NCBI GenBank assembly: GCA_902492325.1
Contig: CABULC010000002.1
Span: forward strand, 262,411 to 326,410
Source of the DNA: an uncultured Clostridium sp.
GTDB taxonomy: Bacteria; Bacillota_I; Bacilli_A; RF39; UBA660
Direction of reading: 5' to 3'
DNA length: 64,000 nucleotides
Part shown: positions 1 to 64,000 of the stretch, piece by piece
How positions within the stretch are numbered: position 1 is the stretch's first letter
How the letters are laid out: each line of letters starts with the position of its first letter
Notes under the pieces: model-generated
The model's database searches: none
Told to the model about the DNA's origin: nothing
The model's input: only the letters and a program-made list of their open reading frames with translations
Program-made: the position numbers and the translations under genes

Positions 1-1
1 A

Positions 2-232
2 ATAAATGATATAAAAAATTTAAATAATCTAAAAACAAATACTTTACAAATAGGTCAAGTTTTAAAAATACCAGGGTCAACAAATTATAATACTTACACA
101 GTGAAAAAAGGAGATTCACTTTGGAAAATAGCAGATAAGTACGGAACAACAGTTAATAAATTAATGACGATTAATAATCTTACATCAACAACGTTACAGA
201 TAGGACAAAGTATTTTAATTCCAACAAACTAA
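2..232 (+). CDS. LysM repeat protein, 3' end of gene (5' truncated by window edge)
   Basis: Frame-2 translation gives ...TYTVKKGDSLWKIADKYGTTVNKLMTINNLTSTTLQIGQSILIPTN*, two LysM-type repeats, TAA at 230-232. Confidence 0.7.
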   Translation: MNDIKNLNNLKTNTLQIGQVLKIPGSTNYNTYTVKKGDSLWKIADKYGTTVNKLMTINNLTSTTLQIGQSILIPTN

Positions 233-233
233 T

Positions 234-261
234 AGTATATAACTTTATATACTATTTTTTA
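234..261 (+). terminator. Rho-independent terminator after LysM gene
   Basis: Perfect 8-bp stem agtatata/tatatact, 4-nt loop, followed by atttttt. Confidence 0.6.
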
Positions 262-265
262 GTGC

Positions 266-307
266 ATAAAAAAAAGAACAACGTGCTATGAAGCATTAAT
301 TGTTCTT
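266..307 (-). terminator. Terminator of the minus-strand AAA operon
   Basis: 8-bp stem (aagaacaa/ttgttctt) spanning the AAA gene stop, followed on the minus strand by an 8-T run. Confidence 0.45.
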
Positions 308-1773
308 CCTTTTCCCCATTGTCTAATTTTATCAATCTTTTCAGGATTAATCTTACTAATTGAATAACATTTATCAAAACATTCTAATAAGTAAGCACGC
401 GTTAATTTAATATTATCAGCCACAATATTATATGAAATATCTCTTATAGCTGATTCTATATCTGATGATGCAAATCCTTCGCTTTTAGTAATTAATTCAC
501 TCATTAGAGTATCATCAACTTTAACTCCTAAGTATTTATTTAAATACATTGAAATTATTTCTTTTCTTTCATTATCATTTGGTAAATCTACAAAGAACAT
601 TTCATCAAATCTACCTTTTCTAAGTAACTCAGCAGGTAAGTTATCAACATTATTTGCTGTTGCTACTACAAATACTTCCTTTTGACATTCTTGTAACCAA
701 AATAGAAATTGTCCAATCATTCTTGAAGTTACGCCACTTGATTCATTAACACCCGCTAATCCTTTTTCAATTTCATCAATCCATAGAACACAAGGAGCAA
801 CATGTTCTGCAGTTTTTAGTGCATTTTTAAATTGTTCTTCAGTTTGTCCAACATACATTCCTTGTACAGTTGCTAAGTCAAGCAAGAATAGTGGAAGATT
901 CCAACTTTTAGATATTGCTTTAGCAGTTAAACTTTTTCCACAACCAGGAACACCGACTACTAAAATACCTCTTGGAGGTTTAATTCCTCTCTTTATTAGT
1001 TTTTCTTTATTTTCAACATCTAATAACTTTCTTTTTGAGCTAAGCCACTTTTTAAGATTATTAAGTCCACCATAGACAACATTATCAGTTTCAATTTTTT
1101 CAAGGCCTTCCATATTAGAAAACATCTTACTTTTGGCAAACTTAAGTTCAGTTAAATCACCTTTAGTAATACTTCTCTTAGCAATTAGAACTGATATAAC
1201 ATTTTTAATTTCAGCTTCACTCAATCCTAACAATATAACTGATGCTTCTTTAAAGTTACTATCATCCCATTCTATTGGAAATTGACCATTATATTTATCA
1301 ATAAATCTATGTAATAAATCATATATTTCTTTTTCATTAGGAAAACTTAAATCAATATTCATACCAAGTTTCTTTAAATTTGGCCAAATACTTTTATCAC
1401 TAATAACAATTATAGAACAAGATTTTTCTTCACAACTATTAACAACATCATATAGAAATCTTGTAACTAAATTATCTTCATTTAAGTTATCAACATCACT
1501 TAGTAAATAAGTAACATTCTTTTTATCTTTTATATCATTACTTATAAATGATAATATACCACCTAATGTTTTTTCATTACTAACAATTTCATTATTTTGA
1601 AGACTATACATACCTTTAGACATAGAGTGAACATAAATAGTAGCATTTAATTCACTATTTATTTCTTTCAACATAGATAAAATTCTATTTTTTTCCATTG
1701 TGTTGATTACTATAAATGGAATTCTAGCATGTAAATAACTATCTAGTTTTTCTTTTACTTCTTCGTAATTCAT
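286..1773 (-). CDS. Classic-clade AAA+ ATPase. C-terminal active AAA domain (Walker A GVPGCGKS, Walker B VLWIDEIE, second region of homology ATANNVDNLPAELLRKGRFDE). N-terminal ~250 aa looks like a degenerate, nucleotide-motif-less AAA-like domain
   Basis: ORF-track protein motifs; GGAGG RBS 7 nt upstream; ATGA start/stop overlap with upstream gene. Confidence 0.85.
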   Translation of the reverse strand: MNYEEVKEKLDSYLHARIPFIVINTMEKNRILSMLKEINSELNATIYVHSMSKGMYSLQNNEIVSNEKTLGGILSFISNDIKDKKNVTYLLSDVDNLNEDNLVTRFLYDVVNSCEEKSCSIIVISDKSIWPNLKKLGMNIDLSFPNEKEIYDLLHRFIDKYNGQFPIEWDDSNFKEASVILLGLSEAEIKNVISVLIAKRSITKGDLTELKFAKSKMFSNMEGLEKIETDNVVYGGLNNLKKWLSSKRKLLDVENKEKLIKRGIKPPRGILVVGVPGCGKSLTAKAISKSWNLPLFLLDLATVQGMYVGQTEEQFKNALKTAEHVAPCVLWIDEIEKGLAGVNESSGVTSRMIGQFLFWLQECQKEVFVVATANNVDNLPAELLRKGRFDEMFFVDLPNDNERKEIISMYLNKYLGVKVDDTLMSELITKSEGFASSDIESAIRDISYNIVADNIKLTRAYLLECFDKCYSISKINPEKIDKIRQWGKGRTINAS

Positions 1774-2207
1774 TCATTTTCCTCCAAATAAGCATTATTT
1801 ATAGTATTCATTATAAAAGTATCATCAGTAGAATAATTTTTCTTTATTTCATCTAATATTCTATTATTAGATTCCATAATTTTTCTACCTAATTGTACTT
1901 GATTTTCTTCACGAACCAGTTTAGAACTTGCTATTAAGAAATCTAAAGATACTTCATCAGTATATTCTTTAAATTCAATTGAAAATCTATTATCATCAAC
2001 ACCTATACTAGGAAGTTTATCTAATAAAACTCTATATGCATTATTAAGTCTATTTTGAATTAATAAAGATAAATGATCTATAAATCTAAAATATCTATCT
2101 CCAGCTAAGTCGACTTCTAAGCTATTAATTCTTTCAACAATACTTTCACTTCTAGGTTCGTCAGCTAAAGATTCTAAAAAATTAACTAAATCATAATATG
2201 ATATCAT
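1770..2207 (-). CDS. Hypothetical helical 145-aa protein, third gene of AAA operon
   Basis: ORF translationally coupled at both ends (ATGA overlaps); no recognisable motif. Confidence 0.6.
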   Translation of the reverse strand: MISYYDLVNFLESLADEPRSESIVERINSLEVDLAGDRYFRFIDHLSLLIQNRLNNAYRVLLDKLPSIGVDDNRFSIEFKEYTDEVSLDFLIASSKLVREENQVQLGRKIMESNNRILDEIKKNYSTDDTFIMNTINNAYLEENE

Positions 2208-2383
2208 AATTCACCTCTATCAACAGTATCAAATGGAGGTTCTAAATCCCAATCAGGAATCTTAATCATTTCATTTTCATCTTCTTTTTTTTCATTTTTT
2301 TTCTTTTTGTTATTTTCATCATTTTTAACATTTAAATTCTCATGATTATCAAGTTCAGTTTTTAATTCTTCATCTTTATTCAT
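2204..2383 (-). CDS. Small 59-aa K/E/N/D-rich ORF not in ORF track (MNKDEELKTELDNHENLNVKNDENNKKKKNEKKEDENEMIKIPDWDLEPPFDTVDRGEL)
   Basis: Hand translation of minus strand. AGGAGG RBS (rc of 2391-2400) 7 nt before ATG at 2383. Stop TGA overlaps ATG of the 145-aa gene. Fills the only gap in the operon. Confidence 0.45.
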   Translation of the reverse strand: MNKDEELKTELDNHENLNVKNDENNKKKKNEKKEDENEMIKIPDWDLEPPFDTVDRGEL

Positions 2384-2394
2384 AAAATAACCTC

Positions 2395-4080
2395 CTACTT
2401 AAAATTAATATAATTGTTTTTATCAAATGAATTAATATAATTTATTAGTTCATTTTTATATTTTAAATTACGTTTACATATAAATTTTATATCAACAATT
2501 TCTGCTATAGTGTTATTAAGTTCAAATAAGTATTTTTTAACAGTATCATTATATTCATTAATGATATCTTGTCTATTCTTAGATATTTCATATAAGAAAT
2601 ACATAAGCATTCCACCGCCAACAAATATAACAATAATACCTAAATATAATTTTATGAACGCTAAGATCAAACCAACAACAATAAATATCGCACAATATAC
2701 AGTTTTTGGAGAAATATATTGTTGTTCCTGAGAATCTGCTTCGAAAGGCTTTTTAACATATTCTGTTAAAGAATCTTGTAATTCTTTTTCATTACTTCCA
2801 TCTTTTGTAGTTCCAGTCCATTCATTAATTTTTATTTGAATGTCATTATCGTTAGATTCATCCTCATTACCAAATACTTCATCAAAACCTTTGACAATAT
2901 TTTGTTTCGTTAATGAAATAGCTAGTTTTTTTGTAGATAATGAAACATCATCTCTATTTAATATTATATTTGTAAGCTCATTGCCAAAGTTATTTTTAAT
3001 ATTTAATGTGTTATTATATATTTCATATTTTTTATTAGCTTCTTCAACATTTCCTTTGCATTCTATAATTAATTTATTTTTTAATATAGCTTTTCTAAGA
3101 TCAGCTTCATTTTCTTCATAACTAAATAATAAATTATTTAAAAGTTCATCTATACTTTTTTCTTTTTGATCATCTTTATCTAATAATCTTAAGAATTTAG
3201 CATAAGCATTGTTATAAGAGTAGGAAAGAGCTAATTTATTTTTTAGTTTATCAAAATCTTTAACATAGTCGGCAGAAAATGGATATTCACTATTTTCTAC
3301 TACATCAATAGTATCACTAAAAAACTCTCTCCATCTTTCTATTTGATAGTTATTAACATTATCATTACTACTAAGTTTATTACACCAATCATCTATATAA
3401 GAAAGAATCAAATCAGTCATTTTAATACTATAAGCATCATTAACAAGTGATTCTAAAACATTTATAATATCATTATCCATACTATTAGGATTTTGTGTGT
3501 CTAAATATCTTTTTAACCATTTAAGAGCAGTATCATTTCTATTAAGTCTTAGATGTATCAAACAAAAAAGTAATGATGTTTTACTATCATTTAAACTAAG
3601 AGCTTTATTTAGTGCTTTACGAGCTAATTTTCTTTCATTTCTAAACCATGCACATAATGCGACTAATGCATAAGATAAATAATAGTCTGGTGTATTTAAT
3701 AAAGATTGTTCACTTTGAGTAAGCAAAGTATTTTTCTTTATAGTATTTAAATCCATACTATTTAAAATACCATTTATCTTTCTACGAATTAAATCATAAT
3801 GTCCATATTTTTTATTTAGTTCATTTTCTTTTAATAATATTTCATTTTGAGCATTAGATACTAGTGAAGAACCTCTAACTTCTAACATAAAATCTTTTAT
3901 TTCTTGTTCTAAAGATTTAACATTTGTCTTAAGAGTATCTACTTGACTATTAAAATCATTAATTTGCCCGTTAATATCAACAACGTCACCAGCAACACTA
4001 GACATGTTTTCAGATAAAACTTTTAAACTTTTTTCTAGTGCATCCATATCTCTTTTTTGTATAGCAGTTATTGTTGTCAT
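2395..4080 (-). CDS. 561-aa membrane-associated protein. N-terminal coiled coil, TPR-like helical middle region, two-helix TM hairpin (residues ~455-500) and ~60-aa C-terminal tail. First gene of AAA operon
   Basis: ORF with GAGGTGG RBS; hydrophobic segment VYCAIFIVVGLILAFIKLYLGIIVIFVGGGMLMYFLY; stop TAG lies inside RBS of next gene. Confidence 0.7.
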   Translation of the reverse strand: MTTITAIQKRDMDALEKSLKVLSENMSSVAGDVVDINGQINDFNSQVDTLKTNVKSLEQEIKDFMLEVRGSSLVSNAQNEILLKENELNKKYGHYDLIRRKINGILNSMDLNTIKKNTLLTQSEQSLLNTPDYYLSYALVALCAWFRNERKLARKALNKALSLNDSKTSLLFCLIHLRLNRNDTALKWLKRYLDTQNPNSMDNDIINVLESLVNDAYSIKMTDLILSYIDDWCNKLSSNDNVNNYQIERWREFFSDTIDVVENSEYPFSADYVKDFDKLKNKLALSYSYNNAYAKFLRLLDKDDQKEKSIDELLNNLLFSYEENEADLRKAILKNKLIIECKGNVEEANKKYEIYNNTLNIKNNFGNELTNIILNRDDVSLSTKKLAISLTKQNIVKGFDEVFGNEDESNDNDIQIKINEWTGTTKDGSNEKELQDSLTEYVKKPFEADSQEQQYISPKTVYCAIFIVVGLILAFIKLYLGIIVIFVGGGMLMYFLYEISKNRQDIINEYNDTVKKYLFELNNTIAEIVDIKFICKRNLKYKNELINYINSFDKNNYINFK

Positions 4081-4150
4081 GAAACCACCTCTTATTCTAT
4101 TAAAATTATAACATATTAAAAAGTAAAGTGATAGTTATTTTATTGAAAAG

Positions 4151-4579
4151 TTAGTAAAGTTCATTACATACACCAGGGTCAGGAGCATAAAAACAATGTC
4201 CTTTATATCTTCCTGTATTTCTTTGATTAAACCATGTACCTTTACATTCTTCATTTTTCTTAGGTCCATAAAACCATAGTGCATTAGTGGCAGGGTAGTA
4301 ATATTCTCCTTTTAATACTCTTTTAGCAAGTTCTTTTTCTTTTGTAGTAGCACTTCCACTATTAAAAAGACTACTATTTGTTCCAACAAAACCACCTGGA
4401 TTTTGATAAACTACATCAGTAATACTTCTTATATTTTTAAAGTCTAAACAATTAGCTATAGCTCTATTAACTATAACATTTCCAACCATAAGCATGGCAA
4501 GATCACCTTCGGCAAGTGCTTCGGCTCTCATTAGTCTAGCACATAAATCTAATTCTTTAGTTGAATATTTAATAAGCAT
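4151..4579 (-). CDS. SleB/CwlJ-family cell wall hydrolase (spore cortex-lytic-type domain). True start at MLIKYS, not the track start that runs antisense through tRNA-Trp
   Basis: Motifs LCARLMRAEALAEGDLAMLMVGNVIVNRA and VVYQNPGGF; AGGTGA RBS before ATG at 4579. Confidence 0.75.
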   Translation of the reverse strand: MLIKYSTKELDLCARLMRAEALAEGDLAMLMVGNVIVNRAIANCLDFKNIRSITDVVYQNPGGFVGTNSSLFNSGSATTKEKELAKRVLKGEYYYPATNALWFYGPKKNEECKGTWFNQRNTGRYKGHCFYAPDPGVCNELY

Positions 4580-4674
4580 AAAATCACCTAATATATTGTA
4601 TGCAATAACAAAAAATATTGATTTGTTAAAATTTATATAGTATAATAATGTTGCTTTACAAAAAAGTGACACGT

Positions 4675-4749
4675 AGGGGTATGGTGTCAGTGGTAGCATG
4701 CCGGTCTCCAAAACCGTTGGGGAGGGTTCGAGTCCTTCTACCCCTGCCA
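4675..4749 (+). tRNA. trnW: tRNA-Trp (anticodon CCA), 3' CCA encoded
   Basis: Cloverleaf by eye: acceptor aggggta/tacccct, anticodon loop cuCCAaa, T-arm ggttcgagtcc; near-identical to Bacillus tRNA-Trp. Confidence 0.9.
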
Positions 4750-4761
4750 TATAAGATTAAT

Positions 4762-4785
4762 AACTCTAAATAAGAGTTTTTTTAT
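4762..4785 (+). terminator. Terminator after tRNA-Trp
   Basis: aactct-aaata-agagtt hairpin followed by tttttt. Confidence 0.7.
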
Positions 4786-4836
4786 TGCAAAAATTATTAT
4801 AACATCTCATAATCTATGCATAATTTGAACAAAAAA

Positions 4837-4855
4837 AACACGACCAACGTGTTTT
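4837..4855 (-). terminator. Terminator of lipoprotein gene (bidirectional hairpin)
   Basis: aacacg-accaa-cgtgtt hairpin flanked by A-run upstream and T-run downstream. Confidence 0.6.
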
Positions 4856-4860
4856 AATTT

Positions 4861-5355
4861 TTATTCGCAAGTAGCGCCCATTTGAGTATACATAGATTTG
4901 ATACCATCAATTGTAATCTTATTATTCTTAACATATGATTTCATAGTTGGTTGATCTTTAATAAGTTTTGCAATATCAAGTTCATCATAATTAATTGTTA
5001 CCTCAGAAGTTAATCCTTGACTAGTCTTATTAACACTGTAAGTATATCCGCCATAAGCTTTATTCATATTAGTATAAGTTTCAGTAACATAATTTTCAAA
5101 GTAATCAATTATTTCTGATTTATCAGATTTTACAACTTCAGTAGAATCAACTTTAGAAACTATATTATCTTTATAAGTTGCTACATAAGTTGCATCAATA
5201 CTATATCCAGTAGCAGTATCACTTGTATGAAGAGTACAAGTCATTTTTTGTTCTACAGGATCATTATTTGTATTACCTCCATTATTAACATTACTTTTAG
5301 AATTACAACCTGTTAAAAGTAATAAAACGACAGCTATTGAAGCTAATTTCTTCAT
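4861..5355 (-). CDS. Lipoprotein (lipobox LLTGC), function unknown
   Basis: Signal peptide MKKLASIAVVLLLLTGC; AGGAGG RBS. Confidence 0.6.
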   Translation of the reverse strand: MKKLASIAVVLLLLTGCNSKSNVNNGGNTNNDPVEQKMTCTLHTSDTATGYSIDATYVATYKDNIVSKVDSTEVVKSDKSEIIDYFENYVTETYTNMNKAYGGYTYSVNKTSQGLTSEVTINYDELDIAKLIKDQPTMKSYVKNNKITIDGIKSMYTQMGATCE

Positions 5356-5480
5356 AAATCCTCCTATCTTTATAGATTAATTATATTATGAACTATTTAA
5401 AAAAGAAATACTTTTTTCACTAAATATACATTAAGTTTTCACATGAATAATTATTTTCTATAAGTCATAGAATTAGTATA

Positions 5481-5909
5481 ATGAAAAACAAAATAAAAGA
5501 AAAATTCGTAGTATTTATGAGTAGTACAAAAGATTATACAGATACATTTTCACTTGAAGAAATAGAGTCGGGGAAAGCTTTAAGCATAGTTTCATACTTA
5601 GTGCCATTAGTACCTTTTATATTATCTAAAAAAAATAACTATGTAAGATTTCATACATTAAATGGTATGAATATATTATTTACATATTTAATTTTTTTAA
5701 TTATAAAAAGAACATTATCATATATTTTTGGAACACCTTGTGATTTAGTAAGTGGACTAAAGTGCATAATATTACCTATAAGCCTTAGAATATTCTTTGC
5801 ATTAATAAATATGATATTTAGTTTTATAGTATTATATGGTGTTTTAAATGTATGCAATAACAAAGCAAAAGAAATACCTGTTATAAGTAAAATAAAATTA
5901 TTCAAATAG
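5481..5909 (+). CDS. Small polytopic membrane protein (DUF4870/Tic20-like, tentative)
   Basis: Hydrophobic ORF with several predicted TM helices. Confidence 0.45.
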   Translation: MKNKIKEKFVVFMSSTKDYTDTFSLEEIESGKALSIVSYLVPLVPFILSKKNNYVRFHTLNGMNILFTYLIFLIIKRTLSYIFGTPCDLVSGLKCIILPISLRIFFALINMIFSFIVLYGVLNVCNNKAKEIPVISKIKLFK

Positions 5910-5956
5910 ACAAAAATCATAATATATGTTAAAATAAAGCGCACTAAAGGGTAATT

Positions 5957-7570
5957 ATGAATAAAACAGAGAAAATAGATATCGGAAAAATTGTTTTAAA
6001 TGAAGAGACAAATAAAAAGTTTTTGGATTTCGATAACAATCGAGATATTTTTTATTTTGGAAATAAAGAAGATTATTATTGTAAAGTATACAATTATACA
6101 AGAAAACTAGTTTATAAATCAAGAAATGCAGGAGAAATGATTTTAAATAAATCTTTTGTATCGAATATAATAAGAATATTAAATCACGATGTTCTTATCG
6201 CTAATAAATCAAAAGAAATGGGGTATCTAGAATTATTACACTATTTAATAACTTATCAAGATACTATTAACATTATAAAATTAGGTGGTTATTGGCCATA
6301 TACTGAAGAAGACTCAAATATAAGAAAAGAAGCAATAGAACTTTTAGAAAAACAAAATAATGAAATAGAAGAATTTTTAAAATCAATAGACTATGATAAT
6401 AAAATAAAAGAATTACTTAGTAAGTATAAAGAATATACAACATATAAAGGAGAACTACCTGATGATATATTTTTAGAATTAGATTTGATATTCACAACTG
6501 CTCATAACATACCTAAAGAATATGTTGATTTATATATGAAAAACGTTACTAGCTTTAATAAATCTCTTTCATTAGAAGCTTTTAGAAATGTTATTACAAG
6601 TTTAATTAGTAATTATGCTAAAGAACATGGAACATATTGTTATACTGAAATATGCAAATTAGATTATGGAACATTAGGAAGTTATGATAATCACGTAATT
6701 ACCCTTTCAACATCAAGTTTTAATTCATATTTTTTAGGTCATTCATCAAAGAAAATAGAATTGTTCGACACAATATTCCATGAGTTAATTCATTTGTTAC
6801 AAGATAAGATATATAGATCAAAGTTTATTACTTATGATTATATATTAATGCTTAAAGATTTTTTACTAACAGGTACAATAGAGGAATCATATTTAAAAAG
6901 AAACTATATGAGTTTAACACCAGAAATAGATGCTAGAAAAAATGGCCATTTAGAAACAGATAGTTACCTTCTTTCTTTAGGAATCGCATCACGAACAAAT
7001 ACATTTGAAAAAAATCTATTAGACGAAAGAAGACATGGAACTGATTTTAGATATTACGAAGGAAAAGAATACACAGTAGATACTCTATTAGACGAAAAAA
7101 TGCCTCATGTAGTTGAAGAATTTAAAAAGAATTATAAAATCGATATATTTGAGGAATATCCTGTTATGAAATTAATGTTTCATAATGATGGAAGAAGAAA
7201 AACAACATTAGAATTGTTAAAAGAAAGAGAATCTATAGAAGATAGAGAAATTATTTCGCAAATAGATGAGATTCTAATAAGAAGAAAAATGTCAAAAGAG
7301 AATTGTGAAAAAGATTTAAAAGAGCTTATATTAGATAGTACATTATCGATTGATAAAACAGAATATATTAGAAGACTTAACATGTTATTAACAGCAAAAG
7401 AAAGAAAAAAGATACTAATAAAATTAAAATCACTTAGTTTATTATTAAAAGATTTAGGAAGAAGTTTCTTAATATTCTTAGGTGAACTAGAGGATATAGA
7501 AGCAAGAATTAATGATGAAAAAATAGATATGATTTTATCTAAAAAGATAAATAAAGAATCTAAAAATTGA
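5957..7570 (+). CDS. Hypothetical 537-aa protein with HExxH motif (FHELIHLLQD); possible zincin-like metallopeptidase
   Basis: Long ORF; motif only. Confidence 0.55.
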   Translation: MNKTEKIDIGKIVLNEETNKKFLDFDNNRDIFYFGNKEDYYCKVYNYTRKLVYKSRNAGEMILNKSFVSNIIRILNHDVLIANKSKEMGYLELLHYLITYQDTINIIKLGGYWPYTEEDSNIRKEAIELLEKQNNEIEEFLKSIDYDNKIKELLSKYKEYTTYKGELPDDIFLELDLIFTTAHNIPKEYVDLYMKNVTSFNKSLSLEAFRNVITSLISNYAKEHGTYCYTEICKLDYGTLGSYDNHVITLSTSSFNSYFLGHSSKKIELFDTIFHELIHLLQDKIYRSKFITYDYILMLKDFLLTGTIEESYLKRNYMSLTPEIDARKNGHLETDSYLLSLGIASRTNTFEKNLLDERRHGTDFRYYEGKEYTVDTLLDEKMPHVVEEFKKNYKIDIFEEYPVMKLMFHNDGRRKTTLELLKERESIEDREIISQIDEILIRRKMSKENCEKDLKELILDSTLSIDKTEYIRRLNMLLTAKERKKILIKLKSLSLLLKDLGRSFLIFLGELEDIEARINDEKIDMILSKKINKESKN

Positions 7571-7595
7571 CAAAACATTATAAATAGTATATAAT
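7567..7595 (+). promoter_or_regulatory. Consensus sigma-A-type promoter TTGACA-17-TATAAT
   Basis: ttgaca at 7567-7572, exactly 17-nt spacer, tataat at 7590-7595. Confidence 0.6.
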
Positions 7596-7601
7596 CATGT
7601 G

Positions 7602-7745
7602 CAAGTGAGGGGATATAAGATATAAATATATTGAGCTGTCCCGGGGAAACCTACACGAACTTTTATAAAGTACGGAGTCGCTGTTAAGTAGTGGATTTCG
7701 TGCTTTTTTAATTCTTTACGTTATCCATCTATTAGAAAGGAGGGA
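7602..7745 (+). promoter_or_regulatory. ~140-nt structured 5' leader with attenuator-like hairpin (cacgaa...ttcgtg + ctttttta) ahead of the RBS. Candidate riboswitch or attenuator of unknown class
   Basis: 6-bp long-range inverted repeat at 7654-7659 and 7697-7702 followed by T-run; AAGGAGGG RBS at 7737. Confidence 0.3.
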
Positions 7746-7752
7746 ATATTAT

Positions 7753-8307
7753 ATGGTAGGAGCATCAAGAATGCCAGACTTTTTTGCCATGGGAACTATT
7801 GAATCTGAGTTATTAACAGAAGTCCAAAAAAGACTTAAATATAAAAATGGAAACATTAGTGAAATGTCAAAAAGTGAACAATTAAAAATGGAAACACTAG
7901 ACTTATTAGAAAGTCTTGGTTATCCAATGGATGAATTTGGAACATATTTATATAAAGATGTAATTATGTCTATTAGAGAGCAAATTGGTGTAGTTGAAAC
8001 AAGAGAAGATGTTATTGAAGCTTCAGCAGTTTTAGAAGAAGCTAAATCAGCATTCTCACAACTATACTTCAATTTAGCAAGAAATGAAAGAGATATTGGA
8101 GTAAAAGAATATCATAGAATTCTATCTAGATCATTATCAAAGATTGATTATAAAAAGGCATCACCAGAACTATTATACAAAGTATATGGTAATTTCCCTT
8201 TTGAGATGGACTATGGCGAAAATGCTTTTGCTCTAGCAAACTTTTTAAATAGACAAGTAGATAAACCTTTATGTAGAAAACTAACAAATTCACCTAGTAT
8301 TTATTAA
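7753..8307 (+). CDS. Stand-alone Spo0A C-terminal (DNA-binding) domain-like protein; no receiver domain
   Basis: Alignment from memory to B. subtilis Spo0A C-domain: [21 protein letters not shown] ~ [47 protein letters not shown] ~ [35 protein letters not shown] ~ PTNSEFIAMVADKL. Confidence 0.5.
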   Translation: [184 protein letters not shown]

Positions 8308-8321
8308 GATTAGGTGATACT

Positions 8322-8350
8322 ATTAGAGTAACCTAGCGTTACTCTATTTT
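8322..8350 (+). terminator. Terminator
   Basis: gagtaac-ctagc-gttactc hairpin followed by tatttttt. Confidence 0.6.
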
Positions 8351-8368
8351 TTATAGGAGGATGAAGTT

Positions 8369-9349
8369 ATGAGTATAATAGAAGTTAAAAACTTATCAAA
8401 AACATTCGAAGTTAAATTAAAAGAAAAAGGTTTAAAAGGAAGTCTTAAGTCAATATTTAAACCTAAGTATAAAACTATTAAAGCTGTTAAGAATATAAGT
8501 TTCAATATAGAAAAGGGTGAAGTTATAGCATTCATAGGACCAAATGGGGCAGGTAAAAGTACTACTATCAAGATGTTAACAGGAATACTTTATAAAGATA
8601 AAGGAACTATTAATATAGATGGTTTAGATCCAGAAAAAGATAGAAAAAAACTTGCTAATGAAATAGGTACTGTATTTGGTCAAAAAGAACAACTATGGAT
8701 GCATCTAACTCCATATGATAACTTTAAATTTTTCGGAGCTATTTATGACATACCAGAATCAATAGTTGAAAAGAAAATAGAAGAATTTAAAGTATTATTT
8801 GAACTAGATGAATTTATAAATACACCAGTACGTAATCTAAGTTTAGGTCAAAGAATACGTTGTGAGATAGTAGCATCACTAATACATGAACCAAAAATAT
8901 TATTCTTAGATGAACCAACTATAGGTCTAGACCCAGTAGTAAAAGAAAATATTCGTACACTTATTAAAAGAATGAACAAAGAATATAAAACAACAATATT
9001 CTTAACAAGTCACGATGTATCAGATATAGAAAAACTATGTAAAAGAGTTATCATAATAAATAATGGTGCTTTAGTACTAGATGATTCAATGGAAAATTTA
9101 AAATACCATTACCTACACAAAAAGATATTAGAAGCTAAAATGAAAGAAAAAGTAAATCTAAATGATGAAGAAGGTATAACTATATTAAAAGATAAAGGAT
9201 ATAACTTGAAAATAGAAGTAGATACTAGTAAACGTAGTATAAGTGATGCTATAAAATTATTAAATCCAGATAATATAATAGATATTAATATATCAAATAC
9301 GCCTCTTGAAGATATAATAAGCGAAATATATAAAAAAGAGGATAAATAA
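8369..9349 (+). CDS. ABC transporter ATP-binding protein (ABC-2 type)
   Basis: Walker A GPNGAGKST, signature LSLGQRIR, Walker B ILFLDEPT; AGGAGG RBS. Confidence 0.9.
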   Translation: MSIIEVKNLSKTFEVKLKEKGLKGSLKSIFKPKYKTIKAVKNISFNIEKGEVIAFIGPNGAGKSTTIKMLTGILYKDKGTINIDGLDPEKDRKKLANEIGTVFGQKEQLWMHLTPYDNFKFFGAIYDIPESIVEKKIEEFKVLFELDEFINTPVRNLSLGQRIRCEIVASLIHEPKILFLDEPTIGLDPVVKENIRTLIKRMNKEYKTTIFLTSHDVSDIEKLCKRVIIINNGALVLDDSMENLKYHYLHKKILEAKMKEKVNLNDEEGITILKDKGYNLKIEVDTSKRSISDAIKLLNPDNIIDINISNTPLEDIISEIYKKEDK

Positions 9350-10140
9350 TGAAAAAGTATTTATTTATATTTAAAACAGAAATAATAAATAGTTTACAAT
9401 ATATGTTTAACTTATTATCAGGCTTTATAGCATACATAATAATGATATATGTATTTTTATGCTTATGGAAATATATGTATAGTGACCCAGCATCTCTTAT
9501 AAATGGTTATAATCTAAATCAAATGATATGGTATATAATTATTACTGAGATATTATGGATGAGCCTAGGTGGTAAAAAAATATGTCGTAAGATAACTAAT
9601 GATGTAAAAAATGGTAACATCGCATATAACATAAATAAACCTTATAACTATATCTTATATAATCTATCTAGCAATTTAGGAAGTATATTCATAAAGTTTA
9701 TAGTATTTACAGTACTAGCTATGATATTAGGATTTATATTTTTAGGAACATTTCCTCAGTTAAATATATTATCTATTTTAGCAGTACTACTTACAAGCAT
9801 TTTAGCAACTACAATAAGTATATTAATAATGATAGGTATAGGTTTATTCTCATTTATAATAGAAGATTCAACACCATTATACTGGGTATATAGTAAATTT
9901 ATATTAGTCTTAGGAACAATATTTCCAATAGAATTCTTTAGTGGAATATTAAGAACAATATTAAAATATAGTCCAATATATGTTGTATCTTATGGACCAG
10001 CTAAATTATTTGTAAACTTTAGTACAAGTGAATTTATAGCAATAATTATTTCACAATTAATATACTTAGTTATATCTTATTTAATAGCTACATTTATATA
10101 CAAGAAAGGGGTGAAAAAACTAAATGTTAACGGAGGTTAA
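9349..10140 (+). CDS. ABC-2 family permease
   Basis: 6-TM hydrophobic ORF, start overlaps ATPase stop. Confidence 0.7.
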   Translation: MKKYLFIFKTEIINSLQYMFNLLSGFIAYIIMIYVFLCLWKYMYSDPASLINGYNLNQMIWYIIITEILWMSLGGKKICRKITNDVKNGNIAYNINKPYNYILYNLSSNLGSIFIKFIVFTVLAMILGFIFLGTFPQLNILSILAVLLTSILATTISILIMIGIGLFSFIIEDSTPLYWVYSKFILVLGTIFPIEFFSGILRTILKYSPIYVVSYGPAKLFVNFSTSEFIAIIISQLIYLVISYLIATFIYKKGVKKLNVNGG

Positions 10141-10918
10141 AAATCAATTAAAAGTAAATTATTTATCTATAAAGTATGGTCTTATGAGAGAAATGGTAAA
10201 TAAGTTTTCATTCTTAGCAAATATAATCTTTATGATTATAAATAACTCATGTTTTATCATACAATGGGTAGTACTTTATTCATTAAAAGATAACATTGGT
10301 GGATATACTTTTAAACAAATGTTATTACTTTGGGGGATCGCAGCAAGTACCTTCGGAGTTTCAAGATTCTTCTTTAAGAAAGCATTTAGTTTATCAGAAA
10401 CAATAAATACTGGTAAATTAGATGCGTTCTTAGTACAGCCTAAAAATGTATTATTAAGTGCAATAACTACTGACGTAGAAGTTTCAGCTATAGGAGACTT
10501 AATCTATGGATATGTAATACTTATCATATATGGAATAACTTTAAAAAACTTTTTATTGTTTACAATATTTACTATATTAGGTGGCCTAATAATAGCTTGC
10601 GTTTCAGTAATAGCAAATAGTCTATCATTTTGGTTTAACATGACAGATGTTTTAGCAGACACAATAAATAACATGATGATAATATTTGGTACATACCCTA
10701 AAGATATATTTAATGGAATAGTAAAGATAATTCTTTATACAATAGTTCCAGTTGGTATCGCAAACTATATACCAATAGACTTAATAATAAACTTTAATAT
10801 ATATGGATTCTTATTAGTATTCACAGTAACAATATTTTTAGTAGTTTTATCATTCTATATATTTAACAAAGGATTAAAAAGATACTCTTCAAGTAACTTG
10901 ATGAGTTCAAGAATATAA
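10124..10918 (+). CDS. ABC-2 family permease (second subunit)
   Basis: Hydrophobic ORF, overlapping previous gene; AGGGGTGA RBS. Confidence 0.7.
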   Translation: MLTEVKNQLKVNYLSIKYGLMREMVNKFSFLANIIFMIINNSCFIIQWVVLYSLKDNIGGYTFKQMLLLWGIAASTFGVSRFFFKKAFSLSETINTGKLDAFLVQPKNVLLSAITTDVEVSAIGDLIYGYVILIIYGITLKNFLLFTIFTILGGLIIACVSVIANSLSFWFNMTDVLADTINNMMIIFGTYPKDIFNGIVKIILYTIVPVGIANYIPIDLIINFNIYGFLLVFTVTIFLVVLSFYIFNKGLKRYSSSNLMSSRI

Positions 10919-10959
10919 TTAATATTAAAGATGAAAAAAGCAATATTAATGTAAAGTAA

Positions 10960-10995
10960 AGGACTAATTATGTAAATTAGTTCTTTTTATGTAAA
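10960..10995 (+). terminator. Terminator of ABC operon
   Basis: ggactaatt-atgta-aattagttc hairpin followed by ttttt. Confidence 0.6.
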
Positions 10996-11060
10996 GAAAA
11001 CCTTGTATTTAATTCTAAAAAAAATATCAATATGATATAATTAATGAGGTGAAAACATAT

Positions 11061-11801
11061 ATGCAAATGTTAGTTAAAGGAGTAAATGTTAATTATACAT
11101 TTTATGATAATAGTAGTAGTATAAACTTAGTTTATCTACACGGCTGGGGCCAAAATATTGAAATGATGATGCCAATAGCAAAACCTTTTATCAAGAAATA
11201 TAATGTATTAATTATTGATTTTCCAGGCTTTGGTGATAGTGATGAACCTAAAGAAGTTTGGAGTGTTTTTGACTATGCAGAAATGGTTAATGAAATGGTT
11301 AAAAAATTAAACATGAAAAATCCTATTGTTATAGGACACTCTTTTGGTGGCAAAATTGCATTAATATATGGTTATAAATATAAACCTAGAAAAGTAGTTG
11401 TACTAGCAAGTCCATATAAACAAGTTATAACAAAACCAACATTAAAAATGAAATTATTAAAACAAGCAAAAAAAATACCAGGACTTGGTAAACTAGAAAA
11501 TTTTGTTAAGAAACATGTTGGTTCAACTGATTATAGAAATGCTAGCGAAATGATGAGAAAAGTATTAGTTGCTCATGTTAATACAGATATTACTGAAGAT
11601 TTAAAGAAAATAAAATGTCCAGTATTAGGTATATGGGGAACTAATGATGCAGCTGTTGATATTGAAGATGGAAGAGAGTTAGAAAACTATATTCCAAATT
11701 ATGGTTTAGTTGAATATCCAGGATGTACACACTACGCATATTTAGAAAATCTAGGTCAAACAATTAGTGTACTTAATAATTTTATTGGAAGTGAGGAGTA
11801 A
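11061..11801 (+). CDS. Alpha/beta hydrolase (esterase/lipase family)
   Basis: Nucleophile elbow GHSFGG, HGWG oxyanion region; start moved to ATG with GAGGTGA RBS. Confidence 0.75.
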   Translation: MQMLVKGVNVNYTFYDNSSSINLVYLHGWGQNIEMMMPIAKPFIKKYNVLIIDFPGFGDSDEPKEVWSVFDYAEMVNEMVKKLNMKNPIVIGHSFGGKIALIYGYKYKPRKVVVLASPYKQVITKPTLKMKLLKQAKKIPGLGKLENFVKKHVGSTDYRNASEMMRKVLVAHVNTDITEDLKKIKCPVLGIWGTNDAAVDIEDGRELENYIPNYGLVEYPGCTHYAYLENLGQTISVLNNFIGSEE

Positions 11802-11802
11802 T

Positions 11803-13401
11803 ATGAGCATTAAAGTATATTTTTTATTAACACTATTAACATATATTTATTATTTAACATACAAATCAAGAAAAGCATTACATATGCTTCAACAAAACTG
11901 GTATAACGATGGCAATAGATATCTAAAATGGGTTAAAACAAATGCTAAAAAAGTATTTATAACATTTGATATGGCATTTATATTATTTTATTTTATGAAG
12001 TTCTTAAATACTAAAGTAACATTAATTATATTTGCAGTATTCTACTTAGTAGTATATTTCTTATATAAAAACAATGCAGTAAAAGAACAATCTAAAAAAC
12101 CATTAGTAGTAACAGCAAGAATTAAAAGACTTTATACTACAATGTTTGTATTGTTAATACTTTGTTTAATACCAATGGTTATACATTTTAATGTTAATAA
12201 CTTGTTTATATATTACTTAATAATTGGTTTATTCTCATATATAAATACAATAGTTATATGGTTATGTAACATTATCAACAAACCGGTAGAGAAAATGGTA
12301 TATCTTCATTATAAAAGACAAGCACAAAGTAAACTTTATAGTATGAATTCTCTTAAAAAAATAGCTGTAACAGGAAGTTATGGAAAAACAAGTACTAAGA
12401 ATGCATTAAATGATATATTAAATGTTAAATATAATTCATTTGCAACGCCTAAGAGTTTCAACACTATGTATGGACTAATAAATGCTATTAACAATTATAT
12501 GGATAAATTTAGTGAAACTTTTGTAGCAGAAATGGGAGCATTCTATAGAGGAGAAATAAAAGAAAAAGCAAACTTTATAAAACCTAAATATGGAATTTTA
12601 ACAATTATTGGAACAGCACACTTAGAAAGTTTTGGTAGTCAGGAAAATATTCAAAAAGCAAAATTTGAATTAATAGATTCACTTCCAGATGATGGAGTCG
12701 CAGTCTTAAATATGGATGATCCATATCAAACAAGTTATAAATTAAAAAGTAAATGCAAAGTAATATGGGTATCAACTAAAAATAAAGATGCTGATGTTTA
12801 TGCAACTGATATAAAACTATCTAACAAAGGAACAACATTTACTTGTATATTTAAAAATACTAAAGAAAAACATACATTTGAAACTAAACTTCTTGGAAGT
12901 GCCAATGTATATAATGTTTTACAAGCAATAGCTATGTCATATGAATTAGGTCTTACTTTAGAACAAATAGCTATCGGAGTAAGAAGAATACAAACTATTG
13001 AACATAGACTTGAACTAAAAAAATACACAGAAAATATTTATATAATAGATGATGCATACAATTCAAACCCAGTTGGTTCTAAAATGGCAGTAGATGTTCT
13101 TAAAATGATGAAAGGTAAAAGAATAATCGTAACACCAGGTATGATAGAACTAGGAGATGAACAATATAGTTCAAACTTCGAATTTGGAAGACAAATAGCT
13201 GGATGTGCAGATGAAGTAATCTTAGTTGGAGAAGAACAAACAAAACCAATTCAAGATGGGCTTAAAAAAGAAAAATATCCTAAATCACAAATACATATTC
13301 TAAATGATGTTAAAGAAGCATTCCCATTAATGAGAAAACTAAGTGACAAAGAAACATATGTATTATTAGAAAATGATTTACCAGATATATTTAATGAATA
13401 G
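11803..13401 (+). CDS. murF: MurF-like UDP-MurNAc-tripeptide:D-Ala-D-Ala ligase whose canonical N-terminal domain is replaced by a ~190-aa five-TM membrane domain
   Basis: Mur ligase P-loop IAVTGSYGKTST and MurF-type C-terminal motif DDAYNSNP; five hydrophobic helices before the ligase core; GAGGAG RBS. Confidence 0.8.
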   Translation: MSIKVYFLLTLLTYIYYLTYKSRKALHMLQQNWYNDGNRYLKWVKTNAKKVFITFDMAFILFYFMKFLNTKVTLIIFAVFYLVVYFLYKNNAVKEQSKKPLVVTARIKRLYTTMFVLLILCLIPMVIHFNVNNLFIYYLIIGLFSYINTIVIWLCNIINKPVEKMVYLHYKRQAQSKLYSMNSLKKIAVTGSYGKTSTKNALNDILNVKYNSFATPKSFNTMYGLINAINNYMDKFSETFVAEMGAFYRGEIKEKANFIKPKYGILTIIGTAHLESFGSQENIQKAKFELIDSLPDDGVAVLNMDDPYQTSYKLKSKCKVIWVSTKNKDADVYATDIKLSNKGTTFTCIFKNTKEKHTFETKLLGSANVYNVLQAIAMSYELGLTLEQIAIGVRRIQTIEHRLELKKYTENIYIIDDAYNSNPVGSKMAVDVLKMMKGKRIIVTPGMIELGDEQYSSNFEFGRQIAGCADEVILVGEEQTKPIQDGLKKEKYPKSQIHILNDVKEAFPLMRKLSDKETYVLLENDLPDIFNE

Positions 13402-13412
13402 GAGAAGTGAAT

Positions 13413-14615
13413 ATGAAAATTAAAGTAGGAGTTATTTATGGTGGAGAAACAGTTGAACATGAAGTAAGTATCATTTCAGCTATTCAAGCAATGAATAATT
13501 TAGATGAAGAAAAATATGAAATAATACCAATATATATATCTAAAGATAGAATATGGTACACAGGACATGTACTAAGAGAAATGGATTTCTATAAACATTT
13601 TGAAGATGAAAAGAAATATGCTAAAGAAGTAACTCTTTGCAAAAAAGGAAAAATGTTTATACTTCAAAAAACCAATGGATTATTTAGAAAAGATATTACA
13701 GATTTAGATATCATTTTACCAGTAGTACATGGTAATAATGTAGAAGATGGAACTTTAGCTGGATTGCTTGATTCGATAGGAATTCCATATGTAGGTTCAC
13801 ACGTATTAGGTTCTGCATTAGGACAAGATAAAGTTGTTATGAAACAAGTAATGTCTTCAGTAGGAATTCCAGTAGTAGATTATACTTGGTTCTTTGATAA
13901 TGAATATCTTGAAAATAAAGATGAAATTCTAGATAAAATTAAAAAACTAGGTTATCCAGTAGTTGTAAAACCAGCAACACTAGGAAGTAGTGTAGGTATA
14001 ACACTAGTACATGATTCTAAAAAGATTGAAGAAGCAATCGAAGAAGCAATTAGTTATGATACTAAAGTAGTAGTAGAAAAAGCTGTAGAAAATTTAGTAG
14101 AAGTAAATGCAAGTGTACTTGGAAACTATGAATATCAAAAAGTAAGTCCATTAGAAGAAGTAATGGGACTTGATGAAATATTAAGTTATGCAGATAAATA
14201 CTTAGGAAACTCTAAAACTAAAGGTGTTAAAACAACTGCATCTAAAGGAATGGCATCTACTAGTAGAATTATTCCAGCAAGAATATCAGATAATTTAACA
14301 AAAGATATTCAAGATACTGCTAAAAATGTATTTAAGACATTAAACTTAAGTGGTGTATGTAGAATAGACTTCTTAATAGATAAAAAAGAAAACAAATTCT
14401 ATGTAAATGAACCAAATACTTGTCCAGGCAGTTTATCATTCTATTTATGGAAAGAAGCAAATGTTAAATATAGAGAACTTCTAGATGAAATGATAAGTAT
14501 TGCTATCAAAGAATACAAAAACAAATCTAAAAAAGTAAAATCATTCAAGAGTAATATCTTAGAAGGATTTAATGGTACTAAAGGTGCAAAAGGTATCAAA
14601 GGATTAAAGAACTAA
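13413..14615 (+). CDS. ddl: D-alanine--D-alanine ligase with omega-loop insertion and ~40-aa K/G-rich C-terminal tail
   Basis: N-terminal signature GGETVEHEVSIISA, ATP-grasp core, omega-loop Tyr retained (SYADKYL). Confidence 0.85.
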   Translation: MKIKVGVIYGGETVEHEVSIISAIQAMNNLDEEKYEIIPIYISKDRIWYTGHVLREMDFYKHFEDEKKYAKEVTLCKKGKMFILQKTNGLFRKDITDLDIILPVVHGNNVEDGTLAGLLDSIGIPYVGSHVLGSALGQDKVVMKQVMSSVGIPVVDYTWFFDNEYLENKDEILDKIKKLGYPVVVKPATLGSSVGITLVHDSKKIEEAIEEAISYDTKVVVEKAVENLVEVNASVLGNYEYQKVSPLEEVMGLDEILSYADKYLGNSKTKGVKTTASKGMASTSRIIPARISDNLTKDIQDTAKNVFKTLNLSGVCRIDFLIDKKENKFYVNEPNTCPGSLSFYLWKEANVKYRELLDEMISIAIKEYKNKSKKVKSFKSNILEGFNGTKGAKGIKGLKN

Positions 14616-14617
14616 AA

Positions 14618-14642
14618 AACAGAGAAAATTCTCTGTTTTTAT
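14618..14642. terminator. Bidirectional terminator between ddl and murI
   Basis: cagagaaaattctctg palindrome flanked by A-run and T-run. Confidence 0.7.
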
Positions 14643-15352
14643 TTGTTATAAATCATTTTAACTTTACCATGAGTAGTAGAGTCACTTAATAAATTATGAC
14701 TTTCTAATTGTCTTTTAACTTGTTTGGATACACCTTTATTACCATCAATAAGCTTAGCCTTTGGAAATAATTCTTTTATATTCTTTTTAGCATGTGGATA
14801 ATGTGTACAACCAAGAACAATAGAATCTATATCTTCATTAACATATTTATCTAATAATTTATGTAATACGTTATTAATATTATCTTTATTACCGCTTTCA
14901 ATCGCATCAGCAAGACCTTTACATGAAAGAAGAGTAATCTTTTGATCTCTTTTCTTATTTAGTTTAACTAATTCATTAGTTCTTTCTGATTTAATAGTTC
15001 CCGGTGTTGCCATGACTAAAGTATTCTTATAATTTTTGTCACAAGCAACTTTAATTGCAGGTTCAGTACCAACAAATATCATATCAGGATACATTTTTCT
15101 AAGTCTATTTATACATCTAGTAGTAGCTGTATTACATGCAATAACAATTATTTTAACTTCTTTACTAATAAGAAAGTCTACTATACCAGTAACTATACTC
15201 ATTAACTCTTCATCACTTTTTTCTCCATAAGGATTATTTTTTGAATCTGCATAATAAATATAGTTTTCATTAGGCAATAATTTTCTAAGTTCTTTTAATA
15301 CAGTTAATCCACCAATACCAGAATCAAACATTCCAATTTTATTATTATTCAT
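14639..15352 (-). CDS. murI: Glutamate racemase
   Basis: MFDSGIGGLTV, IVIACNTAT and GCTHYP motifs; start at second ATG with GAAGGG RBS. Confidence 0.85.
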   Translation of the reverse strand: MNNNKIGMFDSGIGGLTVLKELRKLLPNENYIYYADSKNNPYGEKSDEELMSIVTGIVDFLISKEVKIIVIACNTATTRCINRLRKMYPDMIFVGTEPAIKVACDKNYKNTLVMATPGTIKSERTNELVKLNKKRDQKITLLSCKGLADAIESGNKDNINNVLHKLLDKYVNEDIDSIVLGCTHYPHAKKNIKELFPKAKLIDGNKGVSKQVKRQLESHNLLSDSTTHGKVKMIYNK

Positions 15353-15448
15353 ATACATCCCTTCGTAAACATTATATCACAATTATATACATTTAATGAA
15401 TTTATGGTATAATCAGTATGTATAATAATTGTTAATTAAGGAGTTAAT

Positions 15449-15967
15449 ATGGAAGGCTTAATAAATGGAATTATAAATGCATTTGGAGGAATAACTGCGT
15501 TAAAGTACGGAAAAGAATTAATAGTATTTATTATATCATTGTGTCCAATACTTGAATTACGTGGTGGCCTTATTGCAGCAACACTTTTAGGAGTAAAACC
15601 AGCGGTTGGATATATAGTTTCAATAATAGGAAATACTATACCAGTACCATTTATTTTATTATTCATTGCTAAAATACTTGATTGGATGGAAAAATCGAAA
15701 ATAAAATGGATGAAAAATATAGCAAAATGGTTAAGAAATAAAGCACATAAAAATAGAGAAAAAATTGATAAATATGGATATTGGGGATTATTACTTTTTG
15801 TAGGAATACCACTTCCAGGAACAGGTGCATGGACAGGATGCTTAGTAGCAAGTGTATTTGATATGGATAGAAAAAAGTCATTCTTTGCAGTTATGTCTGG
15901 AATAATAATGGCTAGTATTATTATGATGATTTTATCTTATGGACTATTAGGTGGAATAATTAATTAA
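15449..15967 (+). CDS. Small membrane protein (COG2426 / small multidrug export-like)
   Basis: Hydrophobic ORF with LELRGGLIAA motif; AAGGAG RBS. Confidence 0.45.
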   Translation: MEGLINGIINAFGGITALKYGKELIVFIISLCPILELRGGLIAATLLGVKPAVGYIVSIIGNTIPVPFILLFIAKILDWMEKSKIKWMKNIAKWLRNKAHKNREKIDKYGYWGLLLFVGIPLPGTGAWTGCLVASVFDMDRKKSFFAVMSGIIMASIIMMILSYGLLGGIIN

Positions 15968-15979
15968 GGAGGCTTTCAT

Positions 15980-16747
15980 ATGGATTTATCTATACTTATA
16001 CTATCAATACTTCCAGTATATTTACTAAATAGATATATAAATAGTAAAGATTCAGAAAAAGAACCAAAAGAGTTATTAAAAAAATTAACTAAAGGTGGAA
16101 TTTATGCAGCTTTATTAACAATTATAATTTCACTATTCTTACCACTAATATCCCCAGCACTTGATGCAACTAGAACAGAAGTAATGAATCCTGTAGAACT
16201 ACTTATTTATGCTTTTATAGGTGTAGCTTTAGTAGAAGAATCATGTAAATATTATTTTGTACATAAATATACATATAATAATAGAGAGTTTGACTATCTA
16301 TTTGATATGATTGTATATGCTACATATGTGTCACTTGGTTTTGCATTATTAGAAAACCTTATTTATGTAATAACAGGTGGAATATATGTGGGTCTGCTAA
16401 GAGCAATTACAGCTATACCAATGCATGCATGTACAGGTGTAATGATGGGACATTTTTTAGGAGAAGCTAAATATAATGAAATAAATAAAAAAAGTGCTAA
16501 AAAGAATAAAATTCTAGCACTATTAGTTCCAATACTCATGCATGGAGCATATGATTATTCTGCACTTAGTGGTCACACATTAGTATTTATCATCTTGATT
16601 ATAACTTTTATTTATATATCAATAGATTTAGTTAATAAAAAAAGTAGAAATGATATTAAAATACAAAGAAAATATGATTATTGTCCAAAGTGTGGAACCA
16701 AAATAGTAGGTAACTTTTGTACAAATTGTGGAAAAAAAGCAGAATAA
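15980..16747 (+). CDS. PrsW-family intramembrane protease with C-terminal zinc-ribbon (CPKCG...CTNCG)
   Basis: Motifs EESCKYYF, MHACTG, HGAYDY; AAGGAGG RBS. Confidence 0.65.
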   Translation: MDLSILILSILPVYLLNRYINSKDSEKEPKELLKKLTKGGIYAALLTIIISLFLPLISPALDATRTEVMNPVELLIYAFIGVALVEESCKYYFVHKYTYNNREFDYLFDMIVYATYVSLGFALLENLIYVITGGIYVGLLRAITAIPMHACTGVMMGHFLGEAKYNEINKKSAKKNKILALLVPILMHGAYDYSALSGHTLVFIILIITFIYISIDLVNKKSRNDIKIQRKYDYCPKCGTKIVGNFCTNCGKKAE

Positions 16748-17467
16748 TTATTTTAAATCTTTAAATACATTTTTAAATTCATCATTAATTACTAGAGATG
16801 CAATACTATCATAAGAAGTTGCATCTCTATTTATTATGACTAAATTTTTACCTCTAAATAGTCTTACTAAACTACTAGCAGGTTCAACTGTTAAAGAAGT
16901 TCCTGCTACTATTAAAGTATCACATTTAGATAAAACTTCTATTGATCGATTTAATGTATATTCATCAAGCATCTCTCCGTATAATACAACATCAGGTTTT
17001 ACAAGACTTCCACATTCACATAAAGGAATATCTTTAGAATTAAATACATATTCAGCATCATAGAATTTATGACATTTAATACAATGATTTTTATATATAG
17101 TTCCATGCAGCTCAAGTACATTAGTACTCCCTGCTTTAGTATGTAAACCATCAATATTCTGGGTAACTATCGCTTTTAGTTTTCCCATCTTTTCAAGTTT
17201 AACCATATATTTATGTATTATATTAGGCTCAACATTCAAACAGTTTAATTTATCTTTATAAAATTTATAAAATTCACTAGTATTATGATAGAAAAAGCCA
17301 CTACTTAGTATTAATTCAGGTGGAAACTTATATTTCATATTATAAAGTCCATCTTTACTTCTAAAGTCTTTAATGCCACTTAAAGTAGACACTCCAGCTC
17401 CACTAAAAAATACTATATTATTAGATTCATCTATTATTTTTTGTAATTTATTTATCTTTTCTTTCAT
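16748..17467 (-). CDS. cobB: NAD-dependent protein deacylase (sirtuin, CobB/Sir2 family)
   Basis: GAGVSTLSGIKDFRS, TQNIDGLH, Zn-binding CxxC...CxxC. Confidence 0.85.
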   Translation of the reverse strand: MKEKINKLQKIIDESNNIVFFSGAGVSTLSGIKDFRSKDGLYNMKYKFPPELILSSGFFYHNTSEFYKFYKDKLNCLNVEPNIIHKYMVKLEKMGKLKAIVTQNIDGLHTKAGSTNVLELHGTIYKNHCIKCHKFYDAEYVFNSKDIPLCECGSLVKPDVVLYGEMLDEYTLNRSIEVLSKCDTLIVAGTSLTVEPASSLVRLFRGKNLVIINRDATSYDSIASLVINDEFKNVFKDLK

Positions 17468-17558
17468 TATTATTCTCCAACATATTTAATAAGTTAATTT
17501 TAAAAATATCTCTATCACGATATTCTTTAGAAATCATTACTCCTTTATAAGTAGTCAT

Positions 17559-18638
17559 TTAATTTTTATGGCCTTCCAATAAAATGTTTTCGGGTTCTAT
17601 TGTTTCAAAAATAATATTTTTTTCATCTATATTAACACTATATATTAATTTAAAATCCCCATATAACTTAGAAAATATAGAATCAGTAGGTAAAACTAAT
17701 TCATATGTAAAAATATTATTATCTTCTTTAATTAATTCACCAACATAATTTCCATTTTCAATACTAGGATAATATTCAAATACAAGTTTTTTATAGGCTA
17801 ACATATTATATTTTTTAATACTTCTTTCTAATCTTCGATATTTCTTTTCATCGGAATATGTAATGGTGAAACCATTTTTAGTTTTTTTCTCCATATCTCC
17901 ATTTTGCATATCACCATTTTTATCAAGAATTCTATCCATCACATCATTTAAATTTTTAACTTGATTTGATAACTCATTCATTTTTATATCTAACGTAGTA
18001 TCATCTATATCTTTTCTTTCATTGTTATCTTTTAATTTATTAAGTAAGTCAATTTTAAACAAATTTTTTTCGGGAACATTTTTAGAAACCATAGCTTTTT
18101 TATAAAATGCTAACTCTGATTCAGAACATTTTATTAAAATATCTTCAGGTTGTATTGTTTCTAAAACAACAGTTTTTTCATCTGGATAAACACTATATAT
18201 TAATTTGCAATCACCATAGATTTTAGAAAACAGAGGGTCACTAGGTAGCATTAATTCATACTTTAAAATATGCTCATTCTTTTTAGAAATTTTTTTACCA
18301 ATAAAATTTCCACTTTCAATACTAGGATAATATTGAGATTTAAGTTTTTTATATGCTGACATATTACATTTTTTTAAGGATTTTTCTAATTTTACAAATT
18401 CTTCATCAAGCAAGTAAATCATATGAAAATGTTTTGAATGAGATGACTCTTCTTTGTATTTTGAAAGTTCTTTTTCTAGTCTATTAACTTTATCTTCTAA
18501 AATATCATTTTTATTCTTAAGTTCCAACATAGTATCGTTAGTATTATTTTCATCTTCAACTTTTCCTTTTTTAATAAAAAGTAAATAAATAATAACAATA
18601 AATTCCAATGTAATAAGAAGGTAAAATATTATATCCAT
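17559..18638 (-). CDS. Membrane-anchored coiled-coil protein carrying two tandem RelE/ParE-like domains
   Basis: N-terminal TM; internal ~110-aa repeat (YYPSIE[SN]GN...YEL[MV]LP[ST]D..FSK[IL]YGD.KLIYSV..DEK..[VI]..ETI.PE.IL) matching RelE/YoeB C-terminal strand pattern. Confidence 0.5.
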   Translation of the reverse strand: MDIIFYLLITLEFIVIIYLLFIKKGKVEDENNTNDTMLELKNKNDILEDKVNRLEKELSKYKEESSHSKHFHMIYLLDEEFVKLEKSLKKCNMSAYKKLKSQYYPSIESGNFIGKKISKKNEHILKYELMLPSDPLFSKIYGDCKLIYSVYPDEKTVVLETIQPEDILIKCSESELAFYKKAMVSKNVPEKNLFKIDLLNKLKDNNERKDIDDTTLDIKMNELSNQVKNLNDVMDRILDKNGDMQNGDMEKKTKNGFTITYSDEKKYRRLERSIKKYNMLAYKKLVFEYYPSIENGNYVGELIKEDNNIFTYELVLPTDSIFSKLYGDFKLIYSVNIDEKNIIFETIEPENILLEGHKN

Positions 18639-18640
18639 AA

Positions 18641-19276
18641 TTAGTCATCGCCTTTCTTACTTTTTCTTAATATCTCATCTCTCTTAGAATAAACACAACC
18701 ACAATAATCTTGACGATAAAGTCCATATTTATGAGAAAGTTCTATAGAATGTTTATAACCATTTTCTTTCTTGAAGTCAGAGTGTAACCATTTAACACCA
18801 TATTTCTTTTCCATACTTTCTCCAATCTCATTAATAAGTTCAGCATTTTTATATGGACTAACTGACAAAGTAGTACAGAAGTAATCATAGTTATTTTCTT
18901 TAGCAACTTTAGCAGTTTTCTCAATTCTAAGGTTAAAACATATAGTACATCTCTCACCCTTTTCAGGACACATTTCATATCCTTTAACTAGTTTATTATA
19001 CTTTTCATTATCGTAATCACAATCAATAAAATCTAGTTTATTAGGAGTTTCTAACATATTAAGTAACTTGATTTGCTCATTCTTACGTTTTAAATACTCC
19101 TCTTCTGGAGCAATATTTGGATTATAATAAAGAATAGTTATATCAAAATATGGAGTTAAATATGTTATTACATGAGAACTACAAGGAGCACAACAACTAT
19201 GAAGCAATAATCTCTTATGATTCTCTTCCACATTTTTTAATTCTTCTTTACATTTATTTTCTAAAATTTTGCTCAT
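18641..19276 (-). CDS. queH: Epoxyqueuosine reductase QueH (DUF208)
   Basis: LLLHSCCAPCSS and downstream Cys motifs. Confidence 0.7.
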   Translation of the reverse strand: MSKILENKCKEELKNVEENHKRLLLHSCCAPCSSHVITYLTPYFDITILYYNPNIAPEEEYLKRKNEQIKLLNMLETPNKLDFIDCDYDNEKYNKLVKGYEMCPEKGERCTICFNLRIEKTAKVAKENNYDYFCTTLSVSPYKNAELINEIGESMEKKYGVKWLHSDFKKENGYKHSIELSHKYGLYRQDYCGCVYSKRDEILRKSKKGDD

Positions 19277-19338
19277 AAAATCACCTGCCTATATTTTATC
19301 ACAAAAAGTATGTTATTATATAAATAGGATGTGATTAT

Positions 19339-20022
19339 ATGAAATATTACAAGTATAAAATGGACATTGGAGTAGGTAATGCTTTATCATTCTTAATGGC
19401 AGTCCCATTATTTATAATTTATTATTTGTTATTTCCAAACTTTTATGAAAGTATTACATATGCAAAAATGCCAATTTTATTATTATGGTTTATACTTCAT
19501 GAAATGATACACTTCTTTGGATATTTAATTAATAAAGAAGTTGATATAAAGAATCTATACTTAGGAGTTTGCCTTGAAAAAGGAATATTCTATTGTCAAT
19601 GTAGTCAGAAAGTTCATAAAAAGACAATATTAATTTCTTTAATGTCTCCATTTACAATAATAGGTGTTATAACTCTTATAATAGCTAAAGTATTTAATTT
19701 ACCATTCTTAGGTTTCTTATCAATACTTAATATGATGGGAGCAATATTTGATATATTAATGACTATTCAAATTGCTAAAATGCCTAAAGATGTTATGTTT
19801 GCTGAGTTTGATGATCCTGATGCGTATTACTTAATTTCTAAAAAAGATTTAACAAAGTATAAAACTATAGGACTTAAAGTAGTAGAAACAGGAGACTATG
19901 ATAATAAGAAAATAAAATCTAAAGATAGAAAAAGAATAGAAATAACAAAAAAATCTTATATATATTTAATAATTTTTGTATTAGCTTGCTTAATTTTAGA
20001 TTATCTTTTGAAGATAGTATAA
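19339..20022 (+). CDS. DUF3267-like membrane protein with HEMIH motif
   Basis: Hydrophobic ORF, HEMIHFFGY. Confidence 0.45.
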   Translation: MKYYKYKMDIGVGNALSFLMAVPLFIIYYLLFPNFYESITYAKMPILLLWFILHEMIHFFGYLINKEVDIKNLYLGVCLEKGIFYCQCSQKVHKKTILISLMSPFTIIGVITLIIAKVFNLPFLGFLSILNMMGAIFDILMTIQIAKMPKDVMFAEFDDPDAYYLISKKDLTKYKTIGLKVVETGDYDNKKIKSKDRKRIEITKKSYIYLIIFVLACLILDYLLKIV

Positions 20023-20052
20023 AACGTGTTATAATATCGTTGGTGAAAAATT

Positions 20053-20769
20053 ATGGAATTTAAAGCAATAATTATAACATTATTATCGGGGATATCTTTT
20101 TTAATAGGATACTTAATCACTAAATTTATAAAAGATGAGAAAAAATTAGTAACTTTTTCAGTTGGTTTTTCATTTACTATAATTTTAGGATTGGTATTTT
20201 TTGACTTGCTACCAGAATGTTTAGAATTATTAGAAAATAAAACATTAATTATACTTTGTATAGTAGTAGGTATAGCAGTATTAAAGCTTTTAGATATATT
20301 TATTCCAAATCATGAACATGGAGCTAACAAAAAAAGTCATATGGAACATATTGGATTAATTTCAGCACTAGCTTTATTCTTACATAATATTATTGAAGGA
20401 ACAGCAATATACACAACATCAATAAATAATTTAAGTTTAGGATTTTTTACAGCACTAGGAGTATCATTTCATAATATTCCTTTAGGTATACAAATATCAT
20501 CACTAGTTAGAAATAAAAAAGAAAAAGTATTTTTGCTTGGTAGTTTAGTATTTTCAAGTGTAATAGGAATAATTCTAATAAAAATATTTAATATTACACT
20601 TAATAACGCTGTAACAGGTGTACTTATTTCTCTAACATTAGGTATGTTAATATATATATCTATGTTTGAACTTTTATGTGAAGTTAAAGAACATATTAAA
20701 AAAAGAGAATTACAAATAGGTATAGTTCTTGGAATTATAATTATATTAATTGGACATTTTATTCATTAG
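20053..20769 (+). CDS. zupT: ZIP family zinc/metal transporter
   Basis: HNIIEGTAI and HNIPLGIQI motifs. Confidence 0.75.
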   Translation: MEFKAIIITLLSGISFLIGYLITKFIKDEKKLVTFSVGFSFTIILGLVFFDLLPECLELLENKTLIILCIVVGIAVLKLLDIFIPNHEHGANKKSHMEHIGLISALALFLHNIIEGTAIYTTSINNLSLGFFTALGVSFHNIPLGIQISSLVRNKKEKVFLLGSLVFSSVIGIILIKIFNITLNNAVTGVLISLTLGMLIYISMFELLCEVKEHIKKRELQIGIVLGIIIILIGHFIH

Positions 20770-20779
20770 TAGGAGTAGT

Positions 20780-21418
20780 ATGAAGAAGTTAAAAATATTA
20801 TTTGAAGATAAAAGTTTATTAATAGTTTATAAAGATGGTAATATACCAACTATTAATAGTGAAAAATATAGTAAGAGTTTATATAACGAAGTTTATGATT
20901 ACCTACATAAAAAGAATCAAAGAGTCTTTGTAGTACATAGACTTGATAAAGATACTAGCGGACTTGTGATGTTTGCTAAAAATGAAAGAGTAAAAGAAAC
21001 TTTACAAGATAACTGGGATAATGTAAAGCGTAAATATGTAGCTTTAGTACATGGAATCATATCTGAAGAGGGTGTAATAAAATCTTATTTAAAAGAAACA
21101 AAAACACTTCTTACTTATAGTACTAATGATTCAAGTGGAAAATATGCAGAAACTATATATAAAAGATTAAAATATAATAAACAATATTCACTAGTAGAAA
21201 TAGAAATAAAGACAGGAAGAAAAAACCAAATAAGAGTACATATGGCTGATAATAAAACACCAATACTTGGTGATAGAAAATATGGAAAGAAAGATGGTTA
21301 TAGAAAGATGATGTTACTTGCGAATGAACTTGAATTTAACCATCCAATTACTAAAAAACATATAGACATTAAACTTGATATACCAAATGAATATAAGAAA
21401 GTTGTAGAAAATGAATAA
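20780..21418 (+). CDS. RluA-family pseudouridine synthase
   Basis: VVHRLDKDTSGLVMFAKN catalytic Asp motif; start set at ATG with AGGAG RBS. Confidence 0.8.
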   Translation: MKKLKILFEDKSLLIVYKDGNIPTINSEKYSKSLYNEVYDYLHKKNQRVFVVHRLDKDTSGLVMFAKNERVKETLQDNWDNVKRKYVALVHGIISEEGVIKSYLKETKTLLTYSTNDSSGKYAETIYKRLKYNKQYSLVEIEIKTGRKNQIRVHMADNKTPILGDRKYGKKDGYRKMMLLANELEFNHPITKKHIDIKLDIPNEYKKVVENE

Positions 21419-21483
21419 TAAAAAGTATCACAAAAGATAAATATAGTCATGCATCTCCATCACTAGATCCTAAATGTGATAAA

Positions 21484-21744
21484 ATGTATTCTTTTGGAAG
21501 AAAATACATACACTTTCCATTCTATGGAATATTCTTAAAAGAAAATCTAAGAAAAGGACTTTTTAGTAGAAACAAAAATGCTTTAGTAGCTATCTATGAA
21601 ATAAATGTAACTTACTATCAATATAATAAAGTAAAAGTACTAGATAATAAAAAAGCATTATTTAAACCAGAAGAACTAACAGAAGATAAAGGTTTTAATA
21701 AAATATTTGAAGGTAAAATAAGAGATTATATAGCAATTTGTTAA
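21484..21744 (+). CDS. Hypothetical 86-aa protein
   Basis: ORF only. Confidence 0.3.
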   Translation: MYSFGRKYIHFPFYGIFLKENLRKGLFSRNKNALVAIYEINVTYYQYNKVKVLDNKKALFKPEELTEDKGFNKIFEGKIRDYIAIC

Positions 21745-21770
21745 AATTGCTATATTTTTATATATAAAAA

Positions 21771-21803
21771 ATAAAGTTTATGTATAAAAAAGAACCTTAT
21801 TAA
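21771..21803 (-). terminator. Terminator of ponA
   Basis: agaacctta-atttaa-taaggttct hairpin plus T-run on minus strand. Confidence 0.6.
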
Positions 21804-21804
21804 A

Positions 21805-23913
21805 TTAAGGTTCTAATACTTGAGGTAAACTTGTAGTACCATTTTCATTATTATTTTGAGATTTTTGAGGAGCACTTGCTGTTTTAGTTGGTTGAGTACC
21901 TTTAATAAATAAATGAGTTTGAACTTTAGAAGATGGAGTAGAAGCATTAGGTAATCTTGGAGGGTTAGTACCAACAACAACTCTAGATGCGACTATTCCA
22001 CTAGGTCTATCAAATTTAACATTTTTCTCCATAACTTTATTAACAATTTCTGCTTGAATTTTAGTTCTCTCACTCCACGCATGTGAAGAAGTATTATAAG
22101 TTTTTTTAGTTAATTTATCATATCCATACCAAATAGCAACACTATAATTTTTGCTAAATGTAACAGTCCAAGCATCTTGTATAACATTAGTACTAAGCCT
22201 TAGACTCTTAAGTTTAGCACTGTCATAACTACTTGTTCCTGTCTTTGTTGATATTTCACTACCTTTAACCTTAACACGAGAACTTGTAACTTTCTTAAGC
22301 ATATAACTTATCATATAAGCTGTTGTATCTTTCATTACACGTTTTTTAGGATAATTAAATTCTACAACTTCATCATCATTTCCATTCTTATATATAATTT
22401 TATTAACACTATGAGCTTCAGTATGATATCCTCCATTACCGAAAGAAGAATATGCAGAAGCTAATTGAACAGGAGATACTCCAGTAAATCCACCAATTGA
22501 ATGTGCTTCATTAATATAATGAGAATTTCCTAAATATTCAGGAGTTATTCCAAGAGAAGTAACAAACTTATCAATCTTGGAATTACTAAGTTTTTGAAAT
22601 GCCTGTAAAGCACAAGTATTTCTAGAACGAACTAAACATTGTTCCATTGTCATAAACCCTTTATATTTTCCATCAACATTTCTCATAACTCCACCATTAG
22701 TATAACTAACAGGTTTATCAACAAAAGGAGTATATGTAGACCAATTTTTATACTCAATACCAGGTCCATAATCAAATAATGGTTTAGCAGTACTTCCTGG
22801 ATGTCTCTTTATTTGAGTAGCATAATTTAGCGAACGTTCACTATTTTTATTACGTCCAGCACCAACAGCTATAATCGCACCTGTATCATTATCAATAATA
22901 CCTATACCGACTTGAACCTTATTATCTTTAAATTTATGTTTACTATAAAAATTATTTATAACATCTTGTTTACTCTTAACCATTGTTGTATAAATATCCA
23001 TTGATACTTCATAAGGATTTTCTCCAGTTTTATCAATAATTTCTTGTATAACAGTATCAATAAATCCCTGATATTTATTAATTGTAGTTTTTTGCTTTTT
23101 AATAATATTTTCAACATGTATTCTCTTTGCTTTATCAGCTTCATTTTCAGTTATATAACCGTGTCTTAACATTAAGTTAATAACTTCATTTTTTCTTTCA
23201 TTAGTTTTATCTGGATTAACATAAGGATCGTATTCACCAGGCGCTTGGAATAAACCAGCTATCATAGCAGCTTCAACTAAATTTATATCAGTTATATCTT
23301 TATCAAAATAAGTTCTAGAAGCCATTTGAACTCCATAACTACCAGCACCTAAGTATGGAGCATTAACATAAAACTCTATAATTTGTTCTTTAGAATAATC
23401 TTTTTCAATTTTAAATATTGACATATAAATATCAGTAAACTTACGTACTATTCCATCAAATCCTTTAGCGTTAGTACTAGTATAAGTATTTTTAGATAAC
23501 TGCATAGTCAGAGTAGAAGCTCCACCTGCGTCTTCTCCTTTTAGGAAACCAACACCTGCTTTCATAAATCTATATATATCAAATCCATCATGCTCAAAAA
23601 ATCTCGAGTCTTCAGTCGCAACAATCGCATCAATTAATACTTGAGGTAATTCTTCATAAGTAACAATTTGTCTTTTCTCAGTACCAATACTAGCTATTAA
23701 GTCCCCTTTAGAATCATATATATTAGATGATTCTTTTTTATAAAGTAATTCACCTTTAAACTCAGGGGCACTCATATATATATAACAAAAGAACCCAGAT
23801 ACAGTAACTATACCTAGAAAAAATAAAATTATAATAATTAAACATATATTATTTAAAATATTATTTTTCTTGTTGTTTTTAATCTTCTTTTTAATATCTT
23901 TCTTCTTTTTCAT
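21805..23913 (-). CDS. ponA: Bifunctional class A penicillin-binding protein (GT51 transglycosylase + transpeptidase), S/T/P/Q-rich C-terminus
   Basis: GT51 motif ATEDSRFFEHDGFD, SxxK RHPGSTAKP. Confidence 0.9.
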   Translation of the reverse strand: MKKKKDIKKKIKNNKKNNILNNICLIIIILFFLGIVTVSGFFCYIYMSAPEFKGELLYKKESSNIYDSKGDLIASIGTEKRQIVTYEELPQVLIDAIVATEDSRFFEHDGFDIYRFMKAGVGFLKGEDAGGASTLTMQLSKNTYTSTNAKGFDGIVRKFTDIYMSIFKIEKDYSKEQIIEFYVNAPYLGAGSYGVQMASRTYFDKDITDINLVEAAMIAGLFQAPGEYDPYVNPDKTNERKNEVINLMLRHGYITENEADKAKRIHVENIIKKQKTTINKYQGFIDTVIQEIIDKTGENPYEVSMDIYTTMVKSKQDVINNFYSKHKFKDNKVQVGIGIIDNDTGAIIAVGAGRNKNSERSLNYATQIKRHPGSTAKPLFDYGPGIEYKNWSTYTPFVDKPVSYTNGGVMRNVDGKYKGFMTMEQCLVRSRNTCALQAFQKLSNSKIDKFVTSLGITPEYLGNSHYINEAHSIGGFTGVSPVQLASAYSSFGNGGYHTEAHSVNKIIYKNGNDDEVVEFNYPKKRVMKDTTAYMISYMLKKVTSSRVKVKGSEISTKTGTSSYDSAKLKSLRLSTNVIQDAWTVTFSKNYSVAIWYGYDKLTKKTYNTSSHAWSERTKIQAEIVNKVMEKNVKFDRPSGIVASRVVVGTNPPRLPNASTPSSKVQTHLFIKGTQPTKTASAPQKSQNNNENGTTSLPQVLEP

Positions 23914-24024
23914 AAACACCCTCAATATAGTATATCATAAAAATATTATTCCCATTTTATAAAATTATATAATCTATTAATATTATGAAAAATTTGATAT
24001 AATATTTACGAGGGAAAAGAAAAT

Positions 24025-24972
24025 ATGATGAAATGTGTTGTTATATACAATCCAAATAGTGGAAAGTTAACAAATAGAAATGATGTAAAAAAATTATACA
24101 AAATATTTGAAAACTATGGCTATGATGTAGAAATTATATATACTGAGTATAAAGGACACGCAAAAGAAATAACTAAGAAGTTAAAAGATGTTGATCTTTT
24201 GATATGTGCTGGAGGAGATGGAACTTTAAATGAAGTAATATCTGGTAATATCGAAAGACATAAACCAATACTTTTAGGACATTTACCTTTAGGGAGTGTA
24301 AATGATGTAGCTCATATGTATGGTATGACAGGAAATACTACTAAGAATTTAGTTATGCTTTTAAATGGGGCTCAAAAAAATATAGATGTATGTCTAATAA
24401 ATGGTAGCCCATTTGTATACGTAGCATGTATAGGAACATGGGTTGATATATCTTATTCAACACCAAGAAAACTAAAGGAAAAATATGGAAAACTAGCATA
24501 TGTAATTTATGGTATTCAACAATTAAAACAAAAGTTACAATTCTATAATGTAAAATATACTGTAAACGGAGAACAAAAAGAAGGCAGATTCTCATTTATA
24601 TTTATAACTAATTCAAATAGAGTTGGTGGAGTAGATAATATATATGATGATGTAAAACTAGATGATAATAAATTTGAAGTATTACTTTGTGAAATAAAAA
24701 ATAAATGGGATATCTTAAGAGCAGTTCACTATCTAAAAAGAAGAGAACTTGACAATATACCAGTATTTAAATATTTTAAAACTGATAAGATAGAACTTGA
24801 GTTTGATGAGACTCCACCATCATGGTGTATAGATGGAGATGAATTAATTCACGAAACAAATAAATTCAAAATAGAAATAAATAAAGATAACTATATGTTA
24901 CTTCCAACAAAAAATATAGATAAATTATTTGAATGCCCAGAAGAAACAGAAGAAGAACTAGATGAAGAATAA
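24025..24972 (+). CDS. Diacylglycerol/lipid kinase family protein (DagK/YegS-like)
   Basis: CAGGDGTLNEV motif. Confidence 0.8.
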   Translation: MMKCVVIYNPNSGKLTNRNDVKKLYKIFENYGYDVEIIYTEYKGHAKEITKKLKDVDLLICAGGDGTLNEVISGNIERHKPILLGHLPLGSVNDVAHMYGMTGNTTKNLVMLLNGAQKNIDVCLINGSPFVYVACIGTWVDISYSTPRKLKEKYGKLAYVIYGIQQLKQKLQFYNVKYTVNGEQKEGRFSFIFITNSNRVGGVDNIYDDVKLDDNKFEVLLCEIKNKWDILRAVHYLKRRELDNIPVFKYFKTDKIELEFDETPPSWCIDGDELIHETNKFKIEINKDNYMLLPTKNIDKLFECPEETEEELDEE

Positions 24973-25061
24973 TTTTACTCATTATTCTAGACATTATCTT
25001 TCACAATAAAAACAAATTAAAATATTTACTAAGAACAATAAAAATTGTATAATTAAATAGA

Positions 25062-25098
25062 GCCTAGAGAAAACTCTCTGGGTTCATTTTTTTTGGAG
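25062..25098 (+). terminator. Hairpin + T-run between dagK-like gene and pyrG (terminator or pyrG leader attenuator)
   Basis: cctagagaaaactctctgg hairpin followed by tttttttt. Confidence 0.4.
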
Positions 25099-25102
25099 GT
25101 AA

Positions 25103-26710
<1,608 letters not shown>

Positions 26711-26777
26711 TTACAAAATATATTTAAAAAAATTAAATTGTATATTATAATATATCTAGAATAAGGAGTGGGCTTGT

Positions 26778-27740
26778 GTGAACATAGTATTATCAATAAT
26801 TTTACTATTAATTGGCTTTTATGGCTTAATTAAATGTTCAGATATATTTGTAGATGCGATAAGTTCTATTGCAACTAATTTTAAGATGTCTAAAATGATG
26901 ATAGCACTAACTGTAGCTGCATTTGGTACATGTGCTCCGGAACTTGCAATATCATTTCAAAGTATAAGTTCAGGTAGTGGTGATATAGCTCTTGCTAATG
27001 TACTTGGAAGTAATGTTGTTAATATCTTGTTGATAATTGGTTTAGCTGCATGTGTGGCTCCAATAAAAGTAAAAAATGATGTCACCAAGAAAGAACTTCC
27101 AATATTATTAGTAATAACTACATTGTTTAGTTTATCAATAATATCTCATTATATTGGAGGGACACCTGATAATTTTATACTTGATAGATATGATGGATTA
27201 TTATTTATATTTTTCTTTGGAGTATTTATATTCTATATAATATCAGTTGTAAAAACTAAACAAGGTTTCTTCGAATATAGTAAACCAAAATATAAAATGT
27301 TAACATCAATATTGCTTTCACTAGCATGTTGCGTAGGAATTATAATAGCAAGTGATTTAGTTGTCGATAATGCTAAAGTACTGGCAGAAGCACTAAATGT
27401 AAGTACTAAAATAATAACGATGACTGTAATAGTAATTGGAACATCGCTTCCAGAGATGACAATGACAGTAGTTGCTGCCAAAAAGGGCGAGTTTGATATA
27501 GCTCTTGGCAATATAATTGGAACTAATATATTTAATATAGGAATAGTTCTAGGACTTCCACTTTTAATATATGGAGGCTTCTCATCAGCTCATTTTAATC
27601 TTATAGATGTACTTGCGGTACATATAGCAGCATTTACTTTATATTACTTTGCACGTAATGATAAAGTACTTTCTAGATTAGAAGGCGCACTTATGATATT
27701 AATGTTTATTGCATACTATACATACGTTTTATTAGCATAA
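26778..27740 (+). CDS. Ca2+/cation antiporter (CaCA family, YrbG-like)
   Basis: Alpha-repeat GTCAPELAIS and GTSLPE. Confidence 0.8.
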   Translation: MNIVLSIILLLIGFYGLIKCSDIFVDAISSIATNFKMSKMMIALTVAAFGTCAPELAISFQSISSGSGDIALANVLGSNVVNILLIIGLAACVAPIKVKNDVTKKELPILLVITTLFSLSIISHYIGGTPDNFILDRYDGLLFIFFFGVFIFYIISVVKTKQGFFEYSKPKYKMLTSILLSLACCVGIIIASDLVVDNAKVLAEALNVSTKIITMTVIVIGTSLPEMTMTVVAAKKGEFDIALGNIIGTNIFNIGIVLGLPLLIYGGFSSAHFNLIDVLAVHIAAFTLYYFARNDKVLSRLEGALMILMFIAYYTYVLLA

Positions 27741-27798
27741 ACTTGCAATACTTCACGATTTTCTATATAATAATTATAGAACTGTGAGGTATTTTTTA

Positions 27799-28677
27799 AT
27801 GAGAAAAAGATTTGGTGACAGAAGAGATGGAAAGAGAGTTAAAGTAGATGGTTTACATCAGTTACTTATTGATTTAAAGCCTAGAAGATGTGACTCAGAT
27901 GTATACATTAATCAAAAAGTAGATGTAACAAATTTAGTTAAATATATAGAAAAAAAGAAAAAAGATAATCCTGATATGAGAATAACATATTTTCATGCAT
28001 TTGCTATGGCATTTGCAAAGTTATTTTATAATAGAGAATTATTAAATAGATTCATATGTGATAGAAAGACATATAGAAGAAATGATGTAATAATAGCTTT
28101 CACCGCAAAAATTGCATTTGAAGATTATAGTGAAGAAGTAATGATTAACTTAAAGATAGATGAAGATGATACTTTAGATACTGTTAGTAAAAAAGTATAT
28201 GCAAGAGTTAAAAAACTAAGAAACTCAAAACAAACAGATAAAAAAGAAAATACCAATAATGCCGTAGATGTCATTGGACATATGCCAGGTATTATTAGAA
28301 TTCCTTTAGTAGGATTTATTAAATGGTTAGATAAAAAAGGATGGATTCCTGGAAGCTTAGTAGAAGATAACTTATATTATAGTACAATAATTTTATCAAA
28401 TTTAGGTAATTTTGGTATTGGATCAATATATCACAACCTAACTAATTTTGGAACAAGTTCAATGCTTGCTACAATGGGAAAAATTCATAAAGAAACTATA
28501 GTAGATGAAAATGGAAAAACAAAAGTTATGGATGTTTGCGATTTTGGAGTAAACATGGATGAAAGAATCGCAGATGGATATTATTTTGCTAAATCATTAA
28601 AAATGTTTGAATATATAATTAATAACCCAGAATTACTGGAAGAAAGAGCAGATGCAAAAATAGATTATGAAGAATAA
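27799..28677 (+). CDS. 2-oxoacid dehydrogenase E2/CAT-like acyltransferase catalytic domain protein
   Basis: C-terminal DERIADGYYFAKSLKMFEYIINNPELL resembles E2 catalytic motif DHRxxDG. Confidence 0.5.
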   Translation: MRKRFGDRRDGKRVKVDGLHQLLIDLKPRRCDSDVYINQKVDVTNLVKYIEKKKKDNPDMRITYFHAFAMAFAKLFYNRELLNRFICDRKTYRRNDVIIAFTAKIAFEDYSEEVMINLKIDEDDTLDTVSKKVYARVKKLRNSKQTDKKENTNNAVDVIGHMPGIIRIPLVGFIKWLDKKGWIPGSLVEDNLYYSTIILSNLGNFGIGSIYHNLTNFGTSSMLATMGKIHKETIVDENGKTKVMDVCDFGVNMDERIADGYYFAKSLKMFEYIINNPELLEERADAKIDYEE

Positions 28678-30532
28678 TGAAGAAATAGAAAAAATAGATA
28701 AAAAACAAGAAAAAATAAATAAAAGAGAAGCCAAAAAGGCTCAAAAAGAAAAACTTCGTATTTTAAAAGACGAAGCAAAAAAAATAAAGAAAGAACAAAA
28801 GGAGTATGATAGAGCCATACGTAAAAATATAGTTCTAACTCCTTGGACTAAATATTATAAAGATGGTGTAACCGAACACTTAAAGTATCCTAATGGAACA
28901 ATGGTAGGATACTTATTAGAAGCAGTTGCTAGATATCCAGAAGATATAGCAATTGAATATTATGGAAGAACTTATACTTATAGAACATTCTATGAAATGA
29001 TAAGAGATACAGCAAAATCATTAAAAGCTGAAGGAGTAAAAGAAGGAGATAAAATTGCAATCTTCATGCCAAATACACCTCAAGCAGTAATGATGTTTTA
29101 TGCTGCAAATATGATAGGAGCAGTTGCTGCTTTAATACACCCAATGTCAGCCGAAAATGAAATACAAGATTATTTAAATACTTCAGGGTCAACATTTCTT
29201 TTAACGTTAGATTTAATATATGAAAAAATACATAACATTATAGATAATACTAAAGTAAATAAAATAGTTGTAGCATCAGTTGGAGAAAGTTTAAAAAATA
29301 TTAAAAAGTTCTTATATAAATTTAAAAGTAGAGGAACTGTACCAAAAATAGAACTTTCTGATGATATCATGACTTGGAAAGAGTTTATTAATTATGGATA
29401 TGATTATGAAGGAGAAATAGCTTGCCTTAAAGGACCAAACGATCCAGCTGTTATTCTTTATAGTGGTGGAACAAGTGGTAAACCAAAAGGAATACTTCTA
29501 TCAAACCTTAACTTTAATGCTTTAGCACTTACTTCTCATAAAATGATAGAACAATCTGGCAATAAAGAATCAATATTAGCAATTTTACCAATATTCCATG
29601 GATTTGGTTTAGGAGTATGTATTCATACAACATTATGTTGTGGTATGAGAGTAGTATTAATACCAAAATTCTCACCAAAAGAATTTGCACATCTTCTTCA
29701 TAAACATGAAATATCAATAGTATGTGCAGTACCATCACTTTATGAAAGTATGACTAAAATGAAACTTGGAAAACATGATTTAGCTCACTTAAAATGTGCA
29801 ATTAGTGGTGGAGACTTTATGTCAAGAGATTTAAAAAATAAAGTTGATGCATACTTTAAAGAACATGGAAGTACAGCAGAAGTAAGAGTAGGATATGGAC
29901 TTACTGAAGCAAGTGCAGCAATTTGTGTAACACCAACAGGTGAATATAGAGAAGGTTCTATTGGAATTCCTTTCCCAGATACATACTTTAAAATAGTAAG
30001 AGTTGGAACTCATGATACAGTACCATACGGAGAAGATGGTGAAATTTGCATAAGCGGACCAACAGTAATGATGGGATACTTAAATAACTTAGAAGAAACT
30101 ATCCAAACACTTCAAGTACATAAAGACGGAAGAACTTGGTTACATACTGGAGATGTTGGATGCATGGATAAAGATGGATTTGTTTACTTTAAACAAAGAG
30201 TTAAAAGAATAATTATTTCTAATGGCTATAACTTATATCCATCACATATAGAAACAATAATAAATCAACACCCAGCAGTGTTTACAAGTACAGTAATTGG
30301 AATACCACACCCAAGAAAAGTACAAGTAGCAAAAGCATTTGTAGTTCTAAAAGAAGGATATACTCCAAGTAAAGAACTAGAAAAAGATATTAGAAAACAT
30401 TGTGAAAAAAATCTAGCAATTTATAGTTTACCAGCAGAATATGAATTTAGGGAAACACTTCCTAAAACAGCAGTTGGTAAAGTTGCTTATAGAGAACTAG
30501 AAAAAGAAGAAATGAATAAGGAGAATAAATAG
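28667..30532 (+). CDS. AMP-binding acyl-CoA/acyl-AMP ligase with ~55-aa K/E-rich N-terminal extension
   Basis: AMP-binding motif ILYSGGTSGKPKGILLSN, core motifs YGLTE and GDVG. Confidence 0.8.
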   Translation: MKNNEEIEKIDKKQEKINKREAKKAQKEKLRILKDEAKKIKKEQKEYDRAIRKNIVLTPWTKYYKDGVTEHLKYPNGTMVGYLLEAVARYPEDIAIEYYGRTYTYRTFYEMIRDTAKSLKAEGVKEGDKIAIFMPNTPQAVMMFYAANMIGAVAALIHPMSAENEIQDYLNTSGSTFLLTLDLIYEKIHNIIDNTKVNKIVVASVGESLKNIKKFLYKFKSRGTVPKIELSDDIMTWKEFINYGYDYEGEIACLKGPNDPAVILYSGGTSGKPKGILLSNLNFNALALTSHKMIEQSGNKESILAILPIFHGFGLGVCIHTTLCCGMRVVLIPKFSPKEFAHLLHKHEISIVCAVPSLYESMTKMKLGKHDLAHLKCAISGGDFMSRDLKNKVDAYFKEHGSTAEVRVGYGLTEASAAICVTPTGEYREGSIGIPFPDTYFKIVRVGTHDTVPYGEDGEICISGPTVMMGYLNNLEETIQTLQVHKDGRTWLHTGDVGCMDKDGFVYFKQRVKRIIISNGYNLYPSHIETIINQHPAVFTSTVIGIPHPRKVQVAKAFVVLKEGYTPSKELEKDIRKHCEKNLAIYSLPAEYEFRETLPKTAVGKVAYRELEKEEMNKENK

Positions 30533-30537
30533 TAAGT

Positions 30538-31926
30538 ATGAAAAAGTATGATGTGGCAATCATAGGTGCAGGTCCAGCAGGATTATTTTGTGCTTATGAA
30601 CTTAAAGAAAAAAATCCAAAAATAAAAGTAGCACTTATTGATAAAGGACATAGAGCAGAAACAAGAATGTGTCCTATGAAAGTCAATGGTGGTAAATGCG
30701 TTAATTGTAAAGTTTGCCAAATCTTGTCAGGATATGGCGGAGCTGGAACATTCTCAGATGGAAAATTAAACTTTATACCAAAGCTTGGAAAAAGTGATTT
30801 ATTTAAGTATATGTCACAATCAGAAGCATACAAACTTATAGATGATACAGAAGAAATATTTACTAAATTTAAAATGGATAGCGATGTTTACCCATCAAAT
30901 ATGGATGAAGCAAATCAAATTAAAAAAGAAGTTGCTAAAACAGGAGCTAGACTTTTAGTAATTAAACAAAAACACTTAGGTAGTGATAAACTACCAGGTT
31001 ATATAAAAGATTTTACTGATTATTTAGAAAACGAAGGCGTAGAAATATATGAAAACGCTAATGTTTCAGATATAATAAGTAAAAAAGAAGATGAACACGA
31101 ATTAGTAATAGATGGAAAAGAGAGTATAGTAGCTAAAAATGTAGTAGTAGCCCCAGGCAGAACTGGAGCTAAATGGATACAAGAATTAGCTGATAAATAT
31201 AGTATTCCATACACAAGTCAAAGTATAGAAATAGGTGTAAGAGTAGAAGTAAGAAAAGAAATATTAGAAGATATTACTAATGTAATTTATGATCCAACAA
31301 TATTTATAAAGACTGATACTTACACTGATGAAATAAGAACATTCTGTACTAATCCAGGAGGATTCGTAGCTAAAGAAAACTACTATGGATTTATATGCGT
31401 AAATGGTCACTCATTAAAAGATATAAAATCTAACAATTCAAACTTTGCATTTATTAGTAAAGTTGGTCTTACAGAACCAGTAACAAATACAAGATTATAT
31501 GGTGAAAGTATTGCTAGAATAGCTAACACTTTAGGAGATGGAAAACCAATAATCCAATCACTTAGAGATCTAAAAAAAGGAAGAAGAAGTGAATGGAAAA
31601 GAATAAACAAAGGTTTTATTGAGCCAACACTTAAAGATTGTGTAGCAGGCGATTTATCACTAGTACTTCCTCATAGAATAATTACAAATATTTTAGAAGG
31701 CTTAGAAAAGTTAGATAAAATAATTCCTGGTGTTAACAATGATGAAACATTACTTTATGGACCAGAAATCAAATTCTTTAGTAATGAAATAGATACTAAC
31801 AATAAATTTAAACTTGAAAATTATAATATATATTTTGTTGGTGATGGAGCTGGTAAAGCGGGAAACATAGTAACAGCAGCAGCAACAGGTCTAGTAGCAG
31901 CAAGAGATATAATAGAGAAAAAATAA
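30538..31926 (+). CDS. FAD-dependent oxidoreductase (COG2509-like)
   Basis: N-terminal dinucleotide-binding fold VAIIGAGPAGLFCAYEL. Confidence 0.7.
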   Translation: MKKYDVAIIGAGPAGLFCAYELKEKNPKIKVALIDKGHRAETRMCPMKVNGGKCVNCKVCQILSGYGGAGTFSDGKLNFIPKLGKSDLFKYMSQSEAYKLIDDTEEIFTKFKMDSDVYPSNMDEANQIKKEVAKTGARLLVIKQKHLGSDKLPGYIKDFTDYLENEGVEIYENANVSDIISKKEDEHELVIDGKESIVAKNVVVAPGRTGAKWIQELADKYSIPYTSQSIEIGVRVEVRKEILEDITNVIYDPTIFIKTDTYTDEIRTFCTNPGGFVAKENYYGFICVNGHSLKDIKSNNSNFAFISKVGLTEPVTNTRLYGESIARIANTLGDGKPIIQSLRDLKKGRRSEWKRINKGFIEPTLKDCVAGDLSLVLPHRIITNILEGLEKLDKIIPGVNNDETLLYGPEIKFFSNEIDTNNKFKLENYNIYFVGDGAGKAGNIVTAAATGLVAARDIIEKK

Positions 31927-31927
31927 T

Positions 31928-32875
31928 ATGGCAAATAAAAAAGAATTCACAGAAGAAGGATACTATAATTTAAAAATTTTTGCTCATGATTCTATACTAT
32001 TAGAAATGGTAGAAGATCATGTGGATTACTTAGATATGCTTATAAAAGCAACAATGGAAGGACTGGACCACTCCAAAGAACTTGTTCCAGAAGGAAGCTA
32101 CACAAAGAGTAATATAAAAGATACAATTGAATTAACAAAAGAATTTTTAGATTCAGTTAGTAATAATTATGGAAATAATTTTAAAAAATTTCTAAATGAT
32201 GGAACAGTAAATCTATATTATTTAGAAGACGAAGAAAGTGTAGAAGAAAATGGAGAATATGCATATTATGATCCGGACGATAAAGGACATAAAAATATAA
32301 ATATGCCACTTGAAGGAACAACTTTAGATTCATTTATCTTGACACACGAATTTATACATTCACAAAATTCTAGTGAAGAAGACGAATCATTAGATAGAGC
32401 ATTCCTATCAGAAGGAGTATCTAGAATGTATGAACTATTACTATATAGATATATGGAAGATAATCTTATTTTAAGAGATGACGCAAATGAATTTTTAAAA
32501 TATTATTTAAGAAGACTTTATAATAGTGCTGCTGCATTGAAAGAAATTACAGATGTTATTAAAAGATTTGATTCAACAAAAATTAATATAAATGAATTCA
32601 AAGAAAAGCCAAAATATGCGAGAAGGATATATCATGCAATTGAAACAAGATTTAAATATTTTATAGGAGAAGCACTTGCATTATATACATACTATAATGT
32701 AGAAAGAGGAATAGTAACTCCTAAAAATATAGAAGATATGTCAAATAGTTTAAATAAACATGGTAATTTTACTTCAATAAATTATATCTTACCAAAGATA
32801 CCAAATGAAGAAGAATTTACAAAAGCACTTATGGCAGTAAAAAATGAAGTAAGAAGCAAAACTATGAAAATATAA
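31928..32875 (+). CDS. HExxH protein, possibly short M3B (oligoendopeptidase F)-like zincin
   Basis: THEFIHSQNS then SEGVS ~18 aa later; start 1 nt after previous stop. Confidence 0.4.
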   Translation: MANKKEFTEEGYYNLKIFAHDSILLEMVEDHVDYLDMLIKATMEGLDHSKELVPEGSYTKSNIKDTIELTKEFLDSVSNNYGNNFKKFLNDGTVNLYYLEDEESVEENGEYAYYDPDDKGHKNINMPLEGTTLDSFILTHEFIHSQNSSEEDESLDRAFLSEGVSRMYELLLYRYMEDNLILRDDANEFLKYYLRRLYNSAAALKEITDVIKRFDSTKININEFKEKPKYARRIYHAIETRFKYFIGEALALYTYYNVERGIVTPKNIEDMSNSLNKHGNFTSINYILPKIPNEEEFTKALMAVKNEVRSKTMKI

Positions 32876-32969
32876 TTCATAGTTTTTTTATAAAAAAGTA
32901 CATGTAAAGTATAAAAAACTTGTTTATATTAAAGTTAAATAGTGATACCATTATAATGGAGGAATAAAA

Positions 32970-33677
32970 ATGGAAGAAACAAAGGAAAAAAAGAATATAT
33001 TATTTATAATAATATTTGTGTTATTAATACTAGAAACAGGTTATATAATTTATAGTAACTTTATCAAAACAGATAATAAACCTACTAATAATAATCAATC
33101 ACAAGTAGAAAATGACAAAACAAATGAAGATAACAACATAAAAGATGAACAAAATAATACGAGTGAAAATATAAATAACTATAAAGAAGTAAAAATTAAT
33201 AGTTTAGCAAGTAAACTTAGTAAACTAGACTTTACGAATAAAACAACTGCTACCGCTGGTGTAGATGATGAATTACCATTCTCAATAAGTATTATTTCAA
33301 ATAAAGAAGTAAAAGTAACGCACAATTATGCTAATTTAAGTTATACTCTTTCTATGGAAAATGCAATTTCTGTAGGTGCAGGATTTGGTGTTGAAGGACC
33401 TGGTTTCGCTGTATTCTACATCTTAACATCAAACGGAAGTGTATATAGAGTTGAAGATGATATGGAAAATGTTAGAACTAACAGTTCATATAAAGGCACA
33501 GCATTAGATATGGGCGTTAAAGAAGCAACACAAATATGCGTAACAGATAATATTACTCTAAATGATGAATCGCTTACAGCTTCACCTAATGTATATATTA
33601 AAACATCAGATAATAAAGTATTAACTGATGAAAGATTATTAGATAGTGAAAAAATAGTATCAGTAATTGAAAAATAA
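32970..33677 (+). CDS. Membrane-anchored N-rich extracytoplasmic protein, unknown function
   Basis: N-terminal TM then polar low-complexity region. Confidence 0.45.
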   Translation: MEETKEKKNILFIIIFVLLILETGYIIYSNFIKTDNKPTNNNQSQVENDKTNEDNNIKDEQNNTSENINNYKEVKINSLASKLSKLDFTNKTTATAGVDDELPFSISIISNKEVKVTHNYANLSYTLSMENAISVGAGFGVEGPGFAVFYILTSNGSVYRVEDDMENVRTNSSYKGTALDMGVKEATQICVTDNITLNDESLTASPNVYIKTSDNKVLTDERLLDSEKIVSVIEK

Positions 33678-33703
33678 ATATTAATTATGCAATCACAAAG
33701 AAA

Positions 33704-33732
33704 CTATGAATTATATTTCATAGTTTTTTAAT
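33704..33732 (+). terminator. Terminator
   Basis: aactatgaa-ttatat-ttcatagtt hairpin plus tttttt. Confidence 0.65.
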
Positions 33733-33805
33733 TATTTAAACTTTTATTCTTTTAAATGATTTTAATATATGTTAAAATATTACATAGATAAGAGAGGTAA
33801 CTATC

Positions 33806-34594
33806 GTGGGAAAAATAATATCATTAGTAAATCAAAAAGGTGGAGTAGGCAAGACAACAACAAGTATAAATTTATCAAGTTCCCTAGGGCACTTAGGTAA
33901 AAAAGTTTTACTAATTGACTTAGATCCACAAAGTAACAGTACAACTGGACTTGGGATAGATAGAGGTAAAATCAAAAAAAGCATATATAATGTAATAATG
34001 GGTGAATGTGATATTAAAGAAACCATTATTAAAACACCATTTAAAAATTTAAGTATTATTCCTGCATTAATAGATTTAGCAGGTGTTGATATAGAGTTAA
34101 TTCAAATAAGTGTACAAGATAAAGAATTTATAATCACAGAACAATTAAAAAAACAATTAGATACTATTAGAGATAGATATGATTATATAATTATAGATTG
34201 TCCACCAAACTTAGGTATATTAACAACTAATGCATTAGCTGCATCTGATTCAGTGTTAATACCAATTCAATGTGAATATTACTCATTAGAAGGAGTTAAT
34301 CAATTATTACATACAGTTCTTAGAATCCAACAAAAAGTTAACTCAAATTTAGATATAGAGGGAGTTTTATTAACAATGCTAGATGGAAGAACATTACTAG
34401 GTTTAGAAGTGGTAGAAGATGTACGTAAATTCTTTAATGAAAAAGTATTTAGTACAATTATTCCAAGATTAGTTAAACTAGTAGAAGCACCATCACATGG
34501 AAAACCAATACTAGAATATGATCCAAAAAGTAAAGGTGCCCTAGCATATTTAAATTTAGCCAAAGAGGTGATTGAAAGAAATGGAAACAAATAA
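33806..34594 (+). CDS. soj: Chromosome partitioning ATPase ParA/Soj
   Basis: Deviant Walker A KGGVGKTT; GTG start with AGAGGT RBS. Confidence 0.9.
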   Translation: MGKIISLVNQKGGVGKTTTSINLSSSLGHLGKKVLLIDLDPQSNSTTGLGIDRGKIKKSIYNVIMGECDIKETIIKTPFKNLSIIPALIDLAGVDIELIQISVQDKEFIITEQLKKQLDTIRDRYDYIIIDCPPNLGILTTNALAASDSVLIPIQCEYYSLEGVNQLLHTVLRIQQKVNSNLDIEGVLLTMLDGRTLLGLEVVEDVRKFFNEKVFSTIIPRLVKLVEAPSHGKPILEYDPKSKGALAYLNLAKEVIERNGNK

Positions 34595-35474
34595 GAGAAA
34601 AGCACTAGGAAGAGGTTTAGAACAATTATTTAGTAATGAGTCATTATACGTAAATCCAATTGATCCAATTGAAGAAATAGTAGAAAACACTCCAAAGGAA
34701 GACATTGTTGAATTAAACGTAAGTGAACTTAGAAGTAATCCATATCAACCAAGAAAAACTTTTGAACAAGAAAAATTAGTAGAACTAGCAAACTCAATTA
34801 AAGAGTTCGGTGTATTAGAACCAATTATTGTTAAAAAGACTATAAAAGGTTATGAAATAGTAGCCGGAGAAAGAAGAAAAAAAGCATGTGAATTAGTTGG
34901 AGTTGAAAAGATACCAGCTATTATAAAAGATTTTACTGATGAAGAAATGATGCAAATAGCTCTTCTTGAAAATATACAACGTGAAGATTTATCAGCAATC
35001 GAAGAAGCAGAAGCATATGCAAACTTAATTAAAGCATTAAATATAACTCAAGAACAACTAGCTAATAAAATAGGTAAAAGTAGAAGCTATATAACAAATA
35101 TGTTAGGACTTTTAAATTTACCAGAATCAGTTAAGAATGATATATTACATGGATTAATATCAATGGGACATGCTAAAGTATTAAGTAAACTTGAAAATGA
35201 AGAATTAATTTTAGAACTAGCAGAAAAAATAAAATTAGAACATTTATCAGTTCGTGCTTTAGAAGCATTAGCTCAAAATCCTAACTTCAAAAGAAAAAAT
35301 GAAGTAGTAAAAATAAAACCAGTTAATAATTATGGTTATGTAGAAGAAGCTATGAGAGATGCTATTGGTAGTAGAGTTAAAATTAAAAATAAAAAAATAA
35401 TCATTCCATTTAATAGTGACAAAGACTTAGAAAGAGTCCTTGAAATATTAAATATAGAAGTGAAAGTTGATTAA
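34581..35474 (+). CDS. spo0J: Chromosome partitioning protein ParB/Spo0J
   Basis: ParB box GERRKKA and HTH region; ATG with GAGGTGA RBS. Confidence 0.9.
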   Translation: METNKRKALGRGLEQLFSNESLYVNPIDPIEEIVENTPKEDIVELNVSELRSNPYQPRKTFEQEKLVELANSIKEFGVLEPIIVKKTIKGYEIVAGERRKKACELVGVEKIPAIIKDFTDEEMMQIALLENIQREDLSAIEEAEAYANLIKALNITQEQLANKIGKSRSYITNMLGLLNLPESVKNDILHGLISMGHAKVLSKLENEELILELAEKIKLEHLSVRALEALAQNPNFKRKNEVVKIKPVNNYGYVEEAMRDAIGSRVKIKNKKIIIPFNSDKDLERVLEILNIEVKVD

Positions 35475-35475
35475 A

Positions 35476-35661
35476 ATGAATAAAGAGTATAAAATAGGAA
35501 GCAAAGTTATTATGAAAAAACCACATCCTTGTGGAACAAACCTATGGGAAATCACAAGAGTAGGTGTTGATATTAAAATCAAATGCATTAAATGTGGTAG
35601 AAGCATAATGATGGATAGAATTGAATTTGATAAAAAACTAAAGAAAGTTGAGGAAATTTAA
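35476..35661 (+). CDS. DUF951 family small protein
   Basis: KIGSKVIMKKPHPCG...CIKCGR pattern. Confidence 0.55.
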   Translation: MNKEYKIGSKVIMKKPHPCGTNLWEITRVGVDIKIKCIKCGRSIMMDRIEFDKKLKKVEEI

Positions 35662-37193
35662 TGTTTAAAAAGAAATTAAAATTAAGTCCTATAATGACCT
35701 TTATAATTTTAATCTTCGTAACAATACTTTTAAGTGGCTTTCTACATTTAGTTAACACTCAAGGTGAGTATACAACAGTTAATAAAGTATCAAGTGAACT
35801 TATTAACAATGTAGTAGAAGTAAAAAGCTTATTTAGTACTAAAGGTATTAAACATATTATAACAACAGCGGTTAATGGATTTGTTAACTTTGAACCATTA
35901 GGTGCACTTATAATAGTTCTTATAGGAATAGGAGTTCTAGAAAAAACTGGTTTCATGAAAACATTCTTCACGATATTAACTAGAAATTCTAAGAGATACA
36001 CAATAACATATATACTAGTATTCTTAAGTTTAATATTTTCATTATTAGGTAAAGTTGGATTTGTAGTTATGTTACCAATAGGAGCACTACTATTCAAATA
36101 TGGAAGAAGAAATCCACTTGGTGGAATTATTGCATCGTTTGCATCTCTTTCATTTGGATATGGAATAAATGTGTTCATGTCAGCAAATGATAGTTCATTA
36201 TTAACAATGACATTAAATGCAGCAAACGTAACAGATCCAAAATATAAAATTGGAGTATTCTTCGCATTATTTATAATGATAGCAGTATTAATAATTACAT
36301 CTATAGTATTTACTCATATTACAGAGAAAAAAATAATGCCTAAGTTACCTAGAATGGAAACAGAGGAAGAAGAAGTAAAAATCACAAATAGAGAATTAAG
36401 AGGATTAATTATAGGGTTAGGTGCTGGATTCTTATATACATTAATAATTATTTATATGATAATCCCAGGACTACCTTTATCAGGAGCATTACTTGATTCA
36501 AGTAGTACAAAATATATAGATATGCTTTTCGGAGTAAATTCTATGTTTAATAAAGGATTCATATTTATAGTTACATTATTATTTGTAATAATTGGACTTG
36601 GATATGGATTAATGACAAAAACAATAAAAAATAATAATGATATAGCTGAAAGTTTAGGCTACTCACTAGATGGAATTGGAAGTATATTAGTACTATTATT
36701 CTTCGCATCATTATTTATTAATATTTATGATGAAAGCGGAATAGGAATGGTATTAGTAGCATGGACATCTAAAATAATAGGTGGACTAAAGTTTTCAGGA
36801 ATCGGACTAATATTAACAGTATTTGCATTAGTAGCGATAGTTAATATATTCTGTCCAAGTTCAACATTAAAATGGAGTATGCTATCAGGAAATACAGTAA
36901 CAGTATTAATGGCAGAAAGTATTAGCCCAGAATTTGCTCAAGTAATTTTCTCAGCAGCAGATTCAGTAACTAAAGGACTTACACCATTATTCATGTACTA
37001 TGTAATATATATAGCATTCTTAGAAAAATATAATAAAAGCAATGAAACAATTACATTATTTGGTAGTGCAAAATACATGATACCATATGCAACATATATA
37101 ACTGTTATTTGGGCAGTAATATTAGTAGCATGGTACTTAGTTGGACTACCAATAGGAATTAATACATTACCGGGGGTAACATATGGCGCTTAA
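35661..37193 (+). CDS. Polytopic membrane transporter (AbgT/YfcC-like, tentative)
   Basis: 510-aa multi-TM ORF. Confidence 0.5.
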   Translation: MFKKKLKLSPIMTFIILIFVTILLSGFLHLVNTQGEYTTVNKVSSELINNVVEVKSLFSTKGIKHIITTAVNGFVNFEPLGALIIVLIGIGVLEKTGFMKTFFTILTRNSKRYTITYILVFLSLIFSLLGKVGFVVMLPIGALLFKYGRRNPLGGIIASFASLSFGYGINVFMSANDSSLLTMTLNAANVTDPKYKIGVFFALFIMIAVLIITSIVFTHITEKKIMPKLPRMETEEEEVKITNRELRGLIIGLGAGFLYTLIIIYMIIPGLPLSGALLDSSSTKYIDMLFGVNSMFNKGFIFIVTLLFVIIGLGYGLMTKTIKNNNDIAESLGYSLDGIGSILVLLFFASLFINIYDESGIGMVLVAWTSKIIGGLKFSGIGLILTVFALVAIVNIFCPSSTLKWSMLSGNTVTVLMAESISPEFAQVIFSAADSVTKGLTPLFMYYVIYIAFLEKYNKSNETITLFGSAKYMIPYATYITVIWAVILVAWYLVGLPIGINTLPGVTYGA

Positions 37194-38289
37194 AGCAGGA
37201 ATTATAGGTCTTCCAAACGTAGGAAAAAGTACATTATTTAACGCAATAACAAAAAAGAACATCTTAGCAGCTAACTACCCATTCGCAACAATCGATCCAA
37301 ATGTTGGGGTAGTTACTGTACCAGATAAAAGATTAGAAACATTAAATGATATGTATATGCCAGAAAGATTAATACCAACTCAATATGAATTTATTGATAT
37401 AGCTGGTTTAGTAAAAGGAGCTTCAACTGGAGAAGGATTAGGAAACAAATTCTTAGCAAACATTCGTGAAGTTGATGCAATTGTACAAGTAGTAAGATGT
37501 TTTGAAAACAAAGATATTATTCATGTAGAAGGTAATATTGATCCGGTACGTGATATAGAAATAGTTAACTATGAACTTATTCTAAGTGACCTTGAAATAG
37601 TAGAAGGAAGACTATCTAGAATAGAAAAGAAAGCAGTAACATCAAATGATAAAGAAGCACTTTATGAAGTAGCACTTCTAAAAAAATTACAAGGAATTCT
37701 AAGTAGTGGGAAAATGCTTAGATTAGAAACATTTGATGAAAAAGAAAATAAATTAATTAAAACATACAATTTAATAACACAAAAACCATTCATTTATTTA
37801 GCAAATGTATCAGAAGAAGATTTACTATTAAAAGATAATGAATATGTAAATAAAGTACGTGAATACGCTGCTAAAGAAAATGCAAGTGTGGTACTTATGT
37901 GCGCTAAAATAGAAAGTGAACTTTCAGAGTTAGATGAAGAATCTAAGCAAGAATTTTTAAGAGATTTAGGAATTCAAAATAGTGGTTTAGACCAACTAAT
38001 TCATAACACATATCATTTACTTGGACTTAAGACATTCTTTACAGTAGGTAAAGATGAAGTAAGAGCATGGACATTTAAAGATGGAATGAAGGCACCAGAA
38101 TGTGCAGGACTTATTCATACAGACTTTGAACGTGGATTCATAAAAGCAGAAGTAATGAGTTATGATGATTTAGTAAACTATGGAAGTGAACTAAAAGTAA
38201 AAGAAGCAGGTAAAGCAAGACTTGAAGGAAAAGAATATGTAATGCAAGATGGAGATATTTGCTTATTTAGATTTAATGTTACAAAATAG
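37183..38289 (+). CDS. ychF: Ribosome-binding ATPase YchF
   Basis: G1 [16 protein letters not shown] domain C-terminus. Confidence 0.95.
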
Positions 38290-38307
38290 ACCGAAAGGTC
38301 TTTTTTG
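38290..38307 (+). terminator. Terminator after ychF
   Basis: gaccgaaaggtc hairpin plus tttttt. Confidence 0.65.
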
Positions 38308-38355
38308 ATGTATAAAAAAAGATACTTCATTTGAAGTACCTTTGATTTTAATTAC

Positions 38356-38754
38356 TTATTTTATATCAATGAATTTCTTTGATTGTTTTTGTTCTTCTTT
38401 AGGGAAGTTAATCTTTAAAACACCATTATTGAAGTGTGCTTCAATAGATTTTTCATTAACGTTACCAACGTTAAATTGTCTTCTGAATGTACCAAATGAT
38501 CTTTCTTTACGATAGTAATTCTTTTCTTTATCTTCTTTTTCTTCATGTTTAGTAGCTACAATAGTAAGAATTCCATCATCTAAGTCGATTTTAACATCAT
38601 CCTTATTAAATCCTGGAACATCCATATCAATATGAATTTTACCGCCTTTTTCATAAATGTCGCATTTCATGTCATTCTTTGGCATTTTTGGCATTGTTGG
38701 TACAAAATCATCAAAGAAATCATCTAAATAAAACTTTTCTGGTAATAAACTCAT
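38356..38754 (-). CDS. Hsp20/alpha-crystallin small heat shock protein
   Basis: ACD pattern; start moved to second ATG with AGGAG RBS. Confidence 0.8.
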   Translation of the reverse strand: MSLLPEKFYLDDFFDDFVPTMPKMPKNDMKCDIYEKGGKIHIDMDVPGFNKDDVKIDLDDGILTIVATKHEEKEDKEKNYYRKERSFGTFRRQFNVGNVNEKSIEAHFNNGVLKINFPKEEQKQSKKFIDIK

Positions 38755-38898
38755 TATTTTCATCTCCTAACAATTATAATTATACTCAATAATTAGCACT
38801 TGTCAATAGAAAGTGCTAATTTTATAAAACTTTTTTGGAAAAATTTTACACTATTATTATATACATATTTGTAAATAATATAACTAGGAGGAAAAATA

Positions 38899-39096
38899 AT
38901 GAAAGAAGTACCTAATGTAATATCAATAAAAGACTTATTATACATAGAAGATATGCTTAATTGGAATTTTATTATGAATAAAAAAGTATATGCATATCTA
39001 GAATGTGTAGAGGATGAAAAAATAATAGACTTATTAACTAAAATAAAGAAAATGTATTTTAAACATTATAAGGATTTACTAGAAGTTTTAGAGTAG
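38899..39096 (+). CDS. Small protein paired with CotF-like gene
   Basis: ORF only. Confidence 0.35.
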   Translation: MKEVPNVISIKDLLYIEDMLNWNFIMNKKVYAYLECVEDEKIIDLLTKIKKMYFKHYKDLLEVLE

Positions 39097-39105
39097 GAGG
39101 ATATT

Positions 39106-39414
39106 ATGGAAGAAATTAAAAATAAATGTGAACAAACACCAAAAGATGAATGTATGAGCGAAGAAGATATATTAAATGATATTCTTTTATCAGAAAAAAA
39201 TATATCTAATAGTTATAGTGTTGCTATAAATGAAATGAGTAATAAATACTTATATAAAAAAGTAATGAGTATATTTGAAGACACTAAAGATATGGCTCGT
39301 GATATATTCAATTTAATGTTTGAAAAAGGTTGGTACACAGTACCAGTAGAAGAAGATAAGAAAATAGAAAAGTCATATACTAAATATAATAATAAACTTA
39401 GTGAGTTAAGTTAA
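39106..39414 (+). CDS. Spore coat protein F-like (Coat_F domain)
   Basis: EEDILNDILLSEKNISNSYSVAINE pattern. Confidence 0.55.
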   Translation: MEEIKNKCEQTPKDECMSEEDILNDILLSEKNISNSYSVAINEMSNKYLYKKVMSIFEDTKDMARDIFNLMFEKGWYTVPVEEDKKIEKSYTKYNNKLSELS

Positions 39415-39492
39415 AACAAAGATTAACGAAAGTTAATCTTTTTAATTTATAAAGTTCTTTTTTAAGTATATAAATTGTGATAAAATATTATT

Positions 39493-40149
39493 ATGAAAAA
39501 GATAGTAATAGTATTTTTAAGTTTTTTATTTTTTTTAACAAATGTATATGCTGAAAGAAAAGAGGTAACATTTGAATCTTGTGTTGATGGAGATACAATA
39601 AAAGTATTGATAGATGGAAAGAAAACAACAGTAAGATTTTTAGCAGTAGATACTCCTGAAACTAAACATCCTAAAAAGGGAGTGGAACCATACGGAAAAG
39701 AAGCAAGCGATTATACATGTAATAGAGTTAAAAATGCAAAAAAACTTGAAATTGAATATGATAGCGGTAGCTCTAAAACTGATAAATATGAAAGAGCACT
39801 TGGATGGATATTTGTAGATGATTCACTACTTCAAAAAGAATTAATACAAAAAGGATATGCTAAAGTAGCATACTTATATGGTAAATATATGTACACTGAA
39901 GAATTAGAGCAAGAAGAAGAAAAAGCACAAGAAGCAAAACTTGGAGTATGGAGTGATGAAGTACAAAATCAAACAAATAGTACCACTAAAGAAGAAGTAA
40001 AAGATACTAAAACAGAAAACAAAGAAGAAAAATCATTCGTAGAAGAACTAATAGATAAATTGCTAGATGCTATTAAAGATGCTATAAATAATCTATTTAA
40101 AAAATTAAAGAAAATAATTACAAAAGAAATTAATAAAATATTTGACTAA
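39493..40149 (+). CDS. Secreted thermonuclease (SNase-like)
   Basis: Signal peptide, VDGDTIKV and VRFLAVDTPE motifs. Confidence 0.8.
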   Translation: MKKIVIVFLSFLFFLTNVYAERKEVTFESCVDGDTIKVLIDGKKTTVRFLAVDTPETKHPKKGVEPYGKEASDYTCNRVKNAKKLEIEYDSGSSKTDKYERALGWIFVDDSLLQKELIQKGYAKVAYLYGKYMYTEELEQEEEKAQEAKLGVWSDEVQNQTNSTTKEEVKDTKTENKEEKSFVEELIDKLLDAIKDAINNLFKKLKKIITKEINKIFD

Positions 40150-40197
40150 AAAATATAATATATTATAATAATATGTACTATATTGGAGAAAAAAGCT

Positions 40198-41349
40198 ATG
40201 AAAAAAGATCAAAAATATTTAATTGCATTAGAACTTAATCTTAGTAAACTTAGTAAAAAGAATAGAGATAAAATAGTTTCTAAGTATTATGATATTATTG
40301 AAGAAGAAAAAACCAAGAAAAGAAAAATAACAAGTATTCTTAAAGATTTAGGTAAACCAGAAGAAGTTGCTAAAAGAGAAATAGAAAATCTTAAAAAGAA
40401 TAATAAACTTAAAGATAAAGTAAATAATATTATAAAGAGTATAAAGAATAAATTCAAAAAGAAAGATAAACCTAAAAAAGAGAAAAAAGAAAAAGTAAAA
40501 AAAGAGAAAACTAAAAAAGAAAGTCTATTTTCTAGAATTAAAAATAAAATTAAAAGAAAAGATACATTAAAAAATAATATTGAAGATGTTATAGAAGAAT
40601 CTAAAGAAGAAATAAGTAATGTAACTGAAATAGTAACTGAAAAAAAGATATTTGAAAGTAAAAGTTCTAGAATAAAAAGAATCATTTATAAGACTTTAGG
40701 ATTACTTTTAACAATAATACTACTATTTGTATGGTTATGGTTAGTAATTGTCTTTATGGCCTCTATATTTGCTTTATTAGATGGTGTAAAACTATATGGA
40801 ATTAATATTGCATTACTTGGAATAGTACTTCTAGTATTAACAATAGTTATATTAATTAACAAAAGTATATTTAGAAAGAAAATAAGTTTAAAGTGGTCAC
40901 TAATATTTATAATATCATTTATAGTTATTATAGCATTCGGAGTAACATTATCACTAAAAGAAATATCCAAAATTAAAACAACTCATGATGTTAGTGATAA
41001 ATATACTATGACAAGATCATTTACAACATATAAAATGCCAAGTGATAATAAACCATTATATATTACATTTAATAGTAATTATAAAACCAAATATATAGTA
41101 GAATATGATGAATCTATGAAAGGCAAAATAGGAGTAGAAGTAAAATATTATGAATGTTATTATGACTATTTTATAAAGAAAGGTTCAGATAATATTTATA
41201 TATCATTAAAACTAAATAAAAGAGATCGTTTAAGTGTATATATTGACGACTTAAAAGAAGGAAAAATATACGATAATGATGAATTAGAAAGATATACTGT
41301 AAAAATAACTGGTAGTAAAAGTGATATGGAAAAGGTAGTTATAGATTAA
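40198..41349 (+). CDS. DUF1700-like membrane protein with K-rich linker
   Basis: N-terminal LIALELNLSKLSKKNRDKIVSKYYDII; central TM helices. Confidence 0.45.
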   Translation: MKKDQKYLIALELNLSKLSKKNRDKIVSKYYDIIEEEKTKKRKITSILKDLGKPEEVAKREIENLKKNNKLKDKVNNIIKSIKNKFKKKDKPKKEKKEKVKKEKTKKESLFSRIKNKIKRKDTLKNNIEDVIEESKEEISNVTEIVTEKKIFESKSSRIKRIIYKTLGLLLTIILLFVWLWLVIVFMASIFALLDGVKLYGINIALLGIVLLVLTIVILINKSIFRKKISLKWSLIFIISFIVIIAFGVTLSLKEISKIKTTHDVSDKYTMTRSFTTYKMPSDNKPLYITFNSNYKTKYIVEYDESMKGKIGVEVKYYECYYDYFIKKGSDNIYISLKLNKRDRLSVYIDDLKEGKIYDNDELERYTVKITGSKSDMEKVVID

Positions 41350-41726
41350 TTACCTTTTTTTAATTCATCTAATTTTTTATTTAACTCATCAATTGCTTTT
41401 TTTAAAATATCTATATCATTATTACTAGAAGGATACACTTCTCTAATAATTTTTCTTATTTTTTCTATATCATAAATAACTGGATTATATAAACATTTAA
41501 CCTCTTTAGAATTAATATTGATAATACTACCATTAATTCTAGATTCTATTATATTTTGACTAGCTGCATTCGTAAGAATAGTTTGACCTATAAGAATAAT
41601 CCAGTTTCCTAACATATTTTGTTCAGGAGCAGTTAAACTATCAACTAACACTAAACCTAAAATAAATCCAACTGTAGCTGAATATCTAGGATTAGTATTA
41701 AATATATCATCATAACTCTGCTTCAT
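41346..41726 (-). CDS. Hypothetical 126-aa protein
   Basis: ORF, no clear RBS. Confidence 0.3.
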   Translation of the reverse strand: MKQSYDDIFNTNPRYSATVGFILGLVLVDSLTAPEQNMLGNWIILIGQTILTNAASQNIIESRINGSIININSKEVKCLYNPVIYDIEKIRKIIREVYPSSNNDIDILKKAIDELNKKLDELKKGN

Positions 41727-41791
41727 ATTTAATAATATGTTTTAAGTACAAAAAATCTTACGAAACATATATTACTAAAGAAGGAGATTAT

Positions 41792-42016
41792 ATGAATTTA
41801 TGTGATTTAGAACTTAATAAAAAGGCCATTATAGATAATATATATTTACATGGGATTAAGAAAAGAAGGTTATACGATTTAGGATTTATACCAGGAGAAG
41901 GTATATATAAAATGTTTGATTCAATATATAAAAATCCAAAATGTTATAAAATAAAGAATACATTTCTAGCTTTAAGAGATGAAGATACAGTTAATATAGA
42001 GGTTCATTATGAATAA
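41792..42016 (+). CDS. feoA: Ferrous iron transport protein FeoA
   Basis: Small SH3-like ORF immediately before feoB. Confidence 0.8.
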   Translation: MNLCDLELNKKAIIDNIYLHGIKKRRLYDLGFIPGEGIYKMFDSIYKNPKCYKIKNTFLALRDEDTVNIEVHYE

Positions 42017-43988
42017 AAATATTCTTTTAGTTGGAAATCCTAATGTAGGGAAATCTTCTATTTTTAATATATTAACTCATTCACATGAACACACTGGAAA
42101 CTGGACAGGTAAAACTGTAAAATTAGCAAGAAAAAGTATAATAAATACTAATTACACTTTAATAGATTTACCAGGTATATATTCGTTATCTAGTCTTAGT
42201 GATGAAGAAATAGTAGCAAAAGACACACTTCTGTTTGAACAATATGAAAAAATAATATATGTAATGGATTCTTCAAATATAGAAAAGAATTTACATTTAT
42301 TACTTCAAATATTAGAAATTAATAAAAATATAATATTATGTTTAAATATGGTAGATGAACTTAATATAAAAGGCATAAAAGTTAATGATAAAAAGTTAAG
42401 TGAAATATTAGGTATAAAAGTAATAAGGTGTTCAGCATCTAAAAATATAGGTATTAAAGAATTAATAGAGTCCTTAGATGAAGAAAGTAAAAGCAGTTAT
42501 AATTATGTATATGACTATAATATAGAAAAGGGTATATCTAATATATTTGAGTATTTAACTCATCAATTTAAAAGTAGATTTATAGCACTAAAACTTTTAG
42601 AAAAAGATATAACTCTAGTTGATTCAATTAAAACTAAGTATAAGCTAGATATAATTGATAAGGATATACAAAATTATTTAATGCACGTAAACTCTGAAGA
42701 AATATCAGATAGTGTATCAAGTTTATTAAATAATATATCTAAAAAAATATATAATGAAGTGGTGGATACTTCTAAAGAAAAAGAGATAGGCACGATTGAT
42801 AAAATATTTTCTAAAAAAATATATGCTTTACCAATAATGTTCATAATAATGTTTGGTATATTTTTTATAACTATAGTGCTTGCTAACTATCCAAGTGAAT
42901 TACTAAGTTTAATTTTTAATAAATTTGAAATATGTTTAGTAAATCTTTCGAATATATTAAAAATTCCATCATATATATATGAACCTATCATCTATGGAAT
43001 TTATAGAGTAGTAAGTTTTATAGTGTCAGTTATGTTTCCACCACTTGTAATATTTTTCTTCTTGTTTACTTATGCCGAAGAAAGTGGAATATTACCAAGA
43101 CTTGCATTTAATTTTGATAAAGTGTTTAAATGCTCAGGTTGTCATGGAAAACAAGCATTAACAATATGTTCAGGTTTTGGATGTAATGCTTGCGCAATAG
43201 TTGGAAGTAGAATAATAGATAGTAAAAGAGATAAATTAATTGCTATATTAACAAATTCGTTCATACCATGTAATGGAAGATTTCCAATGATAATCGCATT
43301 AATTACAATGTTCTTTACTAATTCAAACAATAAATTACAAGTATCATTATATTTAACATTATTTGTTATTTTAGCAATTCTAATATCCTTACTAACTTCA
43401 TTTATTCTATCTAAAACTATATTAAAAGGATATAATGGATTTTTTATATTAGAACTTCCAGACTATAAAAAAGTAAAATTTAAAAAAGTATTAAAGAATA
43501 GTTTAATTTATAAATCGTTATCTATATTAAAAAAAGCAGTATTAGTTTCTATACCATGTGGTATTATTATTTACTTAATGACTAATACTACTATAGGAAA
43601 TTTGTCTTTATTTAAAATTGCAAGTAATTTTTTAGAACCATTTGGTAAATTATTAGGATTAGACGGTGTAATACTTTTATCATTCTTTTTAGCTCTTCCG
43701 GCTAATGAAATAGTTCTACCAATAATTATAATGGGATATCTAGGAAGTAAAAATGTACCAATGATATCTAATTATTTAACAATAAAAGAAGTACTCATTA
43801 ACAATAGTTGGACTTATATGACAGCACTTTCTACTATATTATTTTCTATAATGCATTTCCCATGCGGAACAACACTTGCTACTATAAAAAGTGAAGTAGG
43901 TACTAAATGGATGATTTATAGTTTCTTTATACCTCTTATAACTGGAATATTATTTTTGTTTATTTTAAATTTCTTGCACGGCTTTTAA
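42009..43988 (+). CDS. feoB: Ferrous iron transporter FeoB
   Basis: G-domain GNPNVGKSS, polytopic C-terminus. Confidence 0.9.
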   Translation: MNKNILLVGNPNVGKSSIFNILTHSHEHTGNWTGKTVKLARKSIINTNYTLIDLPGIYSLSSLSDEEIVAKDTLLFEQYEKIIYVMDSSNIEKNLHLLLQILEINKNIILCLNMVDELNIKGIKVNDKKLSEILGIKVIRCSASKNIGIKELIESLDEESKSSYNYVYDYNIEKGISNIFEYLTHQFKSRFIALKLLEKDITLVDSIKTKYKLDIIDKDIQNYLMHVNSEEISDSVSSLLNNISKKIYNEVVDTSKEKEIGTIDKIFSKKIYALPIMFIIMFGIFFITIVLANYPSELLSLIFNKFEICLVNLSNILKIPSYIYEPIIYGIYRVVSFIVSVMFPPLVIFFFLFTYAEESGILPRLAFNFDKVFKCSGCHGKQALTICSGFGCNACAIVGSRIIDSKRDKLIAILTNSFIPCNGRFPMIIALITMFFTNSNNKLQVSLYLTLFVILAILISLLTSFILSKTILKGYNGFFILELPDYKKVKFKKVLKNSLIYKSLSILKKAVLVSIPCGIIIYLMTNTTIGNLSLFKIASNFLEPFGKLLGLDGVILLSFFLALPANEIVLPIIIMGYLGSKNVPMISNYLTIKEVLINNSWTYMTALSTILFSIMHFPCGTTLATIKSEVGTKWMIYSFFIPLITGILFLFILNFLHGF

Positions 43989-43996
43989 CCCAAGAA

Positions 43997-44020
43997 AAAA
44001 ACTCTAGAAAATCTAGAGTT
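43997..44020 (-). terminator. Terminator for tRNA-Asn (hairpin also closes feoB)
   Basis: actctagaaaatctagagt palindrome, T-run on minus strand. Confidence 0.5.
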
Positions 44021-44030
44021 AATATTCAAC

Positions 44031-44106
44031 TGGCGCCTGATGCAGGACTCGGACCTGCGACCTAACGGTTAACAGCCGTGCGCTCTACCGACTGAGCTAA
44101 TCAGGC
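44031..44106 (-). tRNA. trnN: tRNA-Asn (anticodon GTT)
   Basis: rc reads gcctgattagctcagtcggtagagcgcacggctGTTaaccg...ggttcgagtcctgcatcaggcgcca. Confidence 0.9.
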
Positions 44107-44209
44107 ACTTGCATAAATAATTATAGATTATCATTTTATATTTGTCAATAAAAATATGGACTTTTATTATAAAAATTGATAAAATTAATATGAATTAAGA
44201 GGGAAAAGT

Positions 44210-45232
44210 ATGAATAATGATTTAGAAATGGTAGATTTAAGTAATATTAATCCAAACACTAACACAAATACTAATAATGTAGAAGTACAAAATACAAACC
44301 CAAGTAATCCTAATCACATTAGTATTTTAGAGATGTATGGTGAAAACTTAAGTAGAAAAGAATATGTAACAAATCCAGCTATCGGAAGAGATAGTGAAAT
44401 AGAACAAGCTATTGTAATACTTTTAACACCAGAAAAGAGTGCTCTTTTAGTAGGTAAAGCTGGTGTTGGTAAAACTGCAATAGTAGAAGGCATAGGGTAC
44501 AGAATGAAAAATGGTATGATACCAAATGCATTAAAACCATATGAATTAATAAAAGTTAATATTTCAAGTTTACTTGGTGAAACAAAAGTAGGCGAAGGAC
44601 AATCTGAAAATAGACTTCAATTATTAGTTGATGAATTAAAAACTAAAAAGAATATTATATTATTCATAGATGAAGTTCACCTTCTAGTAAATAGAAACAC
44701 TACAAATATGAGCATAGACTTTGCCAATATGTTAAAGCCAGGTCTAGACCGTGGTGATATTAAAATGATAGGTGCAACAACATACGAAGAATATGAAGCA
44801 TATATTTTAAGAGATAGAGCCTTCTTAAGACGTTTCTTAAAAGTAGATGTTGCTGAGCCAAATGAAGATCAATGTACTAAGATATTGCTTGGAACATATC
44901 CTAAATATGAAAAAAGAACTGGTGTAAAACTAGAATATACTGACTATTTAAAAGAAAAAATATTTAGATTCATTGTTCAGTTTACAGATGAATATAAAAG
45001 AATCTACGAAATAGGTAATAGATATCCAGATGTAGCTTTAACAATAGTAATGAGTGCATTCTCACTTGCTTCATATGAAAATAGTCCAGTAGTAACAATG
45101 AAACATTTTTATAAAGCATTATGTAGAACTAAAGTAGTATATGAAGATGCTAAAGTAAAAGAAATCGCAAGATTCAAAGAGTTATTTAAAGATATACTTG
45201 CTGAAGAAAATGTTGACTTAAATGATATGTAA
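44210..45232 (+). CDS. Orphan ClpA/ClpB D1-like AAA+ domain protein with N/T/P-rich N-terminal low-complexity region; no N-domain, no D2
   Basis: LLVGKAGVGKTAIVEGIGYRM, ILFIDEVH, GATTYEEY, RRF Arg finger; pore-loop Tyr replaced (KVGEG vs KYRGE). Confidence 0.7.
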   Translation: MNNDLEMVDLSNINPNTNTNTNNVEVQNTNPSNPNHISILEMYGENLSRKEYVTNPAIGRDSEIEQAIVILLTPEKSALLVGKAGVGKTAIVEGIGYRMKNGMIPNALKPYELIKVNISSLLGETKVGEGQSENRLQLLVDELKTKKNIILFIDEVHLLVNRNTTNMSIDFANMLKPGLDRGDIKMIGATTYEEYEAYILRDRAFLRRFLKVDVAEPNEDQCTKILLGTYPKYEKRTGVKLEYTDYLKEKIFRFIVQFTDEYKRIYEIGNRYPDVALTIVMSAFSLASYENSPVVTMKHFYKALCRTKVVYEDAKVKEIARFKELFKDILAEENVDLNDM

Positions 45233-45405
45233 AAAAATTAAATTATATATAAAATTATAAAATACATAGAAAATTCAATTGTGAATAACATTTATCACTA
45301 TAGAATTTTCTTTTTTTATTGTTAATAACTTGTTGAAAAAAGAATTTTACTGATTTGCATGTATTTATCTCATTTTGTATTATTAACTCCAAGAAAGGAA
45401 GAAAT

Positions 45406-46290
45406 ATGAAAAGAGTTATAAAAGTAAGAAATATAAGTAAAACAATAAATAAAAAGAAAATATTAGATAATATTAACTTTGATATTTATGAAGGAGAAAT
45501 AGTAGGACTAGTAGGTAAGAATGGGGCAGGAAAGTCAACTTTATTAAAAATAATGACAGGTCTTTATAGTTATGATGAAGGAGAAATATATTATTATAAT
45601 TATAATTTAAAAACTGATTATGAAAAAGCTATGTCAATTGTAGGGACACTAATAGAAAATCCGAATATGTATAATAATCTTTCTGGTAAAAAGAATTTAG
45701 AGCTATTTAAATCAATGCTTAAAGGCATAGACGAAGGAACTATAGAAGAGATAGTAAGAATAGTGGAAATGGAAAAATATCTAGGAAAGAAGTTTAAAAC
45801 ATATTCACTAGGCATGAAAGAAAGATTAGGAATAGCTTCTTCTCTAATCAATAAACCTAAAATATTAATACTAGATGAACCAACTAATGGACTTGATAGA
45901 GAAGGCGTTAAAAATACAATGAAAATGTTAAAAGAATTAAAAGATACGACTATAATAATATCCTCACATATGCTTAGTGACATAGAAGAACTATGTAATA
46001 AAATAATTTTTATAAATGATGGTAAAATCGATAGTATAAAAATAAAACAAAATGATAAAAAGAAAAATATAGTATTTGAAGTAGATGATTTTTCAAAAGC
46101 TAGACTTATTATAAAAGATTATTGTATAAATGAAAATTTAGAAGTATATGAATCTGATGATATAGTAAGTTTAATAAATAAAGAATTAGTATTAAATGAT
46201 ATAAATGTTTATAGAATAAGTGAAGCTACAAATACTTTAGAAAAAGATTTCTTTAGAATGATAGGTAAGTCTAATGATAAAACTAATTAA
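45406..46290 (+). CDS. ABC transporter ATP-binding protein
   Basis: GKNGAGKSTLLK, LSGGMKERL-like signature, ILILDEPT. Confidence 0.85.
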   Translation: MKRVIKVRNISKTINKKKILDNINFDIYEGEIVGLVGKNGAGKSTLLKIMTGLYSYDEGEIYYYNYNLKTDYEKAMSIVGTLIENPNMYNNLSGKKNLELFKSMLKGIDEGTIEEIVRIVEMEKYLGKKFKTYSLGMKERLGIASSLINKPKILILDEPTNGLDREGVKNTMKMLKELKDTTIIISSHMLSDIEELCNKIIFINDGKIDSIKIKQNDKKKNIVFEVDDFSKARLIIKDYCINENLEVYESDDIVSLINKELVLNDINVYRISEATNTLEKDFFRMIGKSNDKTN

Positions 46291-46978
46291 AAATGAATTT
46301 TTAAAACTTGGAATATTAAAAATAATACTTTTGAATTTAATATTTTTAGTAACTATTACAGTTTATTATTGTGTAAACAAAAGAGTTATCACTGAAGAAT
46401 TTTTACTATCATTAATACCCTTTATAGGAGTAGGAGTGTCAATCTTATTTTGTGGTATTATGTCAAATGAATATAAGAATGGTACATTTAGAATTTACCT
46501 CGTAAAACCGGTAAGAAGAACTAAAGTATATATATCAAAGTTATTAACAATTTTTTTGACAACATCCTTCATTTTAATACAAAACTTTACAATTTACGCA
46601 TTATTGACACATGACATAAGTGTAAACTTTACTATAAAATACTTTAGTTATTCACATTCATTAATATTAATTTCAATAATTATTATAATGTTATCAACAA
46701 TCATAAAATCATCTTCACTAACTTCAGGAATAGTTATAATGTTATTAACATTCGGTTTTTCACTATTTGAATTGCTTCAACTTATTAACATGAATTTTCT
46801 TGAATATACTTTTCTACCATATTTAGATTTAAATGTATTAAACAAATTAGAATACGTAAATGCAATATTGGGTGTAAATTTATCACTAAAAAAATCAATT
46901 ATCATAAATTCTATATATTCTATACTATTTTTTATAATTGGAATTTATATATTCAATAAAAAAGATATTAAATGTTAA
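46274..46978 (+). CDS. ABC-2 type permease
   Basis: Hydrophobic ORF overlapping ATPase gene. Confidence 0.65.
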   Translation: MIKLIKNEFLKLGILKIILLNLIFLVTITVYYCVNKRVITEEFLLSLIPFIGVGVSILFCGIMSNEYKNGTFRIYLVKPVRRTKVYISKLLTIFLTTSFILIQNFTIYALLTHDISVNFTIKYFSYSHSLILISIIIIMLSTIIKSSSLTSGIVIMLLTFGFSLFELLQLINMNFLEYTFLPYLDLNVLNKLEYVNAILGVNLSLKKSIIINSIYSILFFIIGIYIFNKKDIKC

Positions 46979-47532
46979 TATCCTTTCTTTTTATAATAGT
47001 CATGTAATTCTTTAAATCTATTAAAGTGAACTATTTCTCTTTGCCTTAAGAAACTAAGTGGAGCAAGTAAACTTTCATCATCAGTTAAGTCCATTAAGTT
47101 TTCATAAGTAGCTCGAGCTTTTTCTTCAGCAGCCATATCTTCTTGAAGATCAACTATTGGGTCTCCAGTAGACGCTATATAAGCAGCAGTGAATGGAATA
47201 CCATCTTGGTTAAATGGAAATACTCCTTTTTTATGTGATGTATACCATCCTTCAAGTCCATTTTTCTTTAACTCATCAACAGTGGCATCTTTAAGTAATT
47301 GACTAACCATCGTGCAAATCATCTCAACATGTCCGAGTTCCTCAGTACCTATATCAGAAAGAAGGGCTTTACCTTTATCATCAGGCATAGTAAATCTCTG
47401 CATTAAATATCTAAGTGATGCTCCGAGTTCACCATCACTACCACCAACTTGAGTGATTAACTGTTTAGCCATCTTAATATCTTTTTTTCTAACATTAACT
47501 GGATATTCTAAAGTCTTTTCATATTTAAACAT
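46975..47532 (-). CDS. cotJC: Spore coat protein CotJC (manganese catalase family)
   Basis: GELGASLRYLMQRF and TEELGHVEMI motifs; GGGAGG RBS. Confidence 0.85.
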   Translation of the reverse strand: MFKYEKTLEYPVNVRKKDIKMAKQLITQVGGSDGELGASLRYLMQRFTMPDDKGKALLSDIGTEELGHVEMICTMVSQLLKDATVDELKKNGLEGWYTSHKKGVFPFNQDGIPFTAAYIASTGDPIVDLQEDMAAEEKARATYENLMDLTDDESLLAPLSFLRQREIVHFNRFKELHDYYKKKGY

Positions 47533-47533
47533 A

Positions 47534-48025
47534 CTAGTTACCTCCCTTATCCCAAGGCCAAGGATTATCTATCCAAGTCCATTTATCACTACTAACTACA
47601 TCTTTTGCACATAATGGACCATAAACATTCTCATATTTATTCTTAAGTTCATTATACATTTTCTTATATTCTTGAAAGTTACTTAACATTTTTTTATCAT
47701 CAGGATATATATCTAAATATAAATTCATATCTTTCATCGCAAAATTATACATTTGTATTTTATAAAGTAACATATCTCTATCATTAGTGACTTTTAATTT
47801 ATAAACATGATTTTTATATCTTGAGTACATATCACTAAACATATTACCTTTATTAAATCCTTCCATAGGTGAATACAAAGATTCATCTCTATTAAAATTA
47901 ATACTATCGATATTTATATCTATATCATTATATTTACTCTTATCAATATACTTATTAATATCATATTCATATTCAAGTTCATTAGACACTATATCGAAGT
48001 AATTATTATTTTCATCATATAACAT
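47534..48025 (-). CDS. cotJB: CotJB-domain protein with N-terminal extension (possible CotJA-CotJB fusion)
   Basis: C-terminal YNFAMKDMNLYLDIYPDDKKMLSNFQEY matches CotJB; AGGAGG RBS. Confidence 0.6.
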   Translation of the reverse strand: MLYDENNNYFDIVSNELEYEYDINKYIDKSKYNDIDINIDSINFNRDESLYSPMEGFNKGNMFSDMYSRYKNHVYKLKVTNDRDMLLYKIQMYNFAMKDMNLYLDIYPDDKKMLSNFQEYKKMYNELKNKYENVYGPLCAKDVVSSDKWTWIDNPWPWDKGGN

Positions 48026-48159
48026 TTTTAAATCCTCCTAGACTATTGTATGTAAGTTAAAAAACTATCGTATAGACTAGTTACTCAAAAAAATGTAAAA
48101 TATACAAAAATACTTGTATATATTTTTCTAATAATGATACAATGAATATGGTGATATAA

Positions 48160-48612
48160 ATGCAATATAAAATAACAACTTATTCCGAAGATGATACTAT
48201 CGAATTAGCTCAAAATATTGAATCTGAAAAGTTTCCAAATATGGTTATATGTCTTATTGGAGATTTAGGAAGTGGTAAAACAGTATTTGCTAAAGCATTC
48301 GCAAAAGCGTTAGGCATTAATGACAATATTACATCTCCAACATTTAATATTATTAAAGAATATGATGGTGGTGAAATGAAAATGTTCCATATGGATGTTT
48401 ATCGTTTAAGTGATATCAAACAAGATTTAGGAATAGAAGAATACTTCACTAAACGTGGTGTGTGCATAATAGAATGGGCTGATTTAATAGAAGATATCTT
48501 ACCTAAAAATAGATTAGATATTAAATTTAAAATGGTTGATGAGAATACTAGACAATTAGTAATCACACCACATGGAAATAAGTATGAAGATTTATGTGAA
48601 AGAGTTTTATAG
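48160..48612 (+). CDS. tsaE: tRNA t6A biosynthesis protein TsaE
   Basis: GDLGSGKTVFAKAFAKALGI. Confidence 0.85.
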   Translation: MQYKITTYSEDDTIELAQNIESEKFPNMVICLIGDLGSGKTVFAKAFAKALGINDNITSPTFNIIKEYDGGEMKMFHMDVYRLSDIKQDLGIEEYFTKRGVCIIEWADLIEDILPKNRLDIKFKMVDENTRQLVITPHGNKYEDLCERVL

Positions 48613-48628
48613 AACTCTTTTTTTTTAA
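48601..48628 (+). terminator. Terminator after tsaE
   Basis: agagtt-ttatag-aactct plus T-run. Confidence 0.5.
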
Positions 48629-48669
48629 TAAAAAATATAGTAAAATTATTATTATAATAGGAGGGGTCA

Positions 48670-51012
48670 ATGAAGACACTAAGTGATATAGAATTAAAAA
48701 GAATAGATGCATATTATAGAGCTGCAAACTATCTATCAGTTGGTCAACTATATTTAAAAGATAATCCTCTTTTAAAAGAAAAACTAACGCTTGATCATAT
48801 TAAACCAAATGTAGTTGGGCATTGGGGGACAGCTCCAGGACAAAACTTTATATATGTTCATCTAAATAGAATAATTAAAAAGAATAAGCTAGATATGATA
48901 TATATATCTGGTCCAGGTCATGGTGGGCAAGCAATGGTTGCTAATACATATTTAGAAGGAAGTTATACTGAGATTTATCCAAATATTACAGAGGATGAAG
49001 CCGGTATGAAAAAACTATTTAAACAATTTAGTTTCCCAGGTGGTATTAGTTCACATGTAGCGCCAGAAACTCCAGGAAGTATAAATGAAGGTGGAGAACT
49101 TGGCTATAGTCTTTCACATGCTTTTGGAGCAGTTCTTGATAATCCAGATCTTATTGCTGCTTGTGTAGTAGGAGATGGTGAAGCAGAAACAGGCCCTCTA
49201 GCAGCATCATGGCATTTAAATAAAATTATAAATCCACTAACAGATGGTATAGTACTTCCTATACTTCATTTAAATGGATACAAAATCGCAAATCCAACAA
49301 TTTTTGCAAGAATGCCAGAAGAAGAAATGATTAAATTCTTTGAAGGATGTGGATGGGATCCATATATAGTAGAAGCAAATACAACTGCTAAAATGCATGA
49401 ATGCATGGCTAAAACGCTAGATAGATGTATTAGAGATATAGAAATTATTAAAGACAAAACAAGACTTAATAAAAGAGCAACTTTCCCAATGATAATATTA
49501 AAAACACCAAAAGGATGGGGAGGACCTAAATTTGTAGATGGAAAACAAATTGAAGGAACATTTAGATCACATCAAGTACCAATAACAGTAAATAAAGAAC
49601 ATCCAGAAAATGTAGAAATATTAGAAGCATGGATGAAAAGTTATAAACCGGAAGAATTATTTGATCAAAATGGAACTCTTAAAAAAGAATTAAAAGCTTT
49701 AGCTCCAACTGGAGAATACAGAATGGGTATGAATCCACATGCTAATGGTGGAAAACTTCTTGAAGAATTAAACATTCCAGATTTTAGAGGTTATGCTCTA
49801 GATATTAAAAAACCAGGTGAAGTAGTAGCTCAAGATATGATGGAACTAGGATACTTCATAAGAGATATCATTAAATTAAATGAGCCAAAGAAGAACTTTA
49901 GAATATTTGGTCCAGATGAAGCACTTTCTAATAGATTAAATCATATTTTTGAAGTAACAAATAGACAATGGAATGGAATAAGATATGACTATGACGAATT
50001 TATAAATCCATATGGTAGAGTAATAGACTCAGTTCTTTCTGAACATCTTTGTGAAGGAATGTTAGAAGGATATCTTTTAACAGGTAGACATGGTTTCATG
50101 CATAGTTATGAAGCATTTATTAGAATCATTGATTCAATGACTAGTCAACATGCTAAATGGTTAAAAGTAACAAAAGATCTTCCATGGAGAAGAGATATAG
50201 CATCACTAAACTATATTTTAGCTTCATATGTATGGCAACAAGATCATAATGGATTTACACATCAAGATCCAGGATTCTTAAATCATATTGTTACTAAAAA
50301 AGCAGATATAGTAAGAATATATTTACCACCAGATACTAATACTTTAATTTCATGCTTTGATCATTGTATTAGAAGTAAAAACTATATAAATGTAATAGTT
50401 GCATCTAAACATCCAAGACCACAATGGTTAACAATGGATGAAGCAATTAAACATTGTACTAAAGGACTAGGTATATGGAAATTTGCTAGTAATGATGAAG
50501 GAAAAGAACCTGATTTAGTAATGGCATGCGCAGGTGAAACTCCTACAATTGAAGTACTAGCTGCTACTAAAATATTAAGAGAAAACTTTCCTGAATTAAA
50601 AATTAGAGTAGTTAATGTAGTTGATTTAATGAAACTTGAAAGCCCAGAAAATCATCCACATGGACTTGACAATGATGAATATAATAGTATCTTTACAAAA
50701 GATAAACCAATTATATTCGCATTCCATGGATATCCAAACTTAATTCATCAATTGGCATACAAGAGAGAAAATAAAGATATGCATGTACATGGTTACATCG
50801 AAGAAGGTACAATCACTACAACATTCGATATGAAAGTACAAAATAAGTTAGATAGATTTAATTTAGTAATAGATGCACTTAAATATTTACCACAACTTGG
50901 TGATAGAAGAACTGCTCTTACAGAATGGTGTAAAAATAAATTAATAGAACATAAAGAATATATCCATGAATATGGAGAAGATATGCCAGAAATTAAAAAC
51001 TGGAAATGGTAA
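48670..51012 (+). CDS. xfp: Xylulose-5-P/fructose-6-P phosphoketolase
   Basis: [14 protein letters not shown]-binding motifs, 780 aa. Confidence 0.95.
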
Positions 51013-51015
51013 AAA

Positions 51016-51045
51016 AAGAACGTTTAAACGTTCTTTTTGTTTTTA
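51016..51045. terminator. Bidirectional terminator
   Basis: aagaacgtttaaacgttctt palindrome with flanking A/T runs. Confidence 0.7.
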
Positions 51046-51471
51046 AATGTTATCTATGTAAGTAAGTATATAACCATAACCTCTCATATCAATTTCACTA
51101 TAATTATCATTACCTCTACGTTTAGTAAGTATCATCTTATATACGTTATTAGTAATATAATCCTTAAATGAATCAATGAAACTAACTTTTACTATAGTAT
51201 CTATTGTTATAAAGTTATCAGTAATATCTACGTTTTCAATATCTATTGACTCAATATTTACATTTTTAAATGTTCTACTAATATTCTTCTCTTTATAAGT
51301 GTTAACCATTATGTTTAGTTTATAATACACATCAGATGCTACATAATTTTTAATAGAATCTATATCTCTTTTTTCAATAGAATCTATTATATCCATAAAT
51401 AACTTCTCTAAATTTCTATTAAATATCTCTATATCAAATTTATTGTCAGTTAAAATAATCTTATCAATCAT
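51043..51471 (-). CDS. Hypothetical 142-aa protein
   Basis: ORF with AGGAG RBS. Confidence 0.4.
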   Translation of the reverse strand: MIDKIILTDNKFDIEIFNRNLEKLFMDIIDSIEKRDIDSIKNYVASDVYYKLNIMVNTYKEKNISRTFKNVNIESIDIENVDITDNFITIDTIVKVSFIDSFKDYITNNVYKMILTKRRGNDNYSEIDMRGYGYILTYIDNI

Positions 51472-51774
51472 ATTTTCTCCTTAAATATAGTATTTACAAC
51501 CTTCTAATAAATATTATAATACTATATTTACACTTTTACATAAAAGATATTTAATTTTCACAATTCTATAACAATTGGTATGTAGAATTAAATATGTAAG
51601 AAGGAGGAATGATAGATAGGTAGGTAAAAAGAAAAATAAAAATTAAGTAGCTTCAACTCACAATTAAATAAAACAATTTCTATTATATAGAGATACATTA
51701 AGTATGAATCAAATATTTAATGTATCTTTTTTCATAGTATAAAATATGATAGTATTTATTTATAAGGAGTATAT

Positions 51775-52287
51775 ATGAATTTAGAAAGTATTTTAACAAG
51801 TGAAAATATTGAAGAAGAAATAAGAAGTAATGAAGAATATATATTTATGTTAATACCTGAACTTAAAAGTGAAGTAGGGTTTGATCAAAAACATCCTCAT
51901 CATTCATTTGATGTTTGGAATCATACTATCGAAGCATTAAAGCATATTGAACCAGATTTTGAACTTAGACTTATAGTATTACTTCATGATATAGGTAAAC
52001 CATTTAGTTATCAAGATGGAGAAGATGGAGTAAGACATTTTAAAGGTCATCCAAAAAAATCAAAAGAAATAGCAGAAGATATATTAACAAGATTAAATAT
52101 AGAACCAAAAGAAGAAATACTTTATATTATAGAAAATCATGATACACCTATAGATACTAATAATATTAAAAATAGAGAATTAGAAATAAAAAGATTGAAG
52201 GTACAATATGCTGATGCTTATGCACATGCTCCTTCAACCATTCAAAAACGTATTTTAAGACTTAATGCTATAAAAGAATTAATTTGA
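51775..52287 (+). CDS. HDIG-domain phosphohydrolase
   Basis: HHSFDVWNH...LLHDIGKP. Confidence 0.7.
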   Translation: MNLESILTSENIEEEIRSNEEYIFMLIPELKSEVGFDQKHPHHSFDVWNHTIEALKHIEPDFELRLIVLLHDIGKPFSYQDGEDGVRHFKGHPKKSKEIAEDILTRLNIEPKEEILYIIENHDTPIDTNNIKNRELEIKRLKVQYADAYAHAPSTIQKRILRLNAIKELI

Positions 52288-53640
52288 TTTATAATTTAAT
52301 ACTTCTTCAGCATCATCTAAATGTATTTTTTCTCTACCAATTATTTGATAATCTTCATGTCCTTTACCAAGTATTAATAAAATATCATCTTTTTCCATAA
52401 TATCAATACCATGTTTAATAGCTTGTCTTCTATCTAAGATAACTTCATAGTTATCTTTTTTAACACCTTCTAGTATATCATTCATAATAGCTTGTGGATC
52501 TTCAGTTCTAGGGTTATCACTAGTGAAAATTACATAGTCAGATAATCTACTAGCAATTTCTCCCATGATAGGTCTCTTCTTAGGATCTCTATCTCCTCCA
52601 CAACCAACTATAGTAATTACACGATTCTTTTTAAGCTCATTATATGCAGTAATAACTTTTTCTACAGCATCTGGTGTATGAGCATAATCAATAACAGCAA
52701 CACCACCATTAACTTTATATGCTTCACATCTACCTTTAGGTGCTTTTATCATACTAGTTTTACTAACAATTTCATCTATACTAAATCCATATTGGTTAAG
52801 AATAGATACAACAGTTAAATAGTTATAAACATTAAACTTACTAGTAAGTGGAACTAACACATCATAAGATTTACCTTCAAAACTGAATGTAAGATTTGTT
52901 TCACTTGGATGAGTTTCAAAATTAATAATTTTATAGTCTCCATTAAATCCAAAAGAAACTCTTTTGTGTCCTTCTTTTTTAAAATGAACACTTGCTTCAT
53001 CATCAGAATTAACAATTATGATAGCATCCTTAGTTAAATGATCAAGTATTAATAACTTAGCATTTAAATAATTTTCCATAGTCTTATGATAATCTAAATG
53101 ATCTTCAGTTAGATTAGTAAATCCAATAATTGAATAATTTACATTAGTAAGTCTATCATAAGATAAAGCTTGACTACTTACTTCCATAACTACTGTTTTA
53201 GCTCCACTTTCATATGCGTTCATAAGAAGTTTATAAACAGTTAATATATCAGGAGTAGTATTATTAAGTTCAATATGCTCATCTTTATGATAATAACCAA
53301 TAGTTCCAATATAAGCAGCATCTACACCCATGTTAAGTAACATTTGATAAGTTAAATAACAACTAGTAGTCTTACCATTAGTACCAGTAACACCAATAAG
53401 TTTCATTTCATTTAACTTTTCACCATATTCTTTATTAAGAATTTCTCTTAAATATTTATCAGTATCTTCAACTTTTTCATAAGGAATATCAAAGTCAATA
53501 TCCTTTTCACAAATAATTTTAGATGCTCCATTCTTAATAGCGCTTTCTATAAAATCATGACCATCTACAGTTAAACCTTTTAAAGCGATAAAAGTTTGTC
53601 CTTTTTGTACTTTTCTAGAATCACTTTCAAATTTAAACAT
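52279..53640 (-). CDS. murE: UDP-MurNAc-L-Ala-D-Glu:meso-DAP ligase MurE (DNPR motif)
   Basis: GVTGTNGKTT, FTSDNPRTEDP. Confidence 0.9.
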   Translation of the reverse strand: MFKFESDSRKVQKGQTFIALKGLTVDGHDFIESAIKNGASKIICEKDIDFDIPYEKVEDTDKYLREILNKEYGEKLNEMKLIGVTGTNGKTTSCYLTYQMLLNMGVDAAYIGTIGYYHKDEHIELNNTTPDILTVYKLLMNAYESGAKTVVMEVSSQALSYDRLTNVNYSIIGFTNLTEDHLDYHKTMENYLNAKLLILDHLTKDAIIIVNSDDEASVHFKKEGHKRVSFGFNGDYKIINFETHPSETNLTFSFEGKSYDVLVPLTSKFNVYNYLTVVSILNQYGFSIDEIVSKTSMIKAPKGRCEAYKVNGGVAVIDYAHTPDAVEKVITAYNELKKNRVITIVGCGGDRDPKKRPIMGEIASRLSDYVIFTSDNPRTEDPQAIMNDILEGVKKDNYEVILDRRQAIKHGIDIMEKDDILLILGKGHEDYQIIGREKIHLDDAEEVLNYKSN

Positions 53641-53805
53641 TTTCTCACTTCCTCTAAATAATATTATAACATATTAAAAAATATTATTAATTAGTTTACA
53701 TCCACAAACATTCCACATTACATTTTACTTAACACTATAATTACATAGGTTATTGCATTTTGCCAACTAGAATGTTATCATTTAAGTAGAAAGTAGGGAT
53801 AATTT

Positions 53806-54348
53806 ATGATTACTAATAAATTTAAAAAAGAATTAAATAAAAATGAGTATTATGTAGTAAATCCTAAAACTGGAAGTCAAAAAAGATTAAATGTTAATAA
53901 AATAGTTGATAATGCTAAAAAAGCTTTAAAAAGAGCAGTTATAGTAGGTTTAGCAGTAGGTACACTCGGAACAGGTGCTTTAGGATATATATTTGCTGAT
54001 GAAATAGCTGACTTTAAAGAAGAAAAAGCTTACAATAAAGCAGTCGGAACAGTATATAGTGAATATAAAAGTGATCATCCAGATTATGAAAATGACAAAG
54101 AAAATATATGCAGTCTTATAGATGATCAAGGTTGTTGTTATATGGCATATCCTGATAAACAATTAGAGTTTATTCTAGATGGAAATCCAATCGTAAAAAA
54201 ATGTTCTGATCCTGATTGTAGAATATGTGATAAAAATAGAGAAATAGAAGAGTCAGTAAATGATATTGTAAGAAGTGACCCTAGATTTACAGAAATAGTT
54301 GAAGAACATGAACATAATCAAGAAATGGATCAAGTAAGGAGTAAATAA
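53806..54348 (+). CDS. Membrane-anchored Cys-rich hypothetical protein
   Basis: TM near N-terminus, CxxC pairs. Confidence 0.4.
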   Translation: MITNKFKKELNKNEYYVVNPKTGSQKRLNVNKIVDNAKKALKRAVIVGLAVGTLGTGALGYIFADEIADFKEEKAYNKAVGTVYSEYKSDHPDYENDKENICSLIDDQGCCYMAYPDKQLEFILDGNPIVKKCSDPDCRICDKNREIEESVNDIVRSDPRFTEIVEEHEHNQEMDQVRSK

Positions 54349-54569
54349 TGGAAGAAGAAGTTAAAACTTTAATATTAAATGATAAAGAATTCGCAGTAGT
54401 TGACGAACTAGAATACAAAGGTAAAAAATATATGTATCTAGTAGAAATAACAGGCGGAGAAATCCAAATAGTAGAAGAATTTATGGAAGACTTGAACACT
54501 GTTGTTAAAACAGTAAGTGATAAAAAACTTCTAGATATACTAGAAGTTGAATTTGCTAAAAGATTTTAA
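54348..54569 (+). CDS. DUF1292 family small protein
   Basis: MEEEVKTLILNDKEFAVVDELEYKGKKYMYLVE pattern. Confidence 0.55.
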   Translation: MEEEVKTLILNDKEFAVVDELEYKGKKYMYLVEITGGEIQIVEEFMEDLNTVVKTVSDKKLLDILEVEFAKRF

Positions 54570-54588
54570 GAATGATTAATCATTCTTT

Positions 54589-55215
54589 TTATTTGATATA
54601 GATTTCACAAGATATGTTACTATTTATAAGTAATTTAAATTCTTGACCTAGCTTAACATCTCCTACAATTAAACCATAATGAGTAGGTATAACTGTTTTA
54701 GGATTGATAGTATTTGTATAACTTGCAGCTTCTTTATAATCCATAGTGTATGTTCCGCCAATAGGTATAAATAAAACATCGCATTTAACTTTTAACACAT
54801 CATCATTAATATCAGTGTCTCCCATAATATAATATTTAATATTATCAATATTTATATTATAGCCAACCCAATCATTATCTATAGGATGAAAACTTTTATT
54901 TACATTGTATGCTCTAACTGTATCAAACTTTATACCAAGAACTTCATAACTATTATTAGGAATAACAATTATAATTTTATTACTATTAAAATATTTAATT
55001 AACTCCTGATAAGTATCTTTAGTACTAACAATTATAGTATTTTCATTTTTAATTTTTAAAATATCTTTAATAGAAAAATGATCATAATGACTATGTGTAA
55101 TAAATATAATATTGGCATCTTTAGTTTCGTTATCTATTTCAAATGGATCAATGTATATATTAGAGTTTCCAGTTATTTTAATACTATTATGTTTAAATAA
55201 ATTTATATTTTTCAT
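54589..55215 (-). CDS. MBL-fold metallo-hydrolase
   Basis: ITHSHYDH motif. Confidence 0.75.
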   Translation of the reverse strand: MKNINLFKHNSIKITGNSNIYIDPFEIDNETKDANIIFITHSHYDHFSIKDILKIKNENTIIVSTKDTYQELIKYFNSNKIIIVIPNNSYEVLGIKFDTVRAYNVNKSFHPIDNDWVGYNINIDNIKYYIMGDTDINDDVLKVKCDVLFIPIGGTYTMDYKEAASYTNTINPKTVIPTHYGLIVGDVKLGQEFKLLINSNISCEIYIK

Positions 55216-55247
55216 ATCATCACCAATTTAATTATAACAAAAAAGAG

Positions 55248-55679
55248 CTATTTAGTTGCTCTTAATTTTCTAACATAATCTTCATATGTTTCTTTGTCAC
55301 TATATATTGTTAAGTTTGTACCACAACCTTGCATAATTACACTATCAGTAAAACCGTGACTTCTAATTATTTGATCTGGTATATTAATTCTTCTTTGTGA
55401 ATCAACGTTACTAGTAGCAAGATATGAATAATATAACAATTGTAATCTATCATTTAAAGCTTGTAATTTTTCAAACTCATCAGGACTACAATTTTTATTT
55501 AACGCATCTATTGTTTTTTTCATACTTAACACAGCATATAGTTTTAATGATCTAGGTCCATTATCAACTATAGCAATCTTTTCACCAGTTTCTGCCCCAG
55601 TAAACTTTGGTAGTATAATTCTACCTTTATTATCAACACTAGCTTCTTTATATCCTAAAATTATATCTTCTCCAAACAT
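55248..55679 (-). CDS. mraZ: MraZ-like transcriptional regulator (two DxxxR motifs), located away from any mraW/ftsL cluster
   Basis: DNKGRIILP and DSQRRINIP; 143 aa; AAGGGGGAT RBS. Confidence 0.7.
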   Translation of the reverse strand: MFGEDIILGYKEASVDNKGRIILPKFTGAETGEKIAIVDNGPRSLKLYAVLSMKKTIDALNKNCSPDEFEKLQALNDRLQLLYYSYLATSNVDSQRRINIPDQIIRSHGFTDSVIMQGCGTNLTIYSDKETYEDYVRKLRATK

Positions 55680-55764
55680 AAATCCCCCTTAAAAAACACA
55701 TAGATTATACCATAAAAAGAATGAAAAATCAATAACAAGCCATAATACTACTAGGAGACAATAT

Positions 55765-56616
55765 ATGTATATAATTTATGCTTTACTAGCTTCAGTATTT
55801 TCAGGACTAACTTCAGTGTTTGCTAAAACAGGTATTAAGAACACTGATTCAATCTTAGCAACATTCTTAAGAACAATAGTAATCTCACTATTTTTATTTT
55901 TAATTGTAATATGGAAAGAAAACTTAAATGATATATTTTTACTAGATAAAAAAACTATATTATTCTTAATATTATCTGGTATTTCAAATACTTTATTATG
56001 GATTTGTTATTTTAAAGCATTAGACCTTGGAACTGTTAGTAAAGTAACACCAGTTGATAAAACAAGCATAGTACTAACACTAATATTATCATCACTATTT
56101 TTAAATGAAAAAATAACAACTATAAAAATAATATCAATTGTATTAATACTATCAGGTACATTCTTAACTATAAAAAAAGAATCTAAAGACTCAAAAGATA
56201 ATAAATGGATAATTTATGCAATCTTAACAGCTGTGTTCACAAGTACAACAACAGTACTAAGCAAAATAGGCATAGAAAGCACTAATACTACGCTTATAAC
56301 ATTCTTAAGAACAATAGTAGTTCTAATAATATTAACAACTATAACATTATTTAAAAAGAAATATAAATCTATAAAAGATATAGAAAAAAGAAGTTGGTTA
56401 TTTATTATATTATCTGGATTATCAACATCACTATCATGGCTTTTCTATTTTAAAGCTTTAGCACTTGGAGAAGCAAGCGTAGTATTTCCAATAGAGAAGT
56501 TAAGTCTAGTTGTATCAATATTAATATCAATAACTTTCTTAAAAGAAAAAGTTAATAAAAAACAAATCATAGGAATCATTATTATAGTTATTGGAACATC
56601 ATTATTATTTTTTTAA
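55765..56616 (+). CDS. EamA/DMT family transporter
   Basis: Two EamA repeats, 10 TM. Confidence 0.75.
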   Translation: MYIIYALLASVFSGLTSVFAKTGIKNTDSILATFLRTIVISLFLFLIVIWKENLNDIFLLDKKTILFLILSGISNTLLWICYFKALDLGTVSKVTPVDKTSIVLTLILSSLFLNEKITTIKIISIVLILSGTFLTIKKESKDSKDNKWIIYAILTAVFTSTTTVLSKIGIESTNTTLITFLRTIVVLIILTTITLFKKKYKSIKDIEKRSWLFIILSGLSTSLSWLFYFKALALGEASVVFPIEKLSLVVSILISITFLKEKVNKKQIIGIIIIVIGTSLLFF

Positions 56617-56668
56617 AAAACTTCTAGATTTATAAATATTTTGTTATAATAATTTTGGAAGTGGTAGT

Positions 56669-57124
56669 ATGAAAGAAAAAATTAAAAATCCTAAAGAAAA
56701 CATTAAAGCTTTAGAAAAGAAATCAAAAGGACTTTTTGAAGAATTTAAAACTTTTATTAAAAGGGGAAATGTAATTGATTTAGCTGTTGGTGTTGTAATT
56801 GGTGGTGCTTTTAGTACAATTGTATCATCATTAGTAAATGATATAATAATGCCATTAATAGGTGTTATTATCGGTGGATATGACTTTACAGGCTTATCAT
56901 TAAAAGTAAAAGATGCATCTATTAACTATGGTTCATTCATTCAAAATGTTATTAATTTCTTAATTATAGCATTCTGTATATTTATATTAGTAAAAGTAAT
57001 AAATAAATTCTTACATAAAGCAAAAGAAGAAGAGAAAAAAGAAGAACAAAAAGAAGAACCAAAAAAATCAGATGAAGTAATTCTTTTAGAAGAAATAAGA
57101 GATTTATTAAAAAAGCAAAAATAA
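56669..57124 (+). CDS. mscL: Large-conductance mechanosensitive channel
   Basis: [20 protein letters not shown]. Confidence 0.9.
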
Positions 57125-57127
57125 TAT

Positions 57128-57160
57128 GTTAACCTCTATAAAAAGAGGTTTTTATTTTAA
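57128..57160 (+). terminator. Terminator after mscL
   Basis: aacctctataaaaagaggtt plus tttt. Confidence 0.7.
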
Positions 57161-57197
57161 AACTATGATATAATTTTAATATATAGTGGGTGAAGAT

Positions 57198-57506
57198 ATG
57201 GGATTAAGATTTAGAAAAAGTTTTAATTTAGGAAAAGGCTTTAAATTAAACTTAAGTAAATCCGGAATAGGTTATAGTTTTGGATTTAAAGGTTTTAGAA
57301 TTGGAAAAACTGCGAAAGGTAAAACTAGAAAAACAATAAGTTTACCTGGTACAGGTCTTTCTTATCAAACAGAAACAAAAGAAGACACAAGTGTTGTAAA
57401 AGATATTATAAAGGATACTACAAAAGATGGTAAAAATATTAAAGATAAATCTTTTGATGAAGTAGTTGAAGATATCGCGGAATCTTTTACAAAAAATATA
57501 AAGTAG
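57198..57506 (+). CDS. DUF4236 family protein
   Basis: MGLRFRKSFNLGKGFKLNLSKSGIGYSFG. Confidence 0.6.
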   Translation: MGLRFRKSFNLGKGFKLNLSKSGIGYSFGFKGFRIGKTAKGKTRKTISLPGTGLSYQTETKEDTSVVKDIIKDTTKDGKNIKDKSFDEVVEDIAESFTKNIK

Positions 57507-57513
57507 GTGAATT

Positions 57514-58017
57514 ATGAATTATAAGAAATTAACTATTTATGCATTAATTATAAATATATTAATGAATGTTATCTTTTTTATAGATAACACTTTCTTAACT
57601 GATACAGTTGGATACTATATTTATTTTTTAATACTTTTAGTAGCGTTTATAATTTATTACATTAAAAAGTACGATAAAAGGTATGATAAAAAAGTTATAT
57701 TTAAAGATATCTTAATTACAGTTATGTGGGGATTTTTATCAGGATTACTCGGAGTTTTATTATCAAATTTAAGTGAAAGTTTAAAACCATGTAATGGTAT
57801 TGGATTTAGTTGTTTCCTTTATAAAATTGAATATTTAGTTTTAGCTATAATTAATATTTTATATGGTTGTATGATATTAGTAATAAATGGAATAAATCTT
57901 TTATTAAAGAAGACTAAATTAAGTGATAAGAAAAATATAATGATTTCAATTCCAGCAGGAATAGTATCGTTCTTATTAATTGTATTTATAATTCAAAAAA
58001 TACTTGAAGTTATTTAA
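57514..58017 (+). CDS. Small polytopic membrane protein
   Basis: Hydrophobic ORF. Confidence 0.45.
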   Translation: MNYKKLTIYALIINILMNVIFFIDNTFLTDTVGYYIYFLILLVAFIIYYIKKYDKRYDKKVIFKDILITVMWGFLSGLLGVLLSNLSESLKPCNGIGFSCFLYKIEYLVLAIINILYGCMILVINGINLLLKKTKLSDKKNIMISIPAGIVSFLLIVFIIQKILEVI

Positions 58018-58026
58018 GAGGATAAT

Positions 58027-58695
58027 ATGAGAAAAATAGAAGTAGGAAAAAAATATAAACATTTCAAAAATAAAATGTACGAGGTAATAGGAATAGCATT
58101 AGATTCAGAAACAAATCATGATGAAGAACCTAAAAAAATTGTTATATATAAAGCACTATATGGAGATAATCTAATATGGGCAAGACCATATGATATGTTT
58201 AATAGTGAAGTTGATCATGAGAAATACCCAGATATAAAACAAAAATATAGATTTGAAGAAGTAGAAGAGAAAAAAGATACTAAAGACACAGAAAAGGAAC
58301 TAAATGAAGTTTGTGATTTTGTATATAACTGTAAACATTATTTTATTGCTACTATTGATGGTGGTAAACCAAAAGTAAGGCCATTTGGTACAATCGGAAT
58401 ATATGAAAATAAATTATATATTCAAACATCAAAAGCAAAAGATGTATCAAAACAAATATCTAAAAATCATAACATTGAAATATGTGCATATGATAATAAA
58501 GATAGATGGATTAGAATAAGTGCAAGAGCTATAAGAGATGAAAGATACGAAGTAAAAAAATATATGCTTGATAGATATCCGGAATTAAGAAGCATGTATG
58601 ATGAAAATGATAATATAGTTGAAGAATTACGTCTAGAAGATGTAACAGCTACATTCTACTCATTTAAGGATGAACCAAGAGTTATTAAATTTTAA
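58027..58695 (+). CDS. DUF1653 domain fused to pyridoxamine-5'-phosphate-oxidase-like FMN-binding domain
   Basis: N-terminal [11 protein letters not shown]...[19 protein letters not shown]; C-terminal split-barrel-like region. Confidence 0.55.
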
Positions 58696-58703
58696 GGAGA
58701 ATC

Positions 58704-60458
58704 ATGAAAAAAACATTAAAAGTAATTTTATCTATAGTACTATTAATATCAATATCTATACTTATTTATTGCTTTTATAACAAAGATATTAAAATATCAA
58801 ATGATGCATTAATAGGAAACAACCTATATAAATTTAAACTAACTAAAGATTATGAACAAATCTTAACAATTAAAGATGAAGGTAAATACTTATATACTTT
58901 AATTTCAGTAATAAATGATAAAGATTCAGAAGAAAATGAATATATTTTAAAAAAGATAAACATAGAGACTTCTAAAAGTGAAAAAGAAGTATCTTTTAAA
59001 ACCACAATTATACAAGATCCAATAATAACATTAGATGATAAATATATAAAAGTAATCTCAAGAGGAAACTTAAATGTTCATAAATTTGATAAAGACTTTA
59101 AATTAGTAAACGAACTAACAACTCCAGTAGAGGAATATAACTCATATGGAGAATATAATGATCAAGTACTATCAACAAAAGACAATAATATTTATTTAGA
59201 TGGTAAACTTTATGATACAGTATTAAAATCATGCGATACTGCATACAACATTATATATAAAGACAATACATATATTTATTTTAATAATTCTAATTTAAAT
59301 GTTAGTTGTTTATATAATGTTGATACTAAAAATATAGAATATTTAGATAATTCAAATGTTGAACCATTCTCTAATGGATATTTAACATATAACTATAAAG
59401 ACAACAAAATAGCAATAAAAAAGAATACTGAAGAAAAATATTATTTAAATTCAAAAGATGAAACAGCATTTATAGCTATAACAAACGATGGTAATACACT
59501 TGGAACATTTAATGATAATATTAGTGAGTTTAAAGTGTATGATTTAATTAACAAGAAAATAATTAATAAACTTAAGATTAAATTTGAAGAAGAATATTAT
59601 GTTCCATTAATGTTAATGAGTGATTATATGTATATAGTAGAAACAAATGGAGATAATTATGATCTTTATATTTGGGATTATAAAAAAGATGTAACAAGTG
59701 AAAACATGGTTAGCTATAGTAATTCTAAAGATAAAATCGATAGTTATGAATTAGCTACTAAAATAAAAGATGAATTTGGTGTAAATATGTATATCTATGA
59801 TAAGGGGGTAAGATACTTTACTGATTTTTATGCACTTCCAACTTATGATGATGAATTAACATATGATAGATTATCTAAAACATATGATATATTAAAAAAC
59901 TTTAATAAAGAATTCTTTAATAAATTTAAAATGAATAAAAATAATGGGCTTGAAATATATATAACAGGCGAGTTAGGTCCTAGTGATACAAAAACTCAAG
60001 TATCATATCCAGTAGGTTACTCACTAACAATGGATGATAATTATATAATCGCATTAGATGCAAATAGTGATGAATATGAAAAAACAGTATGTCATGAACT
60101 AATGCATAGTATAGAAAATAATATGTATGATTTATATTATAATAGTAAGATAAAAACAGAACCATTTAAAAAGTGGAATTCTTATAATCCTAAAAATTAT
60201 AAATATGATGATTCGTATGTAAAAGAGGAAAATGATAAATACACAATTGCAAGTAATAAAGATGTTTACTTTGTTGATGCATATTCACATACATACGCTC
60301 ATGAAGATAGAGCAAGAATATTTGAGTCACTTTGTGGGTCAGAAGATATATTTAGTAAATATCCAAACATAAAGAAAAAGGCATTATATCTAAGAAATGA
60401 GATAATTAAAGTATATCCAAGCATAAAAGATTCTAAACTTTTTAGTACTCTTAACTAA
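58704..60458 (+). CDS. Signal-anchored 584-aa N/Y/K-rich protein with HELMHS motif (putative extracytoplasmic zincin)
   Basis: N-terminal TM, CHELMHSIEN and downstream HEDRAR. Confidence 0.5.
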   Translation: MKKTLKVILSIVLLISISILIYCFYNKDIKISNDALIGNNLYKFKLTKDYEQILTIKDEGKYLYTLISVINDKDSEENEYILKKINIETSKSEKEVSFKTTIIQDPIITLDDKYIKVISRGNLNVHKFDKDFKLVNELTTPVEEYNSYGEYNDQVLSTKDNNIYLDGKLYDTVLKSCDTAYNIIYKDNTYIYFNNSNLNVSCLYNVDTKNIEYLDNSNVEPFSNGYLTYNYKDNKIAIKKNTEEKYYLNSKDETAFIAITNDGNTLGTFNDNISEFKVYDLINKKIINKLKIKFEEEYYVPLMLMSDYMYIVETNGDNYDLYIWDYKKDVTSENMVSYSNSKDKIDSYELATKIKDEFGVNMYIYDKGVRYFTDFYALPTYDDELTYDRLSKTYDILKNFNKEFFNKFKMNKNNGLEIYITGELGPSDTKTQVSYPVGYSLTMDDNYIIALDANSDEYEKTVCHELMHSIENNMYDLYYNSKIKTEPFKKWNSYNPKNYKYDDSYVKEENDKYTIASNKDVYFVDAYSHTYAHEDRARIFESLCGSEDIFSKYPNIKKKALYLRNEIIKVYPSIKDSKLFSTLN

Positions 60459-60508
60459 ACTTGACAAATTTTAATAAAAGTATATAATATTTCCACACGG
60501 GGGATATT

Positions 60509-60973
60509 ATGATATTATCAATAATAGATAAATATGTACAGTTATGTGTTGACAGATTAAGATTAGAACAAATTCTTAAAAAGACAGAAGAAAGACATGA
60601 TGAATCTCTTTCGAATGAAATAAGCGCAGAACTATATAGATTAAATCAATCAATAAACTTTATACATGAATGTATTATGAAAAGACTTAGTACATCAACA
60701 CCAGGATCACTTTCAGACATAAATAAGTGCTTAGAACGTAAATCTACAAAAGTGAGAAAAGATATAACTGTTTCAGAAGCAACAATAAAAATGATGAAAG
60801 ACAATGCTAAAGTTGCTATTGCAAACAGCGATAAAACTGCTGCTAAAAGATATAAAGAATTATTAGAAGAAAGTGAAGCCAAAAGAAAAGAACAATTAGA
60901 AGAACTTAATTGTTATGATTGCGTAGCGAGTATTTGTAGTAAAGTACAATATTTATCATTAAGGACTAAATAA
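60509..60973 (+). CDS. Hypothetical 154-aa helical protein immediately upstream of retron locus
   Basis: ORF with GGGGGAT RBS. Confidence 0.45.
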   Translation: MILSIIDKYVQLCVDRLRLEQILKKTEERHDESLSNEISAELYRLNQSINFIHECIMKRLSTSTPGSLSDINKCLERKSTKVRKDITVSEATIKMMKDNAKVAIANSDKTAAKRYKELLEESEAKRKEQLEELNCYDCVASICSKVQYLSLRTK

Positions 60974-61019
60974 AAAATTTATATAATTAGAAAAATTAGT
61001 GTTCGAAATGGACATAAAA

Positions 61020-61049
61020 AAAGACACATAGTTGTTACCTATGTTACAA
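61020..61049 (+). promoter_or_regulatory. Candidate extended -10 promoter (TGtTACAAT) for retron transcript
   Basis: tatgttacaat at 61039-61049. Confidence 0.3.
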
Positions 61050-61083
61050 TGTAAGTGCGAACAAACATTGGAGGTAATATACT

Positions 61084-61266
61084 ATGCGTCTTTTAAATTA
61101 TAACAAAAAAACAAAGAGATATAAACATATAACTTTAGCAGAAAGAACAATGATAGAAACATTGTTTAAAAAGAAGTACTTAACTTATAAGGTGGACCTT
61201 ATTATTTCCATTTATAAATTAGAAATACTTTCTGTTTTATTATGGTGTTTAAATAATAAAATATGA
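61084..61266 (+). CDS. 60-aa ORF with IS30-transposase-N-terminus-like HTH (KHITLAERTMIETL)
   Basis: GGAGG RBS 9 nt upstream; HTH_38-like pattern. Confidence 0.35.
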   Translation: MRLLNYNKKTKRYKHITLAERTMIETLFKKKYLTYKVDLIISIYKLEILSVLLWCLNNKI

Positions 61267-61466
61267 TATAATAATTTTGAGCAATAGTGTTTGGAGTTAA
61301 TCCTACTTTAGCGAGTCGTTAAAGAATCAAAATTAGATGAAATATTAAATGGTAATATTACGAGGGACTTTCCTACACGAGGTGTAGCCGCTTCATTGCA
61401 TTCCGCTTTAAGTCCATCTTCATATTACAATATCATTAAGTATTGCTCTTCCAGGAGGTAATAAAT
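61267..61466 (+). ncRNA. Candidate retron msr/msd non-coding RNA
   Basis: Directly upstream of retron RT on same strand. Ec86-like cttTAGCGAG element at ~61302-61313 (putative branching-G context). Long imperfect hairpin 61352-61370 / 61410-61428 with internal ctacac-gag-gtgtag hairpin. a1/a2 not confidently located. Confidence 0.4.
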
Positions 61467-62417
61467 ATGTGGAAATATATTGATAAAGAAAAATCAAAAG
61501 AATTTTTATTATCTCTTGGATTATTAAATGATAACATAAGTGATAAAGATAAAATAATTAAATTGTATTCTATAAGTAACAACGTAGAAAAGAACTATAA
61601 AATATTTAAAATAAAGAAAAGAAATGGTAAATATAGAACTATATACGAACCTAATTATACTTTAAAAGAAATACAAAAAAATATTCTAAATAATATATTA
61701 AATAATAAAAAAATATCTGTTTATGCCAAAGCATATCATAAAGGTATAGGACTAATTGATAATGCAAAAGAACATGTTAATAAAAAGTTAATACTTAAAT
61801 TAGATATAAAAGATTTCTTTGAAAATATTAGTTTTATTGATGTATATAATAGTTGCTTTGAAATAGAATATTTTCCTAAAGAAATAGGTATTCTTTTAAC
61901 TCATTTATGTACTTATAAAGAGCATCTTCCACAAGGAGCTCCAACTTCATCATATATTTCAAATCTTGTACTAAAAGAATTTGATGAATATATCGGAGAA
62001 ATTTGTAAAGAAGAAAATATATCATACACTAGATATTCTGATGATATGACATTTAGTGGAGACTTTAATCCATCAAAGATTATAACTATTGTTAAGAAAG
62101 AGTTAAGAAAATATAACTTAGAGCTTAACAACGAAAAGATACATGTAATTAGAAATCATAAATGTCAAAAAGTAACAGGATTAGTTGTAAATAATAAAGT
62201 ACAAACACCAATAAACTATAGAAAAAATATTAGAAAAGAAATATTTTATATAAAAAAATATGGACTAGATTCACACCTAGAACATAATAATATTAAGAAT
62301 AGTAATAAATATTTAAATGAACTTTACGGAAGAATATTATTTGTATTACAGATAAACAACACAAATGAGTTTAAAGAATATAAAGAATTTATTTCAAAAT
62401 TAAAATCACATAATTAA
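61467..62417 (+). CDS. ret: Retron-type reverse transcriptase (Ec86/Eco1-like)
   Basis: RTIYEPNYTLKEIQKNIL, LDIKDFFENI, LPQGAPTSSYISNLVL, YTRYSDDMTFSG (YxDD), retron hallmark KVTGLVVNNKV; 317 aa with no maturase, endonuclease or HNH domains; GGAGG RBS before ATG 61467. Confidence 0.9.
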   Translation: MWKYIDKEKSKEFLLSLGLLNDNISDKDKIIKLYSISNNVEKNYKIFKIKKRNGKYRTIYEPNYTLKEIQKNILNNILNNKKISVYAKAYHKGIGLIDNAKEHVNKKLILKLDIKDFFENISFIDVYNSCFEIEYFPKEIGILLTHLCTYKEHLPQGAPTSSYISNLVLKEFDEYIGEICKEENISYTRYSDDMTFSGDFNPSKIITIVKKELRKYNLELNNEKIHVIRNHKCQKVTGLVVNNKVQTPINYRKNIRKEIFYIKKYGLDSHLEHNNIKNSNKYLNELYGRILFVLQINNTNEFKEYKEFISKLKSHN

Positions 62418-62436
62418 ATGTGATTTCTTTTTTTAA
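62403..62436. terminator. Bidirectional terminator spanning the overlapping convergent stop codons of RT and the 183-aa gene
   Basis: Perfect 9-bp inverted repeat aaatcacat/atgtgattt, 6-nt loop aattaa (contains both stops), ctttttttt downstream. Confidence 0.6.
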
Positions 62437-62965
62437 GTTTAAGTGATCCACTAAAAGTTCCTTTAAATGGTTTACCATCAAGTTCACCATCTAAATAGAA
62501 TGATCCTTCATATGTTTCAGCAAAAGGTTCATTATCTAACTTAGAAGATGATATTTCTTCTTCACATACGTGACTAAAGTAATTTGATACTTTATTAAGA
62601 TAATCATTATTATTAAAATAACTTTCGGCGTTTTCTTTACTTATTTTTCTTACTCCTAAAGCTGAAGAGTATTTTGCGCAAAGTTTTTTACCTGTAACTA
62701 CTTCATGAGCAACAAGATCACTTGTTCCAGCAGCAATTAAATATGTAGGAACTTTTTCTATAGAATACATTCTTTTAGTTTCTTTATTATGTGCTTTAAG
62801 TTCTTTTTCAGGAATAGGTTCAAAAATTCTAGTGGAATATAAAATATCAATTCTTTCATCTTCTCTTTTTGAAAGAACAGGGAATACTCTATCAAATATA
62901 TCTTTTAGAGATTCACCATTATAATATATTGCATCTTCTACAACTGGTATTAAATAGTATTTCAT
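62414..62965 (-). CDS. Hypothetical 183-aa protein convergent with retron RT
   Basis: ORF with GAGGTGA RBS. Confidence 0.5.
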   Translation of the reverse strand: MKYYLIPVVEDAIYYNGESLKDIFDRVFPVLSKREDERIDILYSTRIFEPIPEKELKAHNKETKRMYSIEKVPTYLIAAGTSDLVAHEVVTGKKLCAKYSSALGVRKISKENAESYFNNNDYLNKVSNYFSHVCEEEISSSKLDNEPFAETYEGSFYLDGELDGKPFKGTFSGSLKLKKRNHI

Positions 62966-63054
62966 AATTCACCTCATTTGTTGTATGATAGCATTTTATC
63001 ATTTAAAAGTAAATCGAAATGTGTTATAATTTAGTGAAATAAAGGAGTGATGAT

Positions 63055-63762
63055 ATGAAATTTGAAGTATCAAAAGATTTTTTTGATAAGGTAGAGGATG
63101 CAGTTTTTGGAGTTGTTGTAGTTAAAAACTTTGATAACAAGGTTTCATACGACTACATCAACAAAATGTTTGATGAAAGTTTAAAATCCTCAAAAGAAAA
63201 ATTCTTAAACGTAAAGATTAAGGAAGAAGCATGGATTTTACCATATAGAGAGGCATTTAGAAGCCTAAATATAAATCCAAATAAATATATGAGTTCTATA
63301 GAAGCATTAATGACAAGAATATCTAAAGGTAATGATATTCCACATATTAACCCAATGGTTGATTTAGGAAATGCATTATCTTTAAAGTATGAGTTACCAA
63401 TCGGTGTTCATGACATTGATAATTTTATAGATGGAGATATTCAAATAAGAGAAAGCAATGGTAATGATAATTTTATTCCTTTCGGAAGTACAGAAGTTGA
63501 GCATCCAGAAGTAGGGGAAATCATCTACGCATCAGGAAATGAAGTTAAAACTAGAAGATGGACATGGAGGCAAGGAGAAAGAAGTAAAGTAACTGAAGAG
63601 TCAAAAGATTTCTTTATTCCAATCGATGGCTTCACATCTAATAAAGATAAAATTGTTGAACTACAAGATGAATTAGTTAAATACTTGAAAGACGATTTAA
63701 AACTAGAAGTATATAGTGGAATCGTAGATAAAGACAATAGAATATTTGAAATAGAGGAGTAA
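63055..63762 (+). CDS. B3/B4 tRNA-binding domain protein
   Basis: PMVDLGNALSLKYELPIGVHDID. Confidence 0.65.
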   Translation: MKFEVSKDFFDKVEDAVFGVVVVKNFDNKVSYDYINKMFDESLKSSKEKFLNVKIKEEAWILPYREAFRSLNINPNKYMSSIEALMTRISKGNDIPHINPMVDLGNALSLKYELPIGVHDIDNFIDGDIQIRESNGNDNFIPFGSTEVEHPEVGEIIYASGNEVKTRRWTWRQGERSKVTEESKDFFIPIDGFTSNKDKIVELQDELVKYLKDDLKLEVYSGIVDKDNRIFEIEE

Positions 63763-63867
63763 AACCTCTATTTTTTTAATAAAAATTTAATTTTATAGTT
63801 GACAGGCAGAAATTCTTCTAGTATAATGAATTATGCAATTCAAGAAAGCGAATACTTTCTAAAATAT

Positions 63868-63941
63868 GCAGGTGTAGTTTAATGGTAGAACTTCAGCCTT
63901 CCAAGCTGCTAACGTGGGTCCGATTCCCATCACCTGCTCCA
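63868..63941 (+). tRNA. trnG: tRNA-Gly (anticodon TCC)
   Basis: gcaggtgtagtttaatggtagaacttcagccTTCCaagctg...ggtccgattcccatcacctgctcca, near-identical to Bacillus tRNA-Gly(UCC). Confidence 0.9.
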
Positions 63942-64000
63942 GAAGCAAAAATCGTCGCACCAAAGCGATGTTAATGATTAAATCAATCAGAAATGATTGA

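Follow-up and report, generated by a model that had tools for sequence, protein, structure and literature searches.

The window analyzed here, a 64,000-nucleotide stretch of DNA from an uncultured Clostridium sp., carries four consecutive minus-strand genes (A, B, C, and D) that occur in the same order at about 75 independent loci, an arrangement far beyond chance. The module to which they belong is present in at least 244 bacterial species from several phyla and usually has a fifth gene, X, so that the window copy is a reduced four-gene form. We tentatively read the locus as the reduced version of a widespread, undescribed (X)-A-B-C-D module that would work on the cytoplasmic side of the membrane, an interpretation that we favor while recognizing that it may well prove wrong.

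Organization of the locus and its control signals

The four ORFs, all on the minus strand, correspond to gene A (2395-4080, 561 aa), gene B (2204-2383, 59 aa), gene C (1770-2207, 145 aa), and gene D (286-1773, 495 aa). The tight coupling described in an earlier note on this DNA is borne out by these ORFs and by direct reading of the junctions. The TAG stop codon of A (2397-2395) lies inside the Shine-Dalgarno sequence of B, AGGAGG (2396-2391); the two together span 2391-2397 on the minus strand, and 7 nt separate AGGAGG from the start codon of B (2383). The B/C and C/D junctions are ATGA overlaps at 2207-2204 and 1773-1770, respectively.

Upstream of A, we read directly from the minus strand a Shine-Dalgarno sequence, AAGAGGTGG (4085-4093), and a candidate extended -10 element, TGtTATAAT (4105-4113). 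The latter had already been proposed as a promoter; the motif is present, one base away from where it had been placed, but it lacks a good -35 and finds no support in the output of our consensus promoter scan, in which a -35 is obligatory for a listing. At the other end, where D and the LysM gene converge, there is an AT-rich, strand-neutral inverted repeat (224-263) that could act as a weak bidirectional terminator. The minus-strand terminator previously claimed to follow D amounts to no more than an AT-only 11-bp hairpin within this repeat, with a weak minus-strand U tract after it; the signal is weak (folding z-score, -0.9) and the terminator scan reported nothing at the repeat. Since the plus-strand T-run is better, the hairpin may mainly serve the LysM gene, which ends at 232 on the plus strand according to the window ORFs. 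This gene, together with a Hydrolase_2/SleB-like gene (4151-4579; Pfam E 6.8e-16) and tRNA-Trp (4675-4749) on the other side, confirms the flanks as they had been described.

Distribution and conservation of the module

With one genome scanned per species, 244 matches were confirmed. The A-B-C-D order of the about 75 loci is found in gut Bacilli, Clostridia, Negativicutes, Paenibacillus, Brachyspira, and Streptococcus, as well as on proteobacterial plasmids (Komagataeibacter and Comamonas). In a gene-neighborhood check set beforehand, the four genes proved to be strongly co-conserved across loci, and no characterized system matched them. The same picture emerges from the profile libraries: A, B, and C have no match in Pfam, NCBIfam, PADLOC, PHROGs, or PDB, in agreement with the earlier statement that they belong to no nameable family, and with PADLOC 2.0 only the AAA domain of D is matched, with none for A, B, C, or X.

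Gene X is found as the fifth gene in most lineages, and its presence tracks a C-terminal extension of D in every informative locus. The 43 loci with X all carry the D tail "PIGG...(R/K)(R/K)VLV" (43/43), and the 28 tail-less D genes are all in loci without X (28/28). The exceptions, tailed D genes without a detected X, comprise four located at a sequence end and that of L087, a locus that does carry X. The lineage of the window has neither X nor the tail, and its D ends in ...GRTINAS, without the PIGG...RKVLV tail of the five-gene modules. The X proteins have a conserved N-terminus, MP(K/R)P, and invariant C93, H102, H113, D55, E76, and E140.

The genes of the module evolve at different rates. 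Over the same distances, identity is 44-58% for D, 25-38% for A, and 10-34% for C, and this far greater conservation of D is what would be expected if an enzyme acted on partners that differ between lineages. D has also been lost with A-B-C kept in L009-L011 and L041, a sister lineage among them. In a separate arrangement, seen at locus L066 of one Ruminococcus MAG, the place of B-C-D after A is taken by genes for two proteins, one vWA and one FtsZl1/Tubulin_2.

Predicted properties of the encoded proteins

Gene A is predicted to encode a membrane-anchored cytoplasmic scaffold with coiled-coil and TPR-like segments. Its model comprises a coiled coil formed by the helix at residues 40-111, helical repeats of TPR-like character at about residues 134-260, a beta-hairpin conserved as INEWxGxTKDGSNEKEL (residues 414-430), and a C-terminal helix with an invariant AEIVD motif. 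A transmembrane hairpin is predicted at about residues 458-502 (2575-2709, minus strand), where hydropathy exceeds 1.8 from residue 455 to 482 (Kyte-Doolittle, 19-residue windows) and AF2 places helices at 458-476 and 478-550. Direct reading of the sequence reveals no signal peptide and locates the basic residues after TM2; as only a very short loop separates the two hydrophobic helices, the N- and C-termini are both expected to lie in the cytoplasm. TPR proteins were the only matches in structure searches with the A model, and TPR-like repeats are a typical peptide-binding fold. The coiled coil and C-proximal hairpin that had been assigned to the 561-aa protein are upheld, and the TPR-like segment is a probable one.

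The peptide encoded by gene B is presumably disordered and has a conserved motif at its end. Its acidic character, which had been pointed out before, is evident from 19 D+E versus 11 K+R. The motif, IPDWDLEPPF in the window (2231-2260, minus strand), follows the family consensus P-x-W-[DSNT]-[LIVM]-x-P-[PL], which we found in 68 of the 69 B ORFs, across phyla; in related loci a homologous short ORF occupies the same position as B. Beyond the closest relatives of the window, the motif runs on into a basic-hydrophobic tail (..VVRRVRR), and the B of the window itself ends in ..DTVDRGEL. In two genomes (L031 and L036) B is joined to the C-terminus of A as one fused gene, a Rosetta-stone arrangement that links B to A. 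Both the near-universal C-terminal motif and the A-B fusion are new here, as are the link of X to the D tail and the sister lineage without D. The motif is also kept in the lineage without D, which points to A or C as its partner rather than D alone.

The helical protein encoded by gene C belongs to a family without a name, for which neither Pfam nor PDB gave a match. The alignment of C homologues shows a conserved N-terminal TYxEW motif and R53, and jackhmmer recognized 71 of the 73 ORFs in the C position as homologous. In some lineages C ends in (R/K)(R/K)VL(V/F).

Gene D was described earlier as an ATPase of the classic AAA clade, with a second region of homology and Arg fingers, and all our evidence on its C-terminal domain (residues 236-470; 364-1068, minus strand) agrees with this. 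The domain matches PF00004 (E 2e-29; 103 bits, well over the 21.2 required), and the best PDB sequence match is the VAT/p97 D2 domain (E 1e-56). Walker A (GVPGCGKS, 274-281), Walker B (WIDEIE, 331-336), sensor-1 N374, and the Arg fingers R385/R388 of the second region of homology are invariant in both alignments of D homologues, and the pore loop Y307-V308-G309 is invariant in the D-homologue alignment. Assignment to FtsH, which has N-terminal transmembrane helices and an M41 zinc protease at its C-terminus, was rejected, as only the AAA region of the FtsH model aligns (95 bits, where 600 are required) and D has no transmembrane segment, its maximum 19-residue hydropathy being 1.64.

Residues 1-220 of D (1114-1773, minus strand) are modeled as a pseudo-D1, a degenerate AAA-like domain without Walker motifs. 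Residues 1-210 reach an AF2 pLDDT of 85-92 and form a beta-alpha-beta core with a helical lid, and Foldseek superimposes full-length D on the D1-D2 tandem of p97, Rix7, Drg1, NVL, and Pex1/6 over 526-588 columns with TMq up to 0.65. At the sequence level the N-terminal half has no PDB match, and hhalign finds a weak, in-register match between the two halves (E 1.3e-3, 19% probability). As judged from the AF2 model and Foldseek, the two-tier, NSF/p97-like layout that had been suggested, with a motif-less domain ahead of the active one, therefore stands, and D would have the type II layout of two consecutive AAA-fold domains per chain. There is no N-terminal adaptor or substrate-binding domain before D1, since the pseudo-D1 fold begins at residue 3 in the AF2 model. 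The invariant catalytic and pore-loop residues, together with this layout, suggest that D is an active translocase.

Relation to known systems and possible roles

The two stacked AAA tiers of D are shared with Pex1/Pex6 (acting with Pex15/Pex26), p97/Cdc48, NSF, Rix7/NVL, and Drg1/AFG2. As in type II unfoldases with an inactive first ring, only its second tier has the Walker A/B, pore-loop, and Arg-finger residues. In Pex1/Pex6 systems the partner is helical and membrane-anchored and a TPR protein is involved, to which A would be analogous. However, D is bacterial, has only 495 aa, lacks the N-terminal adaptor domain (for example, a double-psi barrel) of p97-type AAAs, and has a fully degenerate D1, while Pex15, SNAP/SNAREs, and Ufd1-Npl4 show no detectable homology to A, B, or C. 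The mechanistic resemblance to the eukaryotic type II systems is thus one of analogy. The N-terminal half of Ycf46, from the COG0464 SpoVK/Ycf46/Vps4 family, is conserved and motif-less, and by its description this protein also resembles D in length and in its C-terminal classic AAA domain. Ycf46 is a cyanobacterial/plastid protein of about 500 aa encoded in a stress-induced three-gene operon with uncharacterized genes (10.1101/2025.07.21.665879).

The ends of B, of D, and in some lineages of C recall known tethering peptides in sequence pattern only. The C-terminal XB peptide of SspB, LRVVK, binds ClpX, and HbYX tails are an established C-terminal docking mode of proteasomal ATPases. B would likewise be a disordered linker with a conserved end peptide, and the D tail, as well as C in some lineages, ends in (R/K)(R/K)VL(V/F), with the window D being tail-less.

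From these features we infer how the parts may bind and act on one another. A would be the hairpin-anchored scaffold, offering its coiled coil and TPR-like repeats; B, a disordered peptide whose C-terminal motif (P-x-W-D-L-x-P-P) would dock onto A and/or C; and C, a small helical subunit of the A-B assembly. D would be a soluble unfoldase of the p97/Pex1-6 type, in which the D1-like tier is inactive and the D2 tier, with its YVG pore loop, does the work. Recruited to the A-B-C assembly, it would thread a component or a TPR-held client, so that the assembly is disassembled, extracted, or reset. The survival of A-B-C without D fits a core assembly with a dispensable remodeler.

An alternative, which we consider rather unlikely, is that the locus is an anti-phage or abortive-infection system in which A is a membrane-disrupting effector checked or activated by D, with B and C as sensor or adaptor. 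A defense role is possible but weakly supported. Its patchy spread across phyla with D still 44-50% identical suggests horizontal transfer, and several copies lie on or near mobile elements: on a 26-kb Komagataeibacter plasmid with an IS3 transposase on one side and an integrase on the other, on a Comamonas megaplasmid, at the cargo end of the Streptococcus record Javan368 (a predicted satellite prophage), and next to serine recombinases in L090. In some Clostridia the cassette comes with genes for a HerA-like ATPase and for hypervariable proteins of 700-1370 aa, and such partners, like small plasmids, recombinases, and satellite prophages, are also typical of conflict systems, as would be the fast evolution of A, B, and C. 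The best PADLOC match of the D AAA domain is IetA (1.4e-33), and IetAS/SgiAT, a defense or toxin-antitoxin pair of an AAA ATPase and an S8 protease, also combines a classic AAA with partners otherwise unannotated; yet this match is restricted to residues 251-465, IetA has no pseudo-D1 tier, and D was rejected as an IetA (NCBIfam NF042959, 85.9 bits against a cut-off of 510). No S8 subtilisin-like protease (IetS/SgiT) or other peptidase domain was found when A, B, C, and their neighbors were examined, and A, B, C, and X lack any PADLOC model match. The accessory, defense-island position envisaged in the earlier note did not hold: around some 40 non-redundant loci, most of the 125 neighboring genes have housekeeping or metabolic functions, and defense and mobility genes are not enriched. 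Further points against defense are that gene A occurs on only 2 of 2.9 million IMG/VR viral contigs, that lineages of gut Bacilli keep a stable gene order around the cassette (in L001-L003, for instance, it lies between rpmH and dnaA), and that the clean loss of D with A-B-C kept argues against D as an antitoxin for A.

Membrane remodeling of an ESCRT-III/Vps4-like or cytoskeleton-linked kind (division, vesicles, or repair), with A and C polymerizing and D recycling them, seems quite improbable to us. The logic of a membrane polymer with a dedicated classic-AAA disassembly factor is similar, and so are the small helical proteins, membrane-associated partner, and short partner C-terminal motifs found beside Vps4/CdvC; the NCBIfam CdvC model matches the D AAA domain (5e-23). 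D, however, has no MIT domain, its N-terminal half being an AAA-like alpha/beta fold, and neither A nor 26 C homologues gave a Snf7 or PspA_IM30 Pfam match even at permissive thresholds (E<=1). The proximity of A to vWA and FtsZl1/Tubulin_2 genes also favors remodeling, but this link comes from a single locus (L066). A membrane-remodeling role has been predicted for the FtsZl1/Tubulin_2 family (PMC2875224). More improbable still is AAA-dependent processing or proteolysis, in which D would unfold a substrate for X, a small Cys/His-containing protein docked on the D tail, and the window copy would be a degenerate remnant without this effector. The X/D-tail association, the invariant Cys/His and acidic residues of X, and the precedent of HbYX docking are consistent with it; against it, X matches nothing in Pfam or PADLOC, its Cys/His spacing, read by eye, is unlike that of known papain or NlpC/P60 enzymes, and whole lineages, including that of the window, keep A-B-C-D without X, which is thus not required for the core function.

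Under the preferred reading of an unfoldase acting on a membrane-anchored assembly, the cellular role may lie in maintaining a membrane-associated structure or in responding to stress, and not in classical phage defense. In a broader sense, we regard it as almost evenly balanced, if leaning slightly to the negative, that X-A-B-C-D is an undescribed, phylum-spanning machine in which an unfoldase acts through short peptides on a hairpin-embedded scaffold, or else that it represents a conflict system of a new class that relies on the same logic. If true, bacteria would possess a system for the extraction or disassembly of a membrane-associated assembly that is a counterpart of the eukaryotic AAA systems in logic, not in ancestry.

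Organization of the locus in the window

The window carries four consecutive minus-strand genes, and a mechanical ORF listing agrees with the earlier note on all of them: A, encoding a membrane scaffold (2395..4080, 561 aa); B, a small peptide (2204..2383, 59 aa); C, a small helical protein (1770..2207, 145 aa); and D, an AAA ATPase (286..1773, 495 aa). A second reading of the minus strand bears out the tight coupling claimed for these genes: A ends in a TAG (2397-2395) that lies inside an AGGAGG (2396-2391), 7 nt before the ATG of B, and ATGA overlaps join B to C (2207-2204) and C to D (1773-1770). The proposed promoter stands only in part, since the candidate extended -10 element TGtTATAAT (4113-4105, minus strand) is indeed present upstream of A, 24 nt from its ribosome-binding site AAGAGGTGG, but a good -35 element is missing and sites from the consensus scan occur at chance level. 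The terminator proposed after D is the weakest claim of the earlier note: the scan gave no such site, and the folding z-score was -0.9. The putative terminator corresponds to an 11-bp AT-only hairpin within the inverted repeat at 224-263, whose T-run is better on the plus strand; its main function may therefore be to terminate the convergent LysM gene.

The flanking genes agree with those of that note: the end of the LysM gene, a Hydrolase_2/SleB-like gene and a tRNA-Trp. The listed ORF of the SleB-like gene (4151-4750, minus strand, 199 aa) overlaps the tRNA-Trp on the opposite, plus strand (4675-4749). Because its homologues measure 142 aa, translation probably begins at the ATG at 4579, which would give a protein of 142 aa. 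Positions 5957-7570 of the plus strand hold a 537-aa ORF with an FHELIHLLQD segment (HExxH, zinc-metallopeptidase-like), which is kept in the closest relatives (cluster 18, ~540 aa, 7 loci).

Conservation and variation of the module

A is rarer and faster-evolving than D, whose homologues number in the thousands. It gave 81 matches in a word-index search and 1045 clusters (50% identity) in an exhaustive profile search, in which 498 clusters reached E <= 1e-30. Scanning one genome per species yielded 244 confirmed matches, that is, at least 244 species. These comprise the relatives of the window organism, which are MAGs of uncultured gut Bacilli, ‘Mollicutes’ and ‘Tenericutes’ whose A is 84-91% identical; Firmicutes such as several Clostridium, Ruminiclostridium hungatei, Lachnospiraceae, Ruminococcus, Veillonella, Phascolarctobacterium, Selenomonas and Paenibacillus; and Brachyspira. 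Further carriers emerged from tblastn, namely Streptococcus oralis, Fusobacterium vincentii, two plasmids of Komagataeibacter and a megaplasmid of Comamonas; RefSeq annotates the module genes only as ‘hypothetical protein’ or ‘AAA family ATPase’. Ruminiclostridium hungatei, Paenibacillus lentus, Streptococcus oralis U-o2 and Clostridium zeae are carriers that can be cultivated.

We fetched 84 loci. Among those whose sequence extends far enough beyond A, all but five have D after A on the same strand, and the gap between the two genes (427-1822 nt) always contains a short variable ORF and an ORF of ~140-180 aa. The ORFs in the C position are mutually homologous in 71 of 73 loci (alignment A2, of C homologues). 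Since D follows A and the C-position ORFs are homologous, the four genes are co-conserved across the fetched loci, a property on which the reading of the earlier note depended. Identity to the window protein is 58% for D in L001, a related locus in another genome, and 44% in Proteobacteria; the corresponding values are 38% and 25% for A, and 34% and 10-14% for C, a small helical protein that co-evolves with the module.

Most lineages outside the gut Bacilli share a fifth gene, X (157-222 aa in 43 loci), located directly before A or after D. The N-terminus of its product, MP(K/R)P, is conserved, and C93, H102, H113, D55, E76 and E140 are invariant; it matched nothing in Pfam or PADLOC. L034, from Clostridium oceanicum, is one such five-gene locus. 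D bears a C-terminal extension, ‘PIGG...(R/K)(R/K)VLV’, in all 43 loci with X, and all 28 tail-less D genes come from loci without it. Clustering left six tailed loci lacking X: L087 proves to have the gene, four (L038, L080, L081 and L084) are cut at the sequence end, and L056 is the sixth. So strict a link is suggestive of X docking at the exit face of D, where in five-gene versions it would act as an effector or regulator. In the window both X, sought by tblastn, and the D tail are absent; the window copy is a reduced variant of the module.

Other loci depart further from this arrangement. One sister lineage of the window organism has lost D: in L009 (7001-9400), L010, L011 and L041, where A is 53-56% identical and the upstream SleB-like gene is the same, A-B-C is followed by a GC-containing hairpin terminator and no D gene or fragment was found. 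A-B-C is thus able to persist without an adjacent D. The end of a LysM-like gene lies downstream of A-B-C in L010 and L041, and large serine recombinase genes are located ~3 kb downstream in L009-L011. About ten loci from Lachnospiraceae, Ruminococcaceae and related organisms (L054:2399-13910; also L056, L062, L063, L065, L082, L083, L084 and L090) have a HerA/DUF87-like ATPase of ~890 aa directly upstream of A, mostly together with an extra ~300-aa protein without a family; in several of them a large unrelated protein of 690-1370 aa, without a Pfam domain, stands between D and X. No defence-system match was obtained for X, the HerA-associated genes or the variable proteins. An IMG/VR contig of GC-rich appearance (L089:9470-14237) holds an X-A-...-D version in which a simple ORF caller did not resolve B and C, and whose neighbours include several zinc-ribbon proteins and a J-domain protein.

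Features of the encoded proteins

D had been placed among the classic AAA ATPases, and the motifs that define this clade are present, as are the two consecutive AAA folds of a type II layout. It matches PF00004 (E 2e-29, residues 270-396), and the solved structures closest to it in sequence are those of VAT and p97/Cdc48 (E ~1e-56 to 1e-49), in both of which the match falls on D2. The Walker A motif GxPGCGKS, the YVG pore loop, the Walker B motif DEIEK, the sensor-1 residue N374 and R385/R388 are invariant in alignments that extend from Firmicutes to Proteobacteria. The N-terminal 220 residues lack nucleotide motifs; this half gave a weak hhalign match to the AAA domain (E 1.3e-3, 19% probability), whose register holds between the sensor-1 strand and the lid, and its profile found nothing among PDB sequences. 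AlphaFold2 folds it as a beta-alpha-beta core with a helical lid (pLDDT 85-92), and Foldseek aligns the whole of D over 526-588 columns (TMq up to 0.65, E ~1e-16) with the D1-D2 tandem of p97, Rix7, Drg1/AFG2, NVL and Pex1/6. On the basis of this fold and this tandem alignment, the two-tier layout with a pseudo-domain, weak in sequence-only tests, is confirmed: an intact substrate-threading AAA tier is stacked on a degenerate one.

Several known identities for D were considered and rejected: as IetA it scores far below the cut-off and IetS is absent, as Vps4/CdvC it has no MIT domain, and as FtsH it lacks both the TM segment and the protease. It may be a member of the Ycf46 family, for which the literature names only the generic COG0464. 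A match to phrog_8638 spans the full length of D. Lone D-like genes without A, B or C occur in Pseudomonas, Aeromonas and Rhizobium phages at ~28% identity; in phage records H2-H13 (e.g. NC_041877.1, 23721-25445), from Pseudomonas phages SM1, PaMx31 and relatives and one Aeromonas phage, the proteins are 27-28% identical over 94-97% of D and are encoded beside lysis genes. The module was not taken to be a phage gene, given that these D-like genes stand alone and that A is found in just one phage record and two IMG/VR contigs.

As the earlier note had anticipated, A, B and C have no family that could be named: no significant match was found in Pfam, NCBIfam, PADLOC, PHROGs or PDB sequences, and the same was true of 26 diverse C homologues scanned singly or as a profile. 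For A, in which a coiled coil, TPR-like helices and a TM hairpin had been read, the AlphaFold2 model (pLDDT 78.8) shows a helix of 72 residues (40-111), a region of helical repeats, a small beta-hairpin bearing the conserved INEWxGxTKDGSNEKEL segment, and two hydrophobic helices, at 458-476 and from 478 onwards. The latter extends into a long, predicted cytoplasmic helix with an invariant AEIVD motif. A is thus modelled as a protein held in the membrane by a hairpin, with its coiled-coil and TPR-like parts in the cytoplasm.

B is a presumably disordered peptide, acidic and of low complexity, and its gene is genuine and conserved. The N-terminal part of B ranges from ~30 to 280 residues and starts with a zinc ribbon in Clostridia. 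The motif P-x-W-[DSNT]-[LIVM]-x-P-[PL] lies close to the C-terminus in 68 of 69 B ORFs, and a basic-hydrophobic tail usually comes after it. In the sister lineage without D, B retains IPDW[DN]LEPP, so the partner of the motif would be A or C and not D alone. B can also be fused to A: L031 and L036 lack a separate B, and their A, of 615 aa, ends ..PPKWNLEPPYENVRTVIR, which argues that B works physically with A. Similar basic-hydrophobic C-terminal tails are found on B in most lineages (..VVRRVRR), on C in Paenibacillus and Proteobacteria (..RRRVLFK) and on D in all X loci (..RKVLV), and suggest a shared docking site; B, C and D of the window lack such tails.

A possible mechanism and its alternatives

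We tentatively propose, at a probability somewhat short of even, that D remodels an A-B-C assembly at the membrane face. A, B and C would assemble on the inner face of the membrane, and D would be recruited there to thread a component, or a client held by the TPR-like part, using ATP, so as to disassemble, extract or reset it. This model fits a slowly evolving enzyme, D, which is also the losable component, and partners A and C that diverge fast. In its way of working, the model comes nearest to Pex1/Pex6 with its membrane anchor, to p97 and to NSF; these are analogies only, as the partners of these proteins have no detectable homology to A, B or C.

A conflict or defence system appears unlikely, although the mobility of the module speaks for it. 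A complete X-A-B-C-D (L086, 1079-5629) lies on a 26-kb plasmid of Komagataeibacter nataicola, with an IS3 transposase on one side and a WGR-domain gene and a tyrosine recombinase (integrase) on the other; another (L087, 6504-11039) is carried by a megaplasmid of Comamonas antarctica. In the Streptococcus satellite phage Javan368 (L085, MK448457.1), A, an unannotated B, C, D and X occupy 9674-14257, the last 4.6 kb of a computationally delimited 14-kb record, opposite the integrase end, and may be either cargo or host flank wrongly included. The phyletic pattern is patchy, yet D is 44-50% identical across phyla. Against this reading, the placement in defence islands raised by the earlier note was not seen when we scanned 125 cassette-flanking genes from ~40 non-redundant loci against Pfam: the families were mostly metabolic or housekeeping (FTHFS, ABC transporters, YidC, DnaA, GatB, PFL and KARI), with no enrichment of restriction, abortive-infection, integrase or transposase families. 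In L001-L003 the cassette lies between rpmH and dnaA, and A is present in only 2 of 2.9 million IMG/VR contigs, one of which adjoins serine recombinases. Plasmid and prophage copies, set against housekeeping flanks and rare viral contigs, indicate that the module moves horizontally, yet is unlike typical defence-island cargo. As for known defence systems, only the AAA domain of D touches the IetA, mad8 or TRIP13 models.

A sporulation or secretion module was rejected, as neither gave profile matches and the cassette is also found in Streptococcus, Veillonella, Brachyspira, Fusobacterium and Proteobacteria, carriers that are not known to form spores. A toxin-antitoxin pair with D as antitoxin is disfavoured by the clean loss of D with A-B-C kept. 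An AAA-coupled processing machine centred on X is very unlikely and, as such, not applicable to the window copy. An ESCRT-like or cytoskeletal remodelling system is quite unlikely. In one Ruminococcus MAG (L066:6965-14406), the genes after A encode a vWA protein of 686 aa and an FtsZl1/Tubulin_2 protein of 1175 aa. They replace B-C-D and tie the A family to the vWA/FtsZl1 operons described by Makarova and Koonin 2010; a role in membrane remodelling has been predicted for the FtsZl1/Tubulin_2 family (PMC2875224).

No characterised system matched the whole module in any library searched, and literature searches returned no description of A-B-C-D. We rate it as an AAA unfoldase with dedicated adaptors, a machine of known kind; that it is a distinct, undescribed system we consider close to an even chance, if slightly under. 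In the biology of eukaryotic organelles, a central place belongs to classic AAA unfoldases that have membrane partners of their own, such as p97 in ERAD, Pex1/6, NSF, Msp1 and Vps4. In bacteria, few have been defined besides FtsH. The module adds three or four proteins without any family assignment, and its carriers include common human-gut Firmicutes, oral streptococci, Brachyspira, Fusobacterium and proteobacterial plasmids. Handles for testing its function come from the motif of B, the fusion of B to A, the pairing of X with the D tail, and the natural variants without D or X. Whichever role it has, in membrane upkeep, stress response or defence, several protein families would gain names.

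Follow-up and report, generated by a model that had tools for sequence, protein, structure and literature searches.

Genes at the locus

The window, that is, the whole stretch of DNA analysed, comprises 64,000 nucleotides of a contig (CABULC010000002.1) from an uncultured Clostridium sp., with a G+C content of 26%. All features described here are located on its minus strand. Read in the direction of transcription, a gene for a CwlJ/SleB-like cell-wall hydrolase of 142 aa (4151..4579; PF07486, 6.8e-16) is followed by the genes for a 561-aa protein modelled as an all-helical membrane protein (2395..4080), a small protein of 59 aa (2204..2383), a translationally coupled 145-aa helical-bundle protein (1770..2207), and a 495-aa AAA ATPase (286..1773). 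The hydrolase gene is present upstream in Bacilli-type loci and missing from distant loci and, judged by this gene order, is a lineage-specific neighbour outside the conserved module. The same absence led us to set aside a sporulation or cell-wall role hinted at by the CwlJ-like neighbour.

The 561-aa and 145-aa genes are separated by an interval of 187 nt (2208..2394), in which the sequence-only reading had recognised an uninterrupted 59-codon frame. Coordinates and translation confirm it: the small gene consists of an ATG start, 59 codons in all, and a TGA stop, and its product is MNKDEELKTELDNHENLNVKNDENNKKKKNEKKEDENEMIKIPDWDLEPPFDTVDRGEL. The signals described in that reading were likewise found where expected. 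An AGGAGG Shine-Dalgarno (SD) sequence (2391..2396) is located 7 nt (ttatttt) 5' of the ATG and begins with the AG of the TAG that terminates the 561-aa gene (2397..2395), so that the small gene starts 11 nt past the upstream stop. At the other end its TGA (2206..2204) overlaps the ATG of the 145-aa gene (2207..2205), forming an ATGA at 2204..2207.

A chance origin of the open frame is unlikely, with a probability of approximately 0.009 for 58 open codons given the base composition, and with the frame staying open in 100 of 100,000 cases when the ORF body was shuffled (P ~0.001). The remaining five frames contain between 1 and 19 stops each.

The ORF had been called unannotated, and this has to be corrected. 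It is absent from the ORF track because its 59 aa fall below the 60-aa cut-off, whereas public gene callers and RefSeq do call the ORF or its homologues; gene calls for the exact 59-aa protein exist in 137 blocks of public assemblies. A homologue with 72% identity is deposited at NCBI as 'hypothetical protein SPI44_02085 [Bacilli bacterium]', and RefSeq holds homologues from Komagataeibacter and Comamonas (WP_146220915 and WP_175506032). Word-based homology searches with the 59-aa protein retrieved the near clade only, and the distant members of the family were found via their neighbouring genes and not via the 59-aa query. When the small, 145-aa and 561-aa proteins, together with distant orthologues, were scanned against Pfam, NCBIfam, PADLOC and PHROG, no match exceeded the threshold, a PDB sequence search with the 561-aa and 145-aa proteins gave no matches, and literature searches on AAA/TPR operons, Ycf46, the RefSeq accessions and disordered small proteins beside AAA proteins returned nothing relevant. 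Thus, no family model, defence-system model or retrievable paper covers the three non-AAA proteins.

The membrane protein, the helical protein and the AAA ATPase

In the structural model the 561-aa protein has an N-terminal coiled coil, a TPR-like domain, a transmembrane hairpin at approximately residues 458-510, and a cytoplasmic C-terminal helix. The models of the 561-aa and 145-aa proteins match TPR proteins and generic helical bundles, and the TPR fold is thus predicted in the 561-aa protein, which is the presumed receptor in the mechanism proposed below.

The AAA protein belongs to the classic clade (PF00004, 2e-29; AAA domain from residues 270-396 onward), and the D2 domains of VAT, Cdc48 and p97 are the sequences nearest to it in the PDB (1.6e-56). 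It has the features of a classic-clade AAA unfoldase, namely the PF00004 domain, Walker A and B, an aromatic pore loop 1 and the second region of homology. Walker A (GVPGCGKS), the pore loop (MYVG), Walker B (WIDEIE) and the R-finger region (RKGRFDE) are invariant in 11 AAA orthologues, and these intact ATPase motifs together with the aromatic pore loop fit a predicted substrate-threading unfoldase. The PHROG model phrog_8638 matches residues 4-493 of 495 (1.9e-87), the N-terminal module included; two-module AAA proteins of approximately 500 aa of this type are presumably what is called 'Ycf46-like', after plastid and cyanobacterial Ycf46. No MIT domain, ClpX-type Zn finger or Cdc48-N double-psi barrel was recognised in the N-domain with Pfam and NCBIfam. 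When the N-domain was aligned to the AAA domain with hhalign the two matched in register (probability 30%, E 5e-4), and the N-domain of approximately 220 aa may be a degenerate AAA module.

A variable spacer and a conserved tail

The small protein is divided into two parts. Residues 1-41 (2261..2383) form a charged, hydrophilic, non-conserved and presumably disordered spacer, in which only MNNDEELK..EL is conserved, and this in the near clade alone. Across the family the spacer varies between 25 and 286 aa, is mostly acidic and consists to 64-85% of D/E/K/R/N/Q/S/T/P/G. Its composition follows the G+C content of the genome, being P/A/E-rich in high-GC relatives, and it sometimes contains Zn ribbons. 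Residues 42-59 (IPDWDLEPPFDTVDRGEL; 2207..2260) form a linear motif that is invariant in 22 close homologues. Its core, P43-D-W45-D-L-E-P-P50 (2234..2257), is conserved across lineages of 24-69% G+C. The 20-aa C-terminal tail reads EMIKIPDWDLEPPFDTVDRGEL, and the predicted tryptic peptide (K41|I42...R56|G57) is IPDWDLEPPFDTVDR.

Aligned on the tryptophan, the tails of the family follow the consensus [LI]-P-x-W-[DN]-[LI]-x-P-P with V/I at +9 and R at +11, to which the window protein conforms with I-P-D-W45-D-L-E-P-P, V54 and R56. Among 56 distinct tails P(-2), W(0) and P(+4) are present in 100%, L/I(+2) in 95%, L/I(-3) in 92%, P(+5) in 89%, D/N(+1) in 85%, R(+11) in 83% and V/I(+9) in 78%, and in nearly all of them the tryptophan is located 12-18 residues from the C-terminus. 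For a broad definition of the family we used an unconserved spacer that leads into a C-terminal [LIF]-P-x-W-[DNST]-[LIV]-x-P-P with V/I at +9 and R at +10/+11; no public model describes it. One locus (L102) has the motif internally, followed by further spacer and a Zn ribbon, and a free C-terminus is therefore not always needed.

From these alignments the K/E/N-rich body is an unconstrained spacer, and only the tail is conserved. This bears out the sequence-only reading, which had described a low-complexity charged body with a defined C-terminal peptide resembling a short linear motif: the peptide alone is conserved, across 24-69% G+C, while the spacer varies in length and composition.

The end of the tail serves a second purpose. 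The SD sequence of the 145-aa gene, AGAGGTGA (2211..2218), lies inside codons R56-G57-E58, so that the last residues R-G-E-L double as SD and start codon of the next gene and their invariance in the window's clade is not purely at the protein level. In this clade, constraint on the protein at R56 and at the last four residues cannot be separated from constraint on these two signals. Among the 19 loci of the first comparison the final codons of the small ORF mostly include a purine-rich SD, and its stop codon overlaps or adjoins the following ATG. The codons for the RR are CGC CGC in high-GC relatives, which shows that R(+10/+11) is conserved also at the protein level; the SD as sole cause of the C-terminal arginines was rejected for the family on this ground.

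Distribution of the module

The small ORF occupies the same place throughout the family, directly after the gene for the TPR-membrane protein of approximately 560 aa and directly before, and usually overlapping, the gene for a helical protein of approximately 145-200 aa; this is also its place in the window. In 19 of 19 loci of the first comparison the 561-like gene is followed by a motif-bearing ORF. Of the 53 metagenome loci that extend far enough downstream, 51 have an equivalent ORF (44-305 aa) in this place, and the loci with such an ORF span 24-69% G+C. The two others (L085, L095) have no recognisable small ORF despite room downstream. The same arrangement is present in Fusobacterium vincentii, Comamonas antarctica, Komagataeibacter nataicola and two IMG/VR contigs; the homologue in Fusobacterium vincentii/nucleatum has 70 aa. 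The module is carried by Bacillota-related gut bacteria, Fusobacterium, Alphaproteobacteria and Betaproteobacteria, and its upstream protein forms approximately 1,000 clusters at 50% identity. A phage origin was discarded, as only 2 loci were found among 2.9 million viral contigs.

Selection on the small gene

Pairwise omega values of the small ORF among five lineages (dS approximately 0.3-0.9) were 0.16-0.66. Constraint is concentrated in the last 20 codons, with pS 0.318, pN 0.017 and a dN/dS of approximately 0.05, compared with pN 0.263 and pS 0.545 in the middle segment, and all indels are in frame. A codon-level comparison of synonymous and non-synonymous changes had been proposed in the sequence-only reading, which also held that a gene would be contradicted by orthologous operons with frameshifts or stops in the interval, or without the conserved C-terminal peptide. 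Omega was below 1, and none of these defects was found in the loci examined.

The layout of the interval, which holds the SD sequences of both neighbouring starts and ends in a stop that overlaps the next ATG, together with the existence of fused versions of the upstream gene, might suggest a non-functional ORF. The interval would then be a translational-coupling or regulatory spacer, or a decayed remnant split off from the 3' end of the upstream gene. This is very improbable in the face of purifying selection that acts on the amino acids, with synonymous changes in the motif codons, and of a peptide kept across 24-69% G+C despite unrelated nucleotide sequences. Moreover, the AT-rich Bacilli-type loci conserve a strong SD that belongs to the small ORF itself: TAGGAGGT or TAGGAGGA is kept 6-7 nt 5' of the ATG in almost all of them, with a weaker SD, TAGGAGTG, in one (L027). 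The split arrangement is also the rule, as seen in more than 60 loci and in 24 clusters when the upstream protein is grouped at 60% identity. By these comparative criteria the 59-codon ORF is a real, selected protein-coding gene.

Possible partners of the tail

Natural fusions and loci without an AAA gene bear on which partner the tail may bind. In three loci (L070, P0139 and P0250, with proteins of 604, 614 and 621 aa) the spacer and the motif form the C-terminus of the upstream TPR-membrane protein, and in the first of these there is no separate small ORF beside the fusion. The sequence-only reading had offered docking onto the AAA N-domain as an example, and the whole C-terminal peptide could be a putative docking motif of this kind, comparable to an SspB-XB, MIM or SHP-type cofactor, with the small protein acting as an adaptor or regulator of the AAA protein only. 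Such a partner would agree with the AAA gene being present in 45 of the 54 loci with room downstream, and with the AAA protein being the best-conserved protein of the module, as expected for the partner of a very conserved motif. The fusions, on the other hand, put the motif on the TPR-membrane protein and not on the AAA protein, and the N-domain is without a recognisable peptide-binding module and resembles a degenerate AAA fold.

The loci without an adjacent AAA gene, among them those on contigs CAKOHZ01, CAKOLO01, CAMERI01 and CAJJPX01, divide the motif in two. Eight of these nine loci belong to one Bacilli clade, and in the five species-level lineages of this clade the core P-D-W-[DN]-L-E-P-P remains constrained (pS 0.49, pN 0.045). 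Purifying selection on the core where no AAA gene is adjacent implies that the core can do without docking to the AAA protein. In its second half the motif behaves differently: V/I/L(+9) is found in 0 of 5 members of the clade vs 33 of 35 AAA-containing loci, and R/K(+11) in 1 of 5 vs 34 of 35. Only the second half (V/I at +9, R at +11) thus appears to track AAA presence, which is partly consistent with a link to the AAA protein and also speaks for N-domain docking; as an account of the whole peptide we consider such docking unlikely. The division into two halves rests on a single AAA-loss event, judged by adjacent genes.

The reading that we favour, and hold to be probable, is that the small protein is a disordered spacer with a docking tail, representing the detached tail of the TPR-membrane protein in a membrane-associated AAA module. 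The 59-aa protein would be cytoplasmic, with an unconstrained, charged, disordered spacer and a linear motif of approximately 20 residues at its C-terminus, and would serve as a flexible tether presenting a docking peptide within the module. The core half would bind a component other than the AAA protein. The most plausible candidate is the TPR domain of the 561-aa protein, which would be bound in trans in the window and in cis in the fused forms. The second half and the C-terminal end would connect to the AAA ATPase by docking or by engagement of the pore. In this way the small protein may couple the unfoldase to the membrane protein, or gate the coupling. Against this stands the conservation in distant loci, where the identity is 37-51% for the AAA N-domain, 25-38% for the 561-aa protein and 10-17% for the 145-aa protein; the N-domain is thus better conserved than either of the two other proteins, which leaves room for an AAA partner of the highly conserved motif.

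A further alternative is that the small protein is a substrate-like handle, with the spacer threaded and the motif holding the target in a Pup/Mpa-like manner, or that its tail regulates the unfoldase by competing with the module's other C-terminal tails for a single receptor site. An intact pore loop and ATPase motifs, and a long, acidic and unconstrained spacer with a free N-terminus, speak for this alternative. So do the basic-hydrophobic C-terminal tails that are widespread in lineages with a fifth component of approximately 160 aa: in these the AAA protein ends in ..RR/K-V-L-V, the small protein in ..VRRKxRI, the proteobacterial 145-like protein in ..RRRNILI, and most 561-like proteins in ..TRRIKV, ..RQVL or ..RRILxxxx. 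However, fusion leaves the spacer without a free N-terminus, the basic tails have disappeared from every protein in the window's clade although the motif is kept there, and there is neither a C-terminal conjugation signature nor a ligase gene. The alternative, which is entirely inferential, thus strikes us as distinctly improbable.

A possible four- or five-component machine

Returning to the detached-tail reading, we may extend it to the module as a whole. The ORF would then be the signature subunit of an undescribed, widespread, four- or five-component membrane-associated AAA+ machine wired by C-terminal tails, in which the peptide is a detachable membrane-protein tail that couples or gates the unfoldase. 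The proposed parts are the TPR-membrane protein, the tail-motif protein, the helical-bundle protein and the two-module classic-clade AAA unfoldase, joined in most lineages by the Cys/His-containing protein of approximately 160 aa. We put this extension forward tentatively, as a possibility with somewhat less than an even chance of being right.

The small protein itself is clearly real and among the most conserved elements of the operon, in a size range, below 60 aa, in which proteins are routinely missed. Its ORF flags a module described by no family model, defence catalogue or retrievable paper. This module is present in cultivable hosts (Fusobacterium vincentii, Comamonas antarctica and Komagataeibacter nataicola), and the motif, the fusions and the AAA-less clade may help to reveal by what means a bacterial AAA unfoldase of the classic clade is directed to a membrane protein.

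Comparison with known systems

Of the PADLOC models, IetA of the anti-plasmid/phage system IetAS matches the AAA protein best (1.4e-33). The match is confined to the AAA domain (residues 251-465), the NCBIfam IteA model scores 85.9 vs a cut-off of 510, no IetS protease gene is adjacent and the other three proteins match no defence model; this assignment was therefore rejected.

Pup and UBact, which act with Mpa/ARC, are likewise disordered acidic proteins of approximately 60 aa encoded beside a classic-clade AAA unfoldase, with a possible initiation site for threading. A Pup/UBact tag was rejected in the present case, since there is no conserved GG[QE] and the C-termini vary (..DRGEL, ..RGEI, ..KRVVRK, ..KRGN, ..RRKR), and since no Dop/PafA ligase or deamidase and no proteasome genes were found in the gene tables of approximately 30 loci with Pfam calls. 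The variable C-termini make a conjugated tag very unlikely.

The docking of the SspB XB peptide onto the ClpX N-domain shares with the present module a flexible, unconserved linker, a short conserved C-terminal docking peptide and an AAA+ unfoldase. Unlike SspB, however, the small protein has no folded substrate-binding domain and its motif is unrelated in sequence, and the AAA protein, unlike ClpX, is of the classic clade (Cdc48-D2-like) and lacks a Zn-binding N-domain. Closer with respect to the ATPase are the ESCRT-III MIM motifs and the MIT domains of Vps4 and CdvC, where C-terminal motifs on flexible tails, some of them proline-rich, meet a classic-clade AAA protein at a membrane-bound assembly. 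The motif of the small protein differs from both MIM1 and MIM2. A MIM-MIT system proper was rejected, as no MIT domain was found in the AAA N-domain and the CdvC model covers residues 266-452 with 81.5 bits vs a cut-off of 650, and so was a motif carrier of the ESCRT-III/PspA fold, as the motif is located on a disordered small protein and no ESCRT-III or PspA is among the matches listed for the 145-aa and 561-aa proteins.

TPR clamps, such as those of Hop and CHIP with the EEVD of Hsp70/90 and of Pex5 with PTS1, are among the best structural matches of the modelled TPR-like domain of the 561-aa protein, and they also recognise a conserved peptide near a free C-terminus. In the present module, by comparison, the core P-x-W-D-L-x-P-P is placed 12-18 residues before the terminus, the TPR protein is membrane-anchored and the binding is putative. 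The general layout of the small protein is that of the C-terminal linker and peptide of FtsZ and of the acidic tip of SSB, with a variable disordered linker, a short conserved peptide and a variable, often basic end. The tail is here usually a separate gene product, and its sequence and partners are unrelated to those of FtsZ and SSB, which likewise act as a hub or a tether near the membrane. If the proposed machine exists, it would be an independently arisen bacterial analogue of the tail-motif-driven recruitment of AAA proteins known from Vps4, p97 and Pex1/6.

Position and coding status of the small ORF

The 59-codon ORF that the sequence-only reading had picked out on the minus strand (2204..2383(-)) is present exactly as claimed, with an ATG start and a TGA stop. 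Its AGGAGG (2396..2391(-)) lies 7 nt before the ATG and takes its first two bases from the TAG stop of the upstream 561-aa gene (2395..4080(-)). The stop forms an ATGA overlap (2207..2204(-)) with the ATG of the downstream 145-aa gene (1770..2207(-)), which in turn overlaps the 495-aa AAA gene (286..1773(-)) by 4 nt. The description of the ORF as unannotated had to be dropped, being an effect of a 60-aa ORF cut-off: public human-gut metagenome assemblies already have a gene call for the identical 59-aa protein in 137 blocks, as does a 'Bacilli bacterium' MAG. One homologue is named at NCBI, as 'hypothetical protein'.

At the G+C content of the window (26%) a 58-codon open frame has a P of ~0.009, and shuffling the ORF body 100,000 times left the frame open in only 100 cases; all other reading frames of the interval are closed. 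In 21 homologues (61-98% identity) the segment IPDWDLEPPFDT[VI]DRGEL is invariant and the MNNDEELK start is conserved, while the middle varies with indels in frame. Selection was estimated from five lineages with the same gene order (dS ~0.3-0.9), giving an omega of 0.16-0.66 for the small ORF, ~0.13 for the 561-aa gene, ~0.17 for the 145-aa gene and ~0.06 for the AAA gene. The codon-level conservation looked for is found above all in the last 20 codons (pS 0.318, pN 0.017, against pS 0.545 and pN 0.263 in the middle). The small ORF is real, conserved and functionally constrained, and a non-functional spacer is essentially excluded.

Upstream of the 561-aa gene, a 142-aa CwlJ/SleB-like hydrolase (4151..4579(-); PF07486), with the same gene call in related contigs, is found in the gut Bacilli clade only and lies outside the conserved module. 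A 199-aa ORF at 4151..4750(-) was rejected as an over-extension, its first ~57 codons being antisense to tRNA-Trp(CCA) (4675..4749(+)).

The peptide recurs at the same operon position

The 59-aa query retrieves close relatives only, and distant operons were therefore reached through the neighbouring genes. In GTDB genomes a scan hit nine species, every one of them an uncultured MAG from Bacilli, 'Mollicutes' or Mycoplasmatota. The 145-aa protein led through its homologues to diverged operons; those of the 561-aa protein were traced down to 26% identity and their gene contexts inspected. A metagenome scan added 67 loci (22-100% identity, 24-69% G+C). An ORF directly after or overlapping the 561-like gene, with the same peptide near its end, is present in 19 of the first 19 loci, and in the metagenome set, where 53 loci have 0.5 kb or more of sequence downstream, a motif ORF follows that gene in 51, so the peptide does hold its operon position among relatives. 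Two loci with room downstream, L085 and L095, have no recognisable small ORF. Among the metagenome loci, the separate small ORFs span 44-234 aa, with one of 305 aa; one motif variant lacks the first Pro and one locus carries a fusion. Examples of tails are KLPDWDLVPPYQLLKRVVRK, AFPKWDLMPPAVVVKRVRRKI and SLPTWSIEPPLEIKRGN, together with GLPDWDIVPPQVVVRRKHRV, which closes the 305-aa Pro/Glu-repeat protein, and ALAGALPAWDLLPATGFVRRKR from high-GC loci.

Cultured carriers are Fusobacterium vincentii, Comamonas antarctica (on a 643-kb replicon) and Komagataeibacter nataicola (on 26- and 38-kb plasmids). RefSeq names the 'AAA family ATPase' in the Komagataeibacter and Comamonas records and every other module gene 'hypothetical protein'; in the F. 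vincentii record the module stretch has no annotated features.

Motif and spacer

A logo was built from 56 distinct tails, with positions counted from the Trp (0; 100%). Pro is likewise found in 100% at -2 and +4, and in 89% at +5; the remaining positions are L/I at -3 (92%), D/N at +1 (85%), L/I at +2 (95%), V/I at +9 (78%), and Arg at +10 (56%) and +11 (83%). In the window's protein the motif residues are I42, P43, W45, D46, L47, P49, P50, V54 and R56. Nearly all tails end 12-18 residues after the Trp.

The spacer, that is all residues before the motif, is not conserved (25-286 residues, hydrophilic, mostly acidic), and its composition follows genome G+C, with K, E, N and D abundant in AT-rich genomes and P, A and E in GC-rich ones. 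The proposal of a linear-motif adaptor with a K/E/N-rich body was right in kind, but the spacer is unconstrained, and its richness in K, E and N is a by-product of composition. In some small proteins, one to three zinc ribbons take the place of part of the spacer. CxxC...CxxC ribbons are N-terminal in the proteins at L068:2986-3315 and L088:2339-2755 (locus and positions); at L102:7729-8097 the ribbon is C-terminal and the motif internal. Separate zinc-ribbon membrane proteins repeatedly adjoin the module (L102:10263-11807, L030:3747-4709).

In the loci of the first comparison the small ORF's stop overlaps or abuts the next ATG, and the next gene's Shine-Dalgarno mostly falls within its last three to six codons; in the window it is AGAGGTGA, within the R56-G57-E58 codons on the minus strand. 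The invariance of R-G-E-L in the window's clade is therefore partly nucleotide-level. In high-GC loci, however, the conserved RR is coded CGC CGC or CGG CGG, which is not Shine-Dalgarno-like, and the overlap is not the whole explanation for the family.

Neighbouring proteins

The 561-aa protein gave no match in family-model and PDB sequence searches. The AF2 model of this protein, from an alignment of 41 sequences (pLDDT 79), is helical throughout, from an N-terminal coiled coil over helical repeats and a hydrophobic helical hairpin (~458-510) to a C-terminal helix. Among 1.84 billion representatives its family accounts for 1022 clusters at 50% identity (E <=1e-3). The 145-aa protein is modelled as a six-helix bundle (pLDDT 90.7) with generic structural neighbours only and, at 10-17% identity in distant loci, is conserved least of all the components.

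The AAA domain of the 495-aa protein is of the classic clade and comes nearest to D2 of VAT, Cdc48 and p97; Walker A, the MYVG pore loop, Walker B and the Arg-finger region are invariant. The ~220-aa N-domain of this protein aligns weakly, but in register, with an AAA module (hhalign probability 30%, E 5e-4). The 495-aa protein matches phrog_8638 over its full length (1.9e-87), and the other module proteins had no match in the PHROG search. As phrog_8638 is a phage protein family of unknown function, the two-module AAA architecture also occurs in phages.

Fusions and loss of the AAA gene

In one locus (L070) the 561-like protein is 604 aa long and ends in SAALPIWNVAPPATTVRRKSSQNSR; the 145-like gene comes immediately after it, and no separate ORF for the small protein is present. 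Two further 561-like proteins are similarly fused (P0139, 614 aa, ending NPPQWDLIPPYENVRMVNNR; P0250, 621 aa, ending LAVWDLIPPPSVVQGSASAA). By these natural fusions, the small protein corresponds to a C-terminal tail of the 561-like TPR-membrane protein that can be detached, and the transmembrane hairpin of that protein puts the tail on the cytoplasmic side.

The sequence-only reading had offered the AAA N-domain as a docking site. That the motif docks there and nowhere else we consider unlikely: the N-domain is better conserved than the 561-aa protein (37-51% vs 25-38% identity), which in itself favours an AAA partner, but the core persists where the adjacent AAA gene is gone. This gene follows in 45 of the 54 loci with room downstream. 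Eight of the nine AAA-less loci belong to one Bacilli clade (L015, L022-25, L037, L038, L040), and the ninth, L088, is disrupted. Purifying selection still acts on the 11-codon core in the AAA-less clade (pS 0.49, pN 0.045), whereas V/I/L at +9 is found in 0/5 tails (33/35 in AAA-containing loci) and R/K at +11 in 1/5 (34/35). This pattern, which represents one loss event with the AAA gene scored beside the operon, suggests a peptide in two parts, the core independent of the AAA protein and the second half linked to it. The evidence as a whole shifts weight for the motif's partner from the AAA N-domain towards the upstream TPR-membrane protein.

In this clade of gut Bacilli MAGs (L015, L022-L025, L036-L040) the operon is followed by a convergent LysM or amidase gene, and the 145-like protein is longer (148-155 aa), with an acidic C-terminal tail (e.g. 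L024:6001-6456).

The best-supported reading is a disordered small protein whose C-terminal linear motif is the sole functional element. It would give the TPR-membrane protein a flexible, detachable tail inside an AAA module associated with the membrane. The motif core most likely binds a non-AAA component, for which the TPR domain is the obvious candidate, probably in trans in the window and in cis in the fused forms, and the second half and end of the peptide would be the part linked to the unfoldase. A substrate-like handle or competitive regulator appears distinctly improbable.

Fifth component and C-terminal tails

A fifth conserved protein of ~160 aa is found in 36 loci, immediately before the 561-like gene or immediately after the AAA gene (e.g. 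L029:4506-4985, L099:1106-1576, L101:4504-4989, L100:8977-9471, L088:3871-4362). It carries the motifs ..LRxKRSxxYxEAMxKLDxGG.., ..KCYLGxPYEVH.. and ..IEVY.., has no above-threshold match in Pfam, PADLOC or PHROG, and is absent from the 64-kb window and from AT-rich Bacilli-type clades. In lineages that have it, nearly every complete AAA protein closes with a spacer followed by ..R-[RK]-x-V-L-V (looser variants in L060 and L084); without it the AAA protein stops ~25 aa earlier and has no such tail, L078 being the sole exception. The window's AAA protein ends ..GRTINAS. Similar basic-hydrophobic tails close most 561-like proteins, small proteins and proteobacterial 145-like proteins (loci L029-L103). 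These shared endings suggest a common receptor for C-terminal tails, possibly the fifth protein.

Genomic setting

In the AT-rich lineage of L028 (4750-10536) the four-gene module lies between rpmH-rnpA-yidC-jag and dnaA-dnaN in the replication-origin region, and in the high-GC loci L082 and L090 it lies immediately upstream of rpmB-rpmG. That the module keeps its chromosomal position and is strongly constrained in the gut clade, and has dnaA or rpmB-rpmG as neighbours elsewhere, argues for a housekeeping function. The K. nataicola plasmids (L099; NZ_CP134889 and NZ_CP019877; 26 kb, 38 kb) carry the complete five-gene module, on the 26-kb plasmid between an IS3 transposase and WGR-domain plus tyrosine-recombinase genes, and the module is thus horizontally mobile in at least some lineages. 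It matched none of the PADLOC defence models and was nearly absent in a search of viral contigs.

The region past the convergent LysM/Amidase_3 gene is strain-variable (L010, L011, L014, L015, L017; window 1..232(+)), with large serine recombinases in several contigs and a DNA methylase plus an NgoPII-type restriction enzyme in L015; such a region may be an integration hot spot that adjoins the operon and leaves the operon itself untouched. Some contigs have, next to the operon, large strain-variable proteins with an N-terminal prepilin-type methylation motif (N_methyl), mostly with LRR_5 repeats (upstream region of L001, L003, L006, L009 and L013, e.g. L009:86-3527; also L007:8150-10165), and others lack them.

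Comparison with known systems

A literature search found no paper describing the module. Membership of known systems was ruled out for Vps4/MIM-MIT (no MIT domain), SspB/ClpX (no ClpX N-domain), Pup (no conjugation terminus, ligase or proteasome gene) and IetAS (no IetS protease). In size and disorder the small protein resembles Pup. Its way of working would be that of the tether-plus-peptide devices known from AAA+ machines, such as the XB peptide of SspB, the ESCRT-III MIM with the Vps4 MIT domain, p97 cofactor motifs and TPR clamps of C-terminal peptides, and it belongs to none of these systems. It is apparently a known kind of tether-peptide device inside a widespread, hitherto undescribed module.

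Follow-up and report, generated by a model that had tools for sequence, protein, structure and literature searches.

What is transcribed between a perfect consensus promoter and the start codon at position 7753, and does it control the gene behind it? A sequence-only reading of the window (the whole stretch of 64 kb analysed, to which all coordinates refer) had proposed a ~140-nt structured leader with an attenuator-like hairpin, whose layout was considered typical of a riboswitch, a T-box or a protein-mediated attenuator. Here the leader was followed up by covariance modelling, folding and comparison with related loci. All features described lie on the + strand.

Transcription initiation

The −35 hexamer TTGACA (7567–7572) and the −10 hexamer TATAAT (7590–7595) are separated by a 17-nt spacer and match the consensus at 12 of 12 positions. 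By sequence they meet the description of a sigma-70/SigA-type promoter (TTGACA, TATAAT, a spacer of 17 ± 1 nt and retention in relatives); promoter activity itself is only predicted. The proposed promoter is therefore present, and its occurrence lies above chance: the 64 kb contain three perfect 17-spaced TTGACA/TATAAT sites against 0.09 expected, a number reached in none of 100 shuffles. The other two sites lead into tRNA genes, whose promoters the leader promoter matches in sequence strength, and within 5–11 kb no 12/12 site was found besides that at 7567–7595. Elsewhere, a 12/12 promoter stands at the same offset in 60 of 73 distinct promoter-bearing leaders and in none of 15 internal copies of the motif. 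Since the promoter is tRNA-grade by sequence and so widely retained, regulation after initiation fits these observations. As a separate observation, the TGA stop codon (7568–7570) of an upstream 537-aa ORF falls within the −35 hexamer.

The transcript start is inferred at ~7601–7604. A CAA preceding the conserved GUGAG is retained in promoter-bearing copies only, from which we infer that the fold described below starts at the 5′ end of the transcript.

Structure of the leader RNA

We found a conserved fold of ~80 nt with four helices, which occurs in uncultured gut Bacilli and occupies 7601–7683 in the window as an aptamer-like domain (the sensing fold) built around a four-helix junction of P0, P1/P1b, P2 and P3. 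P0 joins GUGA (7605–7608) to 7678–7681. It is paired in 100% of the sequences and forms in 79 of 88 aptamer-only folds; because it is invariant apart from U-A/U-G, covariation cannot prove it, and its pairing is inferred. Extending P0 by two pairs was rejected, as only 20–40% of the sequences pair there and the extension is not conserved. P1 joins GGGAUA (7610–7615) to UGUCCC (7637–7642), with compensatory changes in five of its six pairs (GAGAUA/UAUCUC, GGGAUA/UAUCCC, UGUGUA/UACACA). It leads into an internal loop with the strands UAA (7616–7618), invariant in the 101-sequence alignment, and GAGC (7633–7636), which is near-invariant (AGC in all 101 sequences; the first G in at least 80% but less than 97%, with A in some copies). 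The loop is capped by the P1b hairpin (7619–7632), variable in length (5 to >30 nt) and sequence, with a G-U or G-C closing pair followed by C-G, A-U or U-A. The P2 hairpin GGG-GAAA-CCU (7643–7652), in which three of four pairs covary and whose stem ranges from 3 to ~10 bp in relatives, is followed by the invariant junction ACA (7653–7655) and the P3 hairpin (7656–7674), in which five of six modelled pairs covary. The fold is closed by the segment 7675–7681, i.e. the invariant GAG junction (7675–7677) and the P0 3′ strand UCGC (7678–7681); GGAGUC(A/G)C is invariant and its bases also belong to the 5′ arm of a terminator (see below). The G+C-richer stretch gagctgtcccggggaaacctacacgaac that had been noticed in the leader is found at 7633–7660 and is composed of the P1 3′ strand, P2, the ACA junction and the P3 5′ strand.

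The conserved strings GUGAG, UAUAAG, GAGCUA, ACAC and GGAGUCAC are all located at the junction and the internal loop, where ~35 nucleotides are invariant across lineages with fully changed stems, the variable parts of the motif being hairpin tips. A ligand pocket, for which there are no binding data, would putatively lie there. As the bases in question are all invariant, covariation does not exclude another tertiary arrangement. A reading of the UAA/GAGC loop as a kink-turn or a UAA/GAN motif was considered, but the extra C would misfit a canonical 3×3 loop.

The covariance model built in this analysis identified 101 copies of the motif in 82 related loci. The window holds a single copy, which scores 78.9 bits (E = 2.7e-20, model R1). 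In the alignment 95.2% of cells pair, compared with 27–41% in slid controls, compensatory double changes occur in 14 of 22 pairs, and the observed covariation score was reached by none of 500 shuffles. Furthermore, orthologues with just 31–40% protein identity are still preceded by the leader, so that the lack of conservation that would have refuted the earlier proposal is not what the comparative alignment reveals. Judged by sequence comparison, the leader is a conserved, covarying structured RNA, and the covariation-supported fold expected of a riboswitch is present. The minimum-energy fold of 7601–7683 taken alone equals the comparative model. The single-sequence fold of the leader is unremarkable by itself (z = −1.53), and the structure is therefore established by comparison.

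With respect to the procedure, a MAFFT alignment of all aptamers misaligned P3; the model was consequently built from a consistent subset and the sequences were realigned to it. The metagenome scan with a 17-mer was rich in chance matches, and inspection led to the removal of about half of the 120 loci. A phage or mobile origin was considered and rejected, because the 17-mer had 11 matches in IMG/VR, all by chance and none coinciding with a match to the covariance model.

No riboswitch class had been recognised by eye, and database searches were equally negative. At the gathering threshold none of the 4227 models of Rfam 15 (including T-box, PyrR, ykkC, mepA, crcB and the AAC/AAD leader) matched over the leader in a search of the whole window and of 14 related loci with ~25 copies. 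At E ≤ 10 the versions from the window and from the distant loci L013 and L009 gave only chance matches, e.g. caiA via the ribosome-binding site, or snoRNAs. A T-box, leader-peptide or other known attenuator would likewise combine a promoter, a long leader, a terminator and a ribosome-binding site, but in view of the missing match to any such Rfam family at E ≤ 10 this explanation can practically be discounted, and the T-box has to be struck from the original proposal. A leader peptide was rejected separately for the 18-codon UUG ORF at 7631–7687: its frame is distributed 21/35/25 among the three phases, in-frame stops occur in 38 of 81 leaders, and about half of the leaders carry a non-start codon at the start position. 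Literature searches by topic, sequence string and taxon retrieved no description of the motif. Its core strings are absent from the first 200 of the 408 supplementary files of a human-microbiome structured-RNA survey, the part of that source to which this statement is limited. Since orphan riboswitch candidates are not rare, the motif is only moderately surprising as long as it lacks an identified ligand. The motifs described in a 50-genome ncRNA paper and in the Gd4v paper (PMC9788692) differ from the one reported here.

Terminator and read-through

A 17-bp hairpin that overlaps the end of P3 is predicted at 7667–7706; its 5′ arm consists of the P3 3′ strand, GAG and UCGC. The U-run UUUUUU (7704–7709) directly after the stem completes what is required of an intrinsic terminator, on the basis of sequence and fold prediction. 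The stem is long and G-U-rich, which is why it had escaped a simple scan. The attenuator-like hairpin of the sequence-only reading is thus present as this stem, and not as the 6-bp stem of cacgaa (7654–7659) and ttcgtg (7697–7702) to which it had been assigned. The complementarity of these two strings and the T-run behind them are real, but a conserved pairing had to be rejected: in the loci L004 and L006–L008 the 3′ arm reads UUCGUA, so that the C-G pair of the short stem is lost and a U-G pair of the terminator becomes U-A, i.e. the change from GUGC to GUAC strengthens the terminator stem. Moreover, forcing the 6-bp stem to form costs 7 kcal/mol of stability relative to the terminator state.

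The minimum-energy fold of the full leader contains the terminator and amounts to −29.1 kcal/mol versus −16.9 kcal/mol for the sensing fold. The terminator, which is ~12 kcal/mol more stable, takes up the 3′ third of the sensing fold, and this overlap is observed in 84 of 88 distinct leaders as well. Because both structures use the P3 3′ strand, GAG and the P0 3′ strand, they are mutually exclusive, which provides the expression platform of a riboswitch and corresponds to ON-switch logic. We consider it probable that the leader is a new orphan, riboswitch-type, terminator-coupled ON attenuator, the ligand of which is unknown. In the presence of its signal it would most likely turn on the small regulator gene in the window and, in relatives, genes for exporters and acetyltransferases. 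A constitutive leaky attenuator, or a 5′ structure that merely stabilises the mRNA without sensing, would agree with the lack of an identified effector and with a terminator much more stable than the fold. It is nevertheless very improbable, since the ~35 invariant junction and loop nucleotides would not be needed in a passive hairpin and the mutual exclusion is so consistently kept.

A post-terminator element (7717–7732) is complementary to the terminator 3′ arm (7688–7703). The corresponding duplex reaches −13.1 kcal/mol in the window versus −6.9 kcal/mol when shuffled (z = −3.6), and across 91 leaders the mean is −11.4 versus −6.0 kcal/mol (median z = −3.2). It is followed by the Shine-Dalgarno sequence AAGGAGGG (7737–7744), 8 nt ahead of the ATG at 7753, in agreement with the ribosome-binding site that had been placed just after the leader. 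For a possible unmasking of the Shine-Dalgarno sequence by the element, the mean unpaired probabilities of 0.53 and 0.57 did not differ significantly (p = 0.11); in the window itself the value goes from 0.34 to 0.74.

The arm sequence hence occurs three times, as terminator 5′ arm, 3′ arm and post-terminator element, in relatives as CACGAAUA / UAUUCGUG / CACGAAUA. These arms recall the 0A box TGNCGAA. An operator at the DNA level, in which the repeats are binding sites of the Spo0A-C-like protein encoded downstream, would be suggested by the presence of the repeats in most leaders and by the Spo0A DNA-binding fold of that neighbour. Yet the arms vary by lineage while obeying base-pairing rules including G-U (e.g. 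GUGAUUCUGU / AUAGAAUCAU), which is sensible only in RNA, the covarying helices P1–P3 would be left unexplained, and the apparent likeness to the 0A box is imperfect. We regard an operator as hardly credible.

Genes behind the motif

The motif is found on the same strand and at a fixed distance ahead of at least 10 unrelated gene families. Nearly all 101 copies precede an ORF with a Shine-Dalgarno sequence by 50–100 nt, or precede a second copy; for a few copies on short contigs no ORF was called. The window conforms to this arrangement, with the fold in cis in the 5′ leader of the gene that starts at 7753, as expected of a riboswitch. In 7 loci, representing 5 distinct arrangements (L051, L063 and L066 are near-duplicates), tandem copies were observed, each with its own terminator, and in at least 13 loci promoter-less internal copies lie between genes. 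The second copies lack a promoter and belong to a subtype of their own, in which P1 is UGUGUA/UACACA. Together with the mutual exclusion of fold and terminator, the position in cis before several gene families supports the original proposal of an attenuator, as far as a riboswitch or a protein-mediated system is concerned.

These data also bear on the possibility of a stand-alone, abundant, trans-acting small RNA of ~105 nt (7601–7709), whose position before these genes would be coincidental. The element is indeed flanked by a tRNA-grade promoter and a terminator that looks efficient, but the constant position before ORFs or second copies and the promoter-less copies inside operons and in tandem speak against such an RNA, to which we give only a very small chance. 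The terminator, in addition, consumes the conserved fold, so that the terminated RNA would lose the conserved structure.

The gene behind the leader (7753–8307) encodes a 184-aa all-helical protein with the six-helix fold and helix-turn-helix of the Spo0A C-terminal DNA-binding domain. Compared with the Spo0A C-terminal effector domain (PDB 1fc3), it carries a helical N-terminal extension of ~55 residues (1–55) instead, and it lacks a receiver domain. The protein has no Pfam (including Spo0A_C) or NCBIfam match, and the family profile finds no Spo0A among PDB sequences; the family occurs in MAGs of uncultured gut Bacilli. The gene is followed by a plain terminator-like hairpin with a T-run (8324–8346); at the equivalent position, the motif occurs a second time in many relatives. 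Behind it, genes for a DrrA-like ABC ATPase and two ABC2_membrane_6 permeases (8369–10918) represent the gene set most often found directly behind the motif in other genomes. The literature offered nothing useful on what the ABC2_membrane_6 family does.

Most often, the first gene that follows the motif belongs to the 184-aa family (24 of ~90) or to the similarly placed C6 family (5). Neither of the co-located families C6 and C4 shows a significant relationship to the 184-aa family (hhalign E = 0.016 and 0.42, respectively). Other genes encode the ABC-2 exporter, several GNATs, DUF402, an S51-like peptidase and unknown families. The set looks like detoxification or export; the genes do not point to one metabolite, and no single compound is implied, which counts against a riboswitch.

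The frequency of a regulator-type gene with the Spo0A-C-like fold keeps a protein effector possible. In such protein-dependent antitermination, the main rival, the fold would be held by an RNA-binding protein encoded elsewhere, or by the Spo0A-C-like protein itself in positive feedback. The nucleic-acid-binding fold of the 184-aa protein and the highly invariant single-stranded bases would suit recognition by a protein. However, the Spo0A C-domain is a DNA-binding helix-turn-helix for which no RNA-binding precedent is known. Furthermore, many copies of the motif precede other genes without an adjacent gene of the 184-aa type, a distant homologue of the protein (locus L017) is encoded without the motif, tandem copies with their own terminators are a known riboswitch arrangement, and none of the protein-binding leader families of Rfam matched. 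We thus consider protein-dependent antitermination unlikely, albeit not negligible.

Discussion

If the leader is a riboswitch-type ON attenuator, the following course of events can be proposed from the predicted structures. Transcription would start at the consensus promoter, at ~7601–7604, and the first ~80 nt would fold into the four-helix junction of P0, P1 with the UAA/GAGC loop capped by P1b, P2 and P3. Unless this fold is held, the next 25 nt may invade P3 and P0 to form the far more stable 17-bp terminator, and transcription would stop before the 184-aa gene. An effector that stabilises the fold while the polymerase passes would prevent nucleation of the terminator, the Spo0A-C-like gene would be transcribed, and read-through might reach the ABC exporter behind it. 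A third hairpin, formed by the terminator 3′ arm and the post-terminator element, could couple read-through to a second step, e.g. translation or mRNA stability. That the effector is a small molecule, and which one, is inferred in the absence of binding data.

In the transcriptional ON riboswitches for adenine (pbuE/ydhL), guanidine-I (ykkC) and fluoride (crcB), the aptamer 3′ strand is also the terminator 5′ arm, and several of this group control export or detoxification genes. As in these switches, fold and intrinsic terminator of the leader share nucleotides, the bound fold would allow read-through, and termination is the predicted default. In contrast to them, the leader contains a four-helix junction with an invariant UAA/GAGC-type loop (GAGC near-invariant) and an additional conserved post-terminator element, and it is not recognised by Rfam 15. 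Tandem arrangements are known from TPP and glycine riboswitches. Like these, the 7 tandem loci have a single gene preceded by two complete copies, each with its own terminator; unlike these, the window has a single copy and the second copies of its relatives are of the promoter-less subtype. Guanidine-IV (mepA) and its orphan variant Gd4v are ON switches with a terminator that are tied to GNAT acetyltransferases and efflux proteins, Gd4v being enriched in mammalian gut bacteria and still orphan (PMC9788692). Both consist of two hairpins that interact through kissing loops and accompany MATE, SugE and transaminase genes (PMC9788692), whereas the leader is built as a four-way junction, is associated with genes for an ABC-2 exporter and a Spo0A-C-like protein, and has no Rfam match to mepA.

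The regulon of exporter and N-acetyltransferases suggests, as a matter of speculation, a toxic and probably amine-bearing compound. A more far-reaching proposal, which we offer only tentatively and would not quite call probable, is a new riboswitch class for a compound new to riboswitches (e.g. a polyamine, or an amine-bearing toxin or antibiotic in the gut). It would turn on an ABC-2 exporter and N-acetyltransferases as a detoxification regulon and set the dose of a receiver-less Spo0A-type factor in a riboswitch-to-transcription-factor cascade, with the third hairpin as a new platform feature.

Being short, with an unambiguous ON logic and a consensus promoter, the element might be put to use as a compact inducible switch. 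A riboswitch before a receiver-less Spo0A-type protein, often with a second copy before the exporter, would be an unusual layered circuit. The vertebrate-gut Bacilli concerned form a large group that is uncultured and little studied, and their regulation is almost unknown. If the RNA binds a small molecule, the group would add a riboswitch class, and the ligand would name a stress against which these reduced-genome bacteria defend themselves, as well as the substrates of the uncharacterised ABC-2 exporter and of several GNATs.

Promoter and conservation of the leader

The sequence-only reading had proposed a textbook TTGACA-17-TATAAT promoter, and both hexamers were indeed read on the forward strand (-35 at 7567–7572, -10 at 7590–7595, 17-nt spacer), forming the only 12/12 match within 5–11 kb. 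It exceeds chance, as perfect 17-spaced sites occur three times in the 64-kb window compared to only 0.09 expected from shuffles. The remaining two, at 44120–44148 (reverse) and 63799–63827 (forward), are located just 5' of tRNA genes (44034–44106, reverse; 63868–63938, forward), so that, judged by sequence, the leader has a promoter as strong as that of a tRNA gene. Perfect consensus promoters in this genome seem to be reserved for RNA genes and this leader. Likewise, the G+C-richer segment (7633–7660), the T-run (7704–7709) and the Shine-Dalgarno sequence AAGGAGGG (7737–7744) ahead of the ATG at 7753 were all found as described. The upstream 537-aa ORF (5957–7570), for which no Pfam family was found, has its TGA stop (7568–7570) within the -35 hexamer and is kept 5' of the leader in L001–L008, related loci from other genomes or metagenomes.

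The 184-aa protein encoded behind the leader (7753–8307, forward) has a narrow homologue set (n = 20), and a scan with one genome per species gave 20 loci with homologues, all of them in low-G+C MAGs of uncultured gut bacteria that carry the labels Bacilli, Mollicutes, Lactobacillales or Candidatus Faecimonas. 5' of the orthologues the leader is kept blockwise down to 31–40% protein identity, in each case with a consensus promoter upstream whose spacing is constant; it is absent at the distant homologue L017. The blocks are, in order, CAAGUGAGGRGAUAUAAG, a variable hairpin, GAGCUAUCYCGGG, a loop, CCUACAC, a variable hairpin, GGAGUCAC, and a hairpin followed by the T-run.

Scanning metagenomes with an invariant 17-mer yielded 120 loci, about half carrying the full motif and about half being chance matches; the 17-mer matches in IMG/VR included no real copy. 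A covariance model was built on 26 copies that align consistently, their structure being assigned by hand. It identified one copy in the window (7601–7683, 78.9 bits) and 101 copies at 82 loci. It also recovers copies out of reach of the 17-mer, which form a promoter-less subtype with P1 as UGUGUA/UACACA in place of GRGAUA/UAUCYC. For the distinct promoter-bearing leaders, a 12/12 consensus promoter ending 8–11 nt before GUGAG was observed in 60 of 73 and an 11/12 promoter in ten more, while 15 internal copies showed no promoter match above 8/12. Because the CAA ahead of GUGAG is kept in promoter-bearing copies only, we infer that the transcript starts where the fold starts.

Fold of the leader RNA

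Since the single-sequence fold energy is unremarkable (z = -1.53), the case for structure was made by comparison. In the window (forward strand) the model comprises P0 (7605–7608/7678–7681), P1 (7610–7615/7637–7642) with an internal loop (7616–7618/7633–7636), P1b (7619–7632), P2 (7643–7652), an ACA junction (7653–7655), P3 (7656–7674) and a GAG junction (7675–7677). In the 101-sequence alignment (84 distinct rows) standard pairs fill 95.2% of cells versus 27–41% with partners slid by 1–3 columns, 14 of the 22 pairs changed on both sides, and none of 500 shuffles reached the observed covariation score. Covarying pairs number 5/6 in P1, 3/4 in P2 and 5/6 in P3; P1b varies in length, its second pair being C-G, A-U or U-A. 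P0 (GUGA/UCRC) can pair in all copies but is invariant and remains an inferred helix; its extension by two further pairs was rejected as not conserved. Invariant bases are confined to the four-way junction and the UAA/GAGC internal loop of P1, and every hairpin tip tolerates variation. The model was checked independently by folding 7601–7683 in isolation, and the resulting minimum-energy structure (-18.6 kcal/mol) matches it exactly.

Predicted competition with a terminator

Extending the leader to the T-run gives a minimum-energy fold of -29.1 kcal/mol, compared to -16.9 kcal/mol for the sensing fold (the four-helix RNA) on the same transcript. Here P1 and P2 are retained, and P3 and P0 are exchanged for a 17-bp hairpin (7667–7706) followed by UUUUUU. 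As the 5' arm of this terminator consists of the P3 3' strand, GAG and UCGC, both structures cannot coexist. In full-length folds the 3' strand of P0 finds a downstream partner in 84 of 88 distinct leaders; in aptamer-only folds P0 forms in 79 of them. From these energies and the overlap we deduce that the default state would be termination and that anything stabilising the sensing fold during polymerase passage would cause read-through, an ON logic like that of the pbuE adenine riboswitch. The previously noted cacgaa (7654–7659) and ttcgtg (7697–7702) are complementary, but their functional pairing was rejected: the state holding this stem reaches only -21.8 kcal/mol, and L004 and L006–L008 have UUCGUA as the 3' arm, a variant that disrupts the stem and improves the terminator.

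Nearly every leader furthermore contains, 6 to 14 nt past the T-run, a segment complementary to the terminator 3' arm. In the window it spans 7717–7732 and pairs with 7688–7703; it was seen at the matching position in about 90 related leaders and co-varies with the arm between lineages, G-U pairs included. The duplex energy averages -11.4 kcal/mol versus -6.0 for shuffles (median z -3.2; z below -2 in 74% of 91 leaders). Such pairing would create a third hairpin in read-through transcripts only. Whether this element might free the Shine-Dalgarno sequence was tested by unpaired probability, with no clear effect overall (p = 0.11) and a positive result for the window alone, where the value goes from 0.34 to 0.74.

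Genes behind the motif and nature of the effector

ORFs behind all copies were clustered and representatives scanned for families. First behind the motif stand the 184-aa family (24 times), a DrrA-like ABC ATPase with two ABC2_membrane_6 permeases (20 times, and often second), GNAT acetyltransferase cluster C2 (13 times), a 141-aa unknown family (11 times) and a 156–184-aa family (5 times; L057, L081, L089, L107, L140). In the order motif, gene, ABC exporter, the last takes the place of the 184-aa family; its alignment to that family across the LGYxMDExGTYLY signature is weak (hhalign E 0.016), and it may be a very divergent relative. GNATs of two other clusters usually lie further down the same operons, and smaller groups comprise DUF402 proteins, an S51-like peptidase and a 359-aa protein that, lacking a Pfam hit, can only be called putatively transglutaminase-like from its sequence. 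Taken as a set, these genes resemble a system for exporting and modifying a toxic compound, without pointing to a particular ligand.

The arrangement met most frequently runs promoter, motif, 184-aa gene, second motif and ABC exporter. The window lacks the second motif; between the 184-aa gene and the exporter genes (8369–10918) a plain terminator-like hairpin (8324–8346, 9 bp and T-run) takes the slot that holds a second copy in many relatives. Promoter-less internal copies occur in at least 13 loci. Tandem copies, two complete motifs with own terminators ahead of one gene, were found at seven loci in five distinct arrangements (L032 829–1069, L021 2348–2552, L136 703–910, L068 4474–4706, and the near-duplicates L066 3373–3573, L051 80–280 and L063 1974–2174), the second copy usually being of the promoter-less subtype.

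The 7753–10918 region was also compared with L006–L008 and L043 (5001–5550 and downstream). The flanking genes at window 11061–14612 (alpha/beta hydrolase, MurF-like protein, Ddl) are 98–99% identical to those of L006–L008, yet the Spo0A-C-like gene of these loci is only ~60% identical and they miss the ABC exporter. What the leader controls thus behaves like a variable cassette set in a backbone that is otherwise nearly identical.

No Pfam or NCBIfam family was found for the 184-aa protein. AlphaFold2 on the family alignment gave an all-helical model (pLDDT 81.5, pTM 0.78), with neither a receiver domain nor a sequence-level match to Spo0A. As the regulated gene looks like a Spo0A-type factor, protein-dependent antitermination, possibly by the 184-aa protein itself, stays open as the main rival. 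We regard it as unlikely. The combination of several unrelated gene families, placement strictly in cis and copies in tandem usually marks a riboswitch and not an autoregulatory protein leader. A small-molecule effector, i.e. a true riboswitch with unidentified ligand, is the reading we favour, with some reserve. Of the layouts initially considered, the attenuator stood, the T-box was rejected for want of an Rfam match at E<=10, and the choice between small molecule and protein is undecided. A leader peptide was rejected by a conservation test of the leader ORF.

In line with the earlier failure to assign a class by eye, no Rfam 15 family matches the window or distant leader versions at gathering score or E<=10. 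Searching the literature by topic, by taxon and by strings of the core sequence turned up no description, which does not exclude publications beyond the searchable literature; the searchable part of the supplements to a human-microbiome structured-RNA survey contained none of the core strings. Thematically nearest is the orphan Gd4v variant of guanidine-IV riboswitches, which differs in both architecture and gene set (PMC9788692).

Taken together, the structured attenuator-like leader is real and goes beyond what could be seen from the sequence alone: the leader RNA is widespread, covaries, is coupled to a terminator and belongs to a class absent from Rfam 15, and we are highly confident that it acts in cis as an attenuator with ON logic. 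We infer that it seems to control how much of a constitutively active Spo0A-type factor is made.

Follow-up and report, generated by a model that had tools for sequence, protein, structure and literature searches.

MurF, an essential enzyme and antibiotic target, is usually regarded as soluble and universally built of three domains. The closest described systems include the natural fusions MurE-MurF, MurC-Ddl and MurD-FtsW, which illustrate how often Mur enzymes are coupled to adjacent steps of the pathway, membrane proteins included (PMC10214165), and the accessory murF genes of glycopeptide-resistance clusters, for example the vanI cluster of Desulfitobacterium (PMC4229326). Here we describe a family of ligases that is built differently: its substrate-recognition domain is swapped for an integral membrane domain, and its genes stand in an operon with a structurally modified Ddl and a serine hydrolase with an intact active site. 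Databases label the family, hereafter TM-MurF, plainly as MurF, and our literature search returned no relevant paper on this family, on a membrane MurF, on a hydrolase-MurF-Ddl operon or on sporulation paralogues. The member analyzed here is encoded in a 64-kb stretch of DNA from a small RF39-like genome, the whole of which is referred to below as the window.

A MurF-family ligase gene without the canonical N-terminal domain

The gene occupies the following interval.

11803..13401, + strand: TM-MurF, a 532-aa membrane-anchored MurF-family ligase (open reading frame, profiles, hydropathy, AlphaFold, structure matches)

The reading frame runs uninterrupted from the ATG at 11803 to the stop codon at 13399-13401, with 0 internal stops. 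The ATG is preceded at a distance of 5-6 nt by a GAGGAG ribosome-binding site, and the stop codon of the upstream hydrolase gene ends 1 nt ahead of it. Homologues are 518-541 aa long and align with a query coverage of 100%, which indicates that the start is correct and that the membrane and catalytic parts belong to one gene; furthermore, 118 index blocks of the assembly collection contain a protein identical to TM-MurF, and the MAGs with this exact gene include ERZ27287454 and ERZ15609870 (ENA). Thus, a split gene or wrong start, the scenario raised in the preliminary description in which the true start lies downstream of a separate membrane-protein gene, is ruled out by the single reading frame, the ribosome-binding site, the full-length homologues and the identical recorded protein. 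An annotation or assembly artefact, in which a sequencing error or a wrongly called start would have fused a 5'-truncated murF to the gene of a membrane protein, is extremely improbable and can be considered effectively refuted. Short database matches (50-390 aa) to the N-terminal domain do exist, as such an artefact would predict, but they start at residue 1-10, and two of them (P0132 and P0205) reach the P-loop region of the ligase before breaking off, whereas P0123 and P0127 end inside the linker helix, where we assume truncation. Moreover, the same architecture and length recur in hundreds of independent assemblies, among them the complete isolate genomes CP002394.1 (Evansella cellulosilytica), CP032416.1 (Clostridium fermenticellae) and NZ_CP174509.1 (Pseudalkalibacillus), and the full-length structure model is confident.

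The catalytic part of the protein consists of two domains followed by a short signature.

12367..12936, + strand: Mur ligase central (ATP-binding) domain (PF08245; alignment with E. coli MurF 1gg4)
13003..13365, + strand: Mur ligase C-terminal domain, with DDAYNSNP at aa 416-423 (PF02875; alignments)
13369..13386, + strand: family-specific invariant C-terminal motif E-N-D-L-P-D, aa 523-528 (family alignment)

Both domains are intact, as initially described: Pfam Mur_ligase_M (PF08245) matches aa 189-378 (1.8e-40) and Mur_ligase_C (PF02875) matches aa 401-521 (3.8e-11), and the P-loop GSYGKTST is found at aa 191-198 (GSYGKTS, aa 191-197, at 12373-12393). In the central domain, E243, H273, K287, N303 and D305, which we take to be the metal-binding Glu and His, the conserved Lys and the N-x-D of this domain, are invariant in the family and matched in canonical MurFs; D417 and N420 are also invariant, canonical MurFs included. 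At the position of ENDLPD, the two canonical MurFs compared read K-(A/G)-S-R-G-M.

The N-terminal UDP-binding domain is absent, as the preliminary description had proposed. Pfam yields no match to the canonical Mur N-domain PF01225 in TM-MurF, canonical MurF N-domains do not match the reading frame in tblastn searches, and alignment with canonical MurFs shows domain 1 to be replaced. Positions 71-402 of the murF profile TIGR01143 align with aa 181-521, with nothing before position 71; the score of 232.4 bits falls below the cut-off of 288.6, a shortfall consistent with the 70 absent profile positions. The same profile score (232 bits) compares with at most 94 bits for the MurE, MurC and MurD models. 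The top PDB sequence match is MurF 1gg4 (1.7e-36), and the top fold matches are all MurF (4qf5, 1gg4 and 4cvk; ~360 aligned columns). Judging from these comparisons, TM-MurF is nearer to MurF than to other Mur ligases, and it is a genuine integral-membrane MurF-family ligase gene in which domain 1 has been replaced by five helices.

Family distribution and a conserved gene triad

The survey of the architecture called for in the preliminary description confirmed TM-MurF at 460 places among GTDB species genomes, so that it is not an isolated fusion. The carriers are RF39-like gut Bacilli, cultured Bacillaceae and Paenibacillaceae, and many Clostridia, and 72,556 plasmid records contained 0 full-length matches. 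All of the family-defining motifs are present in the protein (HMLQxNxY, KKxLxxTxRxxRL, NxxNxPxE, the GSYGK P-loop and the C-terminal ENDLPD).

TM-MurF is flanked by two genes with which it forms a triad.

11049..11801, + strand: alpha/beta-fold serine hydrolase, triad gene 1 (Pfam Abhydrolase_1, 2.7e-25)
13407..14615, + strand: long D-Ala-D-Ala ligase (Ddl), triad gene 3 (Pfam; NCBIfam NF002528, 301.8 bits, cut-off 262)

The co-operonic neighbors noted at the outset are real and conserved: the fixed order alpha/beta hydrolase, TM-MurF, long Ddl was found in 62 of 68 loci, with the hydrolase gene 5' of TM-MurF in 67/74 and the Ddl gene 3' of it in 68/73. The hydrolase probably starts at the ATG at 11061 (246 aa), with GAGGTG at 11046-11051, and the gene of the same sequence is called as 246 aa in L085-L087. 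Ser98, Asp200 and His228 of the hydrolase, together with its HGWG and GSxDY motifs, are invariant in 7 orthologues, and no signal peptide is evident. The Ddl probably starts at the ATG at 13413 (400 aa). In an alignment of triad Ddls with a canonical Bacillus Ddl, the omega-loop pair K264-Y265 is retained, and this Lys-Tyr pair is presumably a mark of D-Ala-D-Ala ligases; the protein scores best with D-Ala-D-Ala ligase models and stays under the cut-off of every Van model. It also carries, adjoining the omega loop, an insertion rich in Gly, Lys and Ser in which an ASKGM motif is conserved, and a C-terminal extension of ~35 aa. Both TM-MurF and the triad Ddl fall in clades of their own, separate from the two MurFs and the one Ddl that represented the canonical enzymes in the comparison, with 41-49% identity among triad members versus 30-38% to the canonical enzymes.

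A five-helix membrane domain with conserved loops

The region preceding the catalytic part comprises the membrane domain and a linker helix.

11803..12267, + strand: five-helix N-terminal membrane domain, aa 1-155 (predicted: N-terminus outside, loops 21-49 and 89-109 inside)
11881..11904, + strand: loop-1 motif H-M-L-Q-x-N-x-Y, aa 27-34 (at least 90% conserved in a 94-sequence alignment, A3)
12094..12132, + strand: loop-2 motif K-K-x-L-V-x-T-x-R-x-x-R-L, aa 98-110 (conserved across the family alignment)
12268..12354, + strand: linker helix, aa 156-184, starting with the conserved N-x-x-N-x-P-x-E (AF2 and alignment)

Hydropathy and AlphaFold agree on the five hydrophobic helices originally reported: the hydrophobic segments, at about aa 3-20, 50-66, 71-88, 110-128 and 134-155, are modelled as helices (pLDDT about 92) within a full-length model of high confidence (pLDDT 91.9, pTM 0.84). 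The predicted topology places the N-terminus outside and the catalytic part in the cytoplasm. The linker helix, which spans residues 148-180 in the AF2 model, bridges TM5 and the P-loop strand and aligns where canonical MurFs have the last helix of domain 1; its N156, N159, P161 and E163 are conserved. Structure comparison found no solved relative of the five-helix bundle, and the N-domain occurs solely at the N-terminus of ligases of ~520-540 aa. Conservation within the N-domain is limited to the two strongly basic (+6) predicted cytoplasmic loops and the start of the linker (H27, Q30, Y34, K98, K99, R106, R109, N156, N159 and E163, with R39 and W43 of loop 1 likewise conserved in alignment A3), and the helices are variable.

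These features bear on the idea, voiced in the preliminary description, of a membrane-tethered or lipid-linked substrate, which is plausible. In its explicit form, D-Ala-D-Ala would be added to inward-facing lipid I/II-tripeptide, the carrier being undecaprenyl-diphosphate rather than UDP, and binding of the lipid pyrophosphate, instead of UDP, would fall to the basic loops at the membrane surface. Stem peptides that are damaged or incorrect might be cut back to the tripeptide by the hydrolase beforehand, and the Ddl would supply the dipeptide, so that stem peptides would be completed or repaired at the membrane. Domain 1 is missing by every profile, the conserved N-domain residues all fall in predicted cytoplasm-facing loops at the membrane interface, the bundle is elaborate and has no solved structural relative, and the triad clade is distinct from the canonical enzymes compared and resembles an extra module in Bacillales and Clostridium, all of which would fit such a reaction, as would the precedent of MurT, which lacks domain 1 and acts on lipid II. 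However, the helices hold no conserved residues and hence no obvious specific lipid-binding site. Furthermore, if RF39-like genomes have TM-MurF as their sole MurF, their MraY would routinely need to transfer the tripeptide; in one relative, however, MraY is an ordinary member of TIGR00445. We regard this reaction on a lipid carrier as possible rather than probable.

Genomic surroundings of the triad

The elements next to the triad, and the other Mur ligase gene in the window, are as follows.

10958..10986, + strand: terminator-like hairpin, a 12-bp stem followed by UUUUUAU, after the ABC-2 permease gene (RNA fold)
11033..11041, + strand: TGATATAAT, a putative extended -10-like element (TGnTATAAT) just 5' of the hydrolase gene (consensus match only)
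14615..14640, no strand assigned: bidirectional terminator-like hairpin between ddl and the convergent murI (RNA hairpin)
14639..15358, - strand: glutamate racemase MurI, convergent, a pathway partner outside the triad (TIGR00067, 197.7 bits, cut-off 146.65)
52279..53640, - strand: canonical cytosolic MurE, mDAP type, with a normal N-domain (NF001126, 506.9 bits, cut-off 373; PF01225 present)

The triad is apparently a conserved unit with its own promoter and terminator. The upstream hairpin folds at -10 kcal/mol (z = -3.46), and 0 of 200 shuffled sequences fold equally well; no Rfam match to a regulatory RNA was found 5' of the triad. The ABC-2 exporter genes do adjoin the triad, as stated in the preliminary description, but the implied link does not hold: the hairpin at 10958-10986 and the TGnTATAAT element at 11033-11041 intervene and the exporter is not upstream in other species, so that we rejected it as a member of the unit and consider the adjacency coincidental.

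No second MurF is encoded in the 64-kb window, where MurE is the sole other Mur ligase and a class A PBP is also encoded, and searches of the window and of about 85 related loci for a canonical MurF N-domain were negative. The block at 28.6-32.9 kb was examined as a candidate dcw cluster and is not one. Additional ligase matches in the related loci, considered as potential second murF genes, proved to be MurC, MurE or cyanophycin synthetase. Besides the window, murI adjoins the triad in L001-L003 and L061. In RF39-like relatives, among them L001-L003, murE lies directly upstream of the triad in L005, directly downstream in L029 (tblastn) and together with mraY in L012, and the triad is beside murC in L042 and mraY-ftsW in L083. 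The proximity to core wall genes in these relatives, together with the MurE of the window, which would provide the mDAP tripeptide, fits a working MurF/Ddl pair in this organism. In Bacillaceae, Paenibacillus and Clostridium, the triad forms an isolated operon remote from the usual cell-wall genes, sometimes accompanied by an M15 or M19 dipeptidase, which suggests a non-redundant function there. Thus, the earlier suggestion of a specialised pentapeptide-synthesis module stands insofar as the triad is a distinct, co-evolving unit and an isolated operon in these groups, but the corollary that TM-MurF is not a housekeeping enzyme fares poorly in the relatives of this organism, where the triad sits beside murI, murE, murC and mraY-ftsW.

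The same loci allow for an accessory role, in which a canonical ddl-murF pair would be present elsewhere in the genome and the triad would provide a second, condition-specific pentapeptide or alternative-dipeptide pathway, for instance in sporulation or germination, under cell-wall stress or for a terminus other than D-Ala-D-Ala, as in van clusters. Consistent with this role, the triad stands alone as an operon in Paenibacillus, Clostridium fermenticellae and cultured Bacillaceae. The gene after ddl encodes a VanX-like M15 dipeptidase in L053, L054, L060 and L082 and an M19 dipeptidase in L090, with a class B PBP close by in L053; ypeB lies immediately 5' of the triad in four Clostridia loci, and gerA-type operons lie close to the triad in L061 and L082. 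The insertion by the omega loop of the triad Ddl could alter its specificity, and extra murF genes have been described in van clusters (PMC4229326). However, neither the window nor the RF39-like relatives carry a dipeptidase, vanH, vanRS or PBP gene adjoining the triad, which there neighbors murI, murE, murC and mraY among housekeeping genes, and two MurF/Ddl pairs would be unexpected in small reduced genomes. Moreover, the Ddl retains the Lys-Tyr pair and its best scores are with D-Ala-D-Ala ligase models, and a weak scan for a sporulation-sigma motif upstream of six triads returned 0 matches. We judge an accessory role unlikely.

A proposed membrane-sited step of precursor synthesis

The reading that we prefer, tentatively and at somewhat under an even chance, is that TM-MurF is the working D-Ala-D-Ala-adding enzyme of this small RF39-like genome and acts at the membrane on the UDP-linked tripeptide. 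In the cytoplasmic part of stem-peptide synthesis, the triad Ddl and TM-MurF would perform the final two steps: D-Ala-D-Ala would come from the cotranscribed Ddl and UDP-MurNAc-L-Ala-D-Glu-mDAP from canonical MurE, and TM-MurF would attach the dipeptide to this tripeptide on the inner side of the membrane, with release of the pentapeptide beside MraY. The two basic cytoplasmic loops and N-x-x-N-x-P-x-E would substitute for domain 1, holding the diphosphate-sugar end of the substrate. We infer the substrate, the role of the loops and the status of TM-MurF as the only MurF of this genome.

Several observations count against a housekeeping enzyme with a UDP-linked substrate. To our knowledge, every Mur-ligase relative without domain 1 (MurT, PgsB/CapB, FPGS, cyanophycin synthetase and CfbE) uses a non-UDP substrate, which by analogy speaks against a UDP-linked one here. 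A five-helix domain kept in hundreds of species exceeds the needs of a tether. The TIGR01143 score below its cut-off, the ENDLPD end and the separate clades, as sequence characters, may likewise signal a different enzyme, and a conserved hydrolase with an intact active site has no role in the textbook pathway, which does without such an enzyme.

If TM-MurF is the sole MurF in RF39-like genomes, the last cytoplasmic step of precursor synthesis can be membrane-bound, and the family may account for steps reported as 'missing' in reconstructions of RF39-like lineages (PMC10868615); a query of the supplement of that study for murF, K01929, K01921 and K01928 found nothing. If instead the substrate is lipid-linked, or the triad is a second pathway in spore-formers, it would represent a new branch of peptidoglycan precursor synthesis, with a bearing on D-cycloserine and glycopeptide susceptibility; a lipid carrier in particular would imply a previously unrecognised membrane-level precursor branch in many Firmicutes. 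The carriers include abundant RF39-like Bacilli of the human and animal gut, and because cultured carriers with complete genomes exist, the family is readily tested.

Comparison with known systems

Canonical MurF (UDP-MurNAc-tripeptide:D-Ala-D-Ala ligase; TIGR01143; EC 6.3.2.10; PDB 1gg4, 4cvm and 4qf5) is alike in the sequence and fold of the central and C-terminal domains and has the P-loop and the Glu, His, Lys, Asn and Asp residues in common with TM-MurF. In the canonical B. thuringiensis locus L088, murF is next to ddl, as is the TM-MurF gene, but the order is ddl-murF rather than hydrolase-murF-ddl. In place of canonical domain 1, TM-MurF has the five-helix membrane domain and linker helix; it reads GSYGK in the P-loop, TPGMIELG and ENDLPD, whereas canonical MurF has DMLELG and K-(A/G)-S-R-G-M at the latter two. 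Identity between the family and the canonical MurFs of Bacillus and Monoglobus is about 30-35%, and the family forms a separate clade.

The murF of van clusters is a second MurF beside a Ddl-type ligase and a D,D-dipeptidase, an arrangement similar to that of Bacillales triads with an M15 peptidase after ddl; M15 peptidases adjoin the triad only in some Bacillales loci. In the window, by contrast, no vanX/vanY, vanH/vanT, vanRS or gene for a D-Ala-D-Lac or D-Ala-D-Ser ligase lies nearby, and the Ddl has K264-Y265 of the D-Ala-D-Ala type. The natural Mur fusions (PMC10214165) retain full domain sets, whereas TM-MurF has exchanged one domain for another instead of gaining one, and its membrane portion does not correspond to a recognisable pathway protein.

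PgsB/CapB, the poly-gamma-glutamate synthase with membrane partners PgsC and PgsA, is a Mur-ligase-like, ATP-dependent amide ligase with an N-terminal hydrophobic membrane anchor and a non-UDP substrate. It differs in having a single anchor and separate membrane subunits, whereas the catalytic domains of TM-MurF are specifically MurF-like, no PgsB/CapC-type model is among the Pfam and NCBIfam matches at E <= 0.01, and the neighbors are the hydrolase and Ddl, not pgsC/pgsA. MurT, finally, is soluble, has a DUF1727 C-terminal domain and requires GatD, whereas the C-terminal domain of TM-MurF is MurF-like; against the MurT model NF052464, TM-MurF scores 26 bits (cut-off 800), and DUF1727 was not found. 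MurT with GatD, the lipid II isoglutaminyl synthase, likewise lacks the UDP-binding domain 1 and works on a lipid-linked precursor at a membrane step and, by analogy, may be the best precedent for a lipid-linked substrate of TM-MurF.

A MurF-family ligase with an N-terminal membrane domain

The ligase, denoted TM-MurF, is encoded by the second of three consecutive genes, hereinafter the triad:

11049-11801 (+), alpha/beta hydrolase
11803-13401 (+), TM-MurF
13407-14615 (+), long Ddl

The TM-MurF gene is a single ORF of 532 codons with a GAGGAG ribosome-binding site 5-6 nt upstream of its ATG, and the stop codon of the hydrolase gene ends one base upstream of that ATG. The preliminary description proposed a MurF with intact central and C-terminal domains and five hydrophobic helices in place of the canonical N-terminal domain (domain 1, which binds the UDP moiety), and each element of this architecture was recovered. 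Pfam detected both catalytic domains but no N-terminal Mur ligase domain, contrary to the alternative of an overlooked canonical one:

aa 189-378, Mur ligase central domain, Pfam 1.8e-40
aa 401-521, Mur ligase C-terminal domain, Pfam 3.8e-11

The GSYGKTST (aa 191-198) and DDAYNSNP (aa 416-423) motifs lie where they had been placed. The top NCBIfam match was TIGR01143 (murF) at 232 bits, under its cut-off of 288.6 bits, with models of the other ligases scoring at most 94 bits; this match covered aa 181-521 only and started at profile position 71. The alignment with Escherichia coli MurF (1gg4) begins at residue 101 of the latter and residue 185 of TM-MurF. A hydropathy scan revealed five hydrophobic stretches within aa 3-155, and the full-length AlphaFold2 model, built from a 94-sequence alignment, was confident (pLDDT 91.9, pTM 0.84), with helices at 3-31, 55-67, 70-94, 105-127 and 131-146, followed by a long helix (148-180) running into the P-loop strand. 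The best Foldseek matches of the model were MurF structures, over ~360 columns. All residues shared by Mur ligases are retained (E243, H273, K287, N303, D305, D417 and N420). At the sequence level, TM-MurF displays the architecture of a catalytically competent ligase.

An assembly artefact or a split gene was ruled out: the identical protein is present in 118 index blocks of an assembly collection, on contigs of up to 496 kb. Thousands of 90%-identity clusters share the length of TM-MurF with 100% query coverage, and such full-length homologs contradict a gene start downstream of the hydrophobic region preceded by a separate membrane-protein gene. When the N-terminal 184 aa alone were queried against 1.84 billion representative proteins, 474 proteins were matched, nearly all of the 150 listed matching from the first ~10 residues. 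Full-length proteins among the matches measured 518-541 aa; the shorter ones appear to be contig-end fragments, and the two inspected reach the ligase P-loop region and then break off. Judging from these matches, the membrane domain is known solely as the front end of TM-MurF-type ligases.

Conservation and topology of the membrane domain

At a 90% threshold across the 94 aligned sequences, all five helices and both short turns are variable; L110, where helix 4 begins, is their sole conserved position. The remaining conservation in the N-terminal domain is confined to loop 21-49 (H27, M28, L29, Q30, N32, Y34, R39, W43), loop 89-109 (K98, K99, L101, V102, T104, R106, R109) and the first turns of the linker helix (N156, N159, P161, E163). 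Each long loop carries a net charge of +6, compared to 0 in the short turns, and the positive-inside rule thus predicts a cytoplasmic location for both conserved loops and for the ligase domains, with the N-terminus outside. Five members from Clostridia (P0443, P0444, P0445, P0450 and P0452) are just ~500 aa long, ~38 aa shorter, and possibly do without the first helix, in which case a different topology would be predicted.

A conserved three-gene unit

One genome per GTDB species was scanned, and TM-MurF relatives were confirmed in at least 460 places, in RF39-like MAGs as well as in cultured Bacilli and Clostridia; 80 loci were kept for neighbor analysis by tblastn with the window proteins. 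The co-operonic hydrolase and ddl noted in the preliminary description proved to be real and general partners. TM-MurF is directly preceded by the hydrolase in 67 of 74 loci and directly followed by Ddl in 68 of 73; of the 68 loci in which both flanks could be examined, 62 have the complete triad. The matched segments are separated by median gaps of 29 and 16 nt. The hydrolase retains the Ser-Asp-His triad and the HGWG oxyanion motif, and its GSxDY motif is invariant. Its start is probably ATG 11061 (246 aa), preceded by GAGGTG at 11046-11051, rather than the listed GTG 11049; the window ddl probably starts at ATG 13413.

Judging from the flanking elements, the triad in the window appears to be transcribed as a separate unit:

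10958-10986, hairpin with U-run (z = -3.46), 5' of the triad
11033-11041, TGnTATAAT element, 5' of the triad
14615-14640, bidirectional hairpin, 3' of ddl

The position downstream of an ABC-2 exporter holds for the window, but the exporter is not part of the unit: a hairpin intervenes and, among the loci compared, only the window's species carries exporter genes upstream of the triad, which makes a separate exporter operon probable. The exporter genes (8369-10918) encode one ABC ATPase and two ABC2_membrane_6 permeases and have a terminator-like hairpin on either side (8324-8346 and 10958-10986).

Elsewhere in the window, three large ORFs have no Pfam match (2395-4080, 561 aa; 5957-7570, 537 aa; 58704-60458, 584 aa); a 561-aa ORF 3' of ddl in locus L083 (13182-14867), from a relative, likewise has none. 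The automatically listed ORF 4151-4750 on the minus strand encloses a tRNA (4675-4746 (+), 48.6 bits), and the 5' part of this ORF is therefore probably non-coding.

Distribution, genomic neighborhoods and proposed function

The nearest relatives are gut and rumen MAGs labeled Bacilli, Tenericutes or Mycoplasmatota and Clostridium sp. CAG:1000, which we take to be the RF39 group. Cultured carriers include Bacilli (Pseudalkalibacillus, Evansella cellulosilytica, Salipaludibacillus, Gracilibacillus, Alteribacillus, Paenibacillus) and Clostridia (Caloramator, Clostridium fermenticellae, Caloranaerobacter, Anaerosalibacter, Thermoanaerobacterium), their proteins being named MurF or 'Mur ligase family protein' by NCBI. 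Members were also found in MAGs labeled Balneolales, Syntrophobacterales, Synergistetes and Poribacteria (L077, L066; P0488, P0491, P0504) and in bins labeled Muribaculaceae, Bacteroides and Porphyromonadaceae (L011, L013, L021, L052, L065, L067, L069, L073, L075); these reflect horizontal transfer or else, where the label falls within Bacteroidales, probably mis-binning.

In RF39-like loci, the triad lies among housekeeping genes and core genes of wall synthesis. murI adjoins it in the window and in L001-L003; murE is directly upstream in L005 (ezrA-xerC-murE-hydrolase-TM-murF-ddl-parE) and, by tblastn, directly downstream in L029. Other neighbors are murE and mraY in L012, murC in L042 and mraY-ftsW in L083. 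Besides MurI, the window encodes a class A PBP and a canonical MurE of the mDAP type that has its N-domain. In L012, an RF39-like MAG, the triad hydrolase and ddl are not adjacent to TM-MurF, and two MurE-type genes near the latter (12427-13839 and 15648-16970), both above the mDAP-ligase cut-off, flank an amidase gene.

We think that the Ddl and TM-MurF pair are the D-Ala-D-Ala synthesis and addition enzymes of the window's organism. Ddl would make D-Ala-D-Ala and TM-MurF, fixed at the inner membrane face, would add the dipeptide, so that its product emerges beside MraY; in place of domain 1, the conserved basic loops would hold the substrate by its diphosphate end. We infer both this substrate and the status of TM-MurF as sole copy. 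Queries with canonical MurF N-domains matched only the N-domain of MurE in the window, and only MurE N-domains and two reference loci among about 85 related loci, which represent a small part of each genome. RF39 lineages have been described as having an mDAP-type pathway 'with steps missing', the steps being unnamed, and the supplement holds nothing on murF (PMC10868615).

Alternatively, the loss of domain 1 might signify a change of carrier, TM-MurF acting on undecaprenyl-diphosphate-linked tripeptide while the hydrolase trims stem peptides. MurT, which lacks domain 1 and works on lipid II, offers a parallel, and we consider this main rival possible but doubtful.

In the genomes of cultured carriers, the triad forms a stand-alone operon amid unrelated genes. 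A VanX-like M15 dipeptidase gene follows the triad ddl in four Bacillales loci (L053, L054, L060, L082), with a class B PBP also downstream in L053, and an M19 dipeptidase gene does so in L090:

L053 (Pseudalkalibacillus), 13101-16805, dipeptidase and PBP
L060, 12945-13658, M15 dipeptidase
L082 (Paenibacillus), 12795-13499, M15 dipeptidase
L090 (Clostridium fermenticellae), 13078-14061, M19 dipeptidase

The triad is immediately preceded by the spore germination gene ypeB in four loci from Clostridia (L056, L057, L059, L061; ~7.3-8.9 kb), and gerA-type germinant-receptor operons are nearby in L061 (2701-6528; Clostridiaceae) and L082 (891-4409), a possible link to sporulation or germination. 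Bacillaceae with the triad probably also own a standard ddl-murF pair, judging from the ddl-murF-helicase locus of B. thuringiensis (L088). The dipeptidase, PBP and spore-gene neighbors hint that even in the window the triad could be an accessory, condition-specific or alternative-dipeptide module, which we regard as unlikely. The hydrolase is convincingly explained by neither of these alternatives nor by dipeptide synthesis and addition; that it is so strictly conserved is the best indication of a role of the unit beyond the textbook reaction.

Comparison with canonical MurF and Ddl

Our literature search turned up no description of a membrane-domain MurF or of the triad operon, an absence that is not proof, and the word 'transmembrane' is absent from a survey of natural Mur fusions (PMC10214165). 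Given that the sequences are public under the plain name MurF, the family is unrecognized rather than unseen. It represents a real, widespread and testable departure from textbook MurF, with a mechanism that is proposed only. The catalytic part of the window's TM-MurF is 41-49% identical to those of one Bacillaceae and one Clostridia member and about 32% identical to canonical Bacillus and Monoglobus MurFs. For Ddl, the corresponding values are 43-49% and 35-38%. By these comparisons, the two proteins co-evolve, each as its own clade. The triad-linked Ddl (window 13407-14615; L053:11587-12798; L061:11643-12824; L081:11574-12785; L082:11595-12767) is a distinct subtype, 391-410 aa long versus ~360 aa. 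It retains the omega-loop Lys-Tyr, immediately followed by an insertion of 10-15 aa that is rich in Gly, Lys and Ser and includes a conserved ASKGM motif, and carries a ~35-aa C-terminal tail ending in G-x-K-G-x-K, both absent from canonical Bacillus Ddl. In the TM-MurF family, the P-loop reads GSYGK, TPGMIELG stands against DMLELG of canonical MurF, and an invariant C-terminal ENDLPD contrasts with K-(A/G)-S-R-G-M in the two canonical MurFs aligned.
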